Source of the DNA: an uncultured Candidatus Saccharibacteria bacterium
GTDB lineage: Bacteria > Patescibacteriota > Minisyncoccia > Phycocordibacterales > UBA9973
Assembly: GCA_964354985.1 (NCBI GenBank)
Contig: CAYHBR010000004.1
Coordinates: 1 to 63,293, forward strand
Direction: 5' to 3'
DNA length: 63,293 nucleotides
In this document: piece by piece, positions 1 to 63,293 of the stretch
Numbering within the stretch: the first letter of the stretch is position 1
How the letters are laid out: every line of letters begins with the position of its first letter
The notes under the pieces: generated by a model
Told to the model about the DNA's origin: nothing
Database searches by the model: none
The model's input: the letters and a program-made list of their open reading frames with translations, nothing else
Made by a program: the position numbers and the translations under genes

Positions 1-421
1 TACCCGCAGCTGGATTGTCAGTTGAAAGCATAGCTGTTACTGGACCAGTCTGGCCAATAACTGGGACAACTGGAGTTCCTGTTGTTCCGCAACCATTTGC
101 GTTCATTGCTGTTCGGCCTTTTTGACCAAAGATTCCGTCGGCTGTTAGGCCAACTTTTGTCTGCCAAGCCTTTACAGCAACTTTAGTTTTTGCACCAAAG
201 TTTGTTGTTTCGTAGCCTGTAGAACCAGCGCCACTTGCGATCATTGTATCTGTACACAAGTTAAGAGCTTTTTGGAGCTCCATAACTGCAGCACCCTTTG
301 AACCCTGTTTAAGAGTAGGAGCTGTAAATGTGTAAGCCTGTGCAGTGCCTGCGAAGGCAAATGCAAATGCTACCAAACCCAAGACCACTTTCGCGGAGTT
401 AGATTTTAGAAAATTAGACAT
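1..421 (-). CDS. secreted peptidoglycan-binding-domain protein (N-terminal part only; C-terminus runs off the window start)
   Basis: Hand translation from the ATG at 421-419 gives MSNFLKSNSAKVVLGLVAFAFAFAGTAQA/YTF, a Sec signal. It continues LKQGSKGAAVMELQKALN...FGAKTKVAVKAWQTKVGLTADGIFG, a PG_binding_1-like repeat. It is open at the window edge, so it is absent from the ORF track. Confidence 0.55.
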   Translation of the reverse strand, partial: MSNFLKSNSAKVVLGLVAFAFAFAGTAQAYTFTAPTLKQGSKGAAVMELQKALNLCTDTMIASGAGSTGYETTNFGAKTKVAVKAWQTKVGLTADGIFGQKGRTAMNANGCGTTGTPVVPVIGQTGPVTAMLSTDNPAAG

Positions 422-1036
422 AATATATTTATTAATTTTTATGCACGTTATATGAATTTCGACGTGCTCTCGAAAATTATTATTCGATAAGGAGCAAGAT
501 TCACAGTGTGCATTTCTCATGAATAATTTTTATTGAGAATTATTCAAACTCGAAACCAGAGTGCTTGGATAGTTTTACGCTATCGCATTTTGTGCGATTG
601 GCATTTGAACAATTTCAAACAAACTGATATCTGCCTTGTCGACAGGGCCGATAAGGACCGATCAAGAAAACAAAAACAAAAAGACGGACAATTCCTCGGT
701 ATCAAGTTTCGCCAGCCTATGAAATTGTCAATGATCGAACCGTTATATAACGCAAGCTTTTCGTCGGAATCCTATCTCCGAAATCAGCAAACGTTAGAAG
801 GCATATTAGCACATAACGGTGATTTCCGCCAGCTAATATGCTCATCAATTATAAGGCTATAAAACACTGATAACAAAGGATAACAAAGCGTAATCTGTGG
901 ATATGAGCCCAACAACTGGCACTCGGATGAGTACAGCAAAGATGACGATGTATTAAGGGTATGGTGACAATAGAAAACAATAAAAAACAAAATATATCTT
1001 TGTCAAATACAATACCGCCGGTGACAAATTCGTTGA

Positions 1037-1804
1037 CTAAATAATCCGATACATACTCCAGCGTCGTTCGCCTATTCTTTCTATTTTTTTACTGTCTATC
1101 AAGGACTGAAGGTCGCGCTGAATGGTCTTAAAGGACACATCTGGAAAACCGTTTTTTATGTCGGCAATTGTTTTTTGTTCTTTGTTTTTAAGGGAAATAA
1201 GTATTTTAGATTTTCGGTCTTCGCTATCTGTGGATTTGTCCTTTATAAAAGATTTCGCCCCAAATGTTGGTGCTAGTGGTTTGTTGAGGACATTTATCAA
1301 AATTGGAGTTTTTATGTCTTTTATAACTTTTGTATGTCCTTTATATTTTTCCTGTGGTGTGTCCGATACGCCGAAAGCGTTTTCTCTATCTGTCTTTAAT
1401 AGGCTCTCTATATCGATTAAACCCATTCGGCGTGACTCATAGCTACCGCCGAGTGCCATAAGCTCGAGCCTGAGCACTCTAAAATTCATCTCAGAGACAA
1501 GGAAAAGTGTCACACCGACTTCAAGAAAGGCGATGATCTTTTTTATTGTTGTATTTATTTCGGCAGTCTTTCTGTCATAACTTTCGCCCCTAGCTCCTGC
1601 TATGTCGTTTGCAACAGAAAGCAAAGCAAGACTCGACTGGCGAAGCTCTTTTTGAAGTGGTTCTCCTGTGGGAAGGATATTTGAAACCATATAAATAGCA
1701 GCCACGATGTTCCCTGCTCTTTTGGCAGACTGAGCAAGGGATTTGTCCATTGTCTCTATGGCGTTTTTGTTGTCTCTTAGAAATATGTCTTTTTGGGGCT
1801 CCAT
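1037..1804 (-). CDS. hypothetical protein with C-terminal winged-helix (DeoR-like) DNA-binding domain
   Basis: 255-aa ORF with an ATG start. The C-terminus KTIADIKNGFPDVSFKTIQRDLQSLIDSKKIERIGERRWSMY looks like an HTH/wHTH. The N-terminal half is helical with no recognised family. Confidence 0.5.
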   Translation of the reverse strand: MEPQKDIFLRDNKNAIETMDKSLAQSAKRAGNIVAAIYMVSNILPTGEPLQKELRQSSLALLSVANDIAGARGESYDRKTAEINTTIKKIIAFLEVGVTLFLVSEMNFRVLRLELMALGGSYESRRMGLIDIESLLKTDRENAFGVSDTPQEKYKGHTKVIKDIKTPILINVLNKPLAPTFGAKSFIKDKSTDSEDRKSKILISLKNKEQKTIADIKNGFPDVSFKTIQRDLQSLIDSKKIERIGERRWSMYRII

Positions 1805-1850
1805 ATGTCTTTTATTATAAACATATCGGACATGTAAGCAAGTATTTTAG

Positions 1851-1968
1851 TTTACTGAGAGTAATTGTATCTCCCTCGAGACGCGAAAAAACCCTGGTGG
1901 GTTTTTCCTATGTCCGGCACCGTCGCGCCTTCCAATGTCTCTCCGTAAATACAATTACTCTCAGTAAA
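1851..1968. repeat. perfect 20-bp inverted repeat enclosing a 78-nt relatively GC-rich, internally paired core (possible small ncRNA or MITE-like element)
   Basis: tttactgagagtaattgtat (1851-1870) is the exact reverse complement of 1949-1968. The core contains gagac/gtctc pairing and the hairpin aaaaaccc-tggt-gggttttt. It lies in the divergent gap between 1804(-) and ftsK(+). Confidence 0.6.
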
Positions 1969-2016
1969 ACAATATTTATATTCCATGTTACAATGTTTAA
2001 ATATAATAAATAAAAT

Positions 2017-4218
2017 ATGAAAAAAAAGATCGAAGAGAAGGCCAAGAAGCCGAACATTAAAAAGAAAAATCAGAATTTAGACGAACCAGGATTGAAGCAA
2101 GAAACCAAACAGACTATATACGCTGTTTTGGCTTTCTTTTTTGCTTTTTTCTTTATCGTTGCCGCTTTTGGTGGCGGAGGAATAGCAGGCGTTGGTTTTT
2201 ACAAAGTTCTCTACCAACTCTTTGGTATTGGATATATTTTCTTGCCCATTAGTGCCATTCTACTTGGCCTTTCCCTTGTCGGAGAATATCGCGCAAAAGT
2301 TTCCACTCAGCACCTTGTCGCCTCTTTTCTTTTTCTTGTTTCCGGTCTATCTATAATAGACATCGCATCGACTGCTCATTCTGCCGGACTTGTAGGCAAG
2401 GCTGTCGCCTATCCTTTTGTTTTTCTTTTTGATAAGAATATTTCAATATTACTTTTCGGCACACTTATTATCATTTCACTTCTTATGCTTTTCGACAGAA
2501 AGCCCGCTCTTTTTTCTTTTGCAAAAAGACTTTGGGCTCTTATAACTGGCAAAAAAGAAATAGTTGCGGGTCCAGCCTTGTCGGCCGAAGAACAAAAGAA
2601 AATAGATGCCACAACTGCCAAAGAAGAAAAATCTATTCAAGACCAGATTACAGCGCAAAACAATGCGCAGAATAATTCAAAAGACGAATCAACAAAAAAG
2701 AAATCGGGAGACGAAGAACTCGCCGGCTTCCAGATCGCCAGTATTCGCCGAGAAAGTGCATACACTCCGCCACCTCTTTCACTTCTTGAAGGTGACCGTG
2801 GCAAGGCCAATGTTGGAGACATCAAAGGCAATGCCAATATCATCAAGCGCACTCTCGCCAACTTTGGCATTCAAGTCGAAATGGATGAAATCACTGTCGG
2901 GCCTTCTGTGACCAGATACGCGCTCAAGCCAGCCGAAGGCGTCAAGCTGGCGCGTATCGTCGGACTTCAAAACGATCTTTCACTCGCTCTCGCTGCTCAC
3001 CCGATCCGTATCGAAGCCCCAATCCCTGGCAAATCGCTCGTCGGTGTCGAAATCCCAAACAAAACCAAATCAACTGTCGGACTAGCTTCCCTGCTTGCAG
3101 ACGCCGAATACAAAAATTCCGACAAGCCACTCTTTATGGGTGTCGGTCGTGGACTTTCTGGCAAACCAAAATTCATCAACCTAGCAAAAATGCCGCACAT
3201 GCTCATCGCCGGTACAACTGGCGCTGGCAAATCTGTCACTATCCACACACTCATTACTTCACTCCTTTATCGTCTCGGACCAGAAGACTTGCGATTTATC
3301 ATGATCGATCCAAAACGCGTCGAGCTAACTTTGTATAACAAAATCCCCCACCTGCTTACTCCTGTCATTACCGACGCCAAGAAAGCCATTCTCTCACTCA
3401 AATGGGCAGCTAAAGAAATGGAACGACGCTATAACATTCTTGAAACCGAGGCCGTTCGAGATATTGATTCTTATCACAAGCTTGTTGGCAATCGAAAACC
3501 AAAAGACGGCGAGGAAATAGACCGTATGCCGTACATTGTTATAATTCTCGACGAGCTCGCCGACATCATGTCTTCTTTTCCGAGGGAGCTCGAAGCCGCA
3601 ATAGTTAGACTAGCTCAGATGTCTCGCGCAGTTGGTATTCACTTGATACTTTCTACTCAACGACCGGAAGTAAATGTCATCACTGGACTTATCAAAGCCA
3701 ATGTTCCAGCTCGTGTCGCTCTTAAAGTTTCTTCGCAAATAGATTCACGAACTATTCTCGACACTGGTGGCGCCGAAAAACTCCTCGGTGCTGGTGATAT
3801 GCTTTTCATTTCAAGTGACTCTTCGCAACCTGAGCGTATCCAATCTGCCTTTATTACTGAAGAAGAAGTCAAACGCGTCGTGTCATGGCTTGGCAAAACA
3901 TATGAAAACGAAGTCATCGGCGACATTGTTCTTACAGGAACGCCAAGTGTCGATAAATCTATTTTTGAAGCGACACTCGACTCTGACGACAACGGCGATG
4001 ATGATGAAATGTACGAAGCTGCTCGTCAGACTGTCATCGAAGCTGGTAAGGCTTCGACTTCATACCTCCAACGCAAACTCAAACTTGGTTACGCCAGAGC
4101 AGCGAGACTTATGGACATTCTTGAAGAACGCGGTGTTGTCGGGCCAGCGGATGGTGCCAAGCCTCGCGAGGTATTGGAGAAAGGTATTGCCGAAGAAAGC
4201 GCCGGTTTCGGACAATAA
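2017..4218 (+). CDS. ftsK: DNA translocase FtsK/SpoIIIE
   Basis: 733 aa with N-terminal TM helices, Walker A GTTGAGKS, IIILDELAD (Walker B) and a C-terminal gamma wHTH (STSYLQRKLKLGYARAARLMD). Confidence 0.95.
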   Translation: MKKKIEEKAKKPNIKKKNQNLDEPGLKQETKQTIYAVLAFFFAFFFIVAAFGGGGIAGVGFYKVLYQLFGIGYIFLPISAILLGLSLVGEYRAKVSTQHLVASFLFLVSGLSIIDIASTAHSAGLVGKAVAYPFVFLFDKNISILLFGTLIIISLLMLFDRKPALFSFAKRLWALITGKKEIVAGPALSAEEQKKIDATTAKEEKSIQDQITAQNNAQNNSKDESTKKKSGDEELAGFQIASIRRESAYTPPPLSLLEGDRGKANVGDIKGNANIIKRTLANFGIQVEMDEITVGPSVTRYALKPAEGVKLARIVGLQNDLSLALAAHPIRIEAPIPGKSLVGVEIPNKTKSTVGLASLLADAEYKNSDKPLFMGVGRGLSGKPKFINLAKMPHMLIAGTTGAGKSVTIHTLITSLLYRLGPEDLRFIMIDPKRVELTLYNKIPHLLTPVITDAKKAILSLKWAAKEMERRYNILETEAVRDIDSYHKLVGNRKPKDGEEIDRMPYIVIILDELADIMSSFPRELEAAIVRLAQMSRAVGIHLILSTQRPEVNVITGLIKANVPARVALKVSSQIDSRTILDTGGAEKLLGAGDMLFISSDSSQPERIQSAFITEEEVKRVVSWLGKTYENEVIGDIVLTGTPSVDKSIFEATLDSDDNGDDDEMYEAARQTVIEAGKASTSYLQRKLKLGYARAARLMDILEERGVVGPADGAKPREVLEKGIAEESAGFGQ

Positions 4219-4225
4219 CAATATA

Positions 4226-4573
4226 ATGATAGATCCCAAAGATTTCATAAAAATATCACTTCTGTCTCTCCTTTTTATTGGAATATTTGGTTATACATAT
4301 TTTCGGAGTCGAGATGCTATTTGGGGTACAACTATTACCGCTTCGGTTTCTGACGGCGCAGTCCTAAGTTCAAAATTATTAAATCTTACTGGCAATGCAC
4401 CACACACGTCGCTCTTTACGGTAAATAACAAAGAGCTCCTGCTCGATAAAAATGGTAATTTTGTCGATACATTGCTGTTACAAGACGGCTATAATATACT
4501 TACACTAGAAGCGAGCGACAAATTTGGCAGAGTGAAAAGCAAAGTTATACATCTCTTTATTAAATCTTTATAA
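4226..4573 (+). CDS. small membrane-anchored hypothetical protein
   Basis: In-frame ATG at 4226, just after the ftsK stop, inside the long ORF 3767..4573. MIDPKDFIKISLLSLLFIGIFGY is a TM anchor, followed by a beta-rich domain. Confidence 0.5.
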   Translation: MIDPKDFIKISLLSLLFIGIFGYTYFRSRDAIWGTTITASVSDGAVLSSKLLNLTGNAPHTSLFTVNNKELLLDKNGNFVDTLLLQDGYNILTLEASDKFGRVKSKVIHLFIKSL

Positions 4574-4634
4574 GAATTTCATCTCTGTGGTATAAAATAC
4601 CTGCAGAGATTTAGTAATTAATTTCCAATAATTT

Positions 4635-5693
4635 ATGGCAAAAAAAGTAAAAGAACCAAAAGCACACGGCGGAGCAGTCGAAGACGCAATCAAGTCCATC
4701 CTAACCAAATTTGGTGAAGGCTCTATTATGAAGCTCGGAGACGCACCGAAGGTCGCGATAAATGCTATCCCGACTGGCTCGATTGGTCTTGATATCGCTC
4801 TTGGTGTCGGAGGACTACCACGAGGACGCATCGTTGAAATATTTGGACCAGAGTCATCTGGAAAGACTACTCTCGCCCTGCACGTCGTCGCCGAAGCCCA
4901 AAAGCTCGGTGGTGTATGTGCCTATATAGACGCAGAACACGCAATGGATCCTGAATACGCACAAAACCTAGGCGTAAATATCGCAGAATTACTTATCTCC
5001 CAACCAGACACAGGCGAACAAGGCCTTGAAATAGTTGAGTCACTTGTCCGAACTTGTAAAATAGATGTCATCGTTATCGACTCCGTCGCCGCACTTACTC
5101 CAAAAGACGAAATCGAAGGCGATATGGGACAACAACATATGGGTAAACAAGCTCGCCTTATGTCCCAAGCTCTCCGCAAACTTACGGCTATTGTTGCCAA
5201 GTCAAACACTGTTGTTATTTTCATCAACCAGATCCGTATGCAGATCGGTGTGATGTTCGGCAACCCAGAAACCACTCCAGGAGGAAAAGCATTAAAGTTT
5301 TATACTTCTGTGCGACTCGACATACGTCGCATTGCTCAGATTAAAAAAGGTGAAGAAGTTGTTGGCTCACGCACTCGCGTCAAAGTTGTCAAAAACAAGG
5401 TTGCCGCGCCGTTTAAACAAACTGAGTTCGACATAATATACGGCGAAGGTATTTCGCTCGAAGGTGAAATAATGGCTCTTGGTGAAAAGCTCGGCATAAT
5501 CGAAAAAAGTGGTGCTTCTTACACTTACCTTCCACCAGACGAGAAAGACAAGAAAGCCGAGAAAATCCCCCTCGCTCGCGGTTATGACGCAACGCGTCAA
5601 GCACTTCGCGAAAATCCAAAACTCCGCGACCAGATTTTGAAAGTAATAAAAAAGCGAATGAAAGAAGTTGTTTCCGAGAGTAGTGGTGAATAA
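4635..5693 (+). CDS. recA: recombinase RecA
   Basis: [11 protein letters not shown], Walker [10 protein letters not shown] and IDSVAAL are textbook RecA motifs. Confidence 0.97.
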
Positions 5694-5719
5694 ATAAGTT
5701 TATAGTTTATAATATATTT

Positions 5720-6208
5720 ATGGACGGATTAATTATAAAAATTAGTTGGGAATATTTCCTTGGAATACTGGGTGTATTAGTTATGCTTGCATGGTATTCT
5801 GGTAGCCGATTTTCTAAAATTGAAACACTGATCGACTCTGTTAATGAAAAAGTTGGCACTTTGTGGAAAGACAGATTTGCACCGAATAGTTCTCCTAGGC
5901 AATTAAACTCAGTTGGCATTAATATACTTGATGACAGCGGTATAAAAAATATCATTGATTCAAATAAGGTAATACTACTAGAAGCAGTTAGACAAAAGAA
6001 ACCGAAAAATGCCTACGATGCAGAGCAAGAAATCTTAAAGACACTCATGGAACTGCCTGTGATTTGTCCTGAAACCGTAGACAAACTTAAAGACGGGGCT
6101 TTTAAAACTGGCTCCGACTTGGGTTCTTTGCTCTTTGTTGGAAGTATATATCTTAGGAATTTAATCTTTAAAGACCTTGGTTTCAATTTGGATGATATAG
6201 ACAAGTAA
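5720..6208 (+). CDS. hypothetical membrane-anchored protein
   Basis: 162-aa ORF with an N-terminal TM helix (FLGILGVLVMLAWY). No recognisable family. Confidence 0.45.
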   Translation: MDGLIIKISWEYFLGILGVLVMLAWYSGSRFSKIETLIDSVNEKVGTLWKDRFAPNSSPRQLNSVGINILDDSGIKNIIDSNKVILLEAVRQKKPKNAYDAEQEILKTLMELPVICPETVDKLKDGAFKTGSDLGSLLFVGSIYLRNLIFKDLGFNLDDIDK

Positions 6209-6281
6209 TATACAGGTTGATTTTTTACAGTAACTTGACTTATACTGGAATAAGATGGTATAATAAAGAAAAATATCAATT

Positions 6282-6827
6282 ATGTTATTTACAAAAATAA
6301 AAAGCGAAATGAGCCCATCGTTCATTAGAGTGTTTGGTAATTATTTTGAACACACAATCAAGCCAGACTACGGAACAATGCTCCGTATGCAAGACTATGA
6401 GACAATTTATACGAAAAACCGTAGTAGTCTCAGGTGGGAGCCGGGACGACACAAATTGTTCGAATTTGGTCCCTATTCTTATCCAAGATGTTCATGCATT
6501 ATTGATTCTTTCAAAAATCATACAGAAAGAAGGAAATACTGCATTAGTATTATAGAGAAAGAATCAGGAAATACCCCTATTCTTGAATACTCAAAGAATA
6601 AACTCTTTCACGAAAGAATTGAGGCGTCTATTAGATACTCAATGTTATTTTTAAGTGATGTTGAGAATATCAAACCACTACTTAATAAGGCATTATTAAG
6701 TTACGATATTGATAACAATGGTAGAATTGATTTCTACCAGAAAAGTAATCAGCAACGTATCATGGTCGCTGAGGCTATCAATCTTTTATCATTAGCTATC
6801 ATCGAACACGAACTTACACAGTTCTAA
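6282..6827 (+). CDS. hypothetical protein
   Basis: 181-aa ORF followed by a strong terminator. No recognisable family. Confidence 0.45.
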   Translation: MLFTKIKSEMSPSFIRVFGNYFEHTIKPDYGTMLRMQDYETIYTKNRSSLRWEPGRHKLFEFGPYSYPRCSCIIDSFKNHTERRKYCISIIEKESGNTPILEYSKNKLFHERIEASIRYSMLFLSDVENIKPLLNKALLSYDIDNNGRIDFYQKSNQQRIMVAEAINLLSLAIIEHELTQF

Positions 6828-6857
6828 TTTAGAATTTGTGTAAGTGAGATCTTCAAA

Positions 6858-6887
6858 GCCCCCGGTTTTTTTGGGGGCATTTTTATT
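6858..6887 (+). terminator. intrinsic terminator
   Basis: gccccc-ggttttttt-gggggc followed by atttttattt. Confidence 0.8.
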
Positions 6888-6965
6888 TGCCATAGTGCCC
6901 GACTTTCGCTATACTCTGCGGAGTTAGCCCACGGGCTATTTTTATTCGTAACAAGACCCAGATCT

Positions 6966-7544
6966 ATGGCATTACTTTCATACAACGAAATTAAGGAAAA
7001 AAAGATTATCCTCCACGATGGTGAACCTTGTGAAGTAGTCGACAGTCATGTCGCTCGCACCCAACAGCGCAAGCCTCAAAACCAAGTCAAACTTCGTAGC
7101 CTTATTTCAGGCAAAACTTTTGCTGCTACTTACCATGTTTCCGAACAGGCTCCTGAAGCTGACACAATGAAGCGTGATGTAAAGTTCCTATACCGAAACA
7201 AAGGCGAATTTTGGTTTTGTGATCCAACTACCCCATCAAACCGCTTTAAACTTGAAGAAAAGCTTCTCAGCGACAGTGTTCGATTTCTAAAAGAAAATGA
7301 ACTTGTTACTGCGCTCGTTTGGGACAATGATGACGAGGAGCAAATAATTAGTATAAAAATACCAGTTAAAATGACTTTTGAAGTCAAAGATGCACCACCT
7401 GCTATCAAAGGCGACACACGCACTGGCGGAAACAAACAAGTCACACTTGACAATGGTGCTGTCATCAACGTTCCACTTTTTGTTTCGACCGGTGACAAGA
7501 TTGTCGTAAATACGGAAACTGGCGAATATACTGAACGAGTCTAA
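6966..7544 (+). CDS. efp: elongation factor P
   Basis: 192 aa. YNEIKEKKIILHDGEPCEVVDSHV...KPQNQVKLRSLISGKTF has the EF-P OB-domain pattern, and the length is typical. Confidence 0.85.
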   Translation: MALLSYNEIKEKKIILHDGEPCEVVDSHVARTQQRKPQNQVKLRSLISGKTFAATYHVSEQAPEADTMKRDVKFLYRNKGEFWFCDPTTPSNRFKLEEKLLSDSVRFLKENELVTALVWDNDDEEQIISIKIPVKMTFEVKDAPPAIKGDTRTGGNKQVTLDNGAVINVPLFVSTGDKIVVNTETGEYTERV

Positions 7545-7561
7545 AATATATTGAGCATAAA

Positions 7562-7585
7562 AAACCCCCGAGAATGCGGGGGTTT
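7562..7585. terminator. bidirectional hairpin between efp and 7593..8237
   Basis: aaacccccg-agaat-gcgggggttt (6 G-C pairs extended by A-T pairs), lying between convergent genes. Confidence 0.6.
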
Positions 7586-7592
7586 AATTAAA

Positions 7593-8237
7593 CTATTCCG
7601 GAAATGGAATACTACGCAATTCGTGTGCTGTGTGAACAGCTGGATACGAAACTGCAATGAGTTGATACTTCCCTTTTCGCTTCTCTACTCTAAGCACATA
7701 AGACTTTTGACATAGGTAGTCGTGAACAACTTTATCAAAACCGACCAAGTCCATAAGTTTTGGTTTTTCTTCTTCATATGACTCAACCAAATCATATATC
7801 TTAAAAGTGCGTTGTCCTTTTTTGCTCGCCGACATTTCTTTCAAGGCAGTCATTTCGACCACTCTTTTTGCATCATACATATGTTTTGCGCGACCGATGG
7901 TGTCGGCAAGTTTTTTGTACGAGGGATTGTGTTTACCCAAATGAATGTTTCCGATCAGGGCTTTCGCTGATTGCGGACCCACTGGAAAAGCTACTTTGCA
8001 ATCTTTTTCTTTCGCATATAACTGATATTCTTTCAGTTCTCGAGTCGAAATAATTAGTTTTGCAAGATGTTCGTTTATTCTGAAAATATTACAAATACTT
8101 CCAGAAGCGATTTCGAGGCATTGCGTTTCCTGATCAATGTTCATTTCTTGCATTGTTTGCGAAATTGTTTTTGCTTCATCTTTGCCGTCAGCAAAGATAT
8201 ACCATTCGAGGTTTTCGGTGTTTATAAGATCTATCAT
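7593..8237 (-). CDS. hypothetical protein
   Basis: 214-aa ORF with an ATG start. No recognisable family. Confidence 0.45.
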   Translation of the reverse strand: MIDLINTENLEWYIFADGKDEAKTISQTMQEMNIDQETQCLEIASGSICNIFRINEHLAKLIISTRELKEYQLYAKEKDCKVAFPVGPQSAKALIGNIHLGKHNPSYKKLADTIGRAKHMYDAKRVVEMTALKEMSASKKGQRTFKIYDLVESYEEEKPKLMDLVGFDKVVHDYLCQKSYVLRVEKRKGKYQLIAVSYPAVHTAHELRSIPFPE

Positions 8238-8271
8238 TTTTTGGAGGTTTTAAGTACATTACCACAAGATG

Positions 8272-8310
8272 CAAAAAGCGCACGTTTTCGGCCTTGCCGA
8301 AAACGTGCGC
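8272..8310 (-). terminator. intrinsic terminator of the rpsF-ssb-rpsR operon
   Basis: Minus strand: GCGCACGUUUUCGG-CAAGG-CCGAAAACGUGCGC followed by UUUUU. Confidence 0.85.
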
Positions 8311-8375
8311 TTTTATTTTTCTTCACTGACGAAATTTTAAATTTCGCTAACTTTACTTACTACTACTTCTCAAAC

Positions 8376-8576
8376 CTATCTTACAATAAACGGAATAAGA
8401 CCCATAAATCGTGAACGTTTGACTGCAAGAGCAAGCTTGCGCTGGTTCTTTGAAGAAAGTCCTGAACGCTTGCGTGGAGTTATTTTTCCACTTGGGCTAA
8501 GGAACTTTTTAAGTATGTCGGTATCTTTATAGTCGACATGCTTTATATTGTTCGCTGAGAAATAATCATGCTTCAT
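8376..8576 (-). CDS. rpsR: 30S ribosomal protein S18
   Basis: 66 aa: IDYKDTDILKKFLSPSGKITPRKRSGLSSKNQRKLALAVKRSRFMGLIP. Confidence 0.92.
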   Translation of the reverse strand: MKHDYFSANNIKHVDYKDTDILKKFLSPSGKITPRKRSGLSSKNQRKLALAVKRSRFMGLIPFIVR

Positions 8577-8608
8577 ATAATAATTTGTAATAATAATAAA
8601 TTTTAACT

Positions 8609-9082
8609 TTAAAAAGGAATATCTTCGAGATTGTTATCGTCTGTTGGGTATTCGATAGTATCGAAACCTTCATCAGCTTTTGCTTCGGCTGGAGCAGGAC
8701 TTCCACCGGCGACTTCAGGTCTCTGGTATGAGCCAGTAGTTCCAGGCTTACCTGTTCCACTTGGACCAAACTGGAAATTTTCAACTACTATCTCTGTGCG
8801 ATAGTTCTTTTTACCTTCTTTGTCGTCCCAACTTCTTGTTTGAAGTCTACCTTCTACATAGAGCGATCCGCCTTTTTTCATATACTGAGCAATGAGTTCG
8901 GCAGGCTTGGCAAATGCTACGATATTGTGATATTCAGTCTGCTCCTTTTTCACTCCGTTTGCGTCCTTCCAGCTACGATTTGTAGCAAGTGCAGCCGACA
9001 TAACCTTTATGCCTGACGGCAAGCTTTTGAGCTCTGGGTCGCGAGTAAGATTTCCTATGATTTGAACTTTGTTGAGATACAT
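8609..9082 (-). CDS. ssb: single-stranded DNA-binding protein
   Basis: MYLNKVQIIGNLTRDPELK is an OB fold. It has a Gly/Pro-rich tail and the acidic tip DDNNLEDIPF. Confidence 0.93.
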   Translation of the reverse strand: MYLNKVQIIGNLTRDPELKSLPSGIKVMSAALATNRSWKDANGVKKEQTEYHNIVAFAKPAELIAQYMKKGGSLYVEGRLQTRSWDDKEGKKNYRTEIVVENFQFGPSGTGKPGTTGSYQRPEVAGGSPAPAEAKADEGFDTIEYPTDDNNLEDIPF

Positions 9083-9140
9083 ATAAGTTTTTCAAGTAAA
9101 TTTGTAATGTTTCTACCTGCCAAGGTGATACGTTCTTATA

Positions 9141-9620
9141 TTACTCTGTTACTGCAAGCTCTTCAAGTTTCTTTTCCATTTCAACCTCATCGATAGGAGT
9201 TTCTTCGGCATTTTCAACTTTTCGAGCAGGGCGCTTCATACCAGTACCGACAGCACGCTTGCTGGCGATAGTATTTTCACGAACTGTTTTGATAAGTAAG
9301 AAACGAAGAACATCTTCATCTCTTTTCAAAATTGCACTGACTTCTTCGTTTGTAGAAGGATCAGCTTCAAACTTCATCCAACCAAAATATGCTTCACTAA
9401 ACCAAGTTTTCTTGTTTCCTATTGGGCGAGACATCTCGTAACCAAGAGTGATAAGACGAGGAAATTCCTCACTGATGCTCAATGCTCCTTTGCTTTCTAA
9501 AAGCTCCTTTATAGCACCAACCTTTGTTGCTACATTTTCTTCTGGCATATTGCCAACGATAAGATATCCAAGCTCGTATATTCGAGACTGTGAATCTCCA
9601 CCTGTTTCTATTTCTTCCAT
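9141..9620 (-). CDS. rpsF: 30S ribosomal protein S6 (with C-terminal extension)
   Basis: YELGYLIV...FPRLITLGYEM...GWMKFEADPSTNEEVSAILKRDEDVLRFLLIKT matches the S6 pattern. It also sits in rpsF-ssb-rpsR synteny. Confidence 0.78.
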   Translation of the reverse strand: MEEIETGGDSQSRIYELGYLIVGNMPEENVATKVGAIKELLESKGALSISEEFPRLITLGYEMSRPIGNKKTWFSEAYFGWMKFEADPSTNEEVSAILKRDEDVLRFLLIKTVRENTIASKRAVGTGMKRPARKVENAEETPIDEVEMEKKLEELAVTE

Positions 9621-9837
9621 AGTCTAAAGCCTTCGCCGTGTATATAAAACACGACACTAAGGCATAAAATTCTTGTAAAATGCTTGATTCTGTTTTTTGG
9701 ACAAAATCAGCGTGCCCCGTTTCGGACCTAAGCGCTGGGGTTTTCAGTACCCCCGCGAACGTGACTTGGTTACTTTAAAGGAAAACTGGCAATTTGGCAA
9801 GAGCTTGTGTAATTAATTATTATGATAAAATATCGAG

Positions 9838-10323
9838 ATGGAATTTTCAGTAGAAAAATTCAATAAAGTAAAACATGAGGCGGAAGATTTCTATTCAAAG
9901 ATTATCTCTGTGCGTTGTCCGTATTTTGAAGAAAATGTGCATTTCAATGCTAAGGGCTTAGAACATTTAATCTTTAAAGAATGGAACAAAACCCGTCTTA
10001 TCGCTGATCAATTCATTAGATTTAAATACTTAAATCTTGCTCCGGAAGTTATTAGCCACTCAAAAACACTTCAGGGCATTTGGATGACGCAGAAATTTGA
10101 AAGGATTAAAAAGAAAAGTGGGTGGCAAAAAGTTCTTAAACTAACAACTTTCTACGAATTCATTGCGATAATGGAAATACCTAATGCAAAAATACGTATT
10201 AAAATAATCGTGAAGCAAGTAGAGGGTGGCGAAAAATATTTCCTTAGTATTATTCCTTATTGGGGAACAAATAAAATTAATGGCGAGCGAATATTATTTA
10301 GTGGTAACCCAGAGAATGACTAA
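9838..10323 (+). CDS. hypothetical protein
   Basis: 161-aa ORF with an ATG start, followed by the hairpin cccgcc-taat-ggcggg (10335-10350). Confidence 0.45.
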   Translation: MEFSVEKFNKVKHEAEDFYSKIISVRCPYFEENVHFNAKGLEHLIFKEWNKTRLIADQFIRFKYLNLAPEVISHSKTLQGIWMTQKFERIKKKSGWQKVLKLTTFYEFIAIMEIPNAKIRIKIIVKQVEGGEKYFLSIIPYWGTNKINGERILFSGNPEND

Positions 10324-10476
10324 CCATCAAAAAACCCGCCTAATGGCGGGATCTTTGATAGCACCTGGCTGCAGTTTATTTTAACCGCGAGAGAGGCGAA
10401 CCCCTCACAAGTGCCAAATACAATATAACTTACCAACAATAGAATTACAAGCACAGCGTATTGCGCTTTGAATTTG

Positions 10477-12147
10477 CTATTTATCTCCAAAACTATAAAA
10501 ATAGCCGTCGCGAGTGCCGACGAAAATCTGTCCTTTCCAGACGGCTGGAGTGGACTCTATACAAGCACCACCGGTGTGAAGCATTGTATTTGTTAATTTT
10601 GGAATTGCTGGATTTGAGAGGTCGTACTGCCTAAATCCACCAGGAGAACAGGTTACGACCAAAAGTTTTGCGCCAACCGCTTCTGTGCTCGCTGTGTCTG
10701 TGCCTGCGATCACAACAGGCGAAGACCATGCGTGCTCTCCAATATAGTCTTTGTTTGTCACACTTCCAGTTTCGCGATCGACAGTGAGTAGGTTTCCGGT
10801 GTGAGTCGCAACATATAGGTAGTTGCCAAATAATGCTGGGGTTGCCCATATTCCACCTTTTGCCATTTTTTCTTTTGGAACTTGAATGCCCCAAACATAC
10901 GGATCACCTGTTGTTTGTGTTGTTATTTGCCCGCCCGTATCTGTCGTTTGTAAAATGATAGTTTGTTTGTATGGGTCGAGCTTGATAAGTTGTCCAAGTT
11001 CAGCCGAGCGAGCATTCATTCGCTCGAGCTCCGTTGCAACATAAAGCATTCCCTTTTCGTCAACGACAATCGTCGCGTCAGTGTCATCACCTACCCAATA
11101 ATCAAAAACAATCGGTGCGATTCCTTCGGCGATTTTAGAAATATCTAAGCCGAGTATTCTCCCGCCGGAATTTGCAAAATAAACACGGTTGCCAAAAAAA
11201 GTTACTGAGTTTTCAATACTCACCATTTGATCACCGATATTTTTTAGCAGTTCATCATTCCAACCGGGCATTTTGAAAACTATTTGTGGAGCGATGGCAA
11301 CTTTTTTCTCGGCAATTTTTTCGCCGCTTACATTCATATCGACAACACTGTCCGCATCTGAAACATAACTGCGATTTATTTTCATTGTAAAAAACCAACT
11401 GTTTTCACCGCCTTCAAAAAGAAAGTCGTTTATGACAACTGGGTTTCCGTCCCAGTCATTGTTCCATTTGCCTTTTACTTCATCGGCATTCAATGCCCAG
11501 AGTTCGGTGGGAATATCGCGGTCGAGCGCGACAATGCGGAGCTTATTGTCGCGCGAGCCGAAGTAGATAAGCGGAAAACCGTCTGGATCGAGAGTTATCG
11601 AGCCTTTTATAAGATCACCGGTTTGAAATTTTGGCCTTGTTTCTTTTCCTGTCTTTGCGTCCACAAAATGCACAGCACCATCGTATGCTCCAAAAATGAC
11701 TTCAGTAATCCCATCTGGTCTTTCCCAAACTACAGGCTGTCCTGTCCAACCACTACCGCACCACTGCTTCGTCACTCCCTCTGCTTCCGAGAAGCTACAC
11801 ATAGGTTTTCCTATATTACCCAAAACATCTGTGCCTGGATAGCGCCAAAGGACTTTTGGCTCTGCTGGAAGTGGCCCAATACCATAGAAAGTGCGCGTCG
11901 GTGAACCACGAAACATAGTAAGTCCAACAACACTTCCCCACGGCTCCCCTATTTTTTTAAGACTATTTTCAATATTTGAAAAAGTCTCAGTATTTATATC
12001 CTCCACCTTTGGTGCAATTTGCTCTTTATTTTCAGTAGAATAAATAGCGTTAGAGATTTTATGATCAATAAAAAAAGCAGACAAGAAGCCTACCGACAAG
12101 AGTCCGGCGCCAAAAAATGAATACCTAAGAACTTTATTCTGAAACAT
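10477..12147 (-). CDS. membrane-anchored PQQ-like (BamB-like) beta-propeller repeat protein
   Basis: N-terminal TM, then repeated beta-propeller blades of the type G.vhfVDAKTGKE / GNLLTVDRETGSV / GYFYSFG. Confidence 0.6.
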   Translation of the reverse strand: MFQNKVLRYSFFGAGLLSVGFLSAFFIDHKISNAIYSTENKEQIAPKVEDINTETFSNIENSLKKIGEPWGSVVGLTMFRGSPTRTFYGIGPLPAEPKVLWRYPGTDVLGNIGKPMCSFSEAEGVTKQWCGSGWTGQPVVWERPDGITEVIFGAYDGAVHFVDAKTGKETRPKFQTGDLIKGSITLDPDGFPLIYFGSRDNKLRIVALDRDIPTELWALNADEVKGKWNNDWDGNPVVINDFLFEGGENSWFFTMKINRSYVSDADSVVDMNVSGEKIAEKKVAIAPQIVFKMPGWNDELLKNIGDQMVSIENSVTFFGNRVYFANSGGRILGLDISKIAEGIAPIVFDYWVGDDTDATIVVDEKGMLYVATELERMNARSAELGQLIKLDPYKQTIILQTTDTGGQITTQTTGDPYVWGIQVPKEKMAKGGIWATPALFGNYLYVATHTGNLLTVDRETGSVTNKDYIGEHAWSSPVVIAGTDTASTEAVGAKLLVVTCSPGGFRQYDLSNPAIPKLTNTMLHTGGACIESTPAVWKGQIFVGTRDGYFYSFGDK

Positions 12148-12157
12148 TATGCTGGCA

Positions 12158-13006
12158 TTATAGCAGTATTCTGAAAAATTGCTTGGCGTTTTCTATCATC
12201 GCCTTGCGAACTTCCTCCTCGTCCTCACCCCTTATAAAGGCAACAGATTTTACGATTTCGCAAACCATCCAAGGTTCGCATCTCTCATATTTTGTAGAAT
12301 CATCCAAACTTAGTGATGATGACCGAGAAAGAGTACGGTACGGCTCTGGCATTGCAAAAGGCGCATCTGTTTCAGCCATAATTGCCGAGAGAGGAAGCAT
12401 TTTTATCACTTCATCAAAGTCGTGCGAAAAAGTTATTGGCCCGTCAAATGACATCGTATGACCCGCATTGAGCGCTTGTTTTGCAATTTCAATATCACCA
12501 ACAAAGAAATGGAAGTTAGCTTTAACTTCAGGATAATTTGAGAGAATTTTTAATGTCTCTTCGTATGCATCCATTGTGTTGCGACTCGGTCTCGCATGAA
12601 TCATTAGTGGTTTATTAAACCGCTGTGCTAAAACAACTTGTTTTATAAATATTTCTTTTTGCACCTCAAAAAGTGTCTTGTCGTTTTTAGAAATACTTTC
12701 TTTGCTCATTCGAAAAAAGTCGAAACCGCACTCGCCTACTGCTACCACTTTGGGGTGTTTAACTATTTCCTCAAATGCTATTTCATCGAGGTTTTCTCCC
12801 GAATCATTTGGATGTAGCCCAACTGTTGCCCAAATATTCGGGCTCATTTCAGCTATCTCTATTGCCCTCCGAGATGATGCCAAATCAGTTCCGACACAGA
12901 TAGTTGCAGTTCCCTCTTTCTCAATTTTTTTTATCGCACTTTCCAAGTCGGCTGAAAATTCCGGCAGATTGAAGTGAGAGTGAATGTCGATGTATTTTAT
13001 TTCCAT
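12158..13006 (-). CDS. tatD: TatD-family metal-dependent hydrolase/DNase
   Basis: IDIHSHFN start, GLHPN, GECGFDF and ETDAPF are TatD signature segments. Confidence 0.85.
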   Translation of the reverse strand: MEIKYIDIHSHFNLPEFSADLESAIKKIEKEGTATICVGTDLASSRRAIEIAEMSPNIWATVGLHPNDSGENLDEIAFEEIVKHPKVVAVGECGFDFFRMSKESISKNDKTLFEVQKEIFIKQVVLAQRFNKPLMIHARPSRNTMDAYEETLKILSNYPEVKANFHFFVGDIEIAKQALNAGHTMSFDGPITFSHDFDEVIKMLPLSAIMAETDAPFAMPEPYRTLSRSSSLSLDDSTKYERCEPWMVCEIVKSVAFIRGEDEEEVRKAMIENAKQFFRILL

Positions 13007-13024
13007 ATTTACTATATTGATGTC

Positions 13025-14512
13025 TTATATTCTCTGGAACAAAGGCTTCTCTGGCTTCTTGTTTTCTTTGATTAAACTTTTTATCACGCTAGAGGTCTTT
13101 GGCATAAATGGCTCAAGGTAGAGAGCCAGCCCATACAAGTGAAATAGAACGCGATGAACATCTTCTTTTGCTGTTTCAGGATCTGTTTTAATTTTTTTAA
13201 ATGGTTCGTTCTTTTGGATATCTTCATCGAGTGATTTTAGGTTTAACCAAATATCTTCCATTCTTTTTACAATTTCGAAATTCTCAAGTTGTGTATCCAA
13301 AACATCTCCGTACATAACTATTTTCTTTTCGTCGTCAGAAAGTTCTACTCCATACGTAACAGCCATATTCATTGTTCGCGACACAAGGTTTCCAAGACCA
13401 TTTGCGAGATTGGAATTGTAGTGCTCTATCATTCCCTCCATAGTTATATCTGAATCCTCAAAAGAATTTGTATGGCGCAGTAAAATATAACGCAAAACAT
13501 CCGAAGATAAATCCTCTGCGACTGGCTGGAATACACCGACCACATCATACGGGGAGATAACATTGCCAAGAGACTTACTCATCTTTTGTCCACCAGAATT
13601 TATAAAACCATTTATTATTATATGATCAGTACAAGGCAATCCGGCAGACAAAAGCATTGCTTGCCAAGTAAGTGACTGTTGACGAGTATTATCTTTTCCG
13701 CAATATTGAACCTTTTCGCCATTCTCCCAAAATTTTTCATAATTATTTTCGCCATCATTTTTATCATCTAAATTTGGCCAGCCTAGTGTCGAAATATAAT
13801 TTGTCAGTGCATCAAACCAAACATACATAACTTGGCTCTCGTCTCCCGGAACAGCAACACCCCACGGCATTTTCTCTCGACTGCGTGAAATAGAGAAATC
13901 CTGTAAACCACGAGAAAGAAACGCCTTCATTTCATTGAAGCGAAAATCAGGAATAACAAGTCGTGGATTTTCTTCATAAAGTTTCTCGAGCAATGGTGTC
14001 ACTTTCGAAAGTGCAAAAAAATAATTTTCTTCGTCAATAAGCTCAAGCTCTCTGTTTGGGTGAAGTGGACAATGTCCATTTTCATCGAGCTCCGAGTCAG
14101 TCTTGTCGAGTTCGCAACCAACGCAGTATTTTGCGCTGTATTTTCCTTTGTAAATATAACCGCGATTATCACATACTTTCCAAAGTGCCTGTGCGGCAAA
14201 TTCATGGCCTTCGTCTGTTGTGCGGATAAAATTGATATCTTTTGAAATTCCAAGCAAATCAGTTAGTCCACGGAATTTCTCCGCGTATTCATCGACATAT
14301 TCTTTGACATCTTTGCCGGATTTTTTAGCAGACTCCCAAAGTTTCAGTCCGTGCTCGTCTGTACCTGTATTAAAAAACACTTCTCTACCTGTTAGTTTTT
14401 TGTATCGGGCAATAGTGTCGGCGCGAATTATTTCCATCGCAAAACCAATATGTGGATTTGTATTCACATACGGCAAGGTCGTTGTTATGTAAAAAGGTTT
14501 AGATTTGTCCAT
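13025..14512 (-). CDS. metG: methionine--tRNA ligase
   Basis: FYITTTLPYVNTNPHIGF (HIGH region), a CxxC...C..H zinc knuckle (CVGCELDK...HCPLH) and KMSKSLGN. ATG at 14512 is preferred over the TTG at 14518. Confidence 0.95.
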   Translation of the reverse strand: MDKSKPFYITTTLPYVNTNPHIGFAMEIIRADTIARYKKLTGREVFFNTGTDEHGLKLWESAKKSGKDVKEYVDEYAEKFRGLTDLLGISKDINFIRTTDEGHEFAAQALWKVCDNRGYIYKGKYSAKYCVGCELDKTDSELDENGHCPLHPNRELELIDEENYFFALSKVTPLLEKLYEENPRLVIPDFRFNEMKAFLSRGLQDFSISRSREKMPWGVAVPGDESQVMYVWFDALTNYISTLGWPNLDDKNDGENNYEKFWENGEKVQYCGKDNTRQQSLTWQAMLLSAGLPCTDHIIINGFINSGGQKMSKSLGNVISPYDVVGVFQPVAEDLSSDVLRYILLRHTNSFEDSDITMEGMIEHYNSNLANGLGNLVSRTMNMAVTYGVELSDDEKKIVMYGDVLDTQLENFEIVKRMEDIWLNLKSLDEDIQKNEPFKKIKTDPETAKEDVHRVLFHLYGLALYLEPFMPKTSSVIKSLIKENKKPEKPLFQRI

Positions 14513-15560
14513 CTTCAAATGCTACCTTTTTTTTCTCGACGTCGTCAACATATTCAAGTAATGCGACTGTAACTGGAATAGCCAAGATCAGTCCCCAAAA
14601 ACCAGCAAGTTCATATCCTGCCAAAACTGACAAAATAACAACAAGTGGAGATATCCCGACTACCCGCTTGATAACGAGTGGCTGAAAAACATAGCCTTCT
14701 ATTTGTTGAATTATAAAATATGAAACAGCAACAAGCACGGCAAGCTTTAGACCACCTTGCACAAAAGCAAAGCCGGCAGCCGGAATCATCGCAAGTGTGA
14801 CACCAAAAGGAATGAGTTCAAATATTCCAGTTGCGAGCGCTAAAATAAGTGCGTATGGAATACCGAGCAAAGTAAGCACAATAAAAATCATAACGGCAAC
14901 TATTAAACCTAAGATGAGTTGTCCTTTGAGCCAAAGCGCTATTTTGTGTTGCGTACGATCCCAAAGGCCGACTACATAGTTCTCGTGTTTAATGGGAGTA
15001 ACGATTCTCAAAAACTTCTGGACGCCGTTTTCTTGGATTGAAAGATAGAAAGAAACTATGAAAATAAGAATGACATTTACTATTCCACCAAAGATTGCAA
15101 ATAAAGAAGCAAAAAATCCACCAGAGACACTAGCTGCGAATTTTTGAATTGAACTCGTAAGGTCACTAAGAGATCCTGAACCTATAGAAGTCACAAAGTT
15201 TGAAGCATTATTTAGGTTGTCTGCTGTCCCCTGAAAACCAGGCGATGAAATATAGTTTGAAAGATATTCAAGCAAGCGCGAGGTTTCTGTTATTAGAAGC
15301 GGTACAAAAAGATAGAAAACGCCAGAGAAAATTAAAATCAAAATTGCATAAACCAAAATAACGGAAAGCATTCTTCCGATACCGATCTTTTTAAAACGGC
15401 GAATTGCTGCTTCGGCAAAAGAGGCAAAGACAACTGCGGTTAAAACAACGAGCACGATATTCCGCAAAACAAAAAGTGCGTATAAAAGTAACCCGAAGAG
15501 AAGTACACGGATAATTGTACCGGTTGATATTACGACTAGACGCTTATCTTCATGTTCCAT
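14499..15560 (-). CDS. AI-2E family transporter (PerM/UPF0118)
   Basis: Polytopic membrane protein with typical family length and pattern. The start was moved to the ATG (MEHEDK) at 15560, which removes the overlap with the upstream gene. Confidence 0.7.
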   Translation of the reverse strand: MEHEDKRLVVISTGTIIRVLLFGLLLYALFVLRNIVLVVLTAVVFASFAEAAIRRFKKIGIGRMLSVILVYAILILIFSGVFYLFVPLLITETSRLLEYLSNYISSPGFQGTADNLNNASNFVTSIGSGSLSDLTSSIQKFAASVSGGFFASLFAIFGGIVNVILIFIVSFYLSIQENGVQKFLRIVTPIKHENYVVGLWDRTQHKIALWLKGQLILGLIVAVMIFIVLTLLGIPYALILALATGIFELIPFGVTLAMIPAAGFAFVQGGLKLAVLVAVSYFIIQQIEGYVFQPLVIKRVVGISPLVVILSVLAGYELAGFWGLILAIPVTVALLEYVDDVEKKKVAFEDGQI

Positions 15561-15576
15561 TGCTTGTATCGTACAC

Positions 15577-16839
15577 CTAAGGCAAGAACTTCTCAAGCTC
15601 TAGGCTGTCGGCCGTAGGACCGACAGCCGACAAACGGAAATTTTCCGGTTTAAATAATTCTCCTGCTACACGCAAGATGTCTTCTTTTGTGACCGCGTCG
15701 ATCTTTCTCGATCTTTCTTCGGGAAGTTCGAGTTCATGATTGAAAAGGTGTGAGCTTCCATAAAAATTGGCAACATTTTCATTGTCTTCTAGTCCCATAA
15801 GCAAACTTGATTTACGGTATTTTTTCGCAAGAGAAAGCTCGAGATCACTAACAGGCTCTTTGGCTATTTTCTGAAATTCGGTGATCATTGCAGGTAAAAC
15901 TATTGAAATACCTTTTGGGTCTAGTCCTGTTCCGCCATAAAAAACACCGTAGCCTTCAGCGGCGGACTGATTTGCAAAAACATAATATCCGTAGCCGAGC
16001 TCTTCTCTAATGCGCTGGAAAAGGCGCGATGACATTGTTCCTCCTAAAATAGTTGCCAGCATTCCTGCAATAAAACGATCGGGGTGATCGTAACCAAAAC
16101 TTCGAACGCCGAGCAAAATATGCATTTGTTCACTGTCGTCTTTTTTTACTTTTACCCTGCCGTCAAATCCTTCGCCTATTTTTACAACAGGTGTCGGTTC
16201 GCAAACAACTGCATCATTAAAATATTTTTCAATTTCTAAAAATGCATCGTCGTGTGTCACACCACCTGCCACAACTACAACTGTACCAGCTGGGCTGTAA
16301 TGTTTTTTATGCCATTCAACAAGTCTTTCACGAGTAACACTTCGGACAGTTTCTTCAGAACCGATAATAGGCCTACCGGCAGGCAAACCTGCGAAGACTA
16401 GGCTATCAAAAATCTGATCAACCATTGCTCTTGGTTCATCCATATACATTTTAATTTCATCAACGATAACACCTTTCTCTTTTTGAAGCTCAGCTTCTGG
16501 AAAAATAGAGTTGTAGTAAATATCAGCAAGTATTTCGAGGCTTTCTGCAAAATCTGGGAGCGCTGTCTTGGCATGATAGCCGGTGTATTGATTGCCAGTA
16601 AAAGCATTTATGTGTGCACCGAGCGCGTCAAATTCACGCGAAATCTGGAGCGCGTTTGGGCGTTTTGTGGTGCCCTTGAAACACATATGTTCTAAGAAGT
16701 GCGCCATCCCTGCATCGATGTCTGTCTCGTTGTTTGAGCCAACACGGGAAAGAATCATCGTGGTTTGACTGAGCGATTCCGGCATATAAACCGAAACCAC
16801 TCGCACACCATTTTTAAGTTCGTGGGTTTTTATTTGCAT
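15577..16839 (-). CDS. M16-family zinc peptidase (insulinase/pitrilysin-like)
   Basis: Inverted zinc motif HFLEHMCFKGT (HxxEH) near the N-terminus; 420 aa. Confidence 0.88.
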   Translation of the reverse strand: MQIKTHELKNGVRVVSVYMPESLSQTTMILSRVGSNNETDIDAGMAHFLEHMCFKGTTKRPNALQISREFDALGAHINAFTGNQYTGYHAKTALPDFAESLEILADIYYNSIFPEAELQKEKGVIVDEIKMYMDEPRAMVDQIFDSLVFAGLPAGRPIIGSEETVRSVTRERLVEWHKKHYSPAGTVVVVAGGVTHDDAFLEIEKYFNDAVVCEPTPVVKIGEGFDGRVKVKKDDSEQMHILLGVRSFGYDHPDRFIAGMLATILGGTMSSRLFQRIREELGYGYYVFANQSAAEGYGVFYGGTGLDPKGISIVLPAMITEFQKIAKEPVSDLELSLAKKYRKSSLLMGLEDNENVANFYGSSHLFNHELELPEERSRKIDAVTKEDILRVAGELFKPENFRLSAVGPTADSLELEKFLP

Positions 16840-16912
16840 GTTTTTGTTTTCTTTGGGGCGAAAAAATTCTTTGAATTTTTTCGCCCCACTGGCGGGTTGC
16901 CAGCCTAATCTA

Positions 16913-18229
16913 CTAAAAAATCCTTTGCTTTATAAAAGAAGCAAGCTCTACGATAGGTACCCTTTCCTGTTCTCCATTGTCACGATACCGGATAGTTACA
17001 GTGTCTAAGTTTTCAGGATTTTCACCAAGTGTATCAAAGTCAACAACTATACAAAAAGGAGTACCGATCTCATCTTGTCTGCGATAGCGTTTTCCAATGT
17101 TGCCGTTGTCATCGTAACTTATTCGGCCGAATTCTTTTTTGAGCGCCGAGAATACTGCGCGAGCTTTTTCTACAAGTTCTGGTTTATTTCGCAAAAGAGG
17201 CGAAACAGAGGCAAGCACGGGCGCAATATGTGGCGCAAGTTTCAAATAAGCACGGGTTTCTCCTCCCATCTCATCTTCTGTATAAGCAGAAAGTAGTACC
17301 GCCAAGAAGGCGCGTTCTACTCCAAAAGATGGCTCAATAACATGAGGAACTATTTTCTCGCCAGTTTCCTCATCTTGATAATCTATTTTATGACAAGTAA
17401 GATCAAAATTGCCACGATAAGCAAGTCCGAAAAGTTCTTTCTGTCCAAACGGGTATTCGAACTCGAAATCTGAAGTTCGTTTTGAATAATGAGCCAAGTC
17501 CTCTTTTGGAATATCTATTACATGAACTTTCGACATATCAAGTCCAATACTTTCCATCCAATCAGACATTTCCTTTTTCCAATATTCAAATTGTTTTTCC
17601 CAATCATCCTCACGTATGTAATATTCTATTTCCATCTGCTCAAATTCACGAGTTCGAAAAATAAAATCACGTGGTGTTATTTCATTTCGAAAAGCTTTAC
17701 CAATCTGAGCCATACCAAAAGGAAGTTTCGGATGATACGCATCTACTGTATTTTTAAAGTTTACAAAAATACCCTGAGCTGTTTCTGGGCGAAGATATGC
17801 AGTCGAAGCACTGTCCTCTGCTGCGCCAATCTTTGTTGAGAACATCATATTAAACTGGCGAGATTCACCGAGTGCCCCTCCACAGTCAGCACATTTTTTA
17901 ACATCTTCTATCTGGTCTGTTCTAAATCTATGATTACATTTACTGCACTCAACCATTGGATCAGCAAAACCAGCAACATGCCCCGATGCTTCCCAAACTT
18001 CACTACGCATAAGTATTGCCGCTCGGATACCGTACATATCTTCTCGATCAGAAACAAATTTCTTCCACCAAGAACTTTTTATACTGTTCAACAATTCTGC
18101 TCCGAGATGTCCGTAGTCCCAAGCACCAGCGAGGCCACCGTATATTTCAGAACCCTGAAAAATAAAACCGCGTCGCTTGCAAAGCGATATTATTTTTTCC
18201 ATTGTGATGTTTTTTTCTTCTTCTTTCAT
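16913..18229 (-). CDS. glyQS: glycine--tRNA ligase (alpha2 type)
   Basis: LCKRRGFIFQGSEIYGGLAGAWDYGHLG, class II motifs, 438 aa. Confidence 0.93.
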   Translation of the reverse strand: MKEEEKNITMEKIISLCKRRGFIFQGSEIYGGLAGAWDYGHLGAELLNSIKSSWWKKFVSDREDMYGIRAAILMRSEVWEASGHVAGFADPMVECSKCNHRFRTDQIEDVKKCADCGGALGESRQFNMMFSTKIGAAEDSASTAYLRPETAQGIFVNFKNTVDAYHPKLPFGMAQIGKAFRNEITPRDFIFRTREFEQMEIEYYIREDDWEKQFEYWKKEMSDWMESIGLDMSKVHVIDIPKEDLAHYSKRTSDFEFEYPFGQKELFGLAYRGNFDLTCHKIDYQDEETGEKIVPHVIEPSFGVERAFLAVLLSAYTEDEMGGETRAYLKLAPHIAPVLASVSPLLRNKPELVEKARAVFSALKKEFGRISYDDNGNIGKRYRRQDEIGTPFCIVVDFDTLGENPENLDTVTIRYRDNGEQERVPIVELASFIKQRIF

Positions 18230-18243
18230 TTTTTTTAAAATTA

Positions 18244-20211
18244 TTATTGTATTACTTTTTGTCCATTTGGCGGAAAATTTAGTTCGCCAGCAATGAGTGT
18301 CGTGAGCTTGATAGTTAATTTTCGAATTGGATTATTGGTAAACAAATCCGTTGCGGTAAATATTGCTTCGTTGAGCAGATTTGGAGTACTGCCAACCTGC
18401 GAAGTCGAGGGCTTTATCATTACTTGAAATGCCACCGTTTTAGCTGGGACAACAAACCCTGTTCCCCTGGCAACATTGCCAACATTCCAAATAACTTCTT
18501 TCGTCGTGTCGTTATATTTTAGATCTTCATTTGAGCCTGGGTCGAGCTTCACAAAAGAAACGTTGGCAGGCAGTGTTGATCTAACTTCACTCTTAGAGGC
18601 CTTATTGCTCGTATTTGTGATTGTCCACAATAAAGTATATGTTGTTTCAGCCCCAACCTTTGGTGGAATTGGTCCCAAATTTGTTATCGGACCAGTCGAG
18701 TATAGCGTCTTACCTGAAAGTTGCAAATCGGTGTTTATTTTAAAGTCCTTTTTTTCAAAACCATTCAATTCTTTCATAACAACGCCTTCACTAGGCTGGC
18801 TGCCTTTTATACTGATTTCAATAGTAATAGTTGGATCTGGAATAACGGTATTTGAGCCTGCCAAAAGTGAAAGTGAAGCAAAGCCCAGCGTGAGTTCACC
18901 TTTTGCTCCAGGTTGCATTGTTACAAATCCTGGCACTGTATTTACATCCCAAATTACTTCGCCGGTATTTGAGTCATAAAACCCACTTGATGTTATCGAA
19001 GCCTTATTTAACGCATTGCCGTAAATCTTAGCTCTTATTTCTACATTGTTTACCGAAGCAGGTAGATTGTTTGCCCACTTAATTTTAGTCTCGATTTTGT
19101 CTGAAGCATTTACTGCAAAAGTCTCCAAATCTTTTCCACCAAGAGTCAGCGTCGCATTTATAAATGGTTGCCCGATAGTTACTTCTTGAACAGTCGTATT
19201 ATAAAGAACAGCAATCAGTGAGCCGTCTTTGGTATCGCTATCTCCTGCTGAAATTCGGAAGGCTTTTATATCGCCGTTGATTCCAATAACCTTGCCTCTG
19301 ATTGAAATAATGTTTTCAGAGCCGACGGAAGTTTTTGAAAGTGGAAAAATATTATTTCCCAATATTGGACTTGGTGTTGCATCCACAAAACGAAAACCGG
19401 GTGGATAGTCGACTTTGACAATTGCATTTTTTCCAAGATGAGTGGATGCGACAGATGCTTTTATTTTCAATTCATAATCTTGCCCTGAAACACTCTCGGC
19501 TGGAGCATCTATCGAAAGGACGAGTGGCGCCGTATTTATTTGAATCTTAAAAATTTCTTCTTTGGTAAAAGTAGAAATAGAACCTCTGACATTGTATTCG
19601 AGTCTGGCGCGAATATCTTTGGTAGTTCCTTGTTCTCCGTACAAAATTACTGAAACATGTTCACTGACTTCTTCTCCTGGAGAAATAGATTTCAATGTTA
19701 TGCGTTTTCGTTCATAGTCGCCGGCACTCGCAGTGCTTCCACCTCGTGGGTATTCTATTATCAAATCAGCACTGTCTATCGAAACAGAATTTTCATTTTT
19801 AACAATTACATCTATCGGCAACTCCTCACCACCTGCGGTGTAAGAATTTCCTAAAATTGTGATTATTACTCTCTCTGTCGAAACTGTATTTTCGCCAGTA
19901 TAGAGCATTGCAAAAGCAAAAATAACTCCAATTACTAAAAATAAAACGGCGCCGACAAAAAACTTTTTGAATAAGGATGATGGTGCTCTAAAATTTATTA
20001 TTTGTTTTTTTACAGGTTTCATTTTTTCTTCTTGCCATGTTTCTCCTACTTCAAATTCTTTGTGACTAAAAACTCCTTCTTTGTTTTTTCGAAGAAGTGC
20101 CTCGTTTTTGGAAAAAAGTTTTTTCTTGAGCGCCTCAAGACGGCTGGTTCGGTTGGGGTCTATATTTGGATTATTACTTTGATATTTATTTGGGTCTTTG
20201 ATATCGTCCAT
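18244..20211 (-). CDS. large membrane-anchored extracytoplasmic hypothetical protein (beta-rich)
   Basis: Long ORF. The ATG (MDDIKDP) at 20211 is preferred over the TTG at 20271, which overlaps recO. One TM (FVGAVLFLVIGVIFAFAMLY), then about 550 aa of beta-rich sequence. Confidence 0.6.
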   Translation of the reverse strand: MDDIKDPNKYQSNNPNIDPNRTSRLEALKKKLFSKNEALLRKNKEGVFSHKEFEVGETWQEEKMKPVKKQIINFRAPSSLFKKFFVGAVLFLVIGVIFAFAMLYTGENTVSTERVIITILGNSYTAGGEELPIDVIVKNENSVSIDSADLIIEYPRGGSTASAGDYERKRITLKSISPGEEVSEHVSVILYGEQGTTKDIRARLEYNVRGSISTFTKEEIFKIQINTAPLVLSIDAPAESVSGQDYELKIKASVASTHLGKNAIVKVDYPPGFRFVDATPSPILGNNIFPLSKTSVGSENIISIRGKVIGINGDIKAFRISAGDSDTKDGSLIAVLYNTTVQEVTIGQPFINATLTLGGKDLETFAVNASDKIETKIKWANNLPASVNNVEIRAKIYGNALNKASITSSGFYDSNTGEVIWDVNTVPGFVTMQPGAKGELTLGFASLSLLAGSNTVIPDPTITIEISIKGSQPSEGVVMKELNGFEKKDFKINTDLQLSGKTLYSTGPITNLGPIPPKVGAETTYTLLWTITNTSNKASKSEVRSTLPANVSFVKLDPGSNEDLKYNDTTKEVIWNVGNVARGTGFVVPAKTVAFQVMIKPSTSQVGSTPNLLNEAIFTATDLFTNNPIRKLTIKLTTLIAGELNFPPNGQKVIQ

Positions 20212-20227
20212 AGCATTTATTTTACCA

Positions 20228-20806
20228 CTAAAGCATCGTTTCGCGGAGACTGTTATTAACTTCGGCGACAAGTGATTCGCGGCGGAGTGTCACCTGGGCA
20301 AGGAGTTCGGTTGTAATCGGTGCTTCGAGTATACTTTTTTCGCCACTATCAGTGACATATCCGAGGTAAAAAAGGATACGGAATACTGCCAAAAGCTCGA
20401 GGGCAGAGGTGTCTATTTTTTTTTCTTGATTATTTTTTGATAGAAAATTCATGACCTCTATGAGTGCATCGTAGAGTGGCTCATTTTTTTCTTGCTCAGG
20501 AACTAGTCGGCGGAGTAGTGTCGCTATCCGATGAAGCACGGTAAGTGTCGCCATATCTGGTTTATCAAGACTCAAAACTAGGTCGGTGCTTCCCGCTCGA
20601 TATGCGGCCTTGGTTGCGATAAGGTCGGTTTGGACAACCATATATGGCTGGAGCGCAAAACGGAGTTTGGAGGTCAGTTTTCGTACACCCCGCGCATCCG
20701 CCCGAACAAGCCCCAAATCCCTCGTGTAGAGGACAATTTGCTTGTCCGCCTCGCCCCTAGCGTATCCGCCAAGGACGATGGCTTCGGTGTGGTGGATGTG
20801 GTGCAT
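20228..20806 (-). CDS. recO: DNA repair protein RecO (short form)
   Basis: TEAIVLGGYARGEADKQIVLYTRDLGLVRADARGVRKLTSKLR matches the RecO N-terminal OB-fold pattern. Confidence 0.7.
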   Translation of the reverse strand: MHHIHHTEAIVLGGYARGEADKQIVLYTRDLGLVRADARGVRKLTSKLRFALQPYMVVQTDLIATKAAYRAGSTDLVLSLDKPDMATLTVLHRIATLLRRLVPEQEKNEPLYDALIEVMNFLSKNNQEKKIDTSALELLAVFRILFYLGYVTDSGEKSILEAPITTELLAQVTLRRESLVAEVNNSLRETML

Positions 20807-20866
20807 ATTGCTATTTTACTACATTTGACAAAATCCCTCGTTAAGTCTAATTTTAAAGAAAAACTT

Positions 20867-21361
20867 ATGGAACAAATATGTCACACATACGACGGCTCTG
20901 AGTTTGCTCTTTCCCTCGGAAAATGCCCCGTCAGCGGAACTATTGGTTCAGTAGAAAAAACTGAAGCAATTGTGCGTTTAAAAGGAACAAACGAAACAGA
21001 CATCTCTAGTTATATAGTTGAAAAAATTATCAACTGTGTCATTAGTCTTATTTTGCCAGGGAAACCAAAAGGTGCAATTGGTACTGAAACAAAACTTGAA
21101 ATATCTTTTATTAATCAAGTCACGACTGATTCAAAAGATATACCAAAAGACAAGCTCAGACTTATTGATACTTGGAAAGTTTTGAACGCTCGGGAAGGCA
21201 GAGGAACATTGCACGCAAATGTAGTAAAAAGCAGTGTTGTACACGGAGATACCGGAATAATTTCTCTTGATTTTCAGTTTACATTTTTTACAAAAGGAAT
21301 TGTTATTGGTCATGGTAGATACCAAATTTCCCCAACATCTCGATACAGCTTAGAATTTTAA
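20867..21361 (+). CDS. hypothetical protein
   Basis: ATG (MEQICH) at 20867, after recO. The upstream part of ORF 20630.. is antisense to recO. A terminator (acggcc-att-ggtcgt plus T9) follows at 21362-21388. Confidence 0.45.
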   Translation: MEQICHTYDGSEFALSLGKCPVSGTIGSVEKTEAIVRLKGTNETDISSYIVEKIINCVISLILPGKPKGAIGTETKLEISFINQVTTDSKDIPKDKLRLIDTWKVLNAREGRGTLHANVVKSSVVHGDTGIISLDFQFTFFTKGIVIGHGRYQISPTSRYSLEF

Positions 21362-21664
21362 ACGGCCATTGGTCGTTTTTTTTTATTTCAACTAATAACT
21401 ATCGAGGATTGATATAATAGACATTATAGTAAAATCCTTCGCCTATTTTTTTATACATTTTATTTCAGTATCTCAATTTTAAATATATTATCTCCAACTT
21501 TCACTTTTCCTCCATCGTTTTAAACAAAATATATCTGCAAAGCTACAGCAACAGCTCCGGTGTGGTGGATTGGGTGCATGTTTGTTTATTATAACAAATG
21601 AAATATTTAGCTGTTGACTTATTGCAAAAACAATGTAGTATGAACGAAACCTAAAAAATAAAAA

Positions 21665-22087
21665 ATGGACACTATCTCTCACCTGAGCCACCCACAACTA
21701 TTTAGTATTGAGTGGCTAATTATTTGTATTGCATTAGGTTTTATGATATACCTACTGCTCTCAATGTTTTCAATTACACGCGAAAGAAAAAAGTTATCTT
21801 TGCATAAAGAACGACTCGGACTCCTTATTAGAAATATGAAAGCAATGCCGATCAAAAATTTTATAATTTTTGATATGGAAGAAGTCCTGTCTCTTGAATA
21901 TGTTAACGGGGTACCTTGCTACCAAAAAGATAGCCCGACATATAATGATGATTATATATTTTATGCAGGAAATAAACTAGTTTATGCAGGGCCGTATGAC
22001 GACTACAATTTTTTCAATGAAGGACTAGAGATTGTGATCGATAATTCTTCAATCTTCTTCCCGTGGAAAGAAGATTGGAAAATGTGA
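21665..22087 (+). CDS. hypothetical membrane protein
   Basis: 140 aa with one TM (WLIICIALGFMIYLLLSMF). A TTGACT-16-TAGTAT promoter-like sequence lies at about 21614-21641. Confidence 0.45.
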   Translation: MDTISHLSHPQLFSIEWLIICIALGFMIYLLLSMFSITRERKKLSLHKERLGLLIRNMKAMPIKNFIIFDMEEVLSLEYVNGVPCYQKDSPTYNDDYIFYAGNKLVYAGPYDDYNFFNEGLEIVIDNSSIFFPWKEDWKM

Positions 22088-22104
22088 TAAAAAAATAGAG
22101 TACA

Positions 22105-22131
22105 AAAAGACTGAAAAACTTCAGTCTTTTT
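22105..22131 (+). terminator. intrinsic terminator
   Basis: aaaaagactgaa-aaac-ttcagtcttttt followed by T-rich sequence. Confidence 0.8.
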
Positions 22132-22181
22132 TTATTGTAGAAAATCTAGTAGTAAATGATTGTGACATTATTTGTTTACAG

Positions 22182-22748
22182 TTATTTTAACAAAGTTAAT
22201 ATTTCCGGTAATTCTTTTACTCCATCTTCTTCTGTAAAGTGCCCTCTATTTTCTAGTATATCCACCTTTGCATTAAGTTCATTTATAAATATATTTTTAT
22301 TTTCATTAACGAAACCGTATGTGTCATTACTTGAAAGGAATACTTGTATGTTTGAGCAAATTTTGCCTACTTTTGCAAAATTAATTGAATGTTCTATCCA
22401 TGGCTTCGCTAGATCTTGCGTTTCCTTATCCTCAAGATTATCAAGATTAAACCACCCGGCAACAAAAACAACTTTTGCGACTTTTGCCCCAATAGGCAGT
22501 GTCTCGAAAAAACGCATAATTGTTTGGCAACCAATTGAATGACCAATAAATAATGTATGTTCATCTGGCACCATAATTAAATTCTGGAGAAAAGAAACGC
22601 GTTCTTCTATCACTGGATGATCGGTGTTAGGCATTTCAGGTACAAATACTTCGTAACCGAGAAGTTCAAGCTCGTTTTTTATCCAAGGATACCAATCACT
22701 TTGTGGGGTACCGCCCCAACGATGTATGATGTAGGCTTTTTTATTCAT
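22182..22748 (-). CDS. alpha/beta serine hydrolase, RBBP9/YdeN (Ser_hydrolase) type
   Basis: 188 aa: AYIIHRWGGTPQSDWYPW, nucleophile elbow GHSIG and a C-terminal GHF. Confidence 0.72.
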   Translation of the reverse strand: MNKKAYIIHRWGGTPQSDWYPWIKNELELLGYEVFVPEMPNTDHPVIEERVSFLQNLIMVPDEHTLFIGHSIGCQTIMRFFETLPIGAKVAKVVFVAGWFNLDNLEDKETQDLAKPWIEHSINFAKVGKICSNIQVFLSSNDTYGFVNENKNIFINELNAKVDILENRGHFTEEDGVKELPEILTLLK

Positions 22749-23511
22749 ATTTATAATTATATGTTTCTAAGTCAATGCGGGTAAAATCAATTAATTTTTT
22801 TGATTCCAAATCGTATGAGCAGTTTTGATAAGGGTTTTCTGGAACATCCAATTCCAATGGATTTTGCTGGTACACATACACTTGTCCTTTGAGTGGAACA
22901 CCTGGGTAACACCAAAGTACCCATTCTTCTCTCCCCTGAATATATTCGTTTGGAAAAAATATTTGTTTTTTAGCAACTAGATAGAATAAAAAATGTTCCT
23001 CAAGAAAAAAATTCTCTTGCTCTGGAGTAATTTCACGTCCACAAAATACGGCATCTTCTTTAACATATTTCTGAAATAGGACATCACCTAGGTACCACTT
23101 CTTAAAATCAATAAAATTCTGTTCAATATTTGCACCCTTGTAATCTAAATATAGCTGATTCCAAACTTCATAAGAAAATGCTTGCTGGATTTGAAAGCGG
23201 TCTTTTTCTTTATTAAGTAGATTTTTAAAGCCATTATTATGCCTCAAAATAAGATTCATAAATTTACCCTTTAACTCCGTTGCTGGCTTTCTTGAGTTGA
23301 GGTAAAGAGAATCACCATAAACAAGATTTAGGCCAATTTTTGGATCAGATATTTTAGCAGGAGAAAAATGTTTTAAATATTCTATCAATTGCACTGGTGA
23401 TTGGCCTGTTCTGTGTTCTACCCTAGCAAGAGATATTGGAAAAACCAAAATGCCATAACCTTTCGGGAATTTATTTATATCAAAGAAAGTGTTTTTTGGA
23501 ATATTTTTCAT
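22741..23511 (-). CDS. hypothetical protein with cyclodipeptide-synthase-like (XYP-type) sequence motifs
   Basis: 256 aa. The segments GILVFPISLARVEH, LNLVYGDSLY, FFLEEHFLFYLV and VLWCYPGVP resemble, in the same order and similar spacing, the CDPS segments recalled from AlbC: GISAGNSYF (Ser37), VVYVDTHI, YVLAEAPLF (Y178/E182) and VLCYH (Y202). The YP pair instead of YH is the XYP-subfamily hallmark. This is a weak, memory-based comparison. Confidence 0.35.
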   Translation of the reverse strand: MKNIPKNTFFDINKFPKGYGILVFPISLARVEHRTGQSPVQLIEYLKHFSPAKISDPKIGLNLVYGDSLYLNSRKPATELKGKFMNLILRHNNGFKNLLNKEKDRFQIQQAFSYEVWNQLYLDYKGANIEQNFIDFKKWYLGDVLFQKYVKEDAVFCGREITPEQENFFLEEHFLFYLVAKKQIFFPNEYIQGREEWVLWCYPGVPLKGQVYVYQQNPLELDVPENPYQNCSYDLESKKLIDFTRIDLETYNYKYE

Positions 23512-23512
23512 T

Positions 23513-24058
23513 TTATTTCATCATTTTTAGTAATGCATCTCTCGCCTCGGGCAACTCATGCCAATTTGCTTTTCCACTGAGGTGCCCACCTCCTACAACT
23601 GTCACCAATTCACTATCAAGATGCTCTGCAAGTTTTTTACCTTCATCGTATGGAATGTTTGGGTCATTGTCGCCATGAATGACAACAAAATGTTTTGCAT
23701 TACTTTTAATTTTTGAGAAATTTAATGGCTCATTGTAAAAAGAAGAAAGTACTCCAGATTTTGGTTTTCCAAAACGCCCAGAAACCAAAACGACACCCTC
23801 TATTGAATGAGTAGCTTGTTCTAGGTATCTAAGCACCGCTCTCGCACCAAGACTATGCCCAACTAAATATATTTCTATGTCAGCCTCAATTACATTGGAG
23901 AGCACAGTAATCCAACTTTCGCATGTAGGCTCTAGCCCAAGTGGCATTGGTAGCGCACACGCATACACACCCTCTTTATCAAGCTCTCGCATAAGCCAAG
24001 GACGCCAAGCTTTATTTGGCGATGAATCGAGACCGTGAATTATAAATACTTTTTTCAT
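23513..24058 (-). CDS. alpha/beta serine hydrolase, RBBP9/YdeN (Ser_hydrolase) type (paralogue of 22182..22748)
   Basis: 181 aa: VFIIHGLDSSPNKAWRPWL, GHSLG, GGGHL. Confidence 0.72.
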   Translation of the reverse strand: MKKVFIIHGLDSSPNKAWRPWLMRELDKEGVYACALPMPLGLEPTCESWITVLSNVIEADIEIYLVGHSLGARAVLRYLEQATHSIEGVVLVSGRFGKPKSGVLSSFYNEPLNFSKIKSNAKHFVVIHGDNDPNIPYDEGKKLAEHLDSELVTVVGGGHLSGKANWHELPEARDALLKMMK

Positions 24059-24666
24059 ACTGCTTTCTTAATGATAAACCAATTCCAAAAATGTCGCGCA
24101 CTTCCATTTATTTTTCCTGATCGTACAACTTTCCAGCCATGTTTTATAACCTCGTCTTTAAATTCCTTTTTGCTTAAAAAAGTAAAGTGTCTTGCGTCTT
24201 GTTGTGCATCTCCAGGCTGAAAAGGAAACGGTATGTAACCAATGGCACCAGACTTGGTTAATGCATTAAGATTTAAAAAGACAGTACTCCAGTCCTGAGG
24301 TGGAATATGCATCAGTATTGCACCCATCCAAAATGCATCATACTTTTTATGTGGTAATGTTGCTTTTGCAGTTATATCGCCATTAACAAATGTTTGATTA
24401 GAAAAACGTCGTTTCGCAATAGAGATCATTTTTTTACTAAAATCGAGACCCGTGTAATGAAGATCACTCCCCATGCCCATAAACAGAGGTACATGAATTC
24501 CCCACGCGCAACCAATATCAATCACATTATTTCCTTTTTCAAGCATAGACCTAAAAAGTGGAAATCGTTTTTCGTGAAAAAAAGAATTGGTCTTTTCCTT
24601 TGTCCAATTTTCAGCATTGTCGTCGTAGTACTTTTTATTTTGTTTCTGAATTATAATATCTACCAT
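24055..24666 (-). CDS. class I SAM-dependent methyltransferase
   Basis: Motif I is VIDIGCAWG. It has the Methyltransf_11/25-like spacing (YDAFWMGAILMHIP). Confidence 0.75.
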   Translation of the reverse strand: MVDIIIQKQNKKYYDDNAENWTKEKTNSFFHEKRFPLFRSMLEKGNNVIDIGCAWGIHVPLFMGMGSDLHYTGLDFSKKMISIAKRRFSNQTFVNGDITAKATLPHKKYDAFWMGAILMHIPPQDWSTVFLNLNALTKSGAIGYIPFPFQPGDAQQDARHFTFLSKKEFKDEVIKHGWKVVRSGKINGSARHFWNWFIIKKAV

Positions 24667-27600
24667 TTATTTTTCTATCTTAACTTTTAATATAGAATCG
24701 GCGATTTTAACCTCTTCCCCATCATTTACATCAAAACTTATTTTCGAAACCATGACAGTTTTTTTGATATCATCGACAAATTTTTCAATCAAGTTTCTGC
24801 CTGATTCATCGGTTTCTATAATTAGTGAAATCGTATCAGACGGAGTGAGACCAGAGACCCTGCGCATATCCTGCAGCGCACGAATGAGTTCACGGACATT
24901 GCCTTCGGCGCGAAGCTCTGGGGTGATCTCAGTATCAAGAACAAATATCGCTTCTTTTTGAGCATCATCAAAAAATGTAAAATCAATATTTTTTACATTT
25001 ATTTCATCTTTAATAATTTCTAGATAATCAACCCAGTTGTCAGATAGTGTTATTCTATTTTGAGAAATCACAAACCTCGAGAGTGGTTGCCTCACTGGAA
25101 TTTTATTTTCCTGACGAGCAGCCAGTGCTTTTTCAACAATGCTTCGCGCGCGAGTCATATCAGAGATAACATTTTCGTTTACTTTGCCTGCAACTGGCCA
25201 AGTCGAAAGGTGCACACTTTCGGCGTCTGCATTTTTTTCGCGTGCGAGATTTTTTTCGTCTCCAACGATTTTCAATTTCTGCCAAATATCTTCGGCGGCA
25301 AATGGCGCAAATGGCGCGAGTACCTGCGAAAGTTTTTTGAGCACTATATATAATGTCTGCTTTGCATGTTGTGTGTCGATTGTGTCGCGTGTATTTTCTG
25401 CACCTTCATTTTTTGTATAATCATGTTTCAATCGGTCGCGCGAACGGCGCAAATACCAAGTCGACATGTCACCAATAAAATCACGAATTGCACGAACTGG
25501 TTCGATCATTCGGTAGCCATCGAGTGAATTTGTTGTTTCGGCAATCAATTGATTGAGACGTGTCAAAATCCATTGGTCTAAAACATTTTTGGATTTTTCG
25601 ACAGCACTTTCTGCTGTTGCCTCAAGCACCACATCTCGATAGAGTTCGTAGAAAGCCAAGACATTGTAAGTCAGTCCAAGCGTTTTACTTGCAAGTTCAC
25701 GCACGACTGCTTCATCGTAGTTTTTTCCTTCGCCTGGCTGGTTAACTGAGAACATCCAGAGACGCAAAACATCGACGCCATATTTATCCATTTGCTCCCA
25801 CGGATTTACAATGTTGCCGATAGACTTCGACATTTTTTTGCCGTCTTTGTCGAGCAAGTGTCCGAGACAAATAACATTTTTGTACGGCGTTCCGCGACCC
25901 ATGAGTACACCGACAGCGAGCAGTGTGTAGAACCAGCCACGAGTCTGATCGATCGCTTCTGAAATAAAGTCAGCTGGGTAGCCTTTCGTTTCGATCCATT
26001 CTTTATTTTCAAATGGATAGTGATCTTGGGCAAACGGCATCGAACCCGAGTCGAACCAAACATCCATAACTTCCTTGACACGACGAAATTCCTTGCCATC
26101 TTTTTCGAGCACAATGTCGTCGATAAATGGACGGTGCGGATCTAGCTCAAAATTTTCGTTGTGTGGAAATGGCGCGAAGTCAATTTTTTTATACTCCGCA
26201 TTTTTGAAATAATGATAACCGGGAATTCCTGAAATAGCATCGAGCGACTGCTGTGGCGAAAACATTTTAGCTGAAGTATCAAGTAGCCACGCCGGACCAC
26301 CGTGTGTGACTATCAAGATCTTTTTGCCACTATACTTAGTTTCAATATCAAATATAAAATCGAGCACACGCTTTCTAACATCAGCATATGACTCACCACC
26401 AACTGGTGCAGTCGTAAAATACTCAGCTGTTTTTGGAAAAGCAGAGTGGTACTCATCCCAAGTTTTTCCATCGTAGGTCTCACCGAGTTGAAATTCGATC
26501 AAGCGAATATCCTCTATTACTGCACTCGCGTCGAGGCCAAAAATTTTGGCTATTTCTTCAGCGGTTTCTTTGGTTCGACTGAGTGGTGAATAGAAAATAT
26601 AATCGAGACTTGTTTCAGATCTTATTTTTTCTGCCGTATCCGCCACTGTTTTTTTACCATTTTCTGTGAGGCTCGATTTTTCACTGAGTTCATCGGTGAT
26701 AAGATTTAGTAAATTTGAATCTGTCTCTCCGTGGCGCACTGCGTAATAAGTATTTCCACTACGCTTTGTAAGTTTTCGAATAGTCTCAAAAGAGTCGGCA
26801 ATTATTTTTTCGCCATCCTCGGCAATCCAAATCGGCAGAGGTGTTCCCCAATATCGTTCGCGTGAAATTGCCCAGTCTTTGACTTCGCGAATCCATTCGC
26901 CAAAACGACCTTCTTTGATATGCTCCGGCTCCCAATTTATTTTTTCGTTTTCAGCAACCAACTGGTCTCGCATTTTTGACATAGCAATGTACCAAGAATC
27001 CCGCGCATAATAAATGAGCGGAGTTTTGCAACGCCAGCAGTGTGGGTAGTTATGTTCAAATTTCTTTTTATCAAAAAGAAGTGAACCGGTCGGGCGATTT
27101 GCTAGGTCTTTTATGATGTCGATTGCAACATCTTCGTCTTTTACAAAACGGCCTTCAAGAAAATCTGTACCTTTAATAAATTTACCTTCGACATCGACAG
27201 TGTGGAATTTGGGCAAACCAACTTTTGAACCAAGTTCAAAGTCGTCAGCGCCGTACATGGACGCAATATGGACAATTCCAGTACCGTCTTCGGTCGTGAC
27301 GAAATCCGCCGCGTAGACTTTGTACGCATTTGGCATTTTTTCTTTTTCGCTATTTTTTTCTTCCGCCGAGATAATATTGCTAAGGTATGGATAAAGTGGT
27401 TCGTATTCCATGCCGACCATTTGGTCTCCGGTAAATGAAGTTACAATTTCTAAATTATCACCTAAAGTTTGCTTTCTTTCATCAGCAATAATTAATATTT
27501 CATCATCTTTTTTTATAAAAACATAATTAATATTTCCACCCACAGCCAAAGCCACATTACCTGGTAATGTCCATGGTGTCGTTGTCCAAGCCAACAAATA

Positions 27601-28305
27601 ACAAACATACTCTTTTCCATCTTCGAATTTAAGTTTATTTTTTAGCTTAAATTTCGCCGTCAGAGAAAGATCTTTGACATCTGCGTAGCCTTGCGCGAGC
27701 TCATGTGTCGCAAGAGCAGTTCCGCAACGCGCGCACCATGGCACGATTCGGTAGTCTTTGTAGAGCAAACCTTGTTCGTCGACGCGTTTGACTATACTCC
27801 AAAGTGATTCGACATAATTGGTATCAAAAGTATAGTAAGCTTTTGACTTGTCTACCCAGTAGCCGATGCGATCGGTAAAACTTTCCCAATCAGCGATAAA
27901 TTCAAAAACACTTTCGCGACATTCGCGATTAAACTTTGCAACTCCATATTCTTCAATTTCTTTTTTTGACTTGAGACCCAACTTTTTTTCAATCTGAAGT
28001 TCAACAGGCAAACCGTGAGTGTCCCAACCAGCGCGACGAGGCACACGAAAGCCTTGCATCGTTTTATAGCGAGGCATGACATCTTTGAAAGCCCGAGCTT
28101 CAAGGTGATGGAGTGCAGGCTTGGCATTGGCTGTCGGTGGGCCTTCGTAAAAAACATATTCACCTTTTGGAGCAACTTTTTCAAGAGTTTTCTGGAAAAT
28201 TTTCTGCTCTGCCCAAAAATGCAGCACGGCTTCTTCCCTCAGTGCTTGCACTGACTTGGTTGGTTGGTCTTTTTCTTGATTTTTTTCTTTTTCGTTATCT
28301 TTCAT
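24667..28305 (-). CDS. ileS: isoleucine--tRNA ligase carrying an inserted histidine-phosphatase (PGAM-like) domain
   Basis: PPTANAKPALHHLEAR (HIGH region), WTTTPWTLPGN (editing domain), WAISRERYWGTPLPIW, DVWFDSGS and KMSKSIGN. At 1212 aa it is about 200 aa longer than usual, because of the insert at aa ~518-715 (RHGETDSN ... IVTHGG). Confidence 0.93.
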   Translation of the reverse strand: MKDNEKEKNQEKDQPTKSVQALREEAVLHFWAEQKIFQKTLEKVAPKGEYVFYEGPPTANAKPALHHLEARAFKDVMPRYKTMQGFRVPRRAGWDTHGLPVELQIEKKLGLKSKKEIEEYGVAKFNRECRESVFEFIADWESFTDRIGYWVDKSKAYYTFDTNYVESLWSIVKRVDEQGLLYKDYRIVPWCARCGTALATHELAQGYADVKDLSLTAKFKLKNKLKFEDGKEYVCYLLAWTTTPWTLPGNVALAVGGNINYVFIKKDDEILIIADERKQTLGDNLEIVTSFTGDQMVGMEYEPLYPYLSNIISAEEKNSEKEKMPNAYKVYAADFVTTEDGTGIVHIASMYGADDFELGSKVGLPKFHTVDVEGKFIKGTDFLEGRFVKDEDVAIDIIKDLANRPTGSLLFDKKKFEHNYPHCWRCKTPLIYYARDSWYIAMSKMRDQLVAENEKINWEPEHIKEGRFGEWIREVKDWAISRERYWGTPLPIWIAEDGEKIIADSFETIRKLTKRSGNTYYAVRHGETDSNLLNLITDELSEKSSLTENGKKTVADTAEKIRSETSLDYIFYSPLSRTKETAEEIAKIFGLDASAVIEDIRLIEFQLGETYDGKTWDEYHSAFPKTAEYFTTAPVGGESYADVRKRVLDFIFDIETKYSGKKILIVTHGGPAWLLDTSAKMFSPQQSLDAISGIPGYHYFKNAEYKKIDFAPFPHNENFELDPHRPFIDDIVLEKDGKEFRRVKEVMDVWFDSGSMPFAQDHYPFENKEWIETKGYPADFISEAIDQTRGWFYTLLAVGVLMGRGTPYKNVICLGHLLDKDGKKMSKSIGNIVNPWEQMDKYGVDVLRLWMFSVNQPGEGKNYDEAVVRELASKTLGLTYNVLAFYELYRDVVLEATAESAVEKSKNVLDQWILTRLNQLIAETTNSLDGYRMIEPVRAIRDFIGDMSTWYLRRSRDRLKHDYTKNEGAENTRDTIDTQHAKQTLYIVLKKLSQVLAPFAPFAAEDIWQKLKIVGDEKNLAREKNADAESVHLSTWPVAGKVNENVISDMTRARSIVEKALAARQENKIPVRQPLSRFVISQNRITLSDNWVDYLEIIKDEINVKNIDFTFFDDAQKEAIFVLDTEITPELRAEGNVRELIRALQDMRRVSGLTPSDTISLIIETDESGRNLIEKFVDDIKKTVMVSKISFDVNDGEEVKIADSILKVKIEK

Positions 28306-28345
28306 ATTTATTTATTTAAAATTAATATTTTCTTAATCTTGATTG

Positions 28346-28403
28346 TATAAAATAAAAACTCGCCCACGAATTACGATTGTAAAAATCATAATCCAAGGGC
28401 GAG
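28346..28403 (-). terminator. T-box-controlled intrinsic terminator
   Basis: Minus strand: CUCGCCC...(AUUAUGAUU-UUUAC-AAUCGUAAU)...GGGCGAG followed by UUUUUAUUUU. Confidence 0.8.
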
Positions 28404-28650
28404 CTTCTTTGTTCTGCGCGACAATCTGCCGGCAACGAGCACGCGGTACCACCTTGTTTTTTTGCATCAGGATTTTGCAAAAGCTCTGCAAAACAACGAC
28501 ACAACTCATTGTTGCTATTACGGGCAACCCGCCGGATTTTACTCACCTTCCTTTCGGTTCCCAACTTTTAGTTTGGGCTGTTTCGCATTAAAATGCAAAT
28601 CAGGCTTTCTTTCCAGAGCTCAGGGGTGATGACCCCTTCAGCGCTTGTGA
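28346..28650 (-). promoter_or_regulatory. T-box riboswitch leader of ileS
   Basis: The minus strand carries the exact T-box core GGUGGUACCGCG (plus-strand 28442-28453). An antiterminator can be drawn as CAAGG[UGGUACC]GCG...CGC-CCUUG, and its 3' strand (AGCUCGCCCUUG) is also the 5' arm of the terminator. UGGU fits a tRNA with discriminator A. ileS lies downstream. Confidence 0.85.
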
Positions 28651-28654
28651 CCTA

Positions 28655-28682
28655 ACTATATGAGAAAATAGGAATTTTGCAA
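28655..28682 (-). promoter_or_regulatory. sigma70-like promoter for the T-box leader
   Basis: Minus strand: TTGCAA, 16 nt, TATAGT. Confidence 0.5.
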
Positions 28683-28740
28683 GAAAAAAAAATGACAAAT
28701 AAAAAAACTCCCCTTTCGAGGAGCCTTACTATGGGGGAAA

Positions 28741-29466
28741 CTAATTTAAAATCCGAATTCCTTGTTCTTTCGAAATACGATGCTCGCGAGTCGCACCATT
28801 TGATGATTCCCAACCGGGCATCATTTTCAAAGTTTTTATATGTCCACTTTTTAAAACTGGAACATATACTTCTTCCAAAATAGGATTTTCTGTACCCGAA
28901 AATTTTTCCGGAAATCTTGCGCCAATTTCTCTGAAAATATCCTCAAAAGGCGTCTGATTGAAAACTAAATGATTTTTATTGGTTGTATCAATAACATGTT
29001 GATGAAACAACTCAATGTTTTTTTTACGATCGCCTGTTCCGCCCGTTGAAATTGGACCGGAAACTAACACCCAATTTTCTCCTCTTTTCAAAATATTCAT
29101 AAATATTTCACGAACAGCAGGGAGTGAGTCCGGCGTAAATTCAAGCGAATACAGATGAAACAAATCTGATTTGGTGATATGAGGCCGATGATTGAAAGTT
29201 ATTTCTTCTTCAACATTCTCATACGCCCATCTCTTTTCGTCAAAAAAAGGTTCACTGAATCCATCAATAAAAATAGGTAAGCAAGTTGCGTTCATGTTCG
29301 GGTCAATCGATTTACAAATCCGGAGACTTTTAATCTCATTTGTAGCCTGAGCCAAACGATACAAATCGTGCCAATTTTCATGATCACTGTATTTTTTTTG
29401 GTTTTGACTAAAAACATTTTTAATAAGCCCGTGAAGCAAATGGGAGTTTTTGGCATATCTTTTCAT
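28741..29466 (-). CDS. hypothetical protein with a C-terminal DUF4406 / nucleoside 2-deoxyribosyltransferase-like domain
   Basis: VLVSGPISTGGTGDRKKNIELF ... MPGWESSNGATREHRISKEQGIRI fits the DUF4406 pattern (GP..G....N...F ... W..S.GA..E). ATG (MKRYAK) at 29466 is preferred over the TTG at 29520. Confidence 0.4.
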   Translation of the reverse strand: MKRYAKNSHLLHGLIKNVFSQNQKKYSDHENWHDLYRLAQATNEIKSLRICKSIDPNMNATCLPIFIDGFSEPFFDEKRWAYENVEEEITFNHRPHITKSDLFHLYSLEFTPDSLPAVREIFMNILKRGENWVLVSGPISTGGTGDRKKNIELFHQHVIDTTNKNHLVFNQTPFEDIFREIGARFPEKFSGTENPILEEVYVPVLKSGHIKTLKMMPGWESSNGATREHRISKEQGIRILN

Positions 29467-29521
29467 GGTACATTTTTTAGAGTTTGAGATGCATAGTACT
29501 AGAAAACAACTTATTGTCAAA

Positions 29522-31234
29522 CTACATTTTCTCAGGAACTTTTATTCCGAGCAAATACAATCCTTTAGAGAGAACGTTTGCAACTGCACCAGACACAGCG
29601 ACACGGTAACCGCTTGTCGTATCAGTTTCAGAAATTATTTGTTCGTTTGCATAAAAATTGTTAAATGCGCCAGCTAGTTCTATGAGATATGTCGCAATGT
29701 GGTGTGGTGCACGATCTTCTATCGCACGGAGAGTGACTGCCGGAAAACGCTCGAGAATTCTTTCGATGTTTATTGTGACATCTGTGGGATTTTTAAGACT
29801 TGGTTTTATACCAGCTTCTTTTGATTTGCGACAGATGGAGCGCGCACGAGTTGCTGAGTACTGCAGGTACGGACCAGAGTCACCATCGAAAGAAATTGAT
29901 TTATCAAAATCAAAAATAATATCGCTTCCTATTCCGGAATGCAATATCGAAAATTTTATAGCAGATACTCCGACAGCCTCAGCAACTACTGCTCTTTCTT
30001 CAGCAGTGAAGTCACGTTCTTTGATAATTTCCAAGATAGATTCTTTGGCATCACGAATAAGTGACTCTCCGGTTATAACATTGCCCCTCCTTGAACTCAT
30101 TTTGCCTGCCGCGAAACGCATCATTCCGTGTGTAATGTGTTCCATTTTTTCGGCATAGTTTTCTTCTTTGAACATCTGGCGAATTGCTTCCGTCACAACT
30201 TCCATATAATCTTTTTGCTCAATGGCTGTTGTAACAATAGAAAGATCCGGATTTATTTTAGTGAATTTCTCAACAGTAAGTGCCAATTCTTTTGCGTCGT
30301 ATAAAGGCAGTCCTTGGCTTGTTAAAAATACGCGGGTATGCAACTTTTTATTAAACTTTTCTGCTCGAAAAATAACAGCACCATCTGATTCTTCAAAAAC
30401 ACCTTTTTCCAAATACTCACGAACCAAAGCCACTCCGTGAGAAGCGACTTCTGATTCGAAAAAATAATTATCAAATTTTGTACCAAGAGTTTTGTATATC
30501 TCTTCAAATGCTTCAAGTGTAACCTTGCGTCCTTCAGCGTAAAGTTCTTTGTATTCTGCATCGCCCTCATATAGTTTTTTATTTAAAATATCAATCTCAT
30601 TTTTGACGCCTTCCTCGTCTTCATACAGAGCACTGCCGAAAGCGTAACACTCGCCAATATAGTCAGCTTTTTCACTCACTGTTTTTCCGAGTATCCCTTG
30701 TCCTTTTTTCAATATACCAAACATTGTTTTTGCAACATGAAGTCCTATGTCTCCCTGATAATTTGCGCGAACAACCTCGCCTCCGTGAAAATCAATCAGG
30801 CGGGCGATCGATTCCCCTATTGCATTCGACATCAAGTGACCAATATGAAAAGGCTTGAACGGGTTTGGTTGGGTGTACTCAACGACAACTTTTTTTGTTT
30901 CAAATAAATCACTTCTTCCAAAAAGATCGCCGTCGCGAAGAATAAATTCTAGGATACCGGTAAAATATTCACGCGATAAATTGAAATTTATAAAACCTGG
31001 TCCGGCGACATTCACTGAATCAATATATGGGGGTAGGTTGTCTTTCATCTCAGTGACGATAGCCTGCGCAATAGTAACTGGTGACTTTCCATACTGCTTT
31101 GAAATACTAAGTGCCACAGAAGACATATAGTCACCGTGTCCCAGTTCTTTTGGGTACATTATTTCTGCTTTGCCGACCAAAAAGCCGACCTTGCGCATTG
31201 TGTCTTCTAAAAATGTTTGGAGTTTATCTTTCAT
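29522..31234 (-). CDS. argS: arginine--tRNA ligase
   Basis: EYTQPNPFKPFHIGHLMSNAIG (HIGH), a DALR anticodon-binding C-terminus and the typical terminal Met. Confidence 0.95.
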   Translation of the reverse strand: MKDKLQTFLEDTMRKVGFLVGKAEIMYPKELGHGDYMSSVALSISKQYGKSPVTIAQAIVTEMKDNLPPYIDSVNVAGPGFINFNLSREYFTGILEFILRDGDLFGRSDLFETKKVVVEYTQPNPFKPFHIGHLMSNAIGESIARLIDFHGGEVVRANYQGDIGLHVAKTMFGILKKGQGILGKTVSEKADYIGECYAFGSALYEDEEGVKNEIDILNKKLYEGDAEYKELYAEGRKVTLEAFEEIYKTLGTKFDNYFFESEVASHGVALVREYLEKGVFEESDGAVIFRAEKFNKKLHTRVFLTSQGLPLYDAKELALTVEKFTKINPDLSIVTTAIEQKDYMEVVTEAIRQMFKEENYAEKMEHITHGMMRFAAGKMSSRRGNVITGESLIRDAKESILEIIKERDFTAEERAVVAEAVGVSAIKFSILHSGIGSDIIFDFDKSISFDGDSGPYLQYSATRARSICRKSKEAGIKPSLKNPTDVTINIERILERFPAVTLRAIEDRAPHHIATYLIELAGAFNNFYANEQIISETDTTSGYRVAVSGAVANVLSKGLYLLGIKVPEKM

Positions 31235-31260
31235 AAATTGATTATTTATTGATGGGAAAT

Positions 31261-31683
31261 TTATCTGCCAGTACTACCAAAACCACTACCTCCTCGCTCT
31301 GTATCTGAAAGTATATCAGTTTCTTTAAAAACAGCTTGTTCTGTTTTTTGAATGAGCAATTGGGCAACTTTGTCTCCAACATGGAAGGTATGGTCTTCGC
31401 CTGAAAGATTTGCGATTGCAACAATAATTTCACCTCGGTATTCTGAATCTATCACACCAGCTATTGTCGTTAAACCTTTCTTTGTTGCTAAACCACTTTT
31501 TCCCCAAACCAAACCCGCGTAGCCATCGGGAATTTCAAGAGCAATACCTGTTCCAACAGTCCCCCTGCCGTGGGCTGGGATTGTTATTTCAGAGCAAGAA
31601 AAAAGATCCGCTCCGGCATCAGTTAGATGAGCGTAACTCGGGAAAGTCGCTTCTGGCTTAAGTTTTTTAATCTTTATTTCCAC
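31261..31683 (-). CDS. dut: dUTP diphosphatase
   Basis: AGADL, GVIDSEYRGEI, RGGSGFGSTG. GTG start. Confidence 0.92.
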   Translation of the reverse strand: MEIKIKKLKPEATFPSYAHLTDAGADLFSCSEITIPAHGRGTVGTGIALEIPDGYAGLVWGKSGLATKKGLTTIAGVIDSEYRGEIIVAIANLSGEDHTFHVGDKVAQLLIQKTEQAVFKETDILSDTERGGSGFGSTGR

Positions 31684-31798
31684 GCGGTTATAGTAACATA
31701 GCTAGTCAAAATCTACACGCCTGATTTTTTCTACAATTTGACAAAATACTCAGGTGGAGTAATTTTAAACCAAAACTAGAAACTTAAAAACAATAAAT

Positions 31799-32263
31799 AT
31801 GAAAAATGACTATAAAAAATCATTTGTTGATGTAGAAAACGCCACAGGCGAAGACTATCGAAACCTTATCAAGATAATTGCAAAAGACGAGGTCTGTCCG
31901 TTTTGCAAAGAAAATCTTGAAAAATACGGCAACAAAATAATCGACGAAACTGATTATTGGTTGCTAATTGAAAAACAAAATCTTGCCGACGGAAAAAGAA
32001 ACCAGCTTGTTGCAATACCAAAAAAACATATTGAAACGATTTGGGAAATTGAACCGGGAGTTAGTGCTGACTTATTGAAATTGTTTTCTCGAGGAGCTAT
32101 CGAAAGAGGCATCGAAGGCGGTGCGCTTGTTATCCGTTTTGGTAACACAAAACTCTCAGGTGCGACAATAAAGCACCTGCACGTAGAGTTGATTGAGCCA
32201 GAAATTGGCGAAGAAGTAGAATTCCATATTGGACACAATTCAAAGAATAAAATTCTAGAGTAA
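31799..32263 (+). CDS. HIT-like protein (degenerate histidine triad)
   Basis: A CPFC zinc-like motif and IPKKHI. The triad position reads KHLHVEL, where the third His is replaced by Glu. Confidence 0.45.
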   Translation: MKNDYKKSFVDVENATGEDYRNLIKIIAKDEVCPFCKENLEKYGNKIIDETDYWLLIEKQNLADGKRNQLVAIPKKHIETIWEIEPGVSADLLKLFSRGAIERGIEGGALVIRFGNTKLSGATIKHLHVELIEPEIGEEVEFHIGHNSKNKILE

Positions 32264-32291
32264 AAATGACAGGCAAATAATTTAAACATTA

Positions 32292-32317
32292 AACAGCGCA
32301 ATTTGCGCTGTTTTTTT
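32292..32317 (+). terminator. intrinsic terminator
   Basis: acagcgca-at-ttgcgctgt followed by T7. Confidence 0.85.
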
Positions 32318-32358
32318 ATAGAATGGCAAAAAAGTTGGCGCCATTGTATGATATTTAG

Positions 32359-32853
32359 ATGGAAAACACTAAACACGAGCGTCCATCTTGGGATGAATAT
32401 TTTGTAGGAATTACTGAGGCTGTGGCGGGTCGTGCGACTTGTGACCGCGGACGCTCCGGTTGTGTCATTGTTAAAGACAAACAAATATTGGTAACGGGTT
32501 ATGTGGGAGCTCCAAAAGGGATGCCACACTGCGATGAAGTCGGTCACCAGATGAAAACGATGCGTCACGAAGATGGCTCGGAGACGAAACACTGTGTTCG
32601 AACAGCTCACGCCGAGCAAAACGCCATAGTTCAGGCAGCAAAGCGTGGTGTCTCGATAGATGGAAGTACTATCTATTGCAAAATGACACCTTGTTCGACT
32701 TGTGCAAAAATGATTATCAATTCTGGAGTAGTGCGTGTCGTCTGCGAAAAAAGATATCACGCAGGTGGTGAGAGCGAGGAAATGTTTAAGCAGGTTGGAC
32801 TTAAACTAGATTTTATAGATGAAAATATTGAAAATTATGAAAACCAAAAATAA
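32359..32853 (+). CDS. comEB: deoxycytidylate (dCMP) deaminase
   Basis: WDEYF, HAEQNAI and PCSTCAKMI zinc-binding motifs. Confidence 0.88.
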   Translation: MENTKHERPSWDEYFVGITEAVAGRATCDRGRSGCVIVKDKQILVTGYVGAPKGMPHCDEVGHQMKTMRHEDGSETKHCVRTAHAEQNAIVQAAKRGVSIDGSTIYCKMTPCSTCAKMIINSGVVRVVCEKRYHAGGESEEMFKQVGLKLDFIDENIENYENQK

Positions 32854-33439
32854 AGTGGTGCAAAAAAACAAAGCAAAATCAATAAATAAAATCGTTGTTG
32901 GTTTTGTTGGAAAAATTTGCTCGGGCAAAGGCGTGGCGACAGAATATCTTGCCAAGAAATATTCGGCTGACACTATTCTTTTTTCGGAGTCAATGCGTGA
33001 CTGCTTGGCGCGAATCTATCAGCCGACAACCCGAGAAAATATGCAGAAAATTTCACTTATCCTTCGCCAAAACTTTGGGCAGGATATTTTTTCTCAAACT
33101 GTTTTTGAAGACGTAGTTGTTAGCAAGAAAAAAGTTATTGCGATAGACGGCATCCGCCGAATAGATGACATAAAAACTCTAACAAAGCTTCCGAAGTTTA
33201 TTCTTGTACAACTAGTCTCACCTGCTGAAATGCGATTCGCTCGACTTAAAAAAAGAAAACAAAATCCTGGTGAGGCAAAAATAAAATGGGAACAGTTTAT
33301 GATTCAAGACAATGCTGAAACAGAAGAAACAATAACGGCTGTTGCAAAAAAAGCAAAATATACGATAAGCAACAGTGGTTCACTAAAAGATTTTTATTCT
33401 GAAATTGATAAAATACTATCTAAAGAAAAGATGAAGTAG
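32819..33439 (+). CDS. P-loop nucleotide/nucleoside kinase-like protein
   Basis: Walker A is GFVGKICSGKG. The start overlaps the dCMP deaminase 3' end. Substrate unknown. Confidence 0.5.
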   Translation: MKILKIMKTKNKVVQKNKAKSINKIVVGFVGKICSGKGVATEYLAKKYSADTILFSESMRDCLARIYQPTTRENMQKISLILRQNFGQDIFSQTVFEDVVVSKKKVIAIDGIRRIDDIKTLTKLPKFILVQLVSPAEMRFARLKKRKQNPGEAKIKWEQFMIQDNAETEETITAVAKKAKYTISNSGSLKDFYSEIDKILSKEKMK

Positions 33440-33457
33440 ATAGTATTTTACATCACA

Positions 33458-33497
33458 GCAAAACAAAAACCTCCCAAAAGGGCGGTTTTTGTTTTGC
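33458..33497. terminator. long bidirectional hairpin between convergent genes
   Basis: gcaaaacaaaaacc(t)ccc-aaaa-ggg(c)ggtttttgttttgc. Confidence 0.75.
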
Positions 33498-33504
33498 TGT
33501 TAAT

Positions 33505-33930
33505 TTAGTCAACAATCGTGATACCAGCATTCTTTGCTGTTCCCTCGATGATCTTCATCGCTCCCTCGATATCATTGGCATTGAGATCACGCATTTTCTT
33601 CTCTGCTATTTCACGAACCTGAGCTCGTGTGATCTTCCCTACCTTTGAGATGTTTGGTTTACCTGAACCTTTTTCGATACCTGCTGCCTTAAAGATGAGC
33701 GCTGATGTTATTGGGGTTTTGACGACAAAATCATAGCTTCGGTCTTCATAAACATTGATCTTGACTCCGACTGTCTCACCGAGCCATTCCTGACTAGCGG
33801 CATTGAACTTCTGCACGAAGTCACCAATGTTAATACCAGCCTGACCGATTGCCGGTCCGATTGGTGGTGCTGGCGTAGCCTTTCCGGCTGGTGCCAATAG
33901 TTTTACTTTTTTGATAATTTTTTTAGCCAT
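33505..33930 (-). CDS. rplK: 50S ribosomal protein L11
   Basis: [26 protein letters not shown]... Confidence 0.96.
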
Positions 33931-34012
33931 ATATTGTTTGAAAATTTAAAAATTGAAGCGTGCGTAACGAGCATGATATTACCTGATAATAGCTCCCGCG
34001 TCAAACCGAGGA

Positions 34013-34558
34013 CTAGAGCTTCTTAACCTGCAAGAAGTCGAGCTCAACTGGAGTTTCGCGACCGAACATCGAAACGAGCACCCGGACTTTTCCTCGATCT
34101 GTATCAACTGCTGAGATTTTGCCTTCGAGTTCTTTAAACGGACCATCAGCAATCATTACTGTTTCGCCAACAACGAGGTCAATATTGTGAGTAACAGACT
34201 TATCGTCCATTCTTGAGAACAAGTTTTTAATTTCTTCCGGTGAAAGTGGGACTGGGTTTACACCAGCGCCGACGAAACCAGTGACACGTGGAGTGTTGCG
34301 GACAACATACCAAGAATCGTCGGTCACAATCATATCAACCAAAACATAACCTGGGTAGATTTTTTCTTCTTGTTCAACTCGTTTACCTCCCTTGATTTTT
34401 ATTTTTTTCTCTACAGGCACAATGACATTGAAAATTCTGTCTTGCATTCCGAGAGATTCGATACGCTGGCGGAGGTTTCGGAGCACAGCATTTTCATAAC
34501 CAGAATAGGTATGAATTGCGTACCAGTGTCGCTCACCGCTTGATTCTTGTTTTGCCAT
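34013..34558 (-). CDS. nusG: transcription termination/antitermination factor NusG
   Basis: WYAIHTYSGYENAV (NGN domain) and a KOW motif (GETVMIADGPFKELEGKI). Confidence 0.93.
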   Translation of the reverse strand: MAKQESSGERHWYAIHTYSGYENAVLRNLRQRIESLGMQDRIFNVIVPVEKKIKIKGGKRVEQEEKIYPGYVLVDMIVTDDSWYVVRNTPRVTGFVGAGVNPVPLSPEEIKNLFSRMDDKSVTHNIDLVVGETVMIADGPFKELEGKISAVDTDRGKVRVLVSMFGRETPVELDFLQVKKL

Positions 34559-34603
34559 AATGATTAGAAATTAAAAGTTATTAAATAAATTTATTAAATG
34601 AAA

Positions 34604-34786
34604 CTAAAACGACAATAGTTTTCCAAGTCCAAATGAAAACAGTGAATCAAATGCCCAAAGAAAATATGCGACACCGATTGAAATAAGAATAACTGCAAAT
34701 GTTGAAACCATAACCTCTTTGCGAGTTGGCCACTTTACCTGCTTCATCTCTTCTTTTGTAGATTTTATGTAATCAATTGCTTTCAT
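34604..34786 (-). CDS. secE: preprotein translocase subunit SecE
   Basis: 60 aa: EMKQVKWPTRKEV followed by a TM helix, in secE-nusG-rplK synteny. Confidence 0.85.
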   Translation of the reverse strand: MKAIDYIKSTKEEMKQVKWPTRKEVMVSTFAVILISIGVAYFLWAFDSLFSFGLGKLLSF

Positions 34787-34871
34787 ATATTTTTGATATT
34801 CTTCTTATAAAAAAGCCGCCCCGGAGGACGGTATTTCTATACTACTCCTAATAGTCGAATCGGTCAATTAT

Positions 34872-35660
34872 CTATCTTATTTCGTAAGAAATCGTCACAT
34901 TTGAAGAGATTTTGTTTTGACCGGCTGGGATTTCTGCAACTGGAGCAGAAGCCTCGGAAGCATCCAGGCTAGCATTTTTGCCATAGGCCATACCGTAATA
35001 TCCACCATTTGATTCTTGGAAACTAATTACCCTGACAATGTGAACACCTAAGTCTCGAGCCAGCACCACAGCTTTAGCACGAGCCTTTTTTATAGCCTCC
35101 GCGCGAGCCTGATCCTTTAATGCATCTTCGTTTTCAATAGAAAAATTTGGACCGGAGATATTGGAAATACCACTTGTACCAAGACCTGTGAGCAACTCAC
35201 CAACTGTGTCTATCGAGCGAACTTTAACATCGACAGTTTGACTGGCTTCATACCCAACAATCTTTGGACTGCGTGATGGGCAATAACCATTTGTACAAAC
35301 GGCCGTACCATAATCATACTTTGGTTGCGCGTAATAATTACTTGTTTTTATATCTTTCTCATCAATCCCCTGACTTTTTAGATAAGCGATCGCTTTGTTT
35401 ACTAGCTCGCTTTCTTTTTCTTGAGCAATTTTAGTTGTACTACCCTCTCCGCGAGCGGTAAAAGCAATAGTTGCAATGTCTAACACAGCAAAAACATCAC
35501 TGTCACCAGAAACTGAAATGGTACTTGGAGTATCTTTCGTTCCAATGTACTGACCGGTGCGGATTTCGTTGACTATCTTTGCAACAAAATAAATAGAAAT
35601 AATAGAAAGAAAGGCTACCAATCCTGTCGAAATTCTCTGTTTTTGTATATCGTTTAACAT
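34872..35660 (-). CDS. SIMPL (DUF541) domain protein
   Basis: TM anchor, ISVSGDSDVF...ARGEGSTTKIAQEKESELVNKAIAYLKSQGIDEKDIKTSNY, and the characteristic C-terminal ISSNVTISYEI. Confidence 0.72.
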   Translation of the reverse strand: MLNDIQKQRISTGLVAFLSIISIYFVAKIVNEIRTGQYIGTKDTPSTISVSGDSDVFAVLDIATIAFTARGEGSTTKIAQEKESELVNKAIAYLKSQGIDEKDIKTSNYYAQPKYDYGTAVCTNGYCPSRSPKIVGYEASQTVDVKVRSIDTVGELLTGLGTSGISNISGPNFSIENEDALKDQARAEAIKKARAKAVVLARDLGVHIVRVISFQESNGGYYGMAYGKNASLDASEASAPVAEIPAGQNKISSNVTISYEIR

Positions 35661-35695
35661 ATAATTGATGACTTATTATTTATAAGTTTATTTAT

Positions 35696-36163
35696 TTAAT
35701 TGACAGCTACAAGCTCAACATCAAAAATAAGTGTTGCATTTGCCGGAATAATTCCATTGCTTGCAGCTCCGTAACCAAGCTCTGGGGCAATAGTTAGAGT
35801 TCTTTTTTCACCTACTTTCATACCAAGCACCCCAAGCTCCCAACCCTGAATCACACGACCTTCTCCGAGTTTAAATGAAAATGGCTCAACGTGACTAAAT
35901 GCAGGATCTATATTTGAATCAAATTTTGTGCCATCAACAAGTGTACCTGTGTAATTTACAGTAACATTGTCTCCTATTCTAGAAGCACTGCCTGACCCTT
36001 CAACACTCGTGACTACCTTTAACTTGCCATCTGCTAAAATATTTTCAAAAACTTGCTGTTGGTTATCGTTCATACCTGTTTTATTCTTATTACCTTTTAA
36101 TAAATACCAACCTGCACCAATTACCGCAATAATAACTAAAATTGAAATTAATGTTTTATTCAT
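35696..36163 (-). CDS. FKBP-type peptidyl-prolyl cis-trans isomerase (membrane-anchored)
   Basis: VNYTGTLVDGTKFDSN, GWELGVLGMKVGEKRTLTIAPELGYG, LIFDVELV. Confidence 0.92.
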   Translation of the reverse strand: MNKTLISILVIIAVIGAGWYLLKGNKNKTGMNDNQQQVFENILADGKLKVVTSVEGSGSASRIGDNVTVNYTGTLVDGTKFDSNIDPAFSHVEPFSFKLGEGRVIQGWELGVLGMKVGEKRTLTIAPELGYGAASNGIIPANATLIFDVELVAVN

Positions 36164-36307
36164 ATATAAGATTATACATTATTTTTTATCTGACTATTAG
36201 AGTAACTTCTAAACACAATACTAGCTATAGAAATCAATATCCCAACATCAACCGTATTGACTGATATGTGAAAAAACAAAAAAACACTTTCGTGTATAAT
36301 TAATAAT

Positions 36308-37441
36308 ATGAAATTGGGGTTTCTGGTTTTCATAATACCGATACTATTACTCTTAGGGGTTGTATCATTTATTATATTTAAGGCTGGGATATCATTCGGA
36401 ATAATTAGGACACCAATCGCTAAAAAAATTGCTTCGATAATAATAATCCTTATGCCCATTGTTCTTATTGCAACAATGACAATAGGTGGCAAGATCTATA
36501 GCCCAGTTAATAATTTTTTCTATCTAATAACTGTAATATGGCTTCCTATCCTTGTTTATTTATCTATCGGAATCGCTATATTATTTATAATAAAATTTAT
36601 TGCAACCAAGTCTGGAATTAGTACGGGGGAAAATAAAACCTTAGCTTTAAGAATGTTTCCTGTTGCTCTTTCTATAATTATTGCCGTGTGTGGGTTGATT
36701 GTTTTTGGAATAGTTAATGCCTCAATCCCGAGAGTTGTTTATTACGAGATAAACTCGCCTTCTCTTAGCAAGAACTGGGCGGTTAAAAATATTATCCTTG
36801 TTTCAGACTTACACCTCGGAGTTGTTAGAAGCGAAAATTTTATGAACAAGGTTGTTAAAAAAATAAACAGCGAACAGCCGGACATTGTACTTATTGCTGG
36901 CGATATTATCGATAGTCCTGTTTTTAATTATAGAAAAAGTTTATTACCGCTAAATGGAATTAAATCTAAACTAGGAATATTTTACACTCCAGGAAACCAC
37001 GAGGCATACAACAACGAGCCTGAAATATTTTTTCCTATCATTAAATCTTTATCGAATACTCTTATTGATAGGAGTATTGAAATAAATGGCACAAATATAA
37101 TAGGTGTCGACTTTAGTAACGAGAGCCTTTCTGAAACAAGCACTCGTATATCGGAAATTAATATAAATAAAAATCTACCTAGTATCGCTCTTTTGCACGA
37201 TCCAAAAAACACGCAAGCCCTTTTAGACGCAGGAATCTCGCTGGTTGTTTCGGGACACACTCACTGTGGTCAATTTTTTCCAATAAATCTAATAGTCAGA
37301 GCTATTTACGGTAAATACACTTATGGTATTTCAAATCAAACAAAAGACGGTGCTTCGATCACCTCTTGTGGAGCAGGAACTGCCATGTCTCCGATCAGGA
37401 TTGGAACAAACTCTGAAATTGTCGTAATTCACATTCACTAA
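36308..37441 (+). CDS. membrane-anchored metallophosphoesterase
   Basis: 4-5 N-terminal TM helices, then VSDLHLG, AGDIID, GNHE and GHTH motifs. Confidence 0.85.
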   Translation: MKLGFLVFIIPILLLLGVVSFIIFKAGISFGIIRTPIAKKIASIIIILMPIVLIATMTIGGKIYSPVNNFFYLITVIWLPILVYLSIGIAILFIIKFIATKSGISTGENKTLALRMFPVALSIIIAVCGLIVFGIVNASIPRVVYYEINSPSLSKNWAVKNIILVSDLHLGVVRSENFMNKVVKKINSEQPDIVLIAGDIIDSPVFNYRKSLLPLNGIKSKLGIFYTPGNHEAYNNEPEIFFPIIKSLSNTLIDRSIEINGTNIIGVDFSNESLSETSTRISEININKNLPSIALLHDPKNTQALLDAGISLVVSGHTHCGQFFPINLIVRAIYGKYTYGISNQTKDGASITSCGAGTAMSPIRIGTNSEIVVIHIH

Positions 37442-37443
37442 TA

Positions 37444-38358
37444 TTAAAGAAACTTTTCTGCTCTCCACCTTGCAGTAACACCAGCAGGCAGAATAGCTCC
37501 CCTTTTTGAAGACTCCACAATAGTAAGCTCTAGGGTTTCTATTTTCCCTCCAAATTTTTCTTCTACCGCTTTTAAACAATTTCCAAAGGCAATAGCTGAA
37601 TAACCCGAGGCGTAACCCGAAATAATAAAAAACAAAGGATCATCAGACAGAAGCTGTACGCACCCATTGAAAAGTTCTGCGAAATTATCTTCGATTTTCC
37701 AAACCTCACCATCTGGTCCTCGACCAAAAGCGGGCGGGTCCATAACGATAGCATCATATTTATTCCCCCGCTTAACCTCGCGTTTAACAAAAGAGAGAGC
37801 ATCGTCAACCAACCAGCGAATTGTTTTGTCAGATAAATTATTATGCTCAGCATTTTCTTTTGCCCAATCAACAACAGGTTTTGAGGCATCAACATGAGTG
37901 ACTTCAGCGCCGGCTTTTACTGCTATCAAGGTCGCACCACCGGTGTATCCAAAAAGATTGATCACCTTAATATTTTCTTGTACAATTTCCTCCCCTTTTG
38001 ATTTTCTGTTTTGAATCGCCTCTGTTATAAATTCCCAGTTTGAAATTTGTTCTGGAAAAACACCGATATGCTTGAAAGATGTTGGTTTAATAACAAAAAC
38101 TAGACCACCGTGTTCAATGTGCCACAGCAAAGGCACATTTCCCGTAACTTTATTATCGATTTTACCTAGCCCAATTTTCTTCCGCCAAATTCCAGTTTTA
38201 GAATCCACTCGTTCAAAAGCCAGATCCGAGTCATTCCAAACTTCAGCCGGTTCACTTTTTTGCCAAAGAGCTTCGGGGTCGGGTCTGCGCAAAACAAAGT
38301 CCCCGATTGCTTCGAGTTTCTCTCCTTCTCCAGAATCTAGTAATTTATAATTTTTCAT
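37444..38358 (-). CDS. class I SAM-dependent (rRNA-type, RlmI/RlmK-like) methyltransferase
   Basis: GVFPEQ, NLFGYTGGATLIA, VTHVDASK, DPPAFG. Confidence 0.72.
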   Translation of the reverse strand: MKNYKLLDSGEGEKLEAIGDFVLRRPDPEALWQKSEPAEVWNDSDLAFERVDSKTGIWRKKIGLGKIDNKVTGNVPLLWHIEHGGLVFVIKPTSFKHIGVFPEQISNWEFITEAIQNRKSKGEEIVQENIKVINLFGYTGGATLIAVKAGAEVTHVDASKPVVDWAKENAEHNNLSDKTIRWLVDDALSFVKREVKRGNKYDAIVMDPPAFGRGPDGEVWKIEDNFAELFNGCVQLLSDDPLFFIISGYASGYSAIAFGNCLKAVEEKFGGKIETLELTIVESSKRGAILPAGVTARWRAEKFL

Positions 38359-38362
38359 AAAT

Positions 38363-38959
38363 TTATTTTTTTTTATTTTTTATTTTCTGAAAAGTTTTAA
38401 ACAAAAAAGGAATTAGGACTGATAGTCCGATGACCACGAAGATTATTGGCATAATAAATCTATCAGGGTTTGGAATATATTGACCAAAAAAATACCCGGC
38501 TCCGACAACTATTACCGGCCAAATTATCGCACCAATGGCATTGTATAGAGTAAAAGTTGAACGCTTCATCTTTCCAATGCCGGCAAGTGGTCCGACAACA
38601 GTACGAACCATCGGGATAAATCTTGCGAACAAAAGAGTCAGAACACCGAAGCGAGTAAAATATTGCTCTGCGCGCTCCATACTTTTTGTTGAAACAAGTC
38701 CGACTTCCCGCTTATTAAAAATCTGACTGCCGTATTTCTTTCCTAAATAATACGATAGTTCGTATCCTAAAAATGAGGCGACCGCGGTCACCAATATTGC
38801 GCCGAAAAAAGACATTTTTCCAACAGCTGCTAATATACCAAAAGCAAAAATCAAACTGTCTCCGGGGAAAACCATGCCTACCAAAAGGCCGGTTTCTGCA
38901 AAAATAGCGATTGCAAGACCAAGCAGTCCAAGTGTAGAAAATGTTTCAATATTAAACAT
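38363..38959 (-). CDS. DedA/SNARE-associated family membrane protein
   Basis: VFPGDSLIFAFGILA, RFIPMVRT. Confidence 0.8.
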   Translation of the reverse strand: MFNIETFSTLGLLGLAIAIFAETGLLVGMVFPGDSLIFAFGILAAVGKMSFFGAILVTAVASFLGYELSYYLGKKYGSQIFNKREVGLVSTKSMERAEQYFTRFGVLTLLFARFIPMVRTVVGPLAGIGKMKRSTFTLYNAIGAIIWPVIVVGAGYFFGQYIPNPDRFIMPIIFVVIGLSVLIPFLFKTFQKIKNKKK

Positions 38960-38978
38960 ATATATAATTTGGAGACGA

Positions 38979-39146
38979 TTAAAAGAAATTTAGGAGATAA
39001 GCCAATATAACAAGTGCGCCGATCGTACCAACAGCTGGATGAATCCGCCAAAGAATGATATCGATGATGACCAATCCAACAAACCACCATAGGCCTATTG
39101 CGGAAATAGAATTACTAATAGTTGTGAGAAATGTTTGTATACTCAT
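38979..39146 (-). CDS. possible 55-aa two-TM small membrane protein
   Basis: Hand translation gives MSIQTFLTTISNSISAIGLWWFVGLVIIDIILWRIHPAVGTIGALVILAYLLNFF*. It is below the ORF-track size cutoff. Confidence 0.3.
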   Translation of the reverse strand: MSIQTFLTTISNSISAIGLWWFVGLVIIDIILWRIHPAVGTIGALVILAYLLNFF

Positions 39147-39204
39147 GTTGGCATTTTATCACAATGGCTTGCTATCGGCGAGGAAAATATGTAGGATTGC
39201 CAAC

Positions 39205-39360
39205 ATGGACGATATTCTCAAACCAATTGGAACATTTCTGGGCTACGTTTGGCGTGGCGTACTTTTGATAGTTGTTGCCATTATTTATTTACCGGCTTTT
39301 CTTCTCACAACTTTATTAAATAAACCTTTCGAGGAAATGCTCAAGAACTTTGGATTATAG
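39205..39360 (+). CDS. possible 51-aa single-TM small protein
   Basis: The internal ATG of ORF 39055..39360 gives MDDILKPIGTFLGYVWRGVLLIVVAIIYLPAFLLTTLL... Confidence 0.3.
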   Translation: MDDILKPIGTFLGYVWRGVLLIVVAIIYLPAFLLTTLLNKPFEEMLKNFGL

Positions 39361-39410
39361 AAGCATTTTTATATATAAAAATCGTATGTGCAAAAAAAAT
39401 ACGCCGGTAG

Positions 39411-39773
39411 TTATACCGGCGCAAGATCGAGCCAACTCAAAATAAAATTTACCACACCTTCGGTTTTTATATACTGAAGAAATAAAACTTCTTTCGGTAA
39501 ATATCGAGGTATTTTTTTGTTTGAGTCAATAACTCCAATAACAGAAGATTGTGGGAACAATCTCAACATTTTTTCGACAAGCTCACTGTCTATTTCTTTT
39601 AGTGTTTCGATAAACACTAATTTTGTTGAATCTACTTTCGTAGAATCAATTTTAGAAGTAAAATTATCTCCCATTTCAAGTCTTGGCAACTGACTTTTTT
39701 TAAAATGTTTTCGGAGCTCAATGTAAAGCAAACCAGATTCTAGTCTGCCAACATCAACGAGTATTATTTTCAT
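39411..39773 (-). CDS. hypothetical protein (receiver-domain-like N-terminus, degenerate)
   Basis: 120 aa beginning MKIILVD. No clear phosphoacceptor context. Confidence 0.4.
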   Translation of the reverse strand: MKIILVDVGRLESGLLYIELRKHFKKSQLPRLEMGDNFTSKIDSTKVDSTKLVFIETLKEIDSELVEKMLRLFPQSSVIGVIDSNKKIPRYLPKEVLFLQYIKTEGVVNFILSWLDLAPV

Positions 39774-39837
39774 ATCTTTAAGAATTTTTCCAAGTATAGA
39801 CTTATCACTTCAGAATGCAATAGGTTATAATAGCCAT

Positions 39838-40464
39838 ATGAACAAATTCACCCCAAAAACATTCTCCATTCCGGAGCTCAAAGGTATTTCAGCCAAGACC
39901 GTTGGCGAACACATAAAATTGTACGAGGGCTATGTTGCGAACGCCAACACAATACTTGCCAAAGTCGAGGAATACAACAAAAACACAGCAGAGAACGGCT
40001 ACATCCTCGGCGAACTCATGCGTCGTTTCTCTTTTGAGTGGAACGGCATGAAAAACCATGAGAAATATTTTGCCTTACTCGAGGGTGGTGCCACTGCTAT
40101 TTCGTCTGGCATATCGCCTTCATCCGACAACTCGGTTGGCAGCACTGCTGGCAGCACGCTCGAAAATGCCATCAAAGAAACTTGGGGTTCTGTTGAAAAT
40201 TTTCTTGCTCGATTCAAGTTACTCGCACTTACTCGCGGTATTGGTTGGGCAATGCTCTCGCGCGATATTAACGGCAAACTTTTCCTGCATTGGGTAGACG
40301 AACAACATCTCGGGCAACTTCAAGATACGACACCTGTTGTGGCGCTCGATATGTGGGAACACTCATTTGTCGCTGACTATCAACCTTCTGGCAAGAAACA
40401 ATACATCGAAGATTTTTTCGCAAATCTAAACTGGAAAGTCGCCGAGCAGTTTTTTACGGAGTAA
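39838..40464 (+). CDS. sodA: Fe/Mn superoxide dismutase family protein
   Basis: GEHIKLYEGYV, WNGMKNHEKYF and DMWEHSFVADY (the D..H metal ligands). It carries a Ser/Gly-rich insertion (ISSGISPSSDNSVGSTAGS). Confidence 0.78.
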   Translation: MNKFTPKTFSIPELKGISAKTVGEHIKLYEGYVANANTILAKVEEYNKNTAENGYILGELMRRFSFEWNGMKNHEKYFALLEGGATAISSGISPSSDNSVGSTAGSTLENAIKETWGSVENFLARFKLLALTRGIGWAMLSRDINGKLFLHWVDEQHLGQLQDTTPVVALDMWEHSFVADYQPSGKKQYIEDFFANLNWKVAEQFFTE

Positions 40465-40531
40465 ATATTAATATAGAAAATTGAAATAAAAAAACCTCCA
40501 GTAAGAAGGTTCTTTGAACTAATTTTATTAT

Positions 40532-40855
40532 TCAATCTATTAACGATTTCCATTTTTTAATGTAATTCGAGACCCTGCTGGACTCATACCTGATTCCACT
40601 AGTACTAGACGCTTCGTAAACTAGTTTTTTTCTATCTTGCTTAAAGGAATCATCTGTGTGAGCCATTATTGTCTGCAGAAACTCAAGTTTTGTAATAATC
40701 TCAATTGGAATTCTTTGTTCTTCACGCAACCTGTTTGTCTGGGAATATAATTTCTCCCCATGCGGAGTAATTAATGATTCAATCTCGGTTACCCATTTTT
40801 TAATTAGAGATACACTCGTTCCGTTTATATGATTTTCCATATCTTTTTTAAACAA
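40532..40855 (-). CDS. hypothetical protein
   Basis: 107-aa ORF with no recognised family. Confidence 0.4.
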   Translation of the reverse strand: MFKKDMENHINGTSVSLIKKWVTEIESLITPHGEKLYSQTNRLREEQRIPIEIITKLEFLQTIMAHTDDSFKQDRKKLVYEASSTSGIRYESSRVSNYIKKWKSLID

Positions 40856-40893
40856 CTATACATTTAATTTTACCAATGTCAATTTATTGTATT

Positions 40894-42558
40894 CTAAAGC
40901 CTTTTCCACCCAAACGGATCAAACTTGTAAAACAAGAAAATATACATGAGTGCCATCGCCCAAAATGGTGTCGATAGTGGGATGGCTGCCAACGGTATTT
41001 TCGTTGAGTAGTGAATAATGCCGAGAATCGTACCAGAGATGGCCGAAGCGATGAGCGCAAAAGGCATGGCGAGCGGTAAAAAGACAATGCCGATGAGCGC
41101 GACTATTGTCGTGAAAGCCATAAGGTATGGCACAAAAGGTAAAACCGCAATGTTGGTGAGCGGGCTGACGAGCGACAGCACACCGGTTTTGAAAAGAATA
41201 AATGGCAAGACGAATATTTGCGTGCCGATCGTTCCGGTTGCTATTTCGCGCCACGGCAAACCGAATTTTTCTTTTGGTAGCCACATAAACCAATGTGCGA
41301 CACGTGGTGAAAAATAAATGACGCCGACAGTGGCAATGAAAGAAAGCTGACACGAGACATCGTAGTAAAGTGTGTAAGGGTTTATCGCGGTCATGACGAA
41401 ACCAGCCAGCAAAAGCACGAGACCGATATTCGCCTGTCTACCTTTGGCTTTGGCAAAGAGCACTATGCAACCCATAATCCCCGCTCGCACGGCACTCGAC
41501 TGGAGGCCAGTCATGACAACAAAAAGAATAATCGCAAGTCCGCCCATCGCGAGCGCGCCAGTGAGTGGCAGGAAAGAAAAAAGTTCACGAAAAAAATTGG
41601 CAACAATGCTGACATTGTAACCAGAGAGCGCGATGATGTGCGTCGTACCAGTCGTGATAAATTCCTCGCGATTTTCTTTGGTGATTTGTTTGTCGCCGAG
41701 AAGCACGCCGCTCGAGAGGCTTCCTTTCATTCCTGGCACGAGTGTTTTGATAACATCTTCGAGATTACTTTCAAACTTTTGAAGTACGCGCAAAACAGGA
41801 TTGCCTTTTTTGGTTTCAGTCACGGTTATGGTTTTGGCTTTGACGATGGCGAGTATGCCGTCTTTTTTTAGAAAATTTGGATAGTCGAACATTCCGCCAG
41901 TTGTCGTTTCAAATGGTTCTGGTTTTTCGAGTTTGCCGGTGACTCGCAAGATATCGCCATATGAATAGTCTTTGCTCTCGCTGTCGCGGATTTGGAATTT
42001 TATTTTCTGGATATTATTACTACTTATATTATTACTTACATTTTTTTTATTGTTTTCGCTGGCGAGATTTTCTTTATTATTTCTTATACTTCCCTTCATG
42101 ATGAATTGGCTACCATTAGTTCCGGCTTCAGACGAAGCCACAACCATGCCGACGAGTTCGATGTTTTGCTCAAACTGGAGCGTTGCGATTTTCTTATTAA
42201 CATTGTTTTCTGTGATAGAAAAACGAAACATCGCCAGCCCGGCGCAAATGAAAAAAATAATGTAGACGCGTTTCGAGCGATTGGATTTTATTTTGTTCTG
42301 TTTCGCGTCAGAATTTTCCGCACTTTCTATTTTTGTGTGTTCTTTTCTCCTGCTCGGCCAAAGTAAAATGCCGATTGCAATTGCAATCGGCATTATGTAT
42401 AGAAAACTATTTCGGAAGAGACTGGCTGTTAGTATTCCGGCGAGCCAACCGGCAATTCCAACTTTTACTAGACTGACTTCACCTGTTCTGATTTTAACTT
42501 GAACCAGTTTTTCTTTAACTCTCTCCTTCCTTAAATTACTATCTTCCCTTCTGTCCAC
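40894..42558 (-). CDS. comEC: ComEC/Rec2 DNA internalisation channel protein (no metallo-beta-lactamase domain)
   Basis: N-terminal OB/DUF4131-like part plus a polytopic competence domain (TGTTHIIALSGYNVSIV). GTG start; the exact start is uncertain. Confidence 0.8.
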   Translation of the reverse strand: MDRREDSNLRKERVKEKLVQVKIRTGEVSLVKVGIAGWLAGILTASLFRNSFLYIMPIAIAIGILLWPSRRKEHTKIESAENSDAKQNKIKSNRSKRVYIIFFICAGLAMFRFSITENNVNKKIATLQFEQNIELVGMVVASSEAGTNGSQFIMKGSIRNNKENLASENNKKNVSNNISSNNIQKIKFQIRDSESKDYSYGDILRVTGKLEKPEPFETTTGGMFDYPNFLKKDGILAIVKAKTITVTETKKGNPVLRVLQKFESNLEDVIKTLVPGMKGSLSSGVLLGDKQITKENREEFITTGTTHIIALSGYNVSIVANFFRELFSFLPLTGALAMGGLAIILFVVMTGLQSSAVRAGIMGCIVLFAKAKGRQANIGLVLLLAGFVMTAINPYTLYYDVSCQLSFIATVGVIYFSPRVAHWFMWLPKEKFGLPWREIATGTIGTQIFVLPFILFKTGVLSLVSPLTNIAVLPFVPYLMAFTTIVALIGIVFLPLAMPFALIASAISGTILGIIHYSTKIPLAAIPLSTPFWAMALMYIFLFYKFDPFGWKRL

Positions 42559-43355
42559 GACGCAATTATATTCGCCTCTTCAGCTTCTGACAATGCCTTT
42601 TTAAATTTCGCACCACTTTTTCCTTTGACTCGCGCTTCACAGTCAACCCAAGTGCGATGTGTTTCAATCATTCCGCCGACCATCGAGACATACGAATACG
42701 CTGGTGTCATGCTCCGAGTTTTTTGCTCTTTGCTTTTTGATTTTTTTTCTGGTGACGCGGGGCGGTCTGCGACAGTGTCTCCGAGCAATCGTTCGTAGTC
42801 TTTTTTATTTCCCAAAAATAAAAGAATACGGTCACCGTCAGCAAAAGCAGTCGCAATCATATCGGCACGTTCGTTGCCAAGCACACCAGAGTGACCAGAA
42901 ACTTTGGTAAATGTGAGTTCGATTTTTGACTTAAAATACCAGACGAGCTGGTACATCGGTTCCCAAATATCCTTGTTGGCAACCGGCGAACCATCGGCAG
43001 TTTGCCAATTGTTTTTAAACCAGCCATATACCCATTTAGTGATACCGTTTAGTACATAGGCCGAATCAGAATTGATCTCGACTGTCGTTACTGCTCCAAC
43101 CGCCGATGTGCCGTTTGTTGTCGTGCTGTTTGTTGCTGTGCCGTTTGTTGTCGTGCTGTTTGTTGCTGTGCCGATATGGTCGCGAATGTATTCGAGTGCC
43201 CGTAAGACCGCCGTAAGTTCCATGCGGTTATTGGTCGTATGCGCATCAGCACCGCCTATCTCGACGACTTTGTGGCTCGAAAACTCCATAGTCGCCGCCC
43301 AGCCACCCGGACCAGGATTGCCACGCGACGAGCCGTCGGTATAGATAGTTATCAT
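42531..43355 (-). CDS. rnhA: ribonuclease HI with a Thr/Asn-rich internal insertion and a C-terminal hybrid-binding (Cauli_VI-like) domain
   Basis: MITIYTDGSSRGNPGPGGWAA, NNRMELTAVLRALE, INSDSAYV, GHSGVLGNERAD. The C-terminal segment YSYVSMVGG..THRTWVDCEARVKGKSGAKFKKALSEAEEA has the HBD pattern. ATG at 43355 is preferred to the GTG at 43364. Confidence 0.88.
   Translation of the reverse strand: MITIYTDGSSRGNPGPGGWAATMEFSSHKVVEIGGADAHTTNNRMELTAVLRALEYIRDHIGTATNSTTTNGTATNSTTTNGTSAVGAVTTVEINSDSAYVLNGITKWVYGWFKNNWQTADGSPVANKDIWEPMYQLVWYFKSKIELTFTKVSGHSGVLGNERADMIATAFADGDRILLFLGNKKDYERLLGDTVADRPASPEKKSKSKEQKTRSMTPAYSYVSMVGGMIETHRTWVDCEARVKGKSGAKFKKALSEAEEANIIASWTEGKIVI
43111..43170. repeat. perfect 30-bp tandem duplication inside rnhA
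   Basis: ccgtttgttgtcgtgctgtttgttgctgtg occurs twice (43111-43140 and 43141-43170). It encodes TATNSTTTNG twice. Confidence 0.95.
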
Positions 43356-43382
43356 ATTCTTCACACCAGCATTCTATACAAT

Positions 43383-44378
43383 TTATGAAGATTTGGAAAT
43401 AAGGTTCAAAATAAGTTTAACGATTTTGTCTTTATCGCTCGGATTGCTTTCCGCAACAAGAACCGTGACAGCAGTGAGAGCAGACGGAGTCATTTTTTTG
43501 ATATTGAGAATTCCCTCTTGTTGAAGTAGCCAAACAAAAGCAAAAGCACCCGAGCGTTTGTTGCCGTCTGTGTAAGGATGATTTTTAACCATAAAATACA
43601 AAAGGTGCGCAGCCTTTTCTTCGACTGTCGGATAAAGTTCTTTGCCACCAAATGATTGCATGACATTGCCGACTATGCCCGAAACATTTCCGGCACTTCT
43701 TTCGTTGCCGAAAATATCAGTTGCCTCACCTTTTTCAATCAGAGTTTTGCGAAGCTCAAACAAATCTTTTGAAATTTTATCTGAAGTAAGTCCGACTTTC
43801 TTTTTCGTGAGCTTGGCTTTCGGCAAAAGCTCTTGGTCGTACGCATCGAGCGACAGCCAAGTGTCGGCAAAAAGCGAAATAAGCTCTACGGCATCTTTTG
43901 GACTAACAGCCGAACCAATTGGTAAAAGTTTTTTTACTTCATCGACAATACCAAGAAAATGAGTGTAATTTTTGGCAATTTGTTTTTTGTTCACAACAAA
44001 GCCGTCGACAATATAGCTACGGAGGGTTTTTGTGGCCCAAATACGGAAGCTTGTTCCCATTTTTGAATTTACTCGATAGCCAACTGCAATAATAGCGTCT
44101 AAGTTGTAAAATTTAATATTTCTTTCAACTTGCCTGTTTCCTTCAATTTGAACTTGTAATGATTCCTTACAAGTTGCTTTTATCTCCAACTCTTTGTCTT
44201 TAAAAATATTATTCAAGTGAAGTGTCACGTTTTGAGGAGTAACCTCAAATAACTGGGCAATCTGCGCCTGTGTTGCCCAAAAAGTCTCGCGCGTAAAGTC
44301 ACCACGCAGTTCAATAGCTCCGTTTTTGGCTTGGTAAATAATTACGTTTTTATTTTGATTCAACTGCTTCTTTTTCAT
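43383..44378 (-). CDS. Fic/Doc-family protein with an N-terminal RhuM-like DNA-binding domain
   Basis: The N-terminus (WATQAQIAQLFEVTPQNVTLHLNNIFKDKEL...FYNLDAIIAVGYRVNSKMGTSFRIWATKTL) is paralogous to 45173..46207. The C-terminus carries the Doc-type motif HPYTDGNKRSG. ATG at 44378. Confidence 0.75.
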   Translation of the reverse strand: MKKKQLNQNKNVIIYQAKNGAIELRGDFTRETFWATQAQIAQLFEVTPQNVTLHLNNIFKDKELEIKATCKESLQVQIEGNRQVERNIKFYNLDAIIAVGYRVNSKMGTSFRIWATKTLRSYIVDGFVVNKKQIAKNYTHFLGIVDEVKKLLPIGSAVSPKDAVELISLFADTWLSLDAYDQELLPKAKLTKKKVGLTSDKISKDLFELRKTLIEKGEATDIFGNERSAGNVSGIVGNVMQSFGGKELYPTVEEKAAHLLYFMVKNHPYTDGNKRSGAFAFVWLLQQEGILNIKKMTPSALTAVTVLVAESNPSDKDKIVKLILNLISKSS

Positions 44379-44422
44379 GTTGAGATATTGTACTCTTTTT
44401 ATTTTTGAAGACAAATATCTAA

Positions 44423-44455
44423 GCAAAACAAAACCCGCATGAAGCGGGTTTTTGC
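44423..44455 (-). terminator. intrinsic terminator
   Basis: gcaaaacaaaacccgc-atgaa-gcgggtttttgc. It is nearly identical to the hairpin at 46256-46289. Confidence 0.8.
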
Positions 44456-44473
44456 AATATTAATACTTATTCA

Positions 44474-44980
44474 TTAAGAGTTTCTAGACCACCAATCAAA
44501 AATCAAAAAGCGGTGGTGACAAATTATGTGAGTACCAGTGCCTAGACTTCCTCCCTCAGAATAAACAGACGTACATCTCATCCTTGCTGACGGATTATTA
44601 GTTACAACCACTCCACCCGATGCCAATATATCAGTAGCATAAGCAATCATTTTTTTAGAAAGCTCTACTGAACCTTTTGGAATGCTTGAAAAAAGTAAGC
44701 ACGAGCCATCTTCTGCCAAAACACCCCATTCAAAAATTCCTTGCTTATTTAATACTTTACATTTTTCTGACTCAGACATAGGAGGGAATTTTACTTTTAG
44801 ATCTGGGATAATACCATCAAAATAAATAGTAGGGTTACTATTTAAAGCTACCTTACTACTCAAAGCCACCGCCCCAGCATTTTCTGTTTTGGCTGGAGTC
44901 TTAAATTTGTAACCGATAACACCTCCGACGACAATACCCAAGATAACAAGCACTACTAATGTTGTCTTTTTATTATTCAT
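44474..44980 (-). CDS. membrane-anchored hypothetical protein
   Basis: 168 aa with an N-terminal TM (TTLVVLVILGIVVGGVIGY). Confidence 0.5.
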   Translation of the reverse strand: MNNKKTTLVVLVILGIVVGGVIGYKFKTPAKTENAGAVALSSKVALNSNPTIYFDGIIPDLKVKFPPMSESEKCKVLNKQGIFEWGVLAEDGSCLLFSSIPKGSVELSKKMIAYATDILASGGVVVTNNPSARMRCTSVYSEGGSLGTGTHIICHHRFLIFDWWSRNS

Positions 44981-44995
44981 AATGCCTAAAGTGTA

Positions 44996-45005
44996 CCCCC
45001 CCCCC
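44996..45005. repeat. C10/G10 homopolymer tract
   Basis: Ten consecutive C (plus strand), 16 nt upstream of the ATG of 44474..44980 (minus strand). It lies in the divergent gap facing the RhuM gene. Confidence 0.95.
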
Positions 45006-45172
45006 GATATGTATCGTCAAGAGAAGTTATGCACAGGGCGATTATTACTAAATATAAGTATTGGAGAAACGAGTTAATAAATTTTATAATTATTAATACT
45101 GAATAGAGCAAAATTTTCGCATTGTCTTTTATTAAAAAACCAAGTAACATTGCCAATATAGACAGAAGAAAT

Positions 45173-46207
45173 ATGGATAAAAATAACTTGGGACAAAAAA
45201 ATACTACTGCCCAATTCCTCATATTCACTACCGAAACAGGAGAGCCGAAAATCGAGGTTCGTATTGAGGGCGAAATGGTATGGCTGAGCCAGAAGCTCAT
45301 GGCAGAGCTTTTTGATGTGGACATTCGCACTATTAGCGAACATCTACAAAATATCTTTAAAAGCCGGGAATTGATCGAAGATTCAGCTGTCCGGAATTTC
45401 CGGATAGTTCAAAATGAGGGGAAAAGAGAGGTTTCAAGGGAAATTGAGCACTACAACCTTGACGCAGTTATTGCTGTGGGTTATAGGGTAAACTCCAAGA
45501 GAGCCACACATTTCCGTATTTGGGCAACCCATGTCCTACGTGATTTTATAATAAAAGGGTTTGCACTTGATGATGAACGCCTCAAGCAAGGTAAAAAATT
45601 ATTTAATGTTGATTACTTCCGAGAGTTGCTCGAACGAGTTCGATCAATCCGCTCGAGCGAACGCCGTATCTATCAGCAGATTACCGACATCTTTGCCGAA
45701 TGCAGTATTGACTACGACCCTGATTCTCGTATCACGCATGACTTTTACGCGATGGTTCAAAATAAATTTCACTTCGCTATCACAGGCAAAACTGCGCCTG
45801 AAATAATCCATAGCAAGGCAGATGCAACATTGCCGAATATAGGTCTCTCGACATGGAAGAAATCCCCTACTGGCAGAATACTCCAATCCGACGTCACTAT
45901 CGCCAAGAACTATTTGGAAGAAAAAGACATCAAACAACTCGAAAGGACGGTTACGGGATTTTTCGACTATATTGAAGGCCTTATAGAACGAAGCAATACA
46001 TTTACTATGAAAGAATTTGCCGCGAGCGTTGATAAATTCCTGACTTTTAATGAATACGAGGTTCTTAATGGGAAAGGCCTGATATCGAAAGCTGACGCTG
46101 ATGAAAAGGCGATTTCAGAATACAGAGAATTCAATAAGCACCAGAAGATCGAATCGGACTTCGACAAAGAAGTTAAGAAACTTATTGACGAGAATAAGCC
46201 TGAATAA
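45173..46207 (+). CDS. RhuM-family protein
   Basis: VWLSQKLMAELFDVDIRTISEHLQNIFKSREL...HYNLDAVIAVGYRVNSKRATHFRIWATHVLRDFIIKGF...YFRELLERVRSIRSSERRIYQQITDIF. ATG at 45173 is preferred to the TTG at 45122. Confidence 0.8.
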   Translation: MDKNNLGQKNTTAQFLIFTTETGEPKIEVRIEGEMVWLSQKLMAELFDVDIRTISEHLQNIFKSRELIEDSAVRNFRIVQNEGKREVSREIEHYNLDAVIAVGYRVNSKRATHFRIWATHVLRDFIIKGFALDDERLKQGKKLFNVDYFRELLERVRSIRSSERRIYQQITDIFAECSIDYDPDSRITHDFYAMVQNKFHFAITGKTAPEIIHSKADATLPNIGLSTWKKSPTGRILQSDVTIAKNYLEEKDIKQLERTVTGFFDYIEGLIERSNTFTMKEFAASVDKFLTFNEYEVLNGKGLISKADADEKAISEYREFNKHQKIESDFDKEVKKLIDENKPE

Positions 46208-46255
46208 TTTATCTCAATTATTTTGCCTCAGTAGATTAATGTGGCGAGATTGTGC

Positions 46256-46289
46256 AAAACAAAACCCGCTTGAAGCGGGTTTTTTGTTT
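46256..46289. terminator. bidirectional terminator
   Basis: aaaacaaaacccgc-ttgaa-gcgggttttttgttt, between convergent genes. Confidence 0.8.
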
Positions 46290-46312
46290 AATAAAATTTT
46301 CTTATGTTCTAA

Positions 46313-47296
46313 CTACATTAAACTATCAATAAGTGCATCGAGACCTGCGTTGAAATTATCTTGATTTGCATGACACTGAATAACTACTGGTTCAGTTGGA
46401 CCACCGTACACACCGCAACTTTGATACAAAAGAGAAAAGGTTGTTGTCTTTGTACCACTTCCATTTGCTGTGGTATATGTATAAGTAAAACCATAGCCAC
46501 CTGCGTAGCCATCACCGCCCTTACTAACACAATAAGTTCTTGTACCAATCACTCTTTGAGATGCAACCGTTGGCGTATCACCTCCCGTGCTTCCTGTTGC
46601 GCAAGAAAATGCCGTCAATGAATTCTGGATTATTGGAGGCCATGAATTAAATGCTGTACCAATGTATTGCGGTAGTGTGGTTGAAATTGGTGGATGAGGA
46701 ACAACGTTTATAGTAAATAATCCGTTTGAGTAGTCATACGGACCGTATCCCGAACCAACATGAGTTGCGTCACCTGTGCCCATAATAGTAAGGAAGTAAT
46801 GCTGACCAGGTGTTAGGTTTGTATTGGAACTTGGGGGCAAAGTAATGACCTCGCTTCCATCATCCGCCAAACCAACATAAGGGTTTATCCCACCAAGAGT
46901 AAATCCAGAATAATCACCTTCTATTTGACTCTGTGTGTATGGGGTATTGCCTGTGCGCTTTACAAGGGCAACACCGATTGTATTAGGGTCGATGTTGCAA
47001 CCCTTCCATTTAACCGTAATTTGTTGTCCTGCTTGGTATACTTCGCCACCATTTGGGGAAATCAACCGAATGGTTGTTGGGGAGTTAGCATTACAAGCAG
47101 TTTGCTGTGGCTGATTTTGATTAGAATTATTTTGTGTGGTATTTGTATTCGTAGCTTGTGTATTTTGATCCTGATTAATCAAGGAATTACTTTTGTTATT
47201 CTTCCCAACAAAATACGCACCTGCTCCAACCACCAAAACCGCAACGATTATTAAAATCACGGCAATAGGAGAAAAGCCCTTATTATATTTATTCAT
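46313..47296 (-). CDS. membrane-anchored secreted protein with a Q/N/T-rich linker and an SPNGGE-type domain (paralogue of 58845..59987)
   Basis: MNKYNKGFSPIAVILIIVAVLVVGAGAYF anchor, a low-complexity QNTQATNTNTTQNNSNQNQPQQ linker, then IRLISPNGGEVYQAGQQITVKWKGCN. Confidence 0.6.
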   Translation of the reverse strand: MNKYNKGFSPIAVILIIVAVLVVGAGAYFVGKNNKSNSLINQDQNTQATNTNTTQNNSNQNQPQQTACNANSPTTIRLISPNGGEVYQAGQQITVKWKGCNIDPNTIGVALVKRTGNTPYTQSQIEGDYSGFTLGGINPYVGLADDGSEVITLPPSSNTNLTPGQHYFLTIMGTGDATHVGSGYGPYDYSNGLFTINVVPHPPISTTLPQYIGTAFNSWPPIIQNSLTAFSCATGSTGGDTPTVASQRVIGTRTYCVSKGGDGYAGGYGFTYTYTTANGSGTKTTTFSLLYQSCGVYGGPTEPVVIQCHANQDNFNAGLDALIDSLM

Positions 47297-47384
47297 ATGT
47301 ATAATACTACCCCCACCGAAACATTTTGCAATGGAAAAAATTTATTATAACAACTAAGCGCGTGGTAGTGATAAATTTTTTTGA

Positions 47385-49262
47385 TTAAAGAATATCCAAT
47401 ATCCTCACTCTTGCTTCCCTGCCCCGAAAGTATGACATTTCAAGAGTACCGACAACTGTGACATTTTGTCCTGCGACAAGGCTACCGTTATCATCTGCAC
47501 TCCCAAAATCTGCGGCAGTTTTAAAAAACGCAATCGCCTTGCACGAACCGTATTCGTCGCTCATTGTGATTTCCAAATGTTCTTTGGTTTTACCAAATTG
47601 CTTTACGGCTTCAAGTGTAATATTTTGAAATAGAAAAATTGGTTTTGGATTGTGTAAACCAAATGGCGCGAATCGGTCTATCTCGGCAATAAAAGCTGGC
47701 TTTACTTTGTCGAGCGAAAGCGTTGCGAGCGCGATGTTTGGGTTCATTTCAATTTCCGAAATTTTTGCAGCTTCCGCATTTGCACGCAGTGAAATATATG
47801 TCTTGCAAAGTGCTTCTTCGAGAAAATGAATTTTCTCGCGAGTCGCAACAAAACCACCAGCCACTGTGTGCCCGCCAAATTGCACAAAGTATTCGGTGTT
47901 GGCAGTCATCAGATCTACAACATTGACACTGCCGTCCGAGCGACACGAACCTTTGATGTGTTCGTCTTCCTCTTCCATTCCCCAAACAAAAACTGGCTTG
48001 CGAAGCTCGTCGGTGAGTTTACCAGCGACAAGCCCAAGAATCCCCGCCGCCCAACCAGTATTACCGATAACCACAACCGGAGTTTCGGCTGAAGTTTCGT
48101 CACTATCTTTTCCCGCCGAACGCTTGGCAAGAGTGGCTTTGGCCTCTTTCATAATCCGAGCCACCAAAAGTTTGCGCTCATCGTTTATGTTCGACAAATG
48201 TTCAGCCATTGGCACGGCCTTGGCGTAGGTGTCAGCCGACAAAAGATCAAAGGCTCGCATCGGTGTGTCCATTCGCGAAGCCGCATTTATCCGCGGTGCA
48301 ACCATAAATGTCAGGTCGTCTTCGGTCAGGTGTTCGGTATCCATTTTCATTTTCGAAAAAAGTGCACGCAAGCCTGGGCGTTTATTTTTGCGCAAAACTT
48401 TCATGCCGTAGTACGAAATAATTCTGTTTTCACCGCGAATAGGCACCATGTCGGAAAGCGTGCCAAGGGCCGCCATATCAAGAAACCATTTTTCGAAGCC
48501 TTCGGAAATTTTAAAATACTCACCATATTTTTTGACAAAGGCTTGTGCGAGCTTGAAAGACACGCCCGCACCAGAAAGAACTTGTTCAGGATACGAAGCC
48601 ACAAAAGCAACTTCGGGCAAAGAAACCTGTTCATTATTTTTTTCAGAAACTTTTTCTTCGCCAATTTTTTCCACATCGGTTTCTTTCCCTTTTATTTCTG
48701 TCCCGACAAATTGCGCAACATCATCGACATGCGGATTGATGAGCGCGTACGCTCGTGGTATTTCGCCATGTGGCAAGTGGTGGTCGGTAATGATGACATC
48801 GATACCGTTTGCAGTCGCATAAGCGGTTTCTTCTATTGCCGTAATACCGAGGTCAAAAGTGATAAGCAACTTTACGCCGTCTTTTACAAATTCCTTGATC
48901 GCATCCATGTGCAGTCCATAACCTTCGTCGTGACGATGAGGAATATAAAAACGAACTTTGTCATAACCAATTTTTAAAAATAAATCCGACATTATTGTCG
49001 CCGCCGGAATGCCGTCGCAGTCATAGTCGCTGTAAATGACAATTTGCTCGTGCCCTTCCATTGCTTCAAAAATACGCACAACGGCTTTTTCCATATCACG
49101 AAATAAAAATGGATCGAGCAAGTCTTCGTATTTGGGTAGCAAAAACTTCTCGGCGTTTTGTTCGTCGATCAAACCACGCACAAAAAGCATCTTGCGGACG
49201 ATTTCAGTATAGGTCTGTAATAAATGCCCCGGCACATCCGGGGCGATTTCCCACTTTTTCAC
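47385..49262 (-). CDS. recJ: single-stranded-DNA-specific exonuclease RecJ
   Basis: DHH motifs IYSDYDCDGIPAA, DLGI and ITDHH, plus a DHHA1 region. GTG start. Confidence 0.88.
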   Translation of the reverse strand: MKKWEIAPDVPGHLLQTYTEIVRKMLFVRGLIDEQNAEKFLLPKYEDLLDPFLFRDMEKAVVRIFEAMEGHEQIVIYSDYDCDGIPAATIMSDLFLKIGYDKVRFYIPHRHDEGYGLHMDAIKEFVKDGVKLLITFDLGITAIEETAYATANGIDVIITDHHLPHGEIPRAYALINPHVDDVAQFVGTEIKGKETDVEKIGEEKVSEKNNEQVSLPEVAFVASYPEQVLSGAGVSFKLAQAFVKKYGEYFKISEGFEKWFLDMAALGTLSDMVPIRGENRIISYYGMKVLRKNKRPGLRALFSKMKMDTEHLTEDDLTFMVAPRINAASRMDTPMRAFDLLSADTYAKAVPMAEHLSNINDERKLLVARIMKEAKATLAKRSAGKDSDETSAETPVVVIGNTGWAAGILGLVAGKLTDELRKPVFVWGMEEEDEHIKGSCRSDGSVNVVDLMTANTEYFVQFGGHTVAGGFVATREKIHFLEEALCKTYISLRANAEAAKISEIEMNPNIALATLSLDKVKPAFIAEIDRFAPFGLHNPKPIFLFQNITLEAVKQFGKTKEHLEITMSDEYGSCKAIAFFKTAADFGSADDNGSLVAGQNVTVVGTLEMSYFRGREARVRILDIL

Positions 49263-49291
49263 AATACGATTTTACCATATACTAGAGACAT

Positions 49292-49753
49292 ATGAATGAC
49301 CAGCAAAAAGAGCCAGCGGATACAACAAACGAGAAAATAATCGGCGGGCAAAAAGATTCCGCGGGCGACACTATTTTTGGAAAAATAATCCGCCGTGAGA
49401 TACCAGCAACTATCGTGTACGAAGACGATGAATCACTGGCCTTTATGGATATCGCACCAGTTGCCAATGGGCATTTACTATTTATACCGAAAGTTCAATA
49501 TGTCTGGATGCAAAATGTACCAGATGAGCTTTTGAGTCAGATGTTTATCAAAACCAAGAAACTCATGATTGCAATGAAGTCCGGTCTTGCTTGTGATTAT
49601 GTCCAGGTCTCCGTCGTTGGCAAAGATGTGCCACATTTTCACATTCACCTAATTCCCCGTTTCTACAACGACGAACTTCATGGTTGGCGGACAGGCCAAT
49701 ACACAGGTAATGAAATAAATGACTATGCCGAAAAAATAAAAAAAGGGTTATAA
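49292..49753 (+). CDS. HIT-family (HinT-like) nucleotide hydrolase
   Basis: IFGKIIRREIPATIVYEDDESLAFMDIAPVANGHLLFIPK and the triad HFHIHLIP. Confidence 0.88.
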   Translation: MNDQQKEPADTTNEKIIGGQKDSAGDTIFGKIIRREIPATIVYEDDESLAFMDIAPVANGHLLFIPKVQYVWMQNVPDELLSQMFIKTKKLMIAMKSGLACDYVQVSVVGKDVPHFHIHLIPRFYNDELHGWRTGQYTGNEINDYAEKIKKGL

Positions 49754-49760
49754 TATTTAT

Positions 49761-50243
49761 ATGATAAACAAAGACCTATTAGACTATGTCCGCTCAGAAA
49801 AAGAACGTGGCATCCCAAAAGATACTATAAAGAAAATGCTTCTTGAAAGTGGTTGGCAGGAAAAAGATATTGTTGATGCAGAACAAATAGTTTATGCAAT
49901 AAATATTGCGCCTGCTCCAGTGAGGCCTATCGAAAAAATACAACCTGTTAATATCCAACCAACAAATATTCTTGGTGCAATAAAAACCTACGGACAAACA
50001 ACAAGCCAACCGAGCTTAAACCAATCTGGCTTAAATCAAACAAAATTAGATTTGCCCGACATAACCGAGCCTACGAACATCGTTCCCCAAAAAATCACCG
50101 GAGTGCAACCCATTCCAATACTGCAGGTACAACCACACAAGTCTTATGCAAAAATCGGACTAACTATTATCGTAGTTATGCTTGTTTTATTACTCGGAGT
50201 AGCTGCTTATGCATATTATAGTGGGTACTTTGCGCCTTTTTAA
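49761..50243 (+). CDS. hypothetical protein: short N-terminal helical module, linker, C-terminal TM
   Basis: LLDYVRSEKERGIPKDTIKKMLLESGWQEKDIVDA resembles the N-terminus of 56353..57897. C-terminal TM is IGLTIIVVMLVLLLGVAAYAYY. Confidence 0.5.
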   Translation: MINKDLLDYVRSEKERGIPKDTIKKMLLESGWQEKDIVDAEQIVYAINIAPAPVRPIEKIQPVNIQPTNILGAIKTYGQTTSQPSLNQSGLNQTKLDLPDITEPTNIVPQKITGVQPIPILQVQPHKSYAKIGLTIIVVMLVLLLGVAAYAYYSGYFAPF

Positions 50244-50336
50244 TTTTCTTCCCTCTTAAAATAATTCTTAATTTTTTCTAAATTCTTTTCCCCAGCTAAA
50301 ATTTGGTTTATTTTTTGCCGGCGTATAATTCAAAAC

Positions 50337-51005
50337 ATGAGAATATTAATAATAGAAGATGACAAAGAGATAAGAACAGCACTTGCTTCACATCTCGAAT
50401 CTGTGTGTTTTGCAGTTGATACCACCGGAGACGGAGCAGATGGATCTTTTTTAGCAAGGACAAATGACTACGACGTGGTAGTCCTTGACTACATACTTCC
50501 AAATAAAGATGGCCTGCGTATTTGTCACGAAATTCGTGAAAGTGGTAAGAATATGCCAATTATTTTAACTTCTGTAAGAAATGAAATATGCGACAAAGTT
50601 GAGTTATTAAACTCTGGCGCTGACGACTACGTCACAAAACCTTATTCCCTAGACGAAATACTGGCTCGTATTAATGCAATGATTCGGAGACCTAAAAAAG
50701 TCGATTCACCGCTTATGTATATTTCAAATATTACGATAGACGCAAATAAACAAAAAGTAACAAAAGGTAATAGAGAAATTTATCTTACCAGAAAAGAATA
50801 TTCACTACTTGAATATCTGGCTCGTAACGAAGGGCGAGTAGTCACGAGAGGAACTATTATGGAACATGTTTGGAATATGGAAAGTGACCCTTTTTCAAAC
50901 ACAATAGAGGCTCATGTTTTCAACTTGAGAAAAAAGATTAGGGGTGGTAAAAATGAACTTATTCGAACAATACCTGGTCGTGGATATATGCTAGAGACAA
51001 AATAG
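50337..51005 (+). CDS. OmpR/PhoB-family response regulator
   Basis: MRILIIEDD, VVVLDYILP (phosphoacceptor Asp), a conserved Lys in DDYVTKP, and a winged-helix output domain (TRKEYSLLEYLARNEGRVVTR...IRTIPGRGY). Confidence 0.93.
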   Translation: MRILIIEDDKEIRTALASHLESVCFAVDTTGDGADGSFLARTNDYDVVVLDYILPNKDGLRICHEIRESGKNMPIILTSVRNEICDKVELLNSGADDYVTKPYSLDEILARINAMIRRPKKVDSPLMYISNITIDANKQKVTKGNREIYLTRKEYSLLEYLARNEGRVVTRGTIMEHVWNMESDPFSNTIEAHVFNLRKKIRGGKNELIRTIPGRGYMLETK

Positions 51006-51063
51006 TTTGTAATATTTATAATAAAATAATTTTTATTTTATAAAAAATTTATGAGGACTTAAT

Positions 51064-51135
51064 ATGGCTTTGAGATACTTTTCTTGGAGCAGCCACCATG
51101 TTGGTCGAGGTAGTGCTTCGTTAAAAATAATTTAA
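51064..51135 (+). CDS. candidate small ORF 1 (23 aa)
   Basis: ATG preceded by GAGGA with a 6-nt spacer. Sequence MALRYFSWSSHHVGRGSASLKII*. It shares the 14-nt start context ttaatATGgcttt with sORF2. Confidence 0.35.
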   Translation: MALRYFSWSSHHVGRGSASLKII

Positions 51136-51142
51136 GATTAAT

Positions 51143-51250
51143 ATGGCTTTAATCATAGAGAAAATGCTCAACAGCAAGGAATCAAGATCCGAAAAAGAAG
51201 TTCGGAATCTTTCGGTAAATGCCGGAGAGTTTGAGCCCTGGTGGAGTTAG
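51143..51250 (+). CDS. candidate small ORF 2 (35 aa), possible signalling-peptide/RiPP precursor
   Basis: MALIIEKMLNSKESRSEKEVRNLSVNAGEFEPWWS*. It has a charged leader-like N-terminus and a Trp-Trp near the C-terminus. It ends 30 nt before the kinase ATG. Confidence 0.4.
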   Translation: MALIIEKMLNSKESRSEKEVRNLSVNAGEFEPWWS

Positions 51251-51279
51251 TCAGAAAAAAAAATATACGAAAAGAAATA

Positions 51280-52842
51280 ATGAGCACTAGAAAACTGAGC
51301 ACAAAATTACTCGTCACAACCTGCCAAGGGTGGTACAGAAATTGTGCTCATTATTTCTATGTTGCACTTCTTAAACCAATATCAGAGAGCGAAGACAATA
51401 ACAGAGGAGAACGGATACTTACGCTCATTTTGCTTTTTATCTTTACCCTGACTGCAATACTAGGAACTGGACTCATTATTCAAAAGATTAGTCTAGGGAA
51501 CAACTACCATGGTGTACCAATTTTATTATTTACTATAATTCTCACATTCTACGCTATTCTAATTTTAATTTCGCGTAAAGGTTACTATCGCACTGCAGGA
51601 TACATATTTATATTAGTATTTTTTACGATAACCTTTTACGGCAGTATTCAGTGGGGAGCAAGTATGCCTATGGGTCTTCTCGCTTATGGATTAGTCGTTA
51701 CTATGGCAAGTATAATAATCAGCAGTCAATTTGGCTTTATTGTCGCAATTTTTTCTTGCTTTGCAATTTTAGGTGTCGGACTAAACGAATCTAGCGCAGG
51801 AGCGCTTCCTACATGGAAACTTGAGGCAATAGAGAAGAAAGATGTCTTTGGCTATATCGTAATGATTTTTCTCACTGCGCTTCTCTCCCGAATATCTAAC
51901 AAAGAAATGGAGAAGTCGCTTGTAAGAGCACGCATATCCGAGCAAGCGCTTAAAGAAGAGCGAGACAACCTCGAAATAATTGTCGAAGTGAGGACCAAGG
52001 CTTTGCGCGAATCCGAAAGAGAACGCCTGCGAGAACTTTATAGATTTGCAGAATTTGGCAAACTCTCTGGTGGTATTTTCCATGACCTACTCAGCCCACT
52101 TACAGCTGTATCACTTTCTGTTGCTAATCTGGACAGACAAAACAGACTACGCAAAGAAAATAAACTTAATATTGAAAATAAGTTAAATAGTGGAATGGAA
52201 CAAGACGACGGGAGTAGATTTAATAATGAAAATGAAATAACAACTGATGGGTCAGAAGTTACTGAGTCTATCAAAACTGCCGTCGCAGCAACCAAACGAA
52301 TGGAGCAATTTATGCTTACTATTCGAAAACAAATAAAATCAGATAATCAAAAATACCTATTCTCTTTCAACGAAGAAATAGAAGACGCTATCGAGCTCGT
52401 TCGTTTTCGTGCCCAAAAAGCAAATGTCTCTGTCCATTTTGAAGCAACAGAAAATATCCAGATTTTCGGGAATCCACTCAAGTGCAACCAAGTGATAACC
52501 AACCTCATCAATAATGCTATCGACGCTTATGGAACTAATGGAAATGGGGCAATTTTTATCGAACTCAAAAAACTTACGGAGAAAATAACTTGTAGCTTTT
52601 CAGACAATGCTCTCGGTATACCACCTGAAATTATGGCAAAGATATTCACTCCTTTTTTCACAACCAAGGAAAGCGGTATCGGCCTTGGTCTCTCAACAAG
52701 TAAGGACATCATTGAAGAAAATTTCGGCGGGATTATTTTATATGAAAGCATTCTTGGCAAAGGAACGACTTTTACAATTAGCTTACCTCTGCAAATACAT
52801 GAACCTAAAACTGAAAAACAGCATAACCAAATGTCTACTTGA
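51280..52842 (+). CDS. sensor histidine kinase with ~6 N-terminal transmembrane helices
   Basis: H-box FGKLSGGIFHDLLSPLTAV, N-box NLINNAIDAY and G-box GIGLGLS. The membrane-embedded sensor has no large external domain. ATG at 51280 is preferred over the GTG at 51241, which overlaps sORF2. Confidence 0.9.
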   Translation: MSTRKLSTKLLVTTCQGWYRNCAHYFYVALLKPISESEDNNRGERILTLILLFIFTLTAILGTGLIIQKISLGNNYHGVPILLFTIILTFYAILILISRKGYYRTAGYIFILVFFTITFYGSIQWGASMPMGLLAYGLVVTMASIIISSQFGFIVAIFSCFAILGVGLNESSAGALPTWKLEAIEKKDVFGYIVMIFLTALLSRISNKEMEKSLVRARISEQALKEERDNLEIIVEVRTKALRESERERLRELYRFAEFGKLSGGIFHDLLSPLTAVSLSVANLDRQNRLRKENKLNIENKLNSGMEQDDGSRFNNENEITTDGSEVTESIKTAVAATKRMEQFMLTIRKQIKSDNQKYLFSFNEEIEDAIELVRFRAQKANVSVHFEATENIQIFGNPLKCNQVITNLINNAIDAYGTNGNGAIFIELKKLTEKITCSFSDNALGIPPEIMAKIFTPFFTTKESGIGLGLSTSKDIIEENFGGIILYESILGKGTTFTISLPLQIHEPKTEKQHNQMST

Positions 52843-54865
52843 TGGATGGAAGTTTATTCAATCAAAACAACAACCCAACGGTAAATGGTGCGGAATATCT
52901 TTCACTAGCGATGGAAAATGGGTTGCTTCAAAAACAGCATTCACTACTTCTCTCATTCTCACCTCACTACGGCCACTTTTTGAATATCCAGTAATAGATC
53001 GAAAATCTTTAAAGCAAGTTGTGGAAAATGCTGTCGAGTACCTCATTACTGAAAGTGAGGAAAAGTATACGACTTGGAACTACTGGGAAAGAACAGAGCC
53101 AAGACGCGATAAGATTCCGGCTGACATGGATGACACATCTCTTGCATTAGCAGCTATTAAAATATGGAGTCCAAAAAAAATTGGTGGAAAGGAACTTGCT
53201 AATGTTGTGCATTCATTATTTTCCACAGAAACAACAGAAGGTGGTCCGTACAATACCTGGATTACTGATTTTAAAAATGACATGCGTTTTAATGATTGCG
53301 ATATTGCAGTTAATGCCAATATTGCTTTTATGCTTTCACTCATCGGGATAAATGTACCGAACTTAACAAAGTTATTTGAACAACAAGTAAACGATGGGTC
53401 ATTTAAATTGAAAAATATTTCCAAATACTATAAGTCACCTATTGTTACCCTTTATTTTATCGCTCGAGCATATCAAGGAGATAAGCACCAAATTTTTATA
53501 GATGAAATTTTAAAACTACGAATTACTACTGGTGACTGGGGAACGCCAATGCATACAGCTCTAGCTCTTTCGGCTCTGCACTATTTAGGCCAAGACATTA
53601 CAATCGAAACAAAAGCACTGGGTTATATAGTCGTTTCTGCACAAGGAGGTTATTTTAAAAAAGAGGCCTTCTATTTTGAAGGCGGTGACAAAATAAATAT
53701 GTGGTACCACGGCAGTGATACACTCACGACAAGTTTTTGTATTGAAGCACTGTGCTGCGCTACTGTATCCAAAACAATAAAAACAAAAGATGGTTCTGAA
53801 AAAATTTCTGATAAAATAATTAGCAACCAGGAAGTGTGCAAATTTGAGAACGAGAGCAAAACTGTTGCTCGAAATTTTCTCGGCCGATCGAAATCACTAT
53901 CTAAATATTTCGAAAAAAGTGCTAAAGTATATCTAGCAAAGGTTTATTCTCATCATTGGGTCAAAGAGAGTATTCTTATGCCATTTTTCTTTGCAGACGC
54001 TTTTACCGAAATCGGGAACCGACGTAACAAAAAACAATTTGGCTTAAACGAAGCGAGTTTACACAAACTTTCATATGCCAATTTGTGTGGATGGATAGGA
54101 TATTCAGTGCTTGATGAAATAATAGACGGCGAATCACCTGTTTCTCTTATCCCATTCGCCAATTTCTGCTTAAGAGAAATGAATACATTGTATGGGGAAA
54201 TCTTTTCTGAACAAAGCCATAAAATAATTGTGAGTATACTAGAAGAAACAGACATCGCGTACGCGGGTGAAAACACCCGCCGAATGACAAAGAAGGGTGA
54301 CTCTTTTTTACTTGAGACTTTTTTAAAAGAAGCAGTTTTGCGGAAGTCGGTTTTAGGAAAGTCGGTTGAATATACTTACGACATAAACAGTTCTAGTAAA
54401 TCGATAGGTCAATGCATAGCTGGACTTGGTGTTCTTGAGTTACTCAGTGATACTGATTTTAAAATACCCCAAATACAGCAAGCGTTCATTTTGTTTTACA
54501 GAAATTACCTTGAGGCTAAACAGGACAGCGACGACGCCGAGGACCTACTCGAAGACCTTGGGCGTGGACATATTAGTAAAGTCGGAGCTCTTACTCTTAC
54601 TGCTTTTGTAAAAAAATATCCAAGTAAAAAATTACTAAGCATAGAACAAGACAAAGATACCTTACTTGATATTTTTTGGAATGATGTTTTTCCAAATTTA
54701 TATGAAGAAATATCAATATCACTTAGGTGCTCCGAGCAAGATATTTTGAAAATTCCCCTTAATAATACCGATTATTTTCTTTCTCTTATTCGAATCGCCC
54801 AAAGTAATATCGACAAAACAAAGAGCGAGAGGAAACTGGTTCAAGATTTTCTTAAAGCTTACTGA
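52799..54865 (+). CDS. fusion protein: N-terminal terpene-cyclase/prenyltransferase-type alpha/alpha toroid (DxDDT motif) plus C-terminal polyprenyl-synthase/ComQ-like alpha-helical domain
   Basis: N-terminal half: QW-like repeats QQPNGKW, QVNDGSF and TTGDWG, and IPADMDDTSLALAAI (the class II cyclase DxDDTA-type motif). C-terminal half: YSVLDEIIDGE, then about 140 aa later YLEAKQDSDDAEDLLED, which fits the FQxxDDxxD spacing of trans-prenyl synthases. The start at ATG 52799 overlaps the kinase by 44 nt. Confidence 0.55.
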   Translation: MNLKLKNSITKCLLDGWKFIQSKQQPNGKWCGISFTSDGKWVASKTAFTTSLILTSLRPLFEYPVIDRKSLKQVVENAVEYLITESEEKYTTWNYWERTEPRRDKIPADMDDTSLALAAIKIWSPKKIGGKELANVVHSLFSTETTEGGPYNTWITDFKNDMRFNDCDIAVNANIAFMLSLIGINVPNLTKLFEQQVNDGSFKLKNISKYYKSPIVTLYFIARAYQGDKHQIFIDEILKLRITTGDWGTPMHTALALSALHYLGQDITIETKALGYIVVSAQGGYFKKEAFYFEGGDKINMWYHGSDTLTTSFCIEALCCATVSKTIKTKDGSEKISDKIISNQEVCKFENESKTVARNFLGRSKSLSKYFEKSAKVYLAKVYSHHWVKESILMPFFFADAFTEIGNRRNKKQFGLNEASLHKLSYANLCGWIGYSVLDEIIDGESPVSLIPFANFCLREMNTLYGEIFSEQSHKIIVSILEETDIAYAGENTRRMTKKGDSFLLETFLKEAVLRKSVLGKSVEYTYDINSSSKSIGQCIAGLGVLELLSDTDFKIPQIQQAFILFYRNYLEAKQDSDDAEDLLEDLGRGHISKVGALTLTAFVKKYPSKKLLSIEQDKDTLLDIFWNDVFPNLYEEISISLRCSEQDILKIPLNNTDYFLSLIRIAQSNIDKTKSERKLVQDFLKAY

Positions 54866-55934
54866 GATTTAATTTAAAATGTGCAACTAATTTTAGCCAA
54901 ATTTCTTTGTGTTTACTGGACATCTCTATTTTTTCAAGAATCACTTCTGCTTTTTTAAGATGCTCAGCAATTGCCATACGCTCACTTAGTAGTGAACCTG
55001 ACAAAGTGAATAATTCTCTCACTCGGCATATATCGTTAGTATCGAGTGGTTGACCTCGGTAAACCGAGTATACTGCCTTTTGTCCTGCTGTAGAATGATT
55101 ATCAAAATGCAAAGACAAATGCGTTGGTAAATCGGCTGTGATATCTGACCCAAGCGACTTTCCCAACACAGCTTCGCTCGCCATTAGGTCAGACAAATCA
55201 TCTAGTCTTTGAAAAGCATGGCCGAGATGGTGTCCGAGTTTTTGATAATACTCAGTCTTTGTTTCAAAAGAAACTAGCTCTGGCTGATTTTTAACTCGAG
55301 AAACAGACTTATCTTTGGATTGATATACTGGGTGCCCTTCAACAGCCAAAGCAAGTCCAAGTAACGCCGGGTATACAAAAGTGTAACGCGCAGTTTTGAG
55401 CTCAATAGATGTGCTGAGAATACTTTCAGTAATATCTCTCCGTTTAACGAGTGAGGTGTCTATCATTTGTCCAATATTGGTCTCTTCGGCTAGTTTCAAA
55501 AAGATTGTCCGGGGAACTTTGTTGGAAATGTAATCAGGAGAATCAGTGCCGTTAATACTTTGTATTGCCCAAATTAGACATTGATTGCCAGCAAGCAAAG
55601 CCTGGTTGAGACCAAAGCGCGCACTTAGTGTTTCTACGCCATGTCGTTTATTTGAATTATCTAAAATGTCATCGTGAATAAGAGCAAATAATTGGAAAAG
55701 TTCAAGAGCAAAAAGTACTGGTAATATTGACTGCTTATCTGTACTTACTTCGCTTTTATAAGCCAAATTGCATATATAAGGACGTAAGCGCTTGCCGTCT
55801 CGAGCAAGCATAATAAGTTGTTCTCCGACAATTGAAAAATCCGGATAATGCACAACAACACTATCTACGCATTTTTTTAAATAAACCAAAAACAGTGGGT
55901 CAAAATACTTTTTAAATATAATTAATTGTTCCAT
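54852..55934 (-). CDS. polyprenyl diphosphate synthase (trans-IPPS family)
   Basis: FARM is LIHDDILDNSNKRHG and SARM is GHAFQRLDDLSDL. There is a 14-nt tail-to-tail overlap with the fusion gene. ATG (MEQLI) at 55934. Confidence 0.85.
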   Translation of the reverse strand: MEQLIIFKKYFDPLFLVYLKKCVDSVVVHYPDFSIVGEQLIMLARDGKRLRPYICNLAYKSEVSTDKQSILPVLFALELFQLFALIHDDILDNSNKRHGVETLSARFGLNQALLAGNQCLIWAIQSINGTDSPDYISNKVPRTIFLKLAEETNIGQMIDTSLVKRRDITESILSTSIELKTARYTFVYPALLGLALAVEGHPVYQSKDKSVSRVKNQPELVSFETKTEYYQKLGHHLGHAFQRLDDLSDLMASEAVLGKSLGSDITADLPTHLSLHFDNHSTAGQKAVYSVYRGQPLDTNDICRVRELFTLSGSLLSERMAIAEHLKKAEVILEKIEMSSKHKEIWLKLVAHFKLNLSKL

Positions 55935-56061
55935 TCCAACACTGTACAAGGCTGAGATGAAGTAAAAATCAATTATTTATCAAGTAAAAACGAGAGGAAT
56001 TACTACTCAATATTAAACTTTATTTTGCCAATTCTTGTAGAGCCGACTTTTTATTTAAGAA

Positions 56062-56104
56062 AATAGCAGTGTCGGTCAGGCTACGCCTTTCCGACACTGC
56101 TATT
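56062..56104 (-). terminator. 14-bp perfect hairpin (second terminator after tRNA-His, or leader of the prenyl synthase gene)
   Basis: aatagcagtgtcgg, 15 nt, ccgacactgctatt. On the minus strand it is followed by UUCUUAAAU. Confidence 0.5.
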
Positions 56105-56111
56105 TGTACAA

Positions 56112-56146
56112 ACAAAAAAACCGACTCACGCCGGGTTTTTTGTTTA
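56112..56146 (-). terminator. intrinsic terminator downstream of tRNA-His
   Basis: Minus strand: AAAAAAC-CCGGC-GUGA-GUCGG-UUUUUUU. Confidence 0.7.
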
Positions 56147-56154
56147 ACAAATAG

Positions 56155-56227
56155 GGAGCCTATCGGGAATTGAACCCGAATCGAAGGTTCCACAAACCTC
56201 AGTGTTAACCGTTACACCATAGGCTCC
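56155..56227 (-). tRNA. trnH: tRNA-His (anticodon GUG) with encoded G-1, no encoded CCA
   Basis: Hand-folded cloverleaf. Acceptor GAGCCUA/UAGGCUC with G-1:C73. D stem GUGU/ACAC. Anticodon stem GAGGU/ACCUU with loop UUGUGGA. T arm UCGGG-UUCAAUU-CCCGA. Confidence 0.92.
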
Positions 56228-56352
56228 GTGTGGATATGGTTCTAATCTTGCATAAGACTAGAACCATATACGGACTTGCATCCGCCTGTAGTTTATAGCA
56301 AAAAATCTCCTTTTTTGCTAGTCTGATAAGTTTTTTCTAAAAAATAAAGTAA

Positions 56353-57897
56353 TTAATTGCATTTATCACCAAGTGGCTGCTTGTTTGCTTTACCTGAAAA
56401 ACCACGGCTATCAGTACAATAATACCCAGTCGTATTGTGGGTATACAAGCTCCATGCGGTCGCCGTATCAAAACAAATAGGATTATCGAAACCTGAAGCT
56501 AATATTTTAGCTGAAATAAACGGAATAGTAAGCTCTGTCCCCGTCTCTCCTTCTACTCCAGATTTCTGACAAACCCCTTTAAATGAATTATTATTTGTTC
56601 CTTTAAAAACTCCAGCTACAGTCCTAATATCCGAGAAAAAACTTTTTAAAACTTCTGGTAAATCTGTTGCTGCATTTTTATTTTCAAGCTCAGAGTATGA
56701 GACAACAAGTGGTGGAATATTTATAGTTGGAGACAAGTCAAAATGATCATAAGAAATAGTGAACCTTACTCTTACTGGCAAAGAATATTCTTTTGTCTTA
56801 TAAGCAAAACTAATAACTGCTTTTTTTATTAAATCGTTTTGGTCGAAAGTAATTTCCCCTGTTGGTAATTCGGTAATGGCTGTAAATGTAAATTTTGAAC
56901 CGATATTTGCCGACATCTCCAATCTATCACTCATTAAAAAAATATTACTGAAATAAGTCGCAATCGAGTCGGCATACCTAACTGTAACGATAGTTTCTCC
57001 CGTTGGAAGATTTGTTGAGTTTCCAGGTATTGCATCACTAAGAAACGAAGCCAATTCACGGGCAAAGCCTTTGTCATACAAACTTGTTTTTCCAAAAAAA
57101 CCATATGCAAAGGTTGGTATGTTCATCTCGCCATCATAACGGATCCAATTTGCACCTTGGTTTGAAATAGTATTATCGAAAACAGTTGAACTCTCTGAAA
57201 GCTTTGCGTAAAAAGCATTACTGATAAGTCGACTTGTCGCACTAAAATCCATACTTTTATTACCTTGAACACTTATTTTATTCGTAAATTTAACCTCATT
57301 TTTTTTTGCCCGTGAATCAAACCAGTCGTCCACTCCTAAAAATGTGCCTTTTATTGTGGCTGGAACTTGTCTTGAGTCTATCCCGCCAAAAGTACTTACT
57401 AAAACTTTATCAGTTAAAACCATACCGGCCGGGGCAGTTATTTCATAGTCACCTGAATATTGAATTGATTTTAAATTTTCTACTACACCTACAATTCTAG
57501 AAATTTTTTTATTCGGACTATTTAAAAGTGGGCCAAGTAAGAAATATCCCCCTACTCCAAAGACAACAAGCCCAAAGACTATTAAAATAGGAATCAGTCG
57601 GTGATGCTCTGGTTTAATTTCTTTACTAAAAACTTCGGGAGTTTTTACTTCTACCACAGTCGGTTCAATTTTGAGATCAATATTTGTTGCTTCTTTTGGC
57701 AGACCGACAGCTATCGGCATTTCTATCATCGGGCTACCGGCTTTGTCTGGACTTGCTCTCTCGGCAATCATACGGAATGCTTCGGCTATTTCCATTCTCT
57801 GCCAACCAGCAGTAACGAGCGCTTCCATTATCACTCCGTGGGCTGTTCCCTTGTTGACTTCGTTTTCTATATAAGTAAGTAGTTCGTTTGTAATCAT
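56353..57897 (-). CDS. membrane-anchored extracytoplasmic hypothetical protein
   Basis: 514 aa. The N-terminal module LLTYIENEVNKGTAHGVIMEALVTAGWQRMEIAEA resembles that of 49761..50243. One TM helix (LIPILIVFGLVVFGVGGYFLL), then a large domain ending in a Cys-containing C-terminus. Confidence 0.55.
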   Translation of the reverse strand: MITNELLTYIENEVNKGTAHGVIMEALVTAGWQRMEIAEAFRMIAERASPDKAGSPMIEMPIAVGLPKEATNIDLKIEPTVVEVKTPEVFSKEIKPEHHRLIPILIVFGLVVFGVGGYFLLGPLLNSPNKKISRIVGVVENLKSIQYSGDYEITAPAGMVLTDKVLVSTFGGIDSRQVPATIKGTFLGVDDWFDSRAKKNEVKFTNKISVQGNKSMDFSATSRLISNAFYAKLSESSTVFDNTISNQGANWIRYDGEMNIPTFAYGFFGKTSLYDKGFARELASFLSDAIPGNSTNLPTGETIVTVRYADSIATYFSNIFLMSDRLEMSANIGSKFTFTAITELPTGEITFDQNDLIKKAVISFAYKTKEYSLPVRVRFTISYDHFDLSPTINIPPLVVSYSELENKNAATDLPEVLKSFFSDIRTVAGVFKGTNNNSFKGVCQKSGVEGETGTELTIPFISAKILASGFDNPICFDTATAWSLYTHNTTGYYCTDSRGFSGKANKQPLGDKCN

Positions 57898-57912
57898 TTT
57901 ATTATAAAATAT

Positions 57913-58392
57913 TTATTGCTGAATTTTTGTTGTATCGTCTTTACTTGCTTCACTAAATTTTCGCATATCAGAAAAAACTTTCAAGACTGACTCGTTTTTA
58001 CTTTCCGTGTGAAGCCAAATATTACTTATACAAGAACTATTAAACTCAGAATAAACAGTCGCATCAATTTTTGGGCAGGCACCTCCGACTTCTATAGTAT
58101 CAGAAATACTATTTACTTCTCCGGTGTTATTCGGCGGTGTGATTTTAAAACCAAATATCTTTTTTGAATCGGCCGGATTTTTTATCTCCTCAAAGATCCA
58201 ATCTGATGGGTAAATAAAAGCTGTGTCGTTTAAAGTATAGGCATTCCAAATAATTTTTTCGGAAACTTCGGGCACTATTGTGTCTTTTTGCTCTACCCTC
58301 TCGTATGGCGCCGGATTATTTTTTGTAGAAAAAAAAGCCACGCCTCCAAGCACTATTAAAATGACGAGTATCGAAAGAACTTTTTTTTGCAT
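57913..58392 (-). CDS. membrane-anchored hypothetical protein
   Basis: ATG (MQKKVLSILVILIVLGGVAFF) at 58392. Confidence 0.5.
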   Translation of the reverse strand: MQKKVLSILVILIVLGGVAFFSTKNNPAPYERVEQKDTIVPEVSEKIIWNAYTLNDTAFIYPSDWIFEEIKNPADSKKIFGFKITPPNNTGEVNSISDTIEVGGACPKIDATVYSEFNSSCISNIWLHTESKNESVLKVFSDMRKFSEASKDDTTKIQQ

Positions 58393-58461
58393 GAGTCTAT
58401 TATAACCGCAATATGTAAATGATAAAAATAAAAACACGGGATTAATCGTGTTTTTATTTTG

Positions 58462-58747
58462 CTTTGTGCAGTAATTCTATCATTTGCGCGAACTTATTTC
58501 AAAGTAGATAAGTAGCGTTCCCCGCGCGCTACGCGCCTCTGTGCTTCGCACAGAGCTTCTGCTGAAGCAGAAGTGCGGGGAAACGCTCTGCACACCACCA
58601 CAATGTTTTAAAAAGGATGTGGTGTGCAGAAATGCAAATGCGGAACGCGAGCGAAATTTTGCGAAATGCTGGGGGTGTGGGGGAAAGTATTTCGCAAAAT
58701 TCGCTTCGCGTGCTTCGGCATTTCTTTTTTTGGCGGGGCGGACAACT
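58462..58747 (+). repeat. inverted repeat R, left copy (hairpin-rich, relatively GC-rich)
   Basis: It is the reverse complement of 60749-61040. The copies are near-identical over 58462-58716 versus 61040-60786, then an indel-rich patch, then tggcggggcgg[a/g]caact. Confidence 0.95.
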
Positions 58748-58785
58748 AGAAAAAATACTCCAAAAAAAACAAAAATGTTTTTGAA

Positions 58786-58818
58786 AACATAAAAGCACCT
58801 TTAAGGTGCTTTTATGTT
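58786..58818 (-). terminator. terminator hairpin after 58845..59987
   Basis: aacataaaagcacc-tttaa-ggtgcttttatgtt. Confidence 0.7.
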
Positions 58819-58844
58819 GAACATATATTCTAGAAATCTGACAA

Positions 58845-59987
58845 TTAGTTAAATTTGAAAGTTTTTAGTAATTGCTCAAACTTAGCGATTTCTGCGACAT
58901 CACCATTGCCGAGGGGTGTGCTAAATTTAAAATAAAGTGAATGTGTCTGATCCTTATGCATGAAGAAAACATACATATCATGAGAAGGAATAACTGTGTG
59001 TCCCGCATGTTCGCCTCCACTGACAGTGGCAGTATTTCTCATTTCTCCCACAATCGCTGTCTGTCCTCCAACCGTTATTGTTTTTTTAGTCTGCGCAAAA
59101 ATATCTGAGGAATTATTATACCTTGAGAGTTCATCGCTGTAGACAGCACTTCCCATCGTGTAACATTCAATATGCATACTATCTTTTGGCGCATAAATCT
59201 GGTTATTGCTTCCATCGTGCGTCTCGATTCCTTGTGAAGCAGTGTCGATAAAATCAATCATTCTGCTCATGATAGTGCCTTGTAGGTTAATGGCATTTGA
59301 CTCATTGCCAGCTGACCAAGAATCTGGATATTGGAAAGTATATCCACATCCTGTATTGGTATATGTTTTCCAATTGGCAGTAGAAATTTGGGGAGCATTG
59401 ATCGTAAATTTATTATCAGAAATATCGCTTGGAATATTTGGACCCCCAACGGCAGGCCAAATAGCAACATAAAAATTATTTCCGTAATACACAGGATTAC
59501 CACTATCCCATTCACTTGCATCGTCCGTTGGAAGTGTTACAACAGCCGAACCATTATTTAATGCCGTTTTTGTTAGGACATGTTCCTCTCCGCCCATTCC
59601 GCCAGGACTTTTATATCGGACATCAATTTGTAAAAGTGTATTTGCAGACAAATTACAACTCTTCCATTTAACTGTAATTTTTTGACTAGCTGTATAAACT
59701 TCTCCACCATTCGGTGAAAGAACCGTTATTGAAGGATTACATGTTGGTGTAGGAGGAGGCGTTTGCTGTTGTGGCGGATTATTAGCAGGCGGAGGAGTTT
59801 GGGCAGGAGGATTATTATTTGTCGTCGGCGGAGTATAATTCTGTTCAGTTGTCGGAAAATAATTATCACTCACCGTATTTTTCGGAGTAGAACTTTTTCC
59901 CGCAAAGTAAGCAACTCCGCCGACCGCTAAAACTCCAAGAACTATTAGTAAAACTACGACTGGTGCAAAACCTTTATTGTATTTCAT
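58845..59987 (-). CDS. membrane-anchored secreted protein with a Pro-rich linker and an SPNGGE-type domain (paralogue of 46313..47296)
   Basis: MKYNKGFAPVVVLLIVLGVLAVGGVAYF anchor, PPTTNNNPPAQTPPPANNPPQQQTPPPTP linker, then ITVLSPNGGEVYTASQKITVKWKSCN. Confidence 0.65.
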   Translation of the reverse strand: MKYNKGFAPVVVLLIVLGVLAVGGVAYFAGKSSTPKNTVSDNYFPTTEQNYTPPTTNNNPPAQTPPPANNPPQQQTPPPTPTCNPSITVLSPNGGEVYTASQKITVKWKSCNLSANTLLQIDVRYKSPGGMGGEEHVLTKTALNNGSAVVTLPTDDASEWDSGNPVYYGNNFYVAIWPAVGGPNIPSDISDNKFTINAPQISTANWKTYTNTGCGYTFQYPDSWSAGNESNAINLQGTIMSRMIDFIDTASQGIETHDGSNNQIYAPKDSMHIECYTMGSAVYSDELSRYNNSSDIFAQTKKTITVGGQTAIVGEMRNTATVSGGEHAGHTVIPSHDMYVFFMHKDQTHSLYFKFSTPLGNGDVAEIAKFEQLLKTFKFN

Positions 59988-60020
59988 AATGATTTAATCT
60001 TATCATAATTACTAGCTAGC

Positions 60021-60127
60021 AAAAAGCTCCTAGCCAGTATGATAACCTTGCGGTTACCCATACCCCTTTCGGGATATGACACGGTCTGTGCAAACTCTGA
60101 CTAGGAGTTTTTTATCACAGACCGTGT
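60021..60127 (-). ncRNA. structured 5' leader / unclassified RNA element upstream of 58845..59987
   Basis: The minus-strand RNA has a 12-bp helix ACACGGUCUGUG/CACAGACCGUGU and two adjacent GNRA-capped hairpins (CAUAUCCC-GAAA-GGGGUAUG and GGUAACC-GCAA-GGUUAUC). It also has a long-range helix CUCCUAG/CUAGGAG followed by CUUUUU. Both small hairpins have a G-U wobble on the minus strand where the plus strand would have an A-C or C-A mismatch. Confidence 0.5.
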
Positions 60128-60237
60128 TTGCGACCATGCCTTTATTTTTAAAGGTTTAGGTCTTCTATTAAGTTATGTTGCTATTATGCCAAATTTAAGG
60201 TTAAAAAGCTAATTTTTAGAAACATCTAAATTTTCGC

Positions 60238-60265
60238 TTGACTTAAATTACCTAACTGCTATACT
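60238..60265 (+). promoter_or_regulatory. near-consensus sigma70-like promoter with no downstream plus-strand ORF
   Basis: TTGACT (60238-60243), 16-nt spacer, TATACT (60260-60265). Confidence 0.5.
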
Positions 60266-60271
60266 CAATGT

Positions 60272-60325
60272 ACAAAGTGCCGTAAGGCTCCGAGAAACCC
60301 CGCCAAAAGCGGGGTTTCGAGTTTC
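60272..60325 (+). ncRNA. candidate ~50-nt small RNA convergent with the MazF-like gene
   Basis: It lies between the promoter above and the hairpin GAAACCCCGC-CAAAA-GCGGGGUUUC (60294-60318), which is followed by GAGUUUCU. It abuts the toxin stop codon (60325-60327). Confidence 0.3.
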
Positions 60326-60714
60326 TAGAGGAAAGATTTGAGTTTTTGTTTCATTTCATCAAAAAGTTCATTCGGAATATCGTAGAGCTTTCTTTTCAAT
60401 CGTTTAACACTAAGTAATTTCATTTGTGCCAAAATAGCGGAAACTTTTTGTTCGTTCGGGTCAGTGTAATTGAAATAAAAGTCAAATTCCTTTTGTTTTG
60501 TTGAAAGTGGAATAACCCAAAACATGTGATTGTTGAACTTTTTAACAATCAAGATAGGACGAGAAAAATTATCACCTGATCCGTTTTGTTCATAACCAAT
60601 ATTTTTTCCTAAACTGGACATCCACACTTCACCCTCTTTTGGAAAACGGTCAGGTTTATTTTTTTCGTCTTCAATTTTCTTTTTCAGTTCATTCCAAGAA
60701 TCAAAATCTTTCAT
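60325..60714 (-). CDS. PemK/MazF-family toxin (endoribonuclease fold), with no recognisable protein antitoxin gene
   Basis: KEGEVWMSSLGKNIGYEQNGSGDNFSRPILIVKK...VIPLSTKQK...SAILAQMKLLSVKRLKRKLYDIPNELFDEMKQKL aligns by eye with EndoA/MazF ([27 protein letters not shown]...SVILLEQIRTIDKQRL...DDEMMDKVDEAL). Confidence 0.78.
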   Translation of the reverse strand: MKDFDSWNELKKKIEDEKNKPDRFPKEGEVWMSSLGKNIGYEQNGSGDNFSRPILIVKKFNNHMFWVIPLSTKQKEFDFYFNYTDPNEQKVSAILAQMKLLSVKRLKRKLYDIPNELFDEMKQKLKSFL

Positions 60715-60748
60715 AGAAAGATTTTACCATTTTGAGTTTCTTTCTTCC

Positions 60749-61040
60749 AGTTGCCCGCCCCGCCAAAATCCCGCCAAAAAATCAGGAAGCACGCGAAGCG
60801 AATTTTGCGAAATACTTTCCCCCACACCCCCAGCATTTCGCAAAATTTCGCTCGCGTTCCGCATTTGTATTTCTGCACACCACATCCTTTTTTAAACATT
60901 GTGTGGTGTGCAGAGCGTTTCCCCGCACTTCTGCTTCAGCAGAAGCTCTGTGCTTCGCACAGAGGCGCTTCAGCGCGCGGGGAACGCTACTTATCTACTT
61001 TGAAATAAGTTCGCGCAAATGATAGAATTACTGCACAAAG
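60749..61040 (-). repeat. inverted repeat R, right copy
   Basis: Reverse complement of 58462-58747, including the 8-mer as gcacaaag at 61033-61040. Confidence 0.95.
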
Positions 61041-61163
61041 AGAGACGTTCGCGAAATTAGAAATGTGGAGCGGATTTTTGGGAAAAAAATCCGCACTGTG
61101 TGTCCCGACGCTAGCCTTGCTAGCGCGGACGAAATCCCAAAGTTCCCCCCAGCGTATGGAAAC
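61033..61163 (-). repeat. inverted repeat P, left copy (131 bp including the 8-mer; contains the recombinase 5' UTR and start codon)
   Basis: Checked base by base: it is the exact reverse complement of 62569-62699. Confidence 0.97.
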
Positions 61164-62715
61164 AATTCAAACCAAAACTAAATGTGTTCTCTATGCGAGA
61201 AAATCTACTGAAGAGGACGATAAGCAGGTGATGAGCATTGAAGCTCAATTGTTTGAGTTGCAAGAATATGCGCATAGAGAACGCATTGAAATTGTGAAAG
61301 TATTCACAGAAGCGAAAAGCGCAAAGAAGCCCGGGCGAGACGGTTTTGCGAAAATGATAAATTTTATTGAAACCTCAAAAGAACAGATTGGCATACTTTC
61401 TTGGCACCCCGACCGTCTCGCTCGGAATTCTGTTGATGGTGGAAAAATAATTTACTTGGTAGACATCAACAGAATTGCTTCTTTACGCTTTCCGCAGTTT
61501 TGGTTTGAGCCAACTCCGCAAGGCAAATTTATGTTGCAAGTGGCGTTCGGACAAAGTAAATATTTTTCTGACAACCTCGTGGAAAATGTGAAGCGTGGAA
61601 TCCGCCAAAAAATCCGCCGTGGGGAGTGGTTAACGCTCGCACCAATGGGATATGTGAATAACTACAAAACGAAGAATATCGAACCTCATGCTGTGTATTC
61701 CAAAGTTATCAAGCGAGCGTTCACTGCATATGCCACAGGAAAATATACCCTCATCGGACTGGCGGATTTTTTGGCGGATCACGGATTATGTCAGAAAAAA
61801 GGTACGCCACTTGCCAAATGTTCCGTCGTGAAAATGTTGACCAACAGAGCATATCTCGGATTTATCAAACATCGTGGTGAATGGCACGACGGAACATTTG
61901 AGCCGATTCTTTCCCCGACACTGTTTGAAGCAGTACAAAAAATTCTTTCGGCGAGGAGAAGACCATATCATTCTAAACTTCGTCATCCATTTCCATTTAC
62001 CCAGTTTATGACCTGTGGTGAGTGTGGCTGTGCGATTACCGCTCAATATGCCACCAACCGCTATGGTGTCATCTACACTTACTATCGTTGCACCAAAAAG
62101 AACGGAGTGTGCGCACAGCCATACATACAACAAAATCTTCTCGCCGAAAAACTCGAAACACTGCTTCAATCAGTGTCGCTTCCCCGTGAAGAAATTGAAA
62201 ATATGGAAAGGCAAATTTCTGCGTGGGAAAGTGAATCAATTTCTTCACGGGGAAGTGTTGCCCAAAATCTTAAAACTAAACTTTCCGAGACGAAGGAGAA
62301 GCTAGACAAACTGATATCACTGTATCTCGATGGCGACATTGAACGCGAAATATATTTGGAACGAAAAGACCTTCTCCTTCGTCAGAAAGCAAAGGCAGAG
62401 GAAAGTTTTAGAGATTTTGGACAACAGGGAAAGAATCGGCTCGAACCCTTGCGGAGTTTCGTTTTGTCCTTAAGAGAAGCCATGGAATTAGAAAAAACTT
62501 CCAATCATCTCGAATGGAAGAAGTTTTTCCAAAGTATCGGCTCTAACCCCTCTCTCAAGGACAAAACGGTTTCCATACGCTGGGGGGAACTTTGGGATTT
62601 CGTCCGCGCTAGCAAGGCTAGCGTCGGGACACACAGTGCGGATTTTTTTCCCAAAAATCCGCTCCACATTTCTAATTTCGCGAACGTCTCTCTTTGTGCC
62701 CAGGAGAGGACTTGA
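61156..62715 (+). CDS. large serine recombinase
   Basis: METIQTKTKCVLYARKSTEEDDKQVMSIEAQ contains the catalytic Ser in YARKST. Also present: a resolvase domain (GILSWHPDRLARN), a recombinase domain, a zinc ribbon CGECGCAITAQ...YYRCTKKNGVC and a coiled-coil tail. ATG at 61156 is preferred to the upstream start at 61063. The last ~44 codons lie in repeat P, and the stop (62713-62715) lies antisense inside tRNA-Leu. Confidence 0.9.
   Translation: METIQTKTKCVLYARKSTEEDDKQVMSIEAQLFELQEYAHRERIEIVKVFTEAKSAKKPGRDGFAKMINFIETSKEQIGILSWHPDRLARNSVDGGKIIYLVDINRIASLRFPQFWFEPTPQGKFMLQVAFGQSKYFSDNLVENVKRGIRQKIRRGEWLTLAPMGYVNNYKTKNIEPHAVYSKVIKRAFTAYATGKYTLIGLADFLADHGLCQKKGTPLAKCSVVKMLTNRAYLGFIKHRGEWHDGTFEPILSPTLFEAVQKILSARRRPYHSKLRHPFPFTQFMTCGECGCAITAQYATNRYGVIYTYYRCTKKNGVCAQPYIQQNLLAEKLETLLQSVSLPREEIENMERQISAWESESISSRGSVAQNLKTKLSETKEKLDKLISLYLDGDIEREIYLERKDLLLRQKAKAEESFRDFGQQGKNRLEPLRSFVLSLREAMELEKTSNHLEWKKFFQSIGSNPSLKDKTVSIRWGELWDFVRASKASVGTHSADFFPKNPLHISNFANVSLCAQERT
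62569..62699 (+). repeat. inverted repeat P, right copy
   Basis: Exact reverse complement of 61033-61163. It ends with ctttgtgc, whose last 3 nt are the 3' end of tRNA-Leu. Confidence 0.97.
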
Positions 62716-62778
62716 ACCTCCACGGATTGCTCCACACGAACCTCAATCGTGCGTGGTTACCAGTTACACCACCTGGGC
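62697..62778 (-). tRNA. trnL: tRNA-Leu (anticodon GAG), type II with long variable arm, no encoded CCA
   Basis: Hand-folded. Acceptor GCCCAGG/CCUGGGC plus A73. 3-bp D stem GUG/CAC. Anticodon stem CACGA/UCGUG with loop UUGAGGU. Long variable arm. T arm GGAGG-UUCAAGU-CCUCU. Confidence 0.9.
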
Positions 62779-62864
62779 ATTTTGCTTTTGTAGTATACAG
62801 ATTATTCAACCTAAATCAAGAAATCCCAGACTGTCTGGGATTTCATTTATACTAAATATTATTT

Positions 62865-63272
62865 TTATTCTGCGTCTTTGTTTTCCTTGGCCTCGGCAAC
62901 TTCTTCTTCGTGTTTGCCTTTGAGAGTATACATTTTCATTTTGCGGGCAACTTCACGAGCGGCTTTTTCACGGACATAGTAGAGCTTGGAACGGCGAACA
63001 CGAGAACGCTTGACCACTTCTATTTTGTCGATGTTTGGAGAATAGAGTGGGAAGACGCGTTCGACACCGACACCACTAGCTACTTTGCGAACGGTGAAAG
63101 TCGCACCAGCCTGGACGCCATGCTTACGTGCCAAAACTAAGCCTTCGAACGCCTGGAGACGAACCTTGCCCTTATCTTCGATTTTTGACCAGACGCGAAG
63201 TGTGTCACCTGAAGAAAATTCAAGCTTTGCGCGTTCGTCGCTGTTTACTGGGGTCATTACTTTAGCTGTCAT
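62865..63272 (-). CDS. rplS: 50S ribosomal protein L19 (with Lys/Glu-rich C-terminal extension)
   Basis: [81 protein letters not shown]. Confidence 0.93.
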
Positions 63273-63293
63273 AGATGTTCGTTACTTTAGCAT

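Follow-up and report, generated by a model that had tools for sequence, protein, structure and literature searches.

The gap between a response regulator gene and a sensor kinase gene in a 63,293-nt stretch of Patescibacteria DNA (hereafter, the window) contains a small, conserved protein-coding gene, sORF2, whose product belongs to a large peptide family restricted to Patescibacteria. In the genomes, this gene is tightly linked to those for an OmpR-type regulator, a six-helix kinase and a 688-aa protein, X688. Our best reading, held with moderate confidence, is that sORF2 encodes a ComX-like peptide that would be terpenylated on tryptophan and sensed by the kinase; modification, export and sensing are all what we infer from sequence. 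By analogy, the proposed system would combine the logic of ComQXPA with the chemistry of ChrPC-type cyclase-prenyltransferases. The gap is best explained as the compact control-and-signal region of a five-gene module (Table 1).

An earlier note on this DNA described two tandem small ORFs in an unusually long regulator-kinase gap; that observation is partly confirmed and its interpretation is half right. The regulator gene ends at 51005 and the kinase ATG is at 51280, which leaves the 274 nt originally reported. The two ORFs translate to MALRYFSWSSHHVGRGSASLKII (sORF1) and MALIIEKMLNSKESRSEKEVRNLSVNAGEFEPWWS (sORF2); the latter is a real gene, but the former has no homologue and its frame is not conserved. 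As reported, sORF2 ends closely upstream of the kinase start, although at a distance of 29 nt rather than 30 nt. Rfam yields no credible family in the gap, whether the window or 50800-51500 is scanned, and a scan for consensus promoters and terminators yielded nothing informative.

Table 1. Features of the module and of its control region in the window.
Feature	Position	Strand	Evidence
OmpR-type response regulator, receiver domain and Trans_reg_C	50337..51005	+	Pfam PF00072, PF00486
Putative promoter block: possible regulator box TTTAT-N6-TTAAT (11-nt period) and extended -10	51048..51079	+	Conserved ungapped block, six related loci
sORF1, open frame, judged not to be a gene	51064..51135	+	No syntenic translated homologue; overlies promoter/5'-leader element
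5'-leader hairpin GGAGCA ... TGCTTC with GGTCGA box at 51103-51108	51086..51119	+	Box conservation; partial covariation
sORF2, 35-aa precursor peptide gene; leader residues 1-16, variable core, P32-W33	51143..51250	+	Synteny, pN/pS, profile
5' arm of stem sequestering kinase ATG 51280	51273..51287	+	15-bp perfect complement to 51344-51358
Sensor histidine kinase, six predicted membrane helices (residues 49-206)	51280..52842	+	HATPase_c PF02518, hydropathy scan
3' arm of kinase-start stem, inside kinase ORF (codons C-A-H-Y-F)	51344..51358	+	Complementarity, covariation
X688, predicted class II terpene cyclase and trans-prenyl-synthase-fold domain, 688 aa	52799..54865	+	AlphaFold2, Foldseek, motifs
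Canonical trans-isoprenyl diphosphate synthase	54852..55934	-	PF00348 E = 7e-37, NCBIfam IDS families

sORF2 is among the genes called for the source contig, and syntenic ORFs of 32-40 aa are present in all 23 related loci with sequence at that site. The conservation and dN/dS check suggested in the earlier note comes out in favor of this ORF: its syntenic homologues show pN of 0.19-0.36 against pS of 0.65-0.95, that is, saturated synonymous sites and purifying selection. A six-frame HMM scan gives exactly one peptide match in each locus, and this match always immediately precedes the kinase. Because sORF2 alone is too short for a word-index search, the alignment was used as the query instead, and a profile search of 1.84 billion proteins (E <= 1e-3) retrieved 294 clusters of peptides of 32-40 aa, nearly all of them 34-40 aa long and aligned over their full length; the suggested search for PWW-type small ORFs beside multi-TM kinases, when run, exposes this family. 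sORF2 has no Pfam match at E <= 0.01 and no NCBIfam match at E <= 1. Neither the peptide family (~300 clusters) nor the accompanying family of ~650-aa enzymes has a name in Pfam or NCBIfam, and their members are annotated as hypothetical proteins. Many peptide genes, for example, those in loci L040 and L043, are missing from the annotation altogether.

The peptides share the leader pattern MxxLIxKxLTxKxxRN, which is followed by a variable middle part and a Trp near the end; M1, L9, R15 and this Trp are invariant. Information content is highest in residues 1-16 and lowest in residues 17-31, and near the end only Pro-Trp is conserved. The Trp is found in 132 of the 132 family members and is followed by 1-4 residues in 120 of these; PW occurs in 100, the WW doublet in 12 and Cys in none. 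The leader-core layout that had been read from sORF2 is borne out by the conserved leader, variable core and conserved aromatic C-terminus of the family. The N-terminus indeed matters, but its conserved part is a 16-residue leader, not simply a charged helix, and what had been described as a Trp-rich C-terminus is a single conserved Pro-Trp. Many family members have a hydrophobic middle part. The peptide encoded in the window is hydrophilic, with no hydrophobic stretch in a hydropathy scan, so that it would need a lipid group to reach the membrane.

The placement of sORF2 beside a multi-TM kinase, which the earlier note had considered telling, is meaningful. All loci examined have the peptide gene between those for an OmpR-type regulator and a six-helix kinase, with a ~650-aa X688 homologue next in order. 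The regulator precedes the peptide gene throughout, with 75-78% identity in close relatives and 40-57% in distant loci. In peptide-bearing loci with sequence beyond the kinase, an X688 homologue invariably comes next, and each X688 has one peptide gene in the 2 kb before it; four related kinase loci (L022, L029, L032 and L033) lack both. The same order of regulator, peptide, kinase and ~650-aa protein is seen around family members outside the kinase-seeded loci (P0132, P0197 and P0165). The start of X688 overlaps the 3' end of the kinase by 44 nt in the window, and the two proteins are fused in three contigs from two studies (L019, L024 and L045). The stop of the peptide gene and the start of the kinase are 1-84 nt apart (1-29 nt in many loci). 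Only the regulator, the peptide, the kinase and X688, along with the prenyl synthase, recur around the module; no exporter, protease, transporter or immunity genes are recurrent in the loci compared, and the downstream proteins of 514, 174 and 380 aa have no Pfam match.

By hydropathy scan, the kinase has almost no extracytoplasmic loop. HATPase_c is its sole detected domain, with HisKA weak in homologues. About 100 homologues (27-58% identity) are found in Patescibacteria, many with an AgrC-type HATPase_c_5 match, and a scan of species-representative genomes returned unrelated kinases only.

The AlphaFold2 model of X688 (pLDDT 87) has two domains. For the N-terminal one (residues 1-325, with DMDDT at 109-113), Foldseek finds drimenol synthase (E = 1e-10), MstE (E = 1e-7) and also monodomain squalene-hopene cyclase, and the X688 profile reaches E = 4e-15 against PDB. 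Across 27 homologues, P107, D109, D111, D112 and T113 do not vary, and the motif is present in loci L046 and L048 as well. Drimenyl diphosphate/drimenol synthases and MstE, the best profile and structural matches, have the DxDD(T) in common with X688, but they act on free farnesyl diphosphate or prenylated aromatic acids, unlike the substrate proposed here, and lack a fused prenyl-synthase-fold domain like that of X688. The second domain (residues 350-688, with LDEIID at 438-443 and QDSDDAED at 575-582) is matched by hexaprenyl and heptaprenyl diphosphate synthases in Foldseek. It keeps the FARM and SARM motifs, with D439..D443, Q575 and D578/D579/D582 invariant among homologues, and has lost the isopentenyl-diphosphate site GKRxRP; X688 has no PF00348 match. 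The Q-x-x-DD motif also occurs in the neighboring ordinary synthase (FQRLDDLSD), and because the Gln before SARM is shared with that enzyme, the motifs of X688 are compatible with a transferase without being discriminating. A comparison of this domain with the neighboring synthase by hhalign is not significant (probability 1.8%), with FARM aligned to FARM, so that homology to prenyl synthases rests on the predicted fold. At this fold level, X688 is a putative cyclase-prenyltransferase.

The neighboring synthase, convergent to the module in the window, has the motifs GKRLRP, FARM (DDILD at 88) and SARM (DDLSD at 245) and is the likely supplier of the prenyl donor. A prenyl diphosphate synthase is linked to the module in 6 of the 19 loci compared, in three different positions and orientations. 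Loss of the isopentenyl-diphosphate motif in X688 next to a complete synthase fits a transferase role for the C-terminal domain. The same combination bears on an alternative in which the unmodified peptide is an accessory subunit or modulator of the kinase, while a distinct cyclic terpenoid lipid, made by X688 and the synthase, is controlled or monitored by the system. In favor of this scenario, the cyclase domain most resembles drimenol and drimenyl diphosphate synthases, whose substrate is free farnesyl diphosphate, and the hydrophobic middle of many peptides would suit membrane contact. However, a conserved hydrophilic leader together with an invariant Pro-Trp near the C-terminus is laid out like a modified precursor rather than a membrane helix, the window peptide lacks any hydrophobic stretch, and all characterized transferases of the fold class of the X688 C-terminal domain act on Trp, so we regard an accessory role as quite unlikely.

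Under the preferred reading of a terpenylated signal peptide, the neighboring synthase would supply a C15-C20 donor, the C-terminal domain of X688 would bind the conserved leader of the 35-aa peptide and alkylate the invariant Trp33, and the class II cyclase domain, with its DxDDT acid, would then cyclize the attached prenyl chain. The lipopeptide would enter or cross the membrane, where the loop-less six-helix domain of the kinase would sense it.

The closest precedent for the signaling logic is ComQXPA, in which a small precursor gene adjoins a polytopic kinase and a regulator, and neighboring genes overlap (PMC4008528). Both systems place the peptide gene beside the genes for these two proteins, with overlapping neighbors, and neither includes a dedicated exporter or protease. 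ComX and the sORF2 family have in common a conserved N-terminus, a variable C-terminal part and a Trp near the C-terminus, and the Trp of the family lies within the last 5-10 residues, as in ComX. In each case, the modifying enzyme would have a prenyl-synthase fold, which for X688 is a prediction of the model. The components differ in detail. ComX is 52-73 aa long and belongs to PF05952, whereas sORF2 encodes 35 aa with no ComX Pfam match; ComQ is a single-domain PF00348 protein of ~300 aa encoded next to comX on the same strand, whereas X688 has two domains in 688 aa, no PF00348 match and an extra class II cyclase domain. The PF00348 synthase of the window is also unlike ComQ, with all prenyl diphosphate synthase motifs including GKRLRP, a convergent gene and linkage in 6 of 19 loci. 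ComP has HisKA_3 (PF07730) and 8-10 membrane helices, compared with six helices and no HisKA_3 in the window kinase; ComA is a LuxR/GerE regulator (PF00196), compared with an OmpR-type one with Trans_reg_C (PF00486); and the order regulator-peptide-kinase-enzyme is not that of ComQXPA. In the 2014 census, ComQXPA was found in Firmicutes only, whereas the present host belongs to Patescibacteria.

For the chemistry, the characterized trans-IDS-like peptide prenyltransferases (ComQ, PalQ and the P domain of ChrPC) all target Trp (PMC13290415). PalQ of Paenibacillus alvei, which is trans-IDS-derived, prenylates the C-terminal Trp of PalX in a reaction enhanced by an N-terminal leader (PMC10853753). 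The sORF2 system would resemble it in having a trans-IDS-type transferase, a Trp at or near the C-terminus and an N-terminal leader, although the transferase of X688 is a model-based assignment. PalX has an NHLP-type leader, PalQ/PalX have neither a cyclase domain nor coupling to a kinase, unlike the window module, and PalQ needs Trp at the very end, whereas most peptides of the sORF2 family continue for 1-4 residues beyond it. According to one review, ChrPC and NctPC are prenyltransferase-cyclase fusions that cyclize a prenyl group on a RiPP Trp, using C10-C20 donors and an MstE-like monodomain class II cyclase (Hubrich et al., Chem 2024, via PMC13290415). On this account, ChrPC would be similar to X688, at the level of predicted fold, as a single protein with a trans-IDS-like Trp transferase and an MstE-like cyclase. 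The catalytic DxDD acid expected of a ChrPC-type cyclase domain is present in X688, and an adjacent precursor with an acceptor Trp is encoded within 2 kb upstream. X688 differs in its domain order (cyclase, then transferase). The review reports no two-component coupling for ChrPC/NctPC, whereas X688 is coupled to, or fused with, a kinase.

ChrPC/NctPC-type products are reportedly natural products with modest bioactivity, and their known precursors are said to come from the proteusin, Nif11 and lasso families; the precursor here is, in contrast, a new 35-aa family. With what appears from the model to be the same maturase architecture at hand, and given that two-component systems are also found in lantibiotic clusters, the module might make a terpene-bearing natural product of the RiPP class, such as an antimicrobial or a factor for interaction with the host, with the two-component system only regulating it or sensing something else, so that the peptide would not be the kinase ligand. 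This is unlikely, in our judgment, considering that regulator and kinase flank the peptide gene in all loci examined, the maturase either overlaps the kinase translationally or is fused to it, immunity, transporter and protease genes are not recurrent, and the architecture is that of the autoinducer systems agrBDCA and comQXPA. The agr system (AgrB-D-C-A) likewise consists of a peptide, a maturase, a polytopic kinase and a regulator, with autoactivation that is proposed for the present module, and many homologues of the window kinase have the AgrC-type HATPase_c_5 signature. However, agr makes a thiolactone via a membrane protease and has a LytTR-type regulator, whereas the window peptide has no Cys and its regulator is OmpR-type.

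A covarying stem encloses the start codon of the kinase, with a His codon, CAU, pairing with the AUG. Across nine loci, 84% of the cells are paired, compared with 45-56% when the arms are slid, and nine pairs are changed on both sides; none of 500 shuffles reaches this. GTG 51241, which the earlier note had named as a possible kinase start, is rejected because 12 homologues, with MS..STK-type N-termini, start at the position of ATG 51280 and because the conserved stem surrounds that ATG. The stem may limit kinase synthesis or couple it to translation of the peptide gene. The latter option brings up a regulatory uORF or an arrest peptide of the TnaC/SecM type, the translation or stalling of which would open the stem. 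Sequestration of the kinase AUG, the 1-29 nt between the peptide ORF and the kinase start in many loci, and the resemblance of Pro-Trp near the stop to arrest motifs all point in this direction. We nevertheless consider this reading of sORF2 very unlikely: in TnaC/SecM-type peptides the conservation lies in the C-terminal ~10-17 residues, whereas in the sORF2 family it is strongest in residues 1-16 and weakest in the exit-tunnel segment (residues 17-31), both arms of the stem are downstream of the peptide ORF, the stop-to-start spacing varies from 1 to 84 nt, and the strict co-occurrence with X688 and the kinase-X688 fusions are left unexplained.

Upstream of the peptide gene, a conserved block containing TGnGATACT appears to serve as promoter and regulator box, judging from the sequence pattern. 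Its extended -10 consists of TG at 51071-51072 and GATACT at 51074-51079, with transcription predicted to start near 51086; invariant columns across six related loci include AAAA, TTTAT, CTT.AT.T and TG..ATACT, and the pattern occurs once in the window. In the signal-peptide scheme, the phosphorylated regulator would activate this promoter, a positive feedback as in ComQXPA and agr. A strict CTTYAT direct-repeat box is found in 4 of 25 loci (background 1%), which limits the regulator-box claim to the close clade. Beyond this clade, the idea fits only a few other loci.

In the 5' leader, 20 of 23 loci carry GTCGA at a distance of 20-70 nt ahead of the peptide ATG, compared with a 4% chance per locus (binomial P ~1e-25). 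The flanks of the leader stem covary in some loci (L010, L012, L013, L025 and L030, with z of -2.3 to -3.6), no significant fold is detected in the others, and the hairpin has no Rfam match. A general hairpin around the box is rejected since only some loci fold significantly, and GGTCGA is accordingly reported as a box defined by sequence, with structure in part of the loci. Nor does the box qualify as a signal used genome-wide, as the window has 8 copies of GGTCGA versus 9.8 expected.

These elements underlie sORF1, which, on comparison with relatives, is not a gene: translated searches of the syntenic site turn up no homologue among the relatives, with the best match (E = 0.32) at unrelated positions, its ATG is upstream of the conserved extended -10, and it overlies conserved non-coding DNA. 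Nucleotide-only conservation, which the earlier note had named as evidence against its proposal, is the outcome for the sORF1 region, preserved as the ungapped promoter block and GGTCGA hairpin, and not for sORF2. The GAGGA noted 6 nt ahead of the sORF1 ATG does exist (51053-51057), and so does an exact repeat covering both ATGs, although of 13 rather than 14 nt: TTAATATGGCTTT at 51059-51071 and 51138-51150. A repeat of at least 13 nt in the gap is mildly unusual, arising in 47 of 5000 Markov-1 simulations (~1%). Nevertheless, the origin of two expressed tandem genes by duplication of a start context is extremely improbable. In the alignment, the repeat is conserved in none of the relatives compared, its first copy aligns without gaps to their promoter/operator block and not to a start codon, and both the repeat and the GAGGA, which falls in non-conserved columns, are specific to the window; the reading frame of sORF1 is not conserved either.

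CPR/Patescibacteria account for a large share of bacterial diversity, with tiny genomes and a mostly attached life on other cells; to our knowledge, almost nothing is known of how they sense each other or their hosts. We found no report in the literature of a Trp-terpenylated peptide/kinase system in Patescibacteria. Tentatively, and with slightly less than even confidence, we propose that these bacteria have a dedicated, widespread pheromone system, in which a 35-aa precursor would carry a cyclized terpene on its near-C-terminal Trp, installed by a cyclase-prenyltransferase that would be coupled, and in some cases fused, to the receptor kinase. The start-codon stem and the GGTCGA box are, in any case, clean cases of conserved cis-regulation in Patescibacteria genomes. 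If the proposal is true, Trp-isoprenyl pheromones would extend beyond Firmicutes, the recently discovered cyclized-terpene peptide chemistry would gain a biological function, and this would be the first polycyclic-isoprenoid RiPP chemistry to serve as a two-component ligand. Moreover, no signaling system between cells, or between cell and host surface, would have been defined in these reduced episymbionts before this one, and the five-part module, ~5 kb of a tiny genome, would offer a concrete, testable handle on CPR signaling.

Both small ORFs that the earlier note described in the 274-nt gap between the OmpR-type regulator and the sensor histidine kinase are present in the window (ENA contig ERZ4201063 NODE_387). 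Judged by comparison with related sequences, sORF2 is a gene, as that note proposed, and sORF1 is not. In relatives whose kinases are 55–58% identical (kinase-homologue contigs), an ORF of 34–35 aa occupies the place of sORF2 (MSSVLTKMLTNKSAREEKEVKNLSLNAGEFLPWWS, MATILEKILTDKDARSLETVRDISLEAGEFEPWWG, MANIIENILTNEDVRQKADIERLSLSEGEFEPWW and MAKIIEKILSSKEVRNEEAVRNLSLNAGEFEPWWS), with tblastn E values of 4e-15 to 9e-9 at the syntenic position; in six such loci, the pN of the peptide is just 0.19–0.36 against saturated synonymous sites (pS 0.65–0.95). For sORF1, which had been misjudged as a gene, no relative has a translated counterpart at the syntenic site by tblastn, and the best match (E = 0.32) is located elsewhere. 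The two ORFs do share a duplicated start context, an exact repeat (TTAATATGGCTTT), although it is 13 rather than the 14 nt first reported and lies 1–2 nt from the positions then assigned; when the gap is simulated with a Markov-1 model, ~1% of runs produce a repeat at least this long. A kinase start at GTG 51241 is ruled out, since 12 homologues (49–58% identity) start where ATG 51280 lies. The regulator stop is directly followed by an inverted repeat composed of A and T only, with arms of 16 nt that are 88% complementary and a loop of 3 nt; it is too weak for a terminator.

The same kind of ORF is found directly upstream of the kinase in more distant kinase loci (33–39% identity), and four alignment positions are invariant, namely M1, L9, R15 and one Trp. 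A profile built from 12 members and searched against 1.84 billion representative proteins (E ≤ 1e-3) retrieved 294 clusters, nearly all of 34–40 aa and aligned end to end. Across 132 members, residues 1–16 are conserved (M-[KN]-[KE]-[LI]-[IL]-x-[KE]-[IV]-L-T-[DN]-K-x-[AV]-R-[NS]) and residues 17–31 are variable, which bears out the suspicion that sORF2 encodes a leader-core precursor. The Trp is present in all 132; Pro makes up 84% of the alignment column before it, 100 members have PW as a dipeptide, and in 120 the Trp is followed by 1–4 residues; the WW doublet of the window type (12 members) is a clade feature, and Cys is absent throughout. No Pfam or NCBIfam model covers the family, and the source databases label its members ‘hypothetical protein'. 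The annotation of the NCBI assemblies of two loci, L040 and L043, leaves the peptide gene uncalled, so that the family is under-annotated.

In six loci, the spacer between the regulator and the peptide gene can be aligned over ~40 nt with no gap. The conserved block, AAAAATTTATC-N4-CTTCATGTC-N3-CTG-N2-ATACT, is read, from its sequence, as containing an extended -10 element, and the ATG of sORF1 falls within this block, 5' of the -10. TTnAT repeats spaced by 11 nt 5' of the -10 could be a regulator site, with the stricter repeat pattern found in just 4 of 25 loci. Downstream of the putative promoter block lies a leader hairpin with the motif GGTCGA. In 20 of 23 loci (P ~1e-25), GTCGA is found 20–70 nt, roughly 40 nt, 5' of the peptide ATG, and the rest of the window shows no enrichment of GGTCGA; the hairpin has no Rfam match. 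The flanking stems differ in sequence, with pairing kept in several loci and compensatory changes in two (L025 and L030), GGTCGA is often left unpaired, immediately before the closing strand of a covarying stem, and just 5 of 20 loci reach a significant folding z-score. The element could serve in RNA processing, bind a protein or act as an operator.

A second structure involves the kinase start codon, which is buried in a segment that pairs perfectly over 15 bp with a segment inside the kinase ORF. This stem is retained in nine loci with differing sequences (e.g. AUGAGCAC/GUGCUCAU, AUGAGUAC/GUACUCAU and AUGAAUAUU/AAUAUUCAU), where 84% of cells pair compared with 45–56% when the partner is slid; nine pairs show two-sided changes, and none of 500 shuffles reaches this. 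The 3' arm comprises the kinase codons C-A-H-Y-F, and the partner of AUG is CAU, the codon of the conserved His in the N-terminal xHYFY motif. The stem probably holds translation of the kinase at a low level or ties it to that of the peptide gene.

Elsewhere in the window, a full-length LOOT RNA (Rfam RF03000; 88 bits, gathering score 46) is flanked by a 380-aa protein without a Pfam match and a MazF/PemK-like toxin gene. Near the contig end, a large serine recombinase gene runs at its 3' end into a tRNA-Leu, and this overlap suggests the boundary of an integrated element. Fic/RhuM-family genes, including one for a 344-aa RhuM protein, lie 5' of recJ, outside the module.

Coordinates of the features discussed (window positions unless a locus is named)
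Feature	Position	Strand	Size
Inverted repeat	51014-51048
GAGGA of sORF1	51053-51057
Start-context repeat	51059-51071; 51138-51150		13 nt
sORF1	51064-51135		23 aa
Putative extended -10: TG; GATACT	51071-51072; 51074-51079
Leader hairpin	51086-51119
GGTCGA	51103-51108
sORF2	51143-51250		35 aa
Start-codon stem, arms	51273-51287; 51344-51358		15 bp
Regulator	50337-51005
Kinase	51280-52842
X688	52799-54865	+	688 aa
Neighbouring synthase	54852-55934	-	360 aa
Fic/RhuM-family genes	~44300-46210
RhuM protein	45173-46207		344 aa
LOOT RNA	60041-60162	-
MazF/PemK-like toxin gene	60325-60714
Recombinase/tRNA-Leu region	61063-62778
Serine recombinase	61063-62715	+
tRNA-Leu	62696-62778	-
Peptide gene, uncalled	L040:4866-4973; L043:4480-4587
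Kinase-X688 fusion ORFs	L019:300-3356; L024:~3477-6512; L045:6159-9218		~1010-1019 codons
Kinase called as two genes	L048:1281-2722		183 aa + 259 aa

The protein encoded downstream of the kinase, X688, falls into none of the families of Pfam or NCBIfam. A profile built from 27 homologues aligns with drimenol synthases at their class II cyclase domain (E = 4e-15), and the AlphaFold2 model (pLDDT 87) has two domains: residues 1–325 superpose on drimenol synthase (E = 1e-10), MstE (E = 1e-7) and a monodomain squalene-hopene cyclase, and residues 350–688 on hexaprenyl, heptaprenyl and geranylgeranyl diphosphate synthases. Invariant among the homologues are P107-x-D109-x-D111-D112-T113, the class II catalytic DxDD motif, D439...D443, the first Asp-rich motif, and Q575-x-x-D578-D579-x-x-D582, the second. 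The neighbouring synthase (PF00348, E = 7e-37) is canonical by its motifs (GKRLRP, DDILD and DDLSD). In a weak, non-significant hhalign alignment, LLPY of X688 replaces (K)RLRPY of the synthase, so that X688 appears to have lost the basic isopentenyl-diphosphate site. The kinase has six predicted hydrophobic helices within residues 49–206 and essentially no external loop.

As described in a 2026 review (PMC13290415), Trp is the target of every trans-IDS-like peptide prenyltransferase characterised (ComQ, PalQ and the P domain of ChrPC), and in ChrPC and NctPC a prenyltransferase is fused to an MstE-like class II cyclase, so that the prenyl group is cyclised once it is transferred to a RiPP Trp; in ComX and PalX, the acceptor Trp is at or near the C-terminus (PMC13290415). 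The enzyme architecture of ChrPC, as the review describes it, is common to the present module. A census of ComQXPA gives five defining features: a PF00348 ComQ, a ComX of 52–73 aa with Trp in the last 5–10 residues, a HisKA_3 ComP with 8–10 helices, a GerE-type ComA and restriction to Firmicutes (PMC4008528). The present module shares the ComQXPA logic but lacks most of these features, and is therefore filed as a new variant, not a member. No link of Patescibacteria to such a system was found in the literature searched; the genome mining in the primary ChrPC work may list CPR examples.

In tblastn searches with the window proteins, every peptide-bearing locus with enough downstream sequence shows an X688 homologue immediately 3' of the kinase. 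Six-frame HMM scans find exactly one peptide per locus, and the window as a whole also gives a single one; the exceptions are four related kinase loci (L022, L029, L032 and L033), which have no peptide and lack X688 too. Across 19 loci, the only recurrent ORF clusters are the regulator, kinase, X688 and polyprenyl synthase, with no recurrent exporter or protease; the synthase is linked to the module in 6 of the 19, in three arrangements (convergent downstream, upstream and co-directional downstream). Three family members found outside the kinase-seeded loci (P0132, P0197 and P0165) repeat the order regulator, peptide, kinase, ~650-aa protein. In the window, the X688 gene shares 44 nt with the 3' end of the kinase gene, and the two form a single ORF in L019 and L024 (JGI) and in L045 (ENA), from two independent studies, with the L045 fusion called as one 1019-aa gene. 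L048 has two gene calls for the kinase, one for a membrane part and one for a catalytic part, which reflects either a true split of the sensor or a frameshift.

The leader conservation, the strict co-occurrence of peptide and X688 and the kinase-X688 fusions are less consistent with three other roles for the peptide: a RiPP product other than the kinase ligand, an unmodified accessory peptide of the kinase accompanied by a separate terpenoid, or an arrest peptide. The best-supported reading, which draws on strong comparative genomics and on fold assignments, is that X688 would convert the sORF2 product into a Trp-terpenylated peptide and that the adjacent kinase would sense it.

Follow-up and report, generated by a model that had tools for sequence, protein, structure and literature searches.

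The enzyme encoded at positions 52799-54865 (+ strand, 688 aa) of the window, by which the whole analysed stretch of 63,293 nucleotides is meant, would act as the maturase of a four-gene cassette, prenylating and cyclising the tryptophan of a ribosomal peptide to give a pheromone-like signal; a probability of about 60% is assigned to this reading. A terpene-decorated peptide signal is the most likely product of this cassette of the candidate phyla radiation (CPR, bacteria with tiny genomes), since the enzyme lies in a conserved arrangement together with a Trp-bearing peptide, a sensor kinase and a response regulator. The family, which extends across the CPR, its peptide and its kinase linkage appear to be undescribed. 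The observation flagged in the first-pass annotation, a fusion of a DxDDT-type toroid with a prenyl-synthase-like domain, was confirmed as a whole. In its interpretation, both domain assignments and, of the two roles suggested, the one involving a peptide were retained; the lack of precedent, the doubt attached to the small toroid and the polyprenyl synthase as a partner were given up.

The reading frame of the enzyme extends without interruption from 52607 to a stop at 54865. The ATG at 52799 was adopted as the right start because the Met1 column is invariant in an alignment of 26 homologs, and, when begun there, the gene shares 44 nt with the kinase gene upstream (stop 52842). No Pfam or NCBIfam model matched the 688-aa protein, neither domain being recognised by any model. 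A sequencing frameshift as the origin of the fusion was ruled out by the two-domain length, which is kept across homologs: all 29 homologs of the first search pass were 556-690 aa long (coverage 83-100%). The family profile collected 1,560 protein clusters at E<=1e-30; two-domain coverage and a length of 620-770 aa were found for 148 of the 150 best representative matches, the remaining two (573 and 592 aa) being N-terminally shorter. The named sources of family members were nearly all Patescibacteria/CPR. The AlphaFold2 model (mean pLDDT 88) consisted of two well-folded domains and a disordered linker (residues 326-346, 53774..53836, + strand, pLDDT <50), which was length-variable and gap-rich in the homolog alignment. 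Invariant among the 26 homologs were P107, D109, D111, D112, T113, G148-G149-P150-Y151 and T153-W154 in the N-terminal domain and D439, D443, Q575, D578, D579, D582 and D586 in the C-terminal domain; as judged from this alignment, the motif residues are not there by chance, being invariant despite an identity to the window protein of 24-46%.

The N-terminal domain (residues 1-325, 52799..53773, + strand) is a single-domain, beta-type alpha/alpha-barrel of the class II terpene cyclase superfamily. Two results place it there. With the family profile, the drimenol synthase AsDMS was matched in its cyclase (TC-beta) domain (E 7e-15), and there were further matches to AstC (E 9e-6) and squalene-hopene cyclase (SHC, E 1e-4). 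The top Foldseek matches were AsDMS (E 1.5e-10), the small SHC-like structures 8pak/8paj, MstE, SHC and SsDMS. The DxDDT-type motif is present as first described, within PADMDDT (residues 107-113, P107-A-D109-M-D111-D112-T113; 53117-53137, + strand), and takes the invariant form PxDxDDT in the family. D111 was aligned to D333 of AsDMS, the residue whose mutation (D333N) abolishes cyclisation. The QW-like motifs held in part: Q24...G28.F30 is near-invariant and GDW is moderately conserved, whereas QVNDGSF falls within a variable stretch. The small size of the toroid, previously taken as a ground for doubting cyclase activity, is no argument against a cyclase, because MstE and the TC-beta domain of AsDMS are active as single-domain class II cyclases.

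The C-terminal domain (residues 347-688, 53837..54865, + strand) is all-helical and trans-isoprenyl-diphosphate-synthase-like (trans-IDS-like) in its model (pLDDT 90, pTM 0.87). Its best 50 PDB fold matches were without exception to trans-prenyl synthases or to Ord1, a related Trp prenyltransferase (TM up to 0.65-0.70), in agreement with the fold first proposed. Both Asp-rich motifs were recovered, D439-E-I-I-D443 (in YSVLDEIIDGE; 54113-54127, + strand) and Q575-D-S-D578-D579-A-E-D582 (in AKQDSDDAED; 54521-54544, + strand), as was their spacing (139 residues from D439 to D578), and RQxxDD was placed by hhalign on the FQxxDD of canonical synthases. PF00348 gave no match in this domain even at E<=10, and no significant sequence similarity was found to ComQ/PF00348 or to any solved structure; the trans-IDS-like assignment rests on the modelled fold and the motifs. 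Neighbouring canonical synthases retain a GKxxR upstream of the first Asp-rich motif; it is absent here, since no Lys or Arg is conserved in the family upstream of this motif. With the fold taken from the model, the domain is read as a putative peptide tryptophan prenyltransferase. Trp is the target of every characterised trans-IDS-like peptide prenyltransferase (PMC13290415), its indole NH being recognised by a conserved Gln that lies upstream of the second Asp-rich motif (PMC13290415; PMC10853753); this Gln does not tell a Trp prenyltransferase from a prenyl synthase, because ordinary synthases conserve it too.

The cassette has the gene order regulator-peptide-kinase-enzyme, and its linkage was counted over 83 non-redundant loci. 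The first gene of the cassette (50337..51005, + strand) encodes an OmpR-type response regulator with a receiver domain and a winged-helix DNA-binding domain (Pfam Response_reg, E 1e-25; Trans_reg_C, E 5.5e-25), a homolog of which lies upstream on the same strand in 71/83 loci; the median distance from its start to the enzyme gene is 2295 nt. The histidine kinase gene (51280..52842, + strand; HATPase_c, E 4.5e-23) immediately precedes the enzyme gene in 81 of the 83 loci, its stop overlapping or abutting the enzyme start. Its ATG at 51280 fits the N-termini of homologs, the mechanical ORF beginning at a GTG at 51241. The window kinase consists of an N-terminal bundle of about 5-6 TM helices with very short loops, a HisKA-like H-box (FHDLLSPL) and the HATPase_c domain; among 79 kinase homologs, 4-6 TM helices (most often 5) were found over residues ~37-189, and the loops between them have a median length of ~11 aa. 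The sensor part is a compact TM bundle of the intramembrane type that lacks an extracellular domain. The components are still found together in two rearranged loci (L074 and L088). Neither a protease nor an exporter accompanies the cassette as a conserved gene in the 83 loci; tandem ABC exporters lie just downstream in about 13 of them.

The precursor-peptide gene (51143..51250, + strand), which is unannotated, was located with a peptide HMM and encodes 35 aa, MALIIEKMLNSKESRSEKEVRNLSVNAGEFEPWWS, comprising a conserved leader of the approximate form xxxIIEKxLxxKxxR and a C-terminal Pro-Trp. The same gene had been listed as sORF2 in the first-pass annotation. Across loci, the peptide genes encode about 37 aa, are unannotated and lie between regulator and kinase. 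Exactly one match of the peptide HMM (E<1e-3) was obtained in 76 of 91 loci, among 19,274 six-frame short ORFs, and 71 of the 74 matches in loci with a called enzyme gene were on the same strand and between regulator and kinase. A peptide gene was found in ~94% of the loci having enough upstream sequence; in three such loci (L010, L030 and L041) no peptide was detected by the HMM. This Trp-peptide gene in the same cassette favours prenylation and cyclisation of a peptide over the other role suggested for the enzyme, elongation and cyclisation of a prenyl chain. None of the 75 unique peptides departs from Leu9 or from the Trp; 74 of them have Arg15, and in 61 a Pro stands before the Trp. Between the invariant Trp and the C-terminus 0-7 residues are found, and hardly any Trp occurs at other positions (2 in 1,870 residues). 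The ORFs carry a coding signature (codon-position entropy 1.40/0.99/1.76), start with ATG in 69/75 cases and are preceded by Shine-Dalgarno-like motifs in 31% of cases, vs 8.3% of control ORFs. While the leader is conserved, the core is diversified over a wide span, from hydrophobic (e.g. ALSAFVLTVVGSTMAPW) to strongly acidic/hydrophilic (EFEPWWS in the window).

The stand-alone polyprenyl synthase noted next to the enzyme is real: a canonical short-chain trans-polyprenyl diphosphate synthase (PF00348, E 7e-37) is encoded at 54852..55949 on the - strand, and its gene and that of the enzyme converge, with an overlap of 14 nt. Among the NCBIfam models it is most similar to those of short-chain, GGPP and FPP synthases, and it carries the motifs GKRLRP, F-A-L-I-H-DDILD, KT, FQRLDDLSD and GK. 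It is likely to supply the prenyl donor. As a conserved partner of the enzyme it did not hold up: a homolog within 5 kb was found in only 17/83 loci, at varying position and on either strand, and 80% of loci have no adjacent synthase. The synthase is an accessory and not a core part of the cassette, the conserved partners being the peptide, the membrane histidine kinase and the response regulator.

In the mechanism proposed here, the C-terminal domain would bind an allylic prenyl diphosphate, probably C15-C20 and delivered by the neighbouring polyprenyl synthase where present, through its Mg2+-binding DDxxD-type motif, and would move the prenyl group onto the single invariant Trp near the C-terminus of the 35-aa precursor, with the Gln575/Asp578 pair positioning the indole. 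Asp111 in the DxDDT motif of the N-terminal cyclase would then serve as the acid that protonates the chain, by now bound to the peptide, at its distal double bond, and the cyclase would fold the chain into a polycyclic terpene; the reverse order, GGPP to a copalyl-type diphosphate first and transfer to Trp afterwards, would be chemically possible as well. The lipidated peptide may partition into the membrane, possibly after removal of the conserved leader. We infer its export and its action as the ligand of the co-transcribed 5-6-TM intramembrane kinase, which, having sensed it, would phosphorylate the OmpR-type regulator, so that peptide, enzyme, kinase and regulator together would form an autoinducing, pheromone-like circuit.

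With the chemistry as proposed, the product could instead be an antimicrobial or host-membrane-acting lipopeptide, the two-component system providing nisin-like autoinduction or immunity, or else a regulatory input of an unrelated kind. CPR bacteria are typically episymbionts and must interact with host membranes; many cores are hydrophobic, as in the example given above, and the tandem ABC exporters are consistent with such a product. Prenylation, moreover, raises the membrane activity of peptides (PMC13290415). However, the partners conserved universally are a sensor kinase and a regulator, with no gene for immunity or export conserved alongside them, and the range of cores from hydrophobic to acidic/hydrophilic resembles the pherotype-like diversification of ComX, which makes this explanation unlikely; a product that is both antimicrobial and signal is possible. 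A bifunctional small-molecule terpene synthase is distinctly unlikely. The C-terminal domain would then elongate or ionise a prenyl diphosphate for the N-terminal domain to cyclise, in the manner of bifunctional class II/class I diterpene synthases or of chimeras between a prenyltransferase and a cyclase. A free terpenoid would result as membrane lipid or signal, and the peptide would be unrelated to the enzyme, e.g. a kinase modulator. Intact catalytic motifs in both domains, the action of AsDMS, nearest relative of the cyclase domain, on free FPP, the polyprenyl synthase adjacent in the window and in the 17 loci, and a weak whole-length fold match to taxadiene synthase (rank 50) agree with such an enzyme. 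The C-terminal domain, on the other hand, resembles prenyl synthases and not class I cyclases, having neither the NSE/DTE-type second motif of the latter nor the GKxxR of canonical elongating synthases, and the target is Trp in all trans-IDS-like transferases of this kind that have been characterised; the near-terminal Pro-Trp peptide gene that accompanies the enzyme in nearly all loci with adequate upstream sequence, even after rearrangement, would be left unexplained.

Less probable still is a cis-acting metabolic or envelope sensor, in which modification of the peptide would require sufficient prenyl diphosphate pools, and the peptide, staying in the membrane of its producer, would inform the intramembrane kinase of isoprenoid or lipid-carrier status, with no cell-to-cell communication. 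The genomes of CPR bacteria are small and these organisms depend on scavenged lipids; together with the intramembrane type of the kinase, the translational or transcriptional coupling of enzyme, peptide and kinase, and the lack of a conserved exporter or leader protease, this is what such a sensor would lead one to expect. A diversified core behind a conserved leader is, however, typical of secreted pheromones and other ribosomal modified peptides, and to our knowledge ComX likewise has no dedicated exporter. That the enzyme is a non-catalytic kinase subunit, binding an isoprenoid lipid (e.g. undecaprenyl phosphate) or docking the peptide with neither domain turning over a substrate, is very improbable: its gene is tightly coupled to the kinase gene, and alpha/alpha-toroids also serve as binding modules (complement TED and prenyltransferase beta-subunits, both of which give weak Pfam matches), but the invariance of DxDDT and of both Asp-rich motifs down to ~24% identity is expected for catalysis and not for mere binding.

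The preferred reading, a bifunctional maturase of a Trp peptide, has a precedent in enzyme type, since ChrPC was reported in 2024 to combine Trp prenylation with cyclisation of the prenyl chain. The architecture had first been thought unknown in bacteria, whereas ChrPC and NctPC are fused prenyltransferase-cyclase peptide maturases (Hubrich et al., Chem 2024, via the review PMC13290415). As described there, the trans-IDS-like domain of ChrPC prenylates the Trp of a ribosomal peptide with C10-C20 donors, after which the prenyl group is cyclised by a fused single-domain class II cyclase that is MstE-like (PMC13290415). By this description, ChrPC and the CPR enzyme share one polypeptide, the same two folds and a Trp-bearing precursor. 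In the CPR family the cyclase is N-terminal and the transferase C-terminal. The family differs in belonging to the Patescibacteria/CPR, in lacking a Pfam/NCBIfam model, in its precursor (~37 aa with its own conserved leader, vs a proteusin, Nif11 or lasso type) and, relative to the same description, in its place within a two-component signalling cassette. The closest detectable relatives of the N-terminal domain, the HAD-TC-beta drimenol synthases AsDMS/AstC and MstE, likewise have a single beta-type domain with a DxD(D/T)T acid motif, and from MstE it is known that a domain of this sort can act as cyclase on a prenyl chain already carried by an aromatic acceptor; AsDMS/AstC, however, are fused to a HAD phosphatase and act on free FPP instead of a peptide, MstE is a stand-alone protein, and their identity to the window protein is only 14-19%.

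In the PalPXQ system of Paenibacillus alvei, the histidine kinase PalP, the precursor PalX, which ends in Trp, and PalQ, a prenyltransferase that is trans-IDS-like, are clustered in a similar way (PMC10853753). PalX, unlike the short CPR peptide, is a long precursor of the nitrile-hydratase-leader type, and PalQ needs a strictly C-terminal Trp, has no cyclase domain and showed no detectable sequence similarity to the CPR enzyme. ComQXPA, a quorum-sensing system of Bacillus, likewise unites four roles in a small operon: ComQ is a trans-IDS-like isoprenyl transferase, ComX the short precursor of a Trp-prenylated pheromone, ComP a multi-pass membrane kinase and ComA a response regulator. ComX resembles the CPR peptide in its conserved N-terminal part and variable C-terminal part with a modified Trp. 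The CPR enzyme has no PF00348/ComQ sequence match, keeps the full second Asp-rich motif that ComQ lacks (PMC10853753) and carries an additional class II cyclase domain; its kinase, in contrast to ComP, has a HisKA-like H-box and 5-6 TM helices, its regulator is of the OmpR and not the NarL type, and the genes stand in the order regulator-peptide-kinase-enzyme instead of Q-X-P-A. The cassette is best read as ComQXPA/PalPXQ-like, with the likeness one of analogy and not of homology.

The reading frame of the enzyme (window 52799–54865, plus strand) is open from 52607 to the stop codon at 54865. Translation from the ATG at 52799 yields a protein of 688 aa, and this ATG was taken as the correct start because Met1 occupies an invariant column in the family alignment (A1, 26 homologs). 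The start of the gene overlaps the end of the preceding kinase gene (stop at 52842) by 44 nt. A fusion of a class II terpene cyclase-like domain with a prenyl-synthase-like domain had been proposed in the first-pass annotation, and the motifs quoted there were all found in the translation: PADMDDT at residues 107–113, YSVLDEIIDGE (D439...D443), and AKQDSDDAED (Q575...D582). When the whole enzyme or either half (N-domain, residues 1–325; C-domain, residues 347–688) was compared with Pfam and NCBIfam, no meaningful match was obtained even at E≤10, and a single-sequence search of the PDB sequences was empty. The proposal was therefore unsupported by sequence alone, and profile and structure methods were needed.

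A first homolog search gave 29 proteins (556–690 aa, 24–46% identity, 83–100% coverage), the named ones among which come from metagenome-assembled genomes of Parcubacteria/Paceibacteria and are called 'hypothetical'. The residues invariant in A1 include, in the cyclase half, P107, D109, D111, D112, T113, G148-G149-P150-Y151, T153-W154, D168, V171, N172, and N174, and, in the second half, G431, W432, Y435, D439, D443, A487, E491, S535, Q575, D578, D579, D582, and D586. Since the motif residues are invariant, the motifs define the family and are not chance resemblances. When 1.84 billion representative proteins were searched exhaustively with the family profile, 3,770 matches were obtained at E≤1e-3, of which 1,560 reached E≤1e-30; among the best 150, 148 are 620–770 aa long and span both domains, the remaining two (573 and 592 aa) being N-terminally shorter. 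A sequencing frameshift that had joined two separate genes, which was to have refuted the fusion, is excluded by the lengths and coverage of these full-length two-domain homologs, with invariant residues in both halves; the fusion is real.

Scanning of one genome per GTDB species revealed a relative of the enzyme in 216 species. The 80 loci that were fetched belong to Paceibacteria, Nomura-, Buchanan-, Doudna-, Moran-, and Colwellbacteria, Saccharibacteria/Saccharimonadales, and several Microgenomates lineages. Fourteen loci, in third-party-assembled genomes, carry the title 'uncultured Gammaproteobacteria bacterium' (L025, L027, L034, L036, L038, L042, L044, L046, L048, L051, L059, L067, L069, L076), and the titles Methylomirabilota (L024) and Dormiibacterota (L079) occur once each; the cassette is otherwise restricted to the Candidate Phyla Radiation (CPR), and records with non-CPR labels are suspected to be mislabelled or mis-binned. 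Such family members as bear a name are annotated 'hypothetical' or, once, 'prenyltransferase/squalene oxidase repeat-containing protein'. For two of them (P0019 and P0025) a precomputed annotation gives PF28380.1, an accession outside the Pfam copy scanned, and it did not appear when both proteins were rescanned against that copy; it may be a very recent entry for part of the family.

The AlphaFold2 model of the enzyme (mean pLDDT 88, pTM 0.79) contains a disordered linker at residues 326–346. The N-domain is modelled with the alpha/alpha-barrel beta-domain fold of class II cyclases, and its best fold matches in the PDB (Foldseek) were AsDMS (E 1.5e-10), 8pak/8paj, the single-domain cyclase MstE (E 1e-7), SHC, SsDMS, and oxidosqualene cyclase. 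Similarity to characterised class II cyclases was also detected at the sequence level: the family profile matched the class II cyclase (TC-beta) domain of AsDMS, a drimenol synthase from bacteria (9mhs, E 7e-15, profile positions 39–311), the fungal AstC (E 9e-6), and small 'SHC' proteins together with squalene-hopene cyclase (E about 1e-4), and SQHop_cyclase_C was matched weakly by 10 of the 26 family members. The DxDD-type acid motif lies at the conserved place as D109-x-D111-D112-T113, invariant in the 26 homologs. In the profile alignment, PxDxD(111)DT of the family is placed over PDDLD(333)TT of AsDMS, and the deposited D333N variant of AsDMS differs at precisely the D111 column. This exchange abolishes protonation-initiated cyclisation (PMC12365925). 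The alignment with D333 thus predicts that D111 acts as the general acid. The N-domain is accordingly assigned, by profile and modelled fold, to the class II terpene cyclases of the single beta-domain type, and cyclisation activity is predicted for it.

The C-domain was modelled separately from its own alignment (A2; pLDDT 90, pTM 0.87). Its predicted fold is the isoprenoid-synthase (alpha) fold of the trans-isoprenyl diphosphate synthase (trans-IDS) type, and the best 50 PDB fold matches were without exception trans-isoprenyl diphosphate synthases (hepta-, hexa-, octa-, and solanesyl-PP, GGPP, and FPP synthases, and the prenyltransferase domains of fungal chimeras) or Ord1, a tryptophan farnesyltransferase, with TM-scores of up to 0.65–0.70 across the whole domain. 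Both halves of the first-pass domain assignment were right in the light of these profile and fold matches; its doubt that a toroid of half the usual size could be a competent cyclase falls, single beta-domain class II cyclases being established active enzymes.

In the first Asp-rich motif (DDxxD) of the C-domain, D439 and D443 are invariant, and most members have Asp at the second position, where the window protein has Glu. The Gln upstream of the second Asp-rich region is likewise invariant (Q575-x-x-D578-D579), a feature that also occurs in canonical synthases and is thus non-discriminating. By sequence the C-domain does not belong to the ComQ/polyprenyl_synt family (PF00348/IPR033965): no match to PF00348 or NCBIfam was found at E≤10, and its profile, searched against PDB sequences, gave only insignificant matches to MoeN5 (E 0.06) and spliceosomal p14 (E 0.04); these were taken as noise, although the MoeN5 alignment does fall at the DDxxD region. 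The sequence relationship to the polyprenyl synthases of the same loci is very weak (hhalign, probability 38%, E 3.4e-4), but the alignment placed RQxxDD of the family exactly on the second Asp-rich motif, FQxxDD, of these canonical enzymes. A search of a 5.8-billion-protein set for differently built or non-CPR relatives of the C-domain yielded family members, or fragments located on short contigs, and nothing else; no named or characterised relative was among them. Only three columns of the C-domain are at least 80% Lys/Arg (R459, K534, and K574), none of them upstream of D439. The GKxxR motif that precedes the first Asp-rich motif in canonical elongating synthases is absent; the neighbouring canonical synthases keep GKxxR, H-DDxxD...R, KT, FQxxDD, and GK (G52-K53-R56, K185-T186). 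Accordingly, the C-domain would bind a prenyl diphosphate and act as an Mg2+-dependent transferase, its elongation (homoallylic substrate) site having been lost.

The gene order was read from the gene calls of seven distant homologs, all of which showed an OmpR-type response regulator, a histidine kinase, and the enzyme on one strand in this order, the kinase stop abutting or overlapping the enzyme start; a polyprenyl synthase was present in one of the seven loci. For a wider census, all ORFs of at least 100 aa from 83 non-redundant loci were clustered. Alongside the enzyme (83/83), the kinase was found in 81 loci (median start −1414) and the regulator in 71 (median start −2295, absences mostly at contig ends), followed by a polyprenyl synthase (17), ABC exporters (13), and a BrkB/YihY-like membrane protein (9); no other cluster exceeded 9 loci. 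The stress that the first-pass annotation had laid on the polyprenyl synthase beside the enzyme (54852–55949, minus strand, PF00348) was therefore misplaced, and the synthase was rejected as a conserved partner.

The regulator (50337–51005, plus strand, in the window) is of the OmpR type (Trans_reg_C). The kinase (51280–52842, plus strand) has 4–6 closely spaced transmembrane helices, most often five, within residues ~37–189, joined by loops of ~11 residues; it has no extracytoplasmic domain, and its H-box, FHDLLSPL, is HisKA-like. By these sequence features it is classed as an intramembrane-type sensor. An extra ORF of ~240 aa lies between the kinase and enzyme genes in L067 (4248–4970) and L030 (1635–2351), and in L009 a 512 aa gene with no recorded Pfam match is located between HIT and the regulator. 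In the Nomurabacteria-type loci (L050, L060, L068, L075, L082, L083, and L086), the enzyme is followed ~2–6 kb downstream by a BrkB/YihY-like membrane protein of ~315 aa and two tandem ABC exporters of ~570 aa each, of the fused TMD-NBD type. These proteins are candidates for export of the modified peptide, in only 9–13 of the 83 loci.

On either side of the window cassette lie genes of the kinds that usually accompany mobile elements or belong to toxin-antitoxin systems: a RhuM-family protein (45122–46207), a RhuM+Fic protein (43383–44426, minus), a PemK/MazF toxin (60325–60714, minus), and a large serine recombinase (61063–62715). Neither Pfam nor NCBIfam was matched by the ORFs at 56353–57897 (minus, 514 aa) and 49761–50243 (plus, 160 aa), and Pfam was not matched by those at 57913–58437 (minus, 174 aa) and 58845–59987 (minus, 380 aa). 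The best plus-strand sigma-70-like site, GAGACA-17-TATAAT (50994–51022, 10/12 matches), coincides with the stop codon of the regulator just upstream of the peptide gene. Its position would be appropriate for a promoter within the cassette that drives the peptide, kinase, and enzyme genes, but such sites are not enriched over shuffled sequence; the promoter and terminator scans of this AT-rich region performed no better than on shuffled sequence.

Six of the first eight loci were seen to have a short ORF of shared pattern lying between the regulator and kinase genes. From these six a peptide profile was built (one iteration) and used to search 19,274 six-frame ORFs (12–120 aa) from 91 loci. It gave exactly one match (E<1e-3) in each of 76 loci, that is, a co-encoded precursor gene of ~37 aa with an invariant Trp as putative acceptor. 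For 74 of these matches an enzyme gene was called in the locus; 71 of the 74 share its strand and are located 1,100–1,800 nt upstream of its start, between regulator and kinase. Of the 15 loci lacking a match, eight have too little upstream sequence and four have weaker matches in the right place; no peptide was found in the other three (L010, L030, and L041). The 75 unique peptides are 34–67 aa long (median 37), the longer ORF calls probably running too far N-terminally in some cases, and their consensus reads M-K-K-[LIV]-[ILV]-[KE]-K-[IVL]-L-T-D-K-x-A-R-[NS], then ~17 variable residues, P-W, and 0–7 further residues. Leu9 is present in all 75 and Arg15 in 74; the Trp is present in all 75 and directly preceded by Pro in 61, and Trp occurs elsewhere only twice in 1,870 residues. 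The ORF has the hallmarks of a coding gene: codon-position entropies of 1.40/0.99/1.76 are seen in this frame only, 69 of 75 ORFs start with ATG, and Shine-Dalgarno-like motifs precede 31% of them vs 8.3% of control ORFs.

The window precursor, MALIIEKMLNSKESRSEKEVRNLSVNAGEFEPWWS, is encoded at 51143–51250 (plus strand) and is evidently the short ORF that had earlier been termed sORF2. A second short ORF, MALRYFSWSSHHVGRGSASLKII (51064–51135, plus strand), ends 8 nt upstream of it, and the two ORFs have the 13-nt start context TTAATATGGCTTT in common. As it does not match the peptide profile, this ORF was not counted as a precursor; it may be a decayed duplicate or due to chance. In the Saccharimonadales loci L074 (494–4258) and L088 (3213–6905), the peptide gene is followed by the kinase gene on the minus strand with the enzyme gene divergent beside them, so that the components remain together despite rearrangement; the peptides of these loci end in ...AYWN or ...AYWS and not in Pro-Trp.

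The observed domain folds, motifs, peptide gene, and linkage are most economically explained by a sequence of prenylation, cyclisation, and sensing, and the full model is given a probability of roughly 0.6. The C-domain would prenylate the invariant Trp of the 37 aa precursor, the N-domain would then cyclise the Trp-attached chain with Asp111 as the acid, and the lipidated peptide would be the ligand of the cognate intramembrane kinase. In an alternative order, which is chemically possible, GGPP would be cyclised first to a copalyl-type diphosphate and transferred afterwards. The donor could come from the neighbouring canonical short-chain synthase where one is present; that of the window has Phe at position −5 before DDILD, from which its product is presumably C15–C20. 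Folds, motifs, peptide gene, and linkage are thus shown, and what we infer from them is the substrate, the length of the prenyl chain, the order of the reactions, removal of the leader, export, and the identity of the ligand. Taken separately, the function proposed for the enzyme is likely to be correct, and the chances that the kinase senses its product are about even. The first-pass interpretation was thus sound in its domains, and its suggestion that a peptide is prenylated and cyclised is the favoured one; it erred on precedent, cyclase competence, and the weight of the polyprenyl synthase.

The same chemistry could serve another role if the product acted as an antimicrobial or on host membranes, under nisin-like autoregulation. 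Such a role is compatible with the hydrophobic cores and the occasional ABC exporters, but the universally conserved sensor and regulator fit signalling better, as does the lack of conserved immunity or export genes; we regard this role as unlikely. Less probable still is a bifunctional synthase of free terpenoids to which the peptide is unrelated, as this would leave the near-obligate peptide linkage and the invariant Pro-Trp unexplained, and both the missing elongation motif and the lack of the second motif of class I cyclases count against it. A cis-acting sensor of prenyl-diphosphate status is given slightly less credence again. That the enzyme is a non-catalytic accessory protein is very improbable, its catalytic motifs being invariant down to about 24% identity.

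Beyond the preferred model of a prenylated, cyclised, and sensed peptide, we suggest tentatively, at somewhat worse than even odds, that the cassette is a native, radiation-wide cell-to-cell pheromone system, in which a peptide bearing a polycyclic terpene on Trp is released and sensed by the kinase and the variable core defines 'pherotypes'. If true, the ultra-small, largely uncultured CPR bacteria would for the first time have a quorum-sensing-type system assigned to them, one that would use a terpene-cyclised peptide as signal, a chemistry that we know of for no pheromone. CPR bacteria (Patescibacteria), whose genomes measure about 1 Mb, are considered minimal in both metabolism and regulation; to our knowledge, almost nothing is known of how they sense one another or their hosts. 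The cassette, which extends from Paceibacteria to Saccharibacteria and Microgenomates, is a concrete, testable candidate for peptide signalling in this group, and it is invisible to Pfam, NCBIfam, and gene callers because the peptide gene is almost never annotated. For enzymology, it offers at least 1,560 50%-identity clusters of proposed maturases whose substrate would be very short and simple, which recommends them for the production of terpene-decorated peptides, and a natural pairing of such a modification with a receptor kinase.

Among known systems, ComQXPA is the classic Trp-prenylated pheromone with its own kinase and regulator. The cassette works alike, yet its regulator is of the OmpR type and not of the ComA (NarL/LuxR) type, and its kinase, with a HisKA-like H-box and 4–6 transmembrane helices, is not of the ComP type. 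According to a 2026 review (PMC13290415), ComQ, PalQ, and the P domain of ChrPC make up the trans-IDS-like peptide prenyltransferases. Tryptophan is the target of every characterised one, and the indole NH is thought to be recognised by a Gln that closely precedes the second Asp-rich motif, in concert with the first Asp of that motif. In ChrPC and NctPC (Hubrich et al., Chem 2024), a prenyltransferase is fused to an MstE-like cyclase, and Trp is prenylated first (C10–C20) and the prenyl group cyclised after (as reviewed in PMC13290415). The suggestion in the first-pass annotation that this architecture lacks a bacterial precedent is out of date in view of ChrPC (PMC13290415), the enzyme type of which is, by description, that of the window family. 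In the PalQ cluster, too, a histidine kinase is encoded, alongside a precursor whose terminal Trp is conserved (PMC10853753). A literature search on CPR/Patescibacteria with ComX, ComQXPA, terpene cyclases, or RiPPs found nothing specific. Since the family lies outside ComQ/PF00348 and the kinase and regulator are of other classes, the cassette is not a member of the ComQXPA or PalPXQ families, and presumably not of the ChrPC family. What appears to be new is the family itself: its cyclase-prenyltransferase maturases are numerous, deeply diverged, and spread across the CPR, and they come with a minimal precursor of their own and a two-component system dedicated to them, a combination that resembles in function ComQXPA or PalPXQ joined with ChrPC.

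What the first reader, a model, noticed from the sequence alone, without database searches (positions are those of the whole stretch)
58425..62778. 4.2-kb recombinase module at the tRNA-Leu 3' end with attL-, attR- and an inverted attP-like junction sharing one 8-mer
Seen directly: the 8-mer ctttgtgc occurs at three places.
- 58462-58469, plus strand.
- 61033-61040, as gcacaaag.
- 62692-62699, plus strand, where its last 3 nt are the 3' end of tRNA-Leu.

I name the flanking sequences as follows. Q is the AT-rich 14-bp hairpin at 58425-58460. R is the ~285-bp repeat. P is the 123-bp repeat. With these names, the junctions read Q|8-mer|R (left end), P|8-mer|R (on the minus strand, in the middle) and P|8-mer|tRNA (right end).

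So R occurs twice in inverted orientation around a 2-kb cargo (MazF-like toxin plus a secreted surface-type protein). P occurs twice in inverted orientation, 100% identical, around the large serine recombinase gene.

Inference: Q|R and P|tRNA look like the attL and attR of an element inserted into a tRNA 3' end. Q would be the original tRNA terminator. The internal P|R junction looks like an intact attP lying directly upstream of the recombinase gene, as is usual for serine integrases. Here, however, it is inverted relative to attL and attR.

Simple integration does not produce this three-site arrangement. It predicts that the recombinase can invert either segment as well as excise the whole module. 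A two-segment invertible or excisable cassette of this kind has not, to my knowledge, been described for CPR genomes.
Basis: partly seen in the sequence, partly recalled or inferred. Interest (0 to 1): 0.85.

Follow-up and report, generated by a model that had tools for sequence, protein, structure and literature searches.

The report
tRNA-inserting recombinase element with doubled, mirrored attachment site
The repeats are real and mark a small mobile element, inserted at the end of a tRNA gene by a large serine recombinase, that keeps a second, mirror-image copy of its attachment site. The same odd layout recurs in dozens of genomes of the ultra-small CPR bacteria, and I found no published description of it.

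Summary
CTTTGTGC sits at 58462(+), 61033(-) and 62692(+). Each copy lies at the outer tip of a long inverted repeat: R/R' (about 305 nt, 92-100% identical) around the cargo, and P/P' (131 nt, 100% identical) around the recombinase gene.

It is not an assembly artefact. I compared 81 loci (the window plus 80 relatives, including a closed chromosome).
- 70 have the ~131-nt repeat around the recombinase gene.
- 59 have its far arm ending inside the 3' end of an antisense tRNA (tmRNA in two further loci).
- 22 of the 36 loci with enough left flank also have the second repeat pair around variable cargo.

Best reading: an integrated large-serine-recombinase element. attB is the tRNA 3' end, attL is Q|core|R and attR is P'|core|tRNA. 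An intact, inverted attP (R'|core|P) lies just upstream of the recombinase gene. The true shared core is 4 nt (NCAC: acceptor-stem end, discriminator, C). The R' tip also carries an outward promoter-like site aimed through the core at the recombinase gene.

Frequent flipping is not supported. The first cargo gene has the same orientation in all 13 loci that carry it, and the recombinase gene is canonical in about 93%. The rare opposite configuration does exist. Why the attachment region is duplicated remains unexplained. This is a new variant of a known kind; no description was found.

The parts
58425..58460 (.). Q: AT-rich 14-bp-stem hairpin, probably the displaced bidirectional terminator of tRNA-Leu; left chromosomal half of the old attB
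   Evidence: Inverted pair I25. The terminator scan lists it on the minus strand. Role inferred.
58462..58469 (+). Core copy 1 (CTTTGTGC; family-wide minimal core is GTGC at 58466-58469); crossover region of attL (Q|core|R)
58462..58766 (+). R, left arm of the cargo inverted repeat. Its first ~30 nt are the conserved element end (putative integrase half-site plus a promoter-like site). The rest is a chain of GC-rich hairpins.
   Evidence: Folding z-score is -7.2. End conservation.
58474..58502 (-). Outward-facing sigma-70-like promoter match at the R tip (TTGAAA, 17 nt spacer, TAGAAT, with an upstream TG), reading across the core towards Q and the neighbouring host gene
   Evidence: mirror image of 61000-61028
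58845..59987 (-). Cargo gene: 380-aa protein with an N-terminal membrane or signal segment and a Pro/Thr/Asn-rich linker; no Pfam match
60041..60162 (-). LOOT RNA (Rfam RF03000) inside the cargo
   Evidence: 88.2 bits (gathering score 46.4), full-length match
60325..60714 (-). Cargo gene: MazF/PemK-like toxin, the first gene next to R'
   Evidence: Pfam PF02452, E = 1.3e-9. The same gene is in the same position in L033.
60730..61040 (-). R', right arm of the cargo inverted repeat. Its tip abuts the core and the P arm.
61000..61028 (+). Outward promoter-like site in the R' tip (10 of 12 consensus matches plus an upstream TG). It ends 4 nt before the 8-mer (8 nt before the 4-nt core) and is aimed through the core and the P leader at the recombinase gene.
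   Evidence: A -10-like hexamer with at least 5 of 6 matches sits at the same position in 27 of 39 loci.
61033..61040 (-). Core copy 2, inverted (GCACAAAG on the + strand); centre of the internal attP-like site R'|core|P
61033..61163 (+). P, left arm of the recombinase inverted repeat. It is the 5' leader of the recombinase gene and includes the start codon.
   Evidence: pair I1 (131 nt, 100%)
61156..62715 (+). Large serine recombinase gene (519 aa from the ATG at 61156; 550 aa if started at 61063). The frame stays open through P' and the core and stops inside the tRNA.
   Evidence: Pfam Resolvase + Recombinase + Zn_ribbon_recom. Distant PDB relatives are the SPbeta and A118 integrases. More than 6000 homologues.
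62569..62699 (-). P', right arm of the recombinase inverted repeat. It encodes the recombinase's C-terminal tail, and its tip restores the tRNA 3' end.
62692..62699 (+). Core copy 3; crossover region of attR (P'|core|tRNA)
62696..62778 (-). tRNA-Leu(GAG), the integration target. Its acceptor and T arm form the conserved right half of attB.
   Evidence: ARAGORN; Rfam tRNA, 51.7 bits

Best explanation
Region 58462-62699 is an integrated mobile element of about 4.2 kb. It belongs to a large family found in CPR (Patescibacteria) genomes.

How it is built and inserted:
- Its large serine recombinase inserted it at the 3' end of tRNA-Leu. The crossover lies within 4 nt: the last two acceptor-stem bases, the discriminator, and the next C.
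- The old attB was Q|core|tRNA.
- The element now shows attL (Q|core|R) on the left and attR (P'|core|tRNA) on the right.
- The P' tip restores the tRNA 3' end.

What is unusual:
- The attachment region exists twice in the element, in mirror image. An intact attP-like junction R'|core|P sits between the cargo operon and the recombinase gene.
- Excision through attL x attR would therefore give a circle with two inverted attP regions of about 430 bp. These would separate a cargo segment from a recombinase segment, a layout like the yeast 2-micron plasmid.
- The window shows that circle integrated through one of its two copies.

Expression:
- The R' tip combines a putative integrase half-site with an outward promoter-like site. 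That site would start the recombinase transcript roughly at the core, so the internal junction keeps the recombinase gene attached to its promoter after integration.

Shown: the anatomy, its conservation, the target range, and the existence of the alternative configuration.
Inferred: site roles, crossover position, promoter function, and the circular form.
Unknown: why the attachment region is duplicated.
For: 1. Protein. The gene product has resolvase, recombinase and zinc-ribbon domains. Its nearest solved structures are the SPbeta and A118 serine integrases.

2. Conservation. Across 81 loci (window plus 80 relatives), 70 have the ~131-nt inverted repeat around the gene, and 29 of those arms are 100% identical. 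In 59 the far arm ends at an antisense tRNA. The targets cover 18 tRNA species, plus tmRNA. L088 comes from a closed chromosome, CP060229.1.

3. Repeat boundary. When the core is anchored on tRNA structure, the P repeat stops exactly 2 nt into the acceptor stem in 39 of 46 loci. The internal core always equals the tRNA's own (GCAC, CCAC, TCAC).

4. Second repeat pair. R repeats of 121-426 nt at 92-100% identity (95-100% in the relatives, 92% in the window) flank 1.1-8.3 kb of cargo in 22 of 36 loci with enough flank. They overlap the P arm by 4-13 nt. The R' tip abuts P in nearly all loci.

5. Half-site geometry. The pentamer CGAAC lies at +14-18 in the tRNA half and at +20-24 in the R half. 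Serine-integrase attP sites are known to carry the outer binding motif 4-5 bp further out than attB sites (PMC11722253).

6. Mobility. Near-identical element ends occur at different tRNAs. Within one conserved tRNA cluster, different genomes have the element at different tRNAs (L019, L022, L071). Some genomes carry several copies (L009, L041 and L057 from one MAG; also L036, L048, L067).

7. Alternative configuration. L043 has the tRNA joined to the recombinase 5' arm and P'|core|R at the 3' end, followed by the cargo's far end. This is what integration through the other attP copy predicts.

8. Promoter-like site at the R' tip.

9. Other assemblies from the same run series confirm Q|core|R.
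Against: - No empty site and no circular form was seen.
- If the circle used either attP copy freely, both integrated configurations should be common. They are about 93:7.
- Many arms are 100% identical although the segments almost never flip. This needs either recent insertion or an unknown homogenising step.
- 14 of the 36 loci with enough flank lack a detectable left R arm.
- The motif shift is 6 nt, not the 4-5 reported for studied integrases.
- The left half of attB (Q) shows no conserved motif.
- No directionality factor was identified.
- The promoter is only a consensus match, and CPR promoters are poorly known.
Confidence: 0.68

Rival explanations
1. Programmed inversion system, like a shufflon or the Hin/Gin switches. 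The recombinase routinely flips the cargo segment and its own gene between the mirrored cores, toggling expression. The element is essentially resident rather than mobile.
For: - The three cores alternate in orientation, and each segment is bounded by inverted sites.
- The recombinase gene is found flipped relative to the tRNA in a few genomes (L020 against L019, L043, L064, L086, L091).
- One flipped cargo occurs in L089.
- A promoter-like site at the R' tip reads into whichever end of the recombinase segment faces it, so flipping would switch the gene off.
Against: - The first cargo gene has one orientation in all 13 loci that carry it, and the recombinase orientation is canonical in about 93%.
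- Two of the three flipped copies whose arms could be scored are decayed (73% and 92%; L020 is 99%).
- The protein is a large serine integrase, not a small invertase, and known integrases do not pair attP with attL or attR.
- The same element ends sit at many different tRNAs, which requires transposition or integration.
Confidence: 0.14
2. Two separate elements side by side. One is an insertion-sequence-like unit (the recombinase gene with 131-bp terminal inverted repeats). The other is a non-autonomous cargo cassette with R terminal repeats. Each moves through its own palindromic junction and has landed at the same tRNA crossover point.
For: - Recombinase units occur alone between two tRNAs (L009, L053).
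- 14 of 36 loci lack a paired R arm.
- Arrays that alternate R and P units exist (L089).
- Cargo varies enormously while the ends are conserved.
- Many homologue contigs are 1.7-1.95 kb, which is just the recombinase unit.
Against: - Circle integration leaves direct copies of an asymmetric crossover dinucleotide. Each unit here is bounded by inverted cores, including the non-palindromic CCAC and TCAC types.
- The R' tip abuts P in nearly all loci and appears to supply the recombinase promoter, so the units are functionally coupled.
- The short contigs are equally well explained by assemblers breaking at the repeat tips.
Confidence: 0.12
3. Assembly artefact: a fold-back or chimeric path through a repeat graph in this metaSPAdes contig.
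For: - The window is a short-read metagenome contig.
- The repeats are long enough that related short-read assemblies break at them: sibling-run contigs end inside R and many relatives' contigs end at the repeat tips.
Against: - The same two-repeat layout, with the same gene orientations, recurs in dozens of independent assemblies from different studies. These include a closed 0.99-Mb chromosome (L088) and contigs of 426-516 kb.
- The repeat is imprinted in the protein family: the conserved C-terminal 'SIRWGELWDF' is the reverse complement of the conserved leader and start region.
Confidence: 0.01

Closest known systems
Large serine integrases of phages and integrative elements (SPbeta SprA, A118/LI, Bxb1, phiC31; TnpX, TndX, CcrAB)
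   Same: - Same three-domain enzyme.
- Short attachment sites with a tiny shared core.
- An attP-like site lies next to the integrase gene.
- The outer binding motif is displaced outward in the element half-site relative to the target half-site.
   Different: - The attachment region is present twice in mirror image, with 131-bp and ~300-bp near-perfect arms.
- The integrase gene itself lies between the arms and reads through attR.
- The targets are tRNA and tmRNA 3' ends, which from my own knowledge is the usual habit of tyrosine integrases, not serine ones.
- No directionality factor is evident.
- Sequence similarity to studied integrases is very low (E about 1e-6).
tRNA-targeting genomic islands and integrative elements with tyrosine integrases
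   Same: - Insertion at the tRNA 3' end.
- The element end rebuilds the tRNA terminus.
- Small accessory and defence cargo.
- Accretion of several elements at one tRNA (L016, L089).
   Different: - Different enzyme class.
- The shared core is 4 nt rather than tens of nt.
- These islands have no internal inverted attP copy.
Yeast 2-micron plasmid (Flp/FRT) and other circles that switch form through inverted repeats
   Same: The predicted circle has two inverted repeats, each containing the recombination site. They separate two unique segments, one of which encodes the recombinase.
   Different: - Flp is a tyrosine recombinase and the plasmid replicates freely.
- Here the circle is only inferred, the element is integrated, and switching between forms appears rare.
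Serine DNA invertase switches (Hin, Gin, Cin, Pin)
   Same: A serine recombinase gene lies inside or beside a segment bounded by inverted sites. hin lies inside its own invertible segment (my knowledge).
   Different: - Those are small recombinases with 26-bp sites and a Fis enhancer, and they flip frequently.
- Here the enzyme is a large integrase with 131-bp arms, a strong orientation bias, and insertion at many tRNAs.
DIRS retroelements (terminal inverted repeats plus an internal complementary region) and the folded single-strand attP of the CTX phage
   Same: An internal segment (R'|core|P) is complementary to both element ends. A single strand could therefore fold to rebuild a double-stranded attachment site. 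This resemblance comes from memory and is a lead only.
   Different: - Those systems use tyrosine recombinases and RNA or single-stranded DNA intermediates.
- No reverse transcriptase or single-strand machinery is present here.
- Nothing was tested.

Membership tests
Large serine recombinase (integrase) family | N-terminal resolvase catalytic domain with a serine nucleophile | tested here: met
   PF00239, E = 1.2e-22, residues 11-158. The motif YARKSTEEDD is nearly invariant across 26 homologues.
Large serine recombinase (integrase) family | C-terminal recombinase domain plus a zinc-ribbon domain (DBD1 and DBD2) | tested here: met
   PF07508 (E = 1.7e-11) and PF13408 (E = 1.7e-8). The protein aligns over residues 10-432 with SPbeta integrase 9dxh.
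Large serine recombinase (integrase) family | Short attP and attB sites sharing only a central crossover, with the outer motif 4-5 bp further out in attP half-sites | tested here: inconclusive
   The shared core is 4 nt in 39 loci. CGAAC is displaced by 6 nt between the tRNA and R half-sites, against 4-5 bp in PMC11722253. This rests on sequence pattern only.
Large serine recombinase (integrase) family | Catalyses attP x attB integration; excision needs a directionality factor | not testable with these tools
   This needs biochemistry or read-level junction data. No candidate factor was recognised in the window's cargo.
tRNA-integrating genomic island or integrative element | Element bounded by direct repeats, one of which overlaps the tRNA 3' end | tested here: met
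   CTTTGTGC is at 58462 and 62692 in direct orientation, and the latter overlaps tRNA-Leu. The same holds in 22 relatives.
tRNA-integrating genomic island or integrative element | Occupied and empty versions of the same site in related genomes | tested here: inconclusive
   No empty site was found for this species. Indirect support: within one conserved tRNA cluster, different genomes have the element at different tRNAs (L019, L022, L071).
Serine DNA invertase switch (Hin/Gin type) | Small (~190 aa) recombinase with a C-terminal helix-turn-helix; both orientations present in populations | tested here: not met
   The protein is 519 aa with integrase domains. Orientation is strongly biased: all 13 first cargo genes share one orientation, and about 93% of recombinase genes are canonical.
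Insertion sequence with terminal inverted repeats | Terminal inverted repeats flanked by direct target-site duplications; the transposase unit moves alone | tested here: not met
   The bases flanking the P unit are inverted, not direct. The unit is nearly always coupled to an R' tip.
Phage or prophage | Structural or replication genes; relatives in viral collections | tested here: not met
   No relative was found in IMG/VR. Cargo is 1-8 kb of accessory and defence genes.

The most novel reading that the evidence does not exclude
The doubled, mirrored attachment region may be the working principle of a new class of serine-recombinase element, not a frozen accident. The internal R'|core|P segment is complementary to both element ends. 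A single strand of an integrated copy, for example DNA taken up by natural transformation (thought to be a main route of DNA entry in CPR bacteria; my own knowledge, not checked here), could therefore fold into two stacked hairpins. These would rebuild a double-stranded attP with the break exactly at the crossover. That would allow re-integration without prior excision or a directionality factor. Repair of mismatches in the folded stems would explain why arms are so often 100% identical although the segments rarely flip. A weaker version: the promoter at the crossover and the two attP copies form an orientation-dependent on/off circuit for the recombinase.
Probability: 0.08. Interest if true: 0.95.

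Novelty: new variant of a known kind. Interest (0 to 1): 0.78.

Why it matters
- CPR bacteria make up a large share of bacterial diversity, yet their mobile DNA is barely characterised. This looks like one of their commonest mobile elements. The recombinase has thousands of close homologues, some genomes carry several copies, and the cargo includes defence systems (Shedu, restriction-modification, toxins), transporters and surface proteins.
- The family breaks two habits of serine integrases. It targets tRNA and tmRNA 3' ends, and it carries a second, inverted attP with long perfect arms around the integrase gene.
- The layout explains a recurring practical problem: CPR assemblies break at these repeats, leaving 1.7-1.9 kb orphan contigs.
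- The target core is only 4 nt plus the conserved T arm. This could interest people who engineer integrases.
- The family also gives a genomic home to the orphan LOOT RNA motif.

Tried and rejected
- Assembly artefact. Rejected on recurrence in independent assemblies, including a closed chromosome.
- R as a known RNA. Rfam gave nothing for R or P at E <= 1, although R folds strongly.
- Two tandem elements with palindromic junctions and a palindromic GC crossover. This fits the Leu-type core (GTGCAC) but fails for the CCAC and TCAC elements.
- Pinning the crossover to one dinucleotide. In every scorable locus the first core base matches the tRNA's own, so it probably has to match. However, 57 of 69 unoccupied tRNAs already carry C after the discriminator, so all four positions stay possible.
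- Empty site. Exact-protein look-ups of both flanking genes returned only occupied or truncated contigs. A JGI scan for this tRNA-Leu found nothing.
- Circular or phage form. There were no relatives in IMG/VR. Recombinase tails that read into R instead of a tRNA (about 5 of 110 homologues) turned out to belong to arrays or to the alternative integrated form (L089, L091, L043), not to demonstrable circles.
- Second recombinase upstream of R in L016. Absent; only a 30-nt remnant of an older P' tip is there.
- Literature. Three full-text searches found no description.

Full report
**What is in the window**

The window is a complete metaSPAdes contig, ENA ERZ4201063 NODE_387, with 35.9x coverage.
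- CTTTGTGC occurs at 58462(+), 61033(-) and 62692(+).
- A 14-bp-stem hairpin, Q, lies at 58425-58460.
- An inverted repeat R/R' covers 58462-~58766 and ~60730-61040. Its outer 69 nt are 100% identical and the rest about 95%.
- A second inverted repeat P/P' covers 61033-61163 and 62569-62699. It is 131 nt long and 100% identical.
- tRNA-Leu(GAG) lies at 62696-62778 on the minus strand.

The 8-mer is not rare in itself: 4 copies against 2.75 expected by chance. Its significance is positional, because it is the outermost tip of both long repeats and overlaps the tRNA 3' end.

Between R and R' lie a 380-aa secreted-type protein with no Pfam match, a full-length LOOT RNA (88 bits), and a MazF/PemK-like toxin.

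Between P and P' lies a large serine recombinase with Resolvase, Recombinase and Zn_ribbon_recom domains. Its nearest solved structures are the SPbeta and A118 integrases.

The start codon (61156) lies inside the left P arm. The reading frame runs through the entire right arm and the core and stops inside the tRNA at 62715.

Contigs from two other runs of the same series reproduce Q|8-mer|R and break inside R, as expected for a real inverted repeat.

**It is a family trait, not an accident**

The recombinase has more than 6000 homologues. The top 120 are 58-87% identical to it (apart from the window's own protein), and those that carry a source name come from CPR/Parcubacteria metagenome bins.

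In an alignment of 26 homologues the C-terminus 'KDKTVSIRWGELWDF' is conserved. It is followed by a variable tail that ends in translated tRNA 3' ends. The upstream in-frame extensions ('KSQSSPQRMET') are the reverse complement of the DNA encoding 'SIRWGELWDF'. The P repeat is therefore written into the protein family itself.

I fetched 80 loci from GTDB genomes and scored inverted repeats and tRNAs in each. Counting the window, that makes 81 loci.
- 70 have the repeat around the recombinase gene. The median arm is 131 nt; 29 are 100% identical and 51 are at least 97%.
- The 11 without the repeat mostly have the recombinase gene at or within about 200 nt of a contig end.
- 59 have the far arm ending at an antisense tRNA. 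The targets are Leu, Glu, Ala, Phe, Arg, Tyr, Lys and Val, 18 tRNA species in all.
- In two loci the target is tmRNA.
- Of the 36 loci with more than 2.5 kb of left flank, 22 also have a second repeat pair. It is 121-426 nt long and 92-100% identical (95-100% in the relatives, 92% in the window). It flanks 1.1-8.3 kb of cargo, and its right arm overlaps the left P arm by 4-13 nt.

One such locus (L088) is from a closed 0.99-Mb chromosome. Others are from contigs of 426-516 kb. An assembly artefact is therefore excluded. Many homologue contigs are only 1.7-1.95 kb, the size of the recombinase unit plus its arms, presumably because assemblers stop at the repeat tips.

**Anatomy of the sites**

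I anchored the core on tRNA structure by pairing the acceptor stem. In 39 of 46 scorable loci the P repeat ends exactly two bases into the acceptor stem. In those loci the internal core equals the tRNA's own.

The minimal sequence shared by all three junctions is 4 nt, NCAC:
- the last two acceptor-stem bases;
- the discriminator A;
- the next C.

It is GCAC at Leu, Phe, Tyr and Arg tRNAs, CCAC at Ala, and TCAC at Glu. The window's 8-mer is this core plus 4 nt, where the native tRNA trailer happens to match the P tip. The P tip often continues with CA, which completes CCA (22 of 39 loci).

The crossover cannot be placed more precisely. In every scorable locus the first core base matches the tRNA's own, so it probably has to match. 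However, 57 of 69 unoccupied tRNAs in these genomes already carry C after the discriminator.

Reading outward from the core, the half-site consensus sequences are:
- tRNA half: .Cc..a..GGA.TcGAACC
- R half: t.TaaTt.tA.c.TTtGC.CGAACtttTTT
- P half: cAaaagaaAC.Tt.tcg.aatt

The pentamer CGAAC sits at +14-18 in the tRNA half and at +20-24 in the R half. Serine integrases are known to bind attP and attB with the outer domain 4-5 bp further from the centre in attP (PMC11722253). The 6-nt shift here is close to that figure, though not equal to it.

This supports the following assignment:
- attB = Q|core|tRNA
- attP = P'|core|R
- attL = Q|core|R
- attR = P'|core|tRNA

The junction R'|core|P upstream of the recombinase gene is then a second, inverted, intact attP. 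It is present in nearly every locus, even where contigs stop a few hundred bases further on.

**A promoter-like site at the crossover**

The conserved R' tip reads TCGAAAAAAGTTCGNGCAAAnnnTATAATtAnA|core.

In the window it matches a sigma-70-type promoter at 61000-61028: TTGAAA, a 17-nt spacer, TAGAAT, and an upstream TG, for 10 of 12 consensus positions. It points through the core and the P leader at the recombinase gene. Its mirror image at 58502-58474 points out of the element towards Q.

A -10-like hexamer with at least 5 of 6 matches sits at the same position in 27 of 39 loci. The invariant GTTCGNGC lies in what would be the promoter's spacer, so it is conserved for some other reason, most simply integrase binding.

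My inferences from this:
- The recombinase transcript starts about at the core.
- The internal attP keeps the gene joined to its promoter after integration.
- Integrase binding there could repress its own gene.
- A transcript that runs to the end of P' would have 131 nt of complementarity between its 5' and 3' ends, covering the start codon.

None of this has been tested.

**Cargo**

The gene next to R' is always on the strand leading away from the recombinase gene.
- In 13 of 24 loci the cargo carries a 65-83-aa HTH_3 regulator, which directly abuts R' in 12 of them.
- In the window and in L033 the gene next to R' is the MazF-like toxin.

Downstream cargo is highly variable:
- a Shedu SduA protein;
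- an SF1 helicase fused to a restriction-endonuclease domain;
- a methyltransferase with MutH-like and AAA proteins;
- an ADP-ribosyltransferase;
- a sodium:solute symporter;
- secreted beta-helix/PKD proteins.

These are small accessory and defence islands. No relatives exist in IMG/VR, so the elements are not phages.

**Does it flip?**

The data argue against frequent inversion.
- The regulator gene has the same orientation in all 13 loci and directly abuts R' in 12.
- The recombinase gene is canonical, with its 3' end towards the tRNA, in about 93% of loci.
- About 5 of 110 homologue tails read into R instead of a tRNA.

The alternative does exist. L019 and L020 share the same tRNA cluster but have the recombinase gene in opposite orientations. 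L043, L064, L086 and L091 have the tRNA next to the recombinase 5' arm.

In L043 the 3' arm is followed by core|R and then by the far end of a cargo gene. That is the arrangement expected from integration through the other attP copy of a two-attP circle, not from a flip of the recombinase segment alone.

Of the three alternative copies whose arms could be scored, two are decayed (L043 92%, L091 73%); L020 is 99%. The central unit of the L089 array, whose left cargo is flipped, has arms at 88%. By contrast, about four in ten P-arm pairs overall (29 of 70) are 100% identical.

Other variants are consistent with a live internal attP and with accretion at resident sites:
- L089 is an array: R-cargo-R', P-rec-P', R-cargo-R'.
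- L016 has a 30-nt remnant of an older P' tip to the left of its R arm.
- L009 and L053 have the recombinase unit between two facing tRNAs.

**Best explanation and what remains open**

The region is an integrated large-serine-recombinase element at tRNA-Leu. Its attachment region (about 430 bp, P'|core|R) is present twice in mirror image. One copy was split by integration into attL and attR. The other remains intact between the cargo operon and the recombinase gene.

The excised form would be a circle with two inverted repeats separating cargo from recombinase, formally like the 2-micron plasmid. This accounts for every junction in the window and in the relatives, including the rare alternative configuration.

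It does not explain:
- why the duplication exists;
- why one configuration dominates;
- why arms are so often perfectly identical when the segments rarely flip.

Possible answers are untested:
- the canonical form is favoured because the recombinase keeps its promoter, or because tRNA read-through is antisense to it;
- copies turn over rapidly;
- a single-stranded stage lets the arms anneal and be repaired, which would also rebuild a double-stranded attP from an integrated copy. This recalls the internal complementary region of DIRS elements and the folded attP of the CTX phage (both from memory).

**Novelty**

Three full-text searches found no description of serine-recombinase elements with this layout, or of tRNA-targeting serine integrases in CPR bacteria. 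The search covers only the held library.

I rate this a new variant of a known kind. The enzyme and the integration logic are classical. The following are not: the mirrored second attP, the long perfect arms around the integrase gene, the promoter-like site at the crossover, and the tRNA/tmRNA target range.

Noticed in passing
window 60041-60162 (-); L080 1465-1581 (-): A full-length LOOT RNA (Rfam RF03000) lies inside the cargo of this element at 88 bits. A second copy lies inside the cargo of an unrelated family member at 78 bits. To my knowledge this is an orphan metagenomic RNA motif with no known host or function; here it rides on a mobile element next to a MazF-like toxin.
   Followed up: partly
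L055 7531-7972; L080 3553-3947: In two relatives the recombinase's far arm ends at the 3' end of a tmRNA gene instead of a tRNA. The target range therefore includes tmRNA.
   Followed up: partly
window 61156-62715 and about 110 homologues: The recombinase reading frame stays open through the whole P' arm and the core and into the tRNA in essentially all homologues. The variable C-terminal tail (about 30-50 aa) is therefore encoded by attachment-site DNA. A transcript starting at the core would have 131 nt of complementarity between its 5' and 3' ends, covering the start codon.
   Followed up: partly
window 58462-58780: The R arm is a chain of GC-rich hairpins that folds far better than shuffled controls (-127.9 kcal/mol, z = -7.2). 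It matches no Rfam family. Its role beyond the conserved 30-nt tip is unknown.
   Followed up: partly
L091 9543-9617 (+): ARAGORN calls a tRNA with anticodon TTA (reported as 'tRNA-Stop', a possible UAA suppressor) about 160 nt upstream of the targeted tRNA-Ala.
   Followed up: no
L045 10975-11257 (-); L037 8738-8772 (-): A group I intron (55 bits) lies about 1.2 kb beyond the targeted tRNA in L045. A DUF805b RNA motif lies inside the cargo of L037.
   Followed up: no
L016 3530-3579: A 30-nt remnant of an older, different P' tip lies directly left of the R arm. This suggests that a resident attR served as the target for a later insertion, so elements stack up at one tRNA.
   Followed up: partly
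L009, L041 and L057 (one MAG); L036, L048, L067: Single genomes carry two or three copies of the recombinase unit at different tRNAs. Contigs very often end exactly at the repeat tips, so these elements are probably a systematic cause of fragmentation in CPR assemblies.
   Followed up: partly
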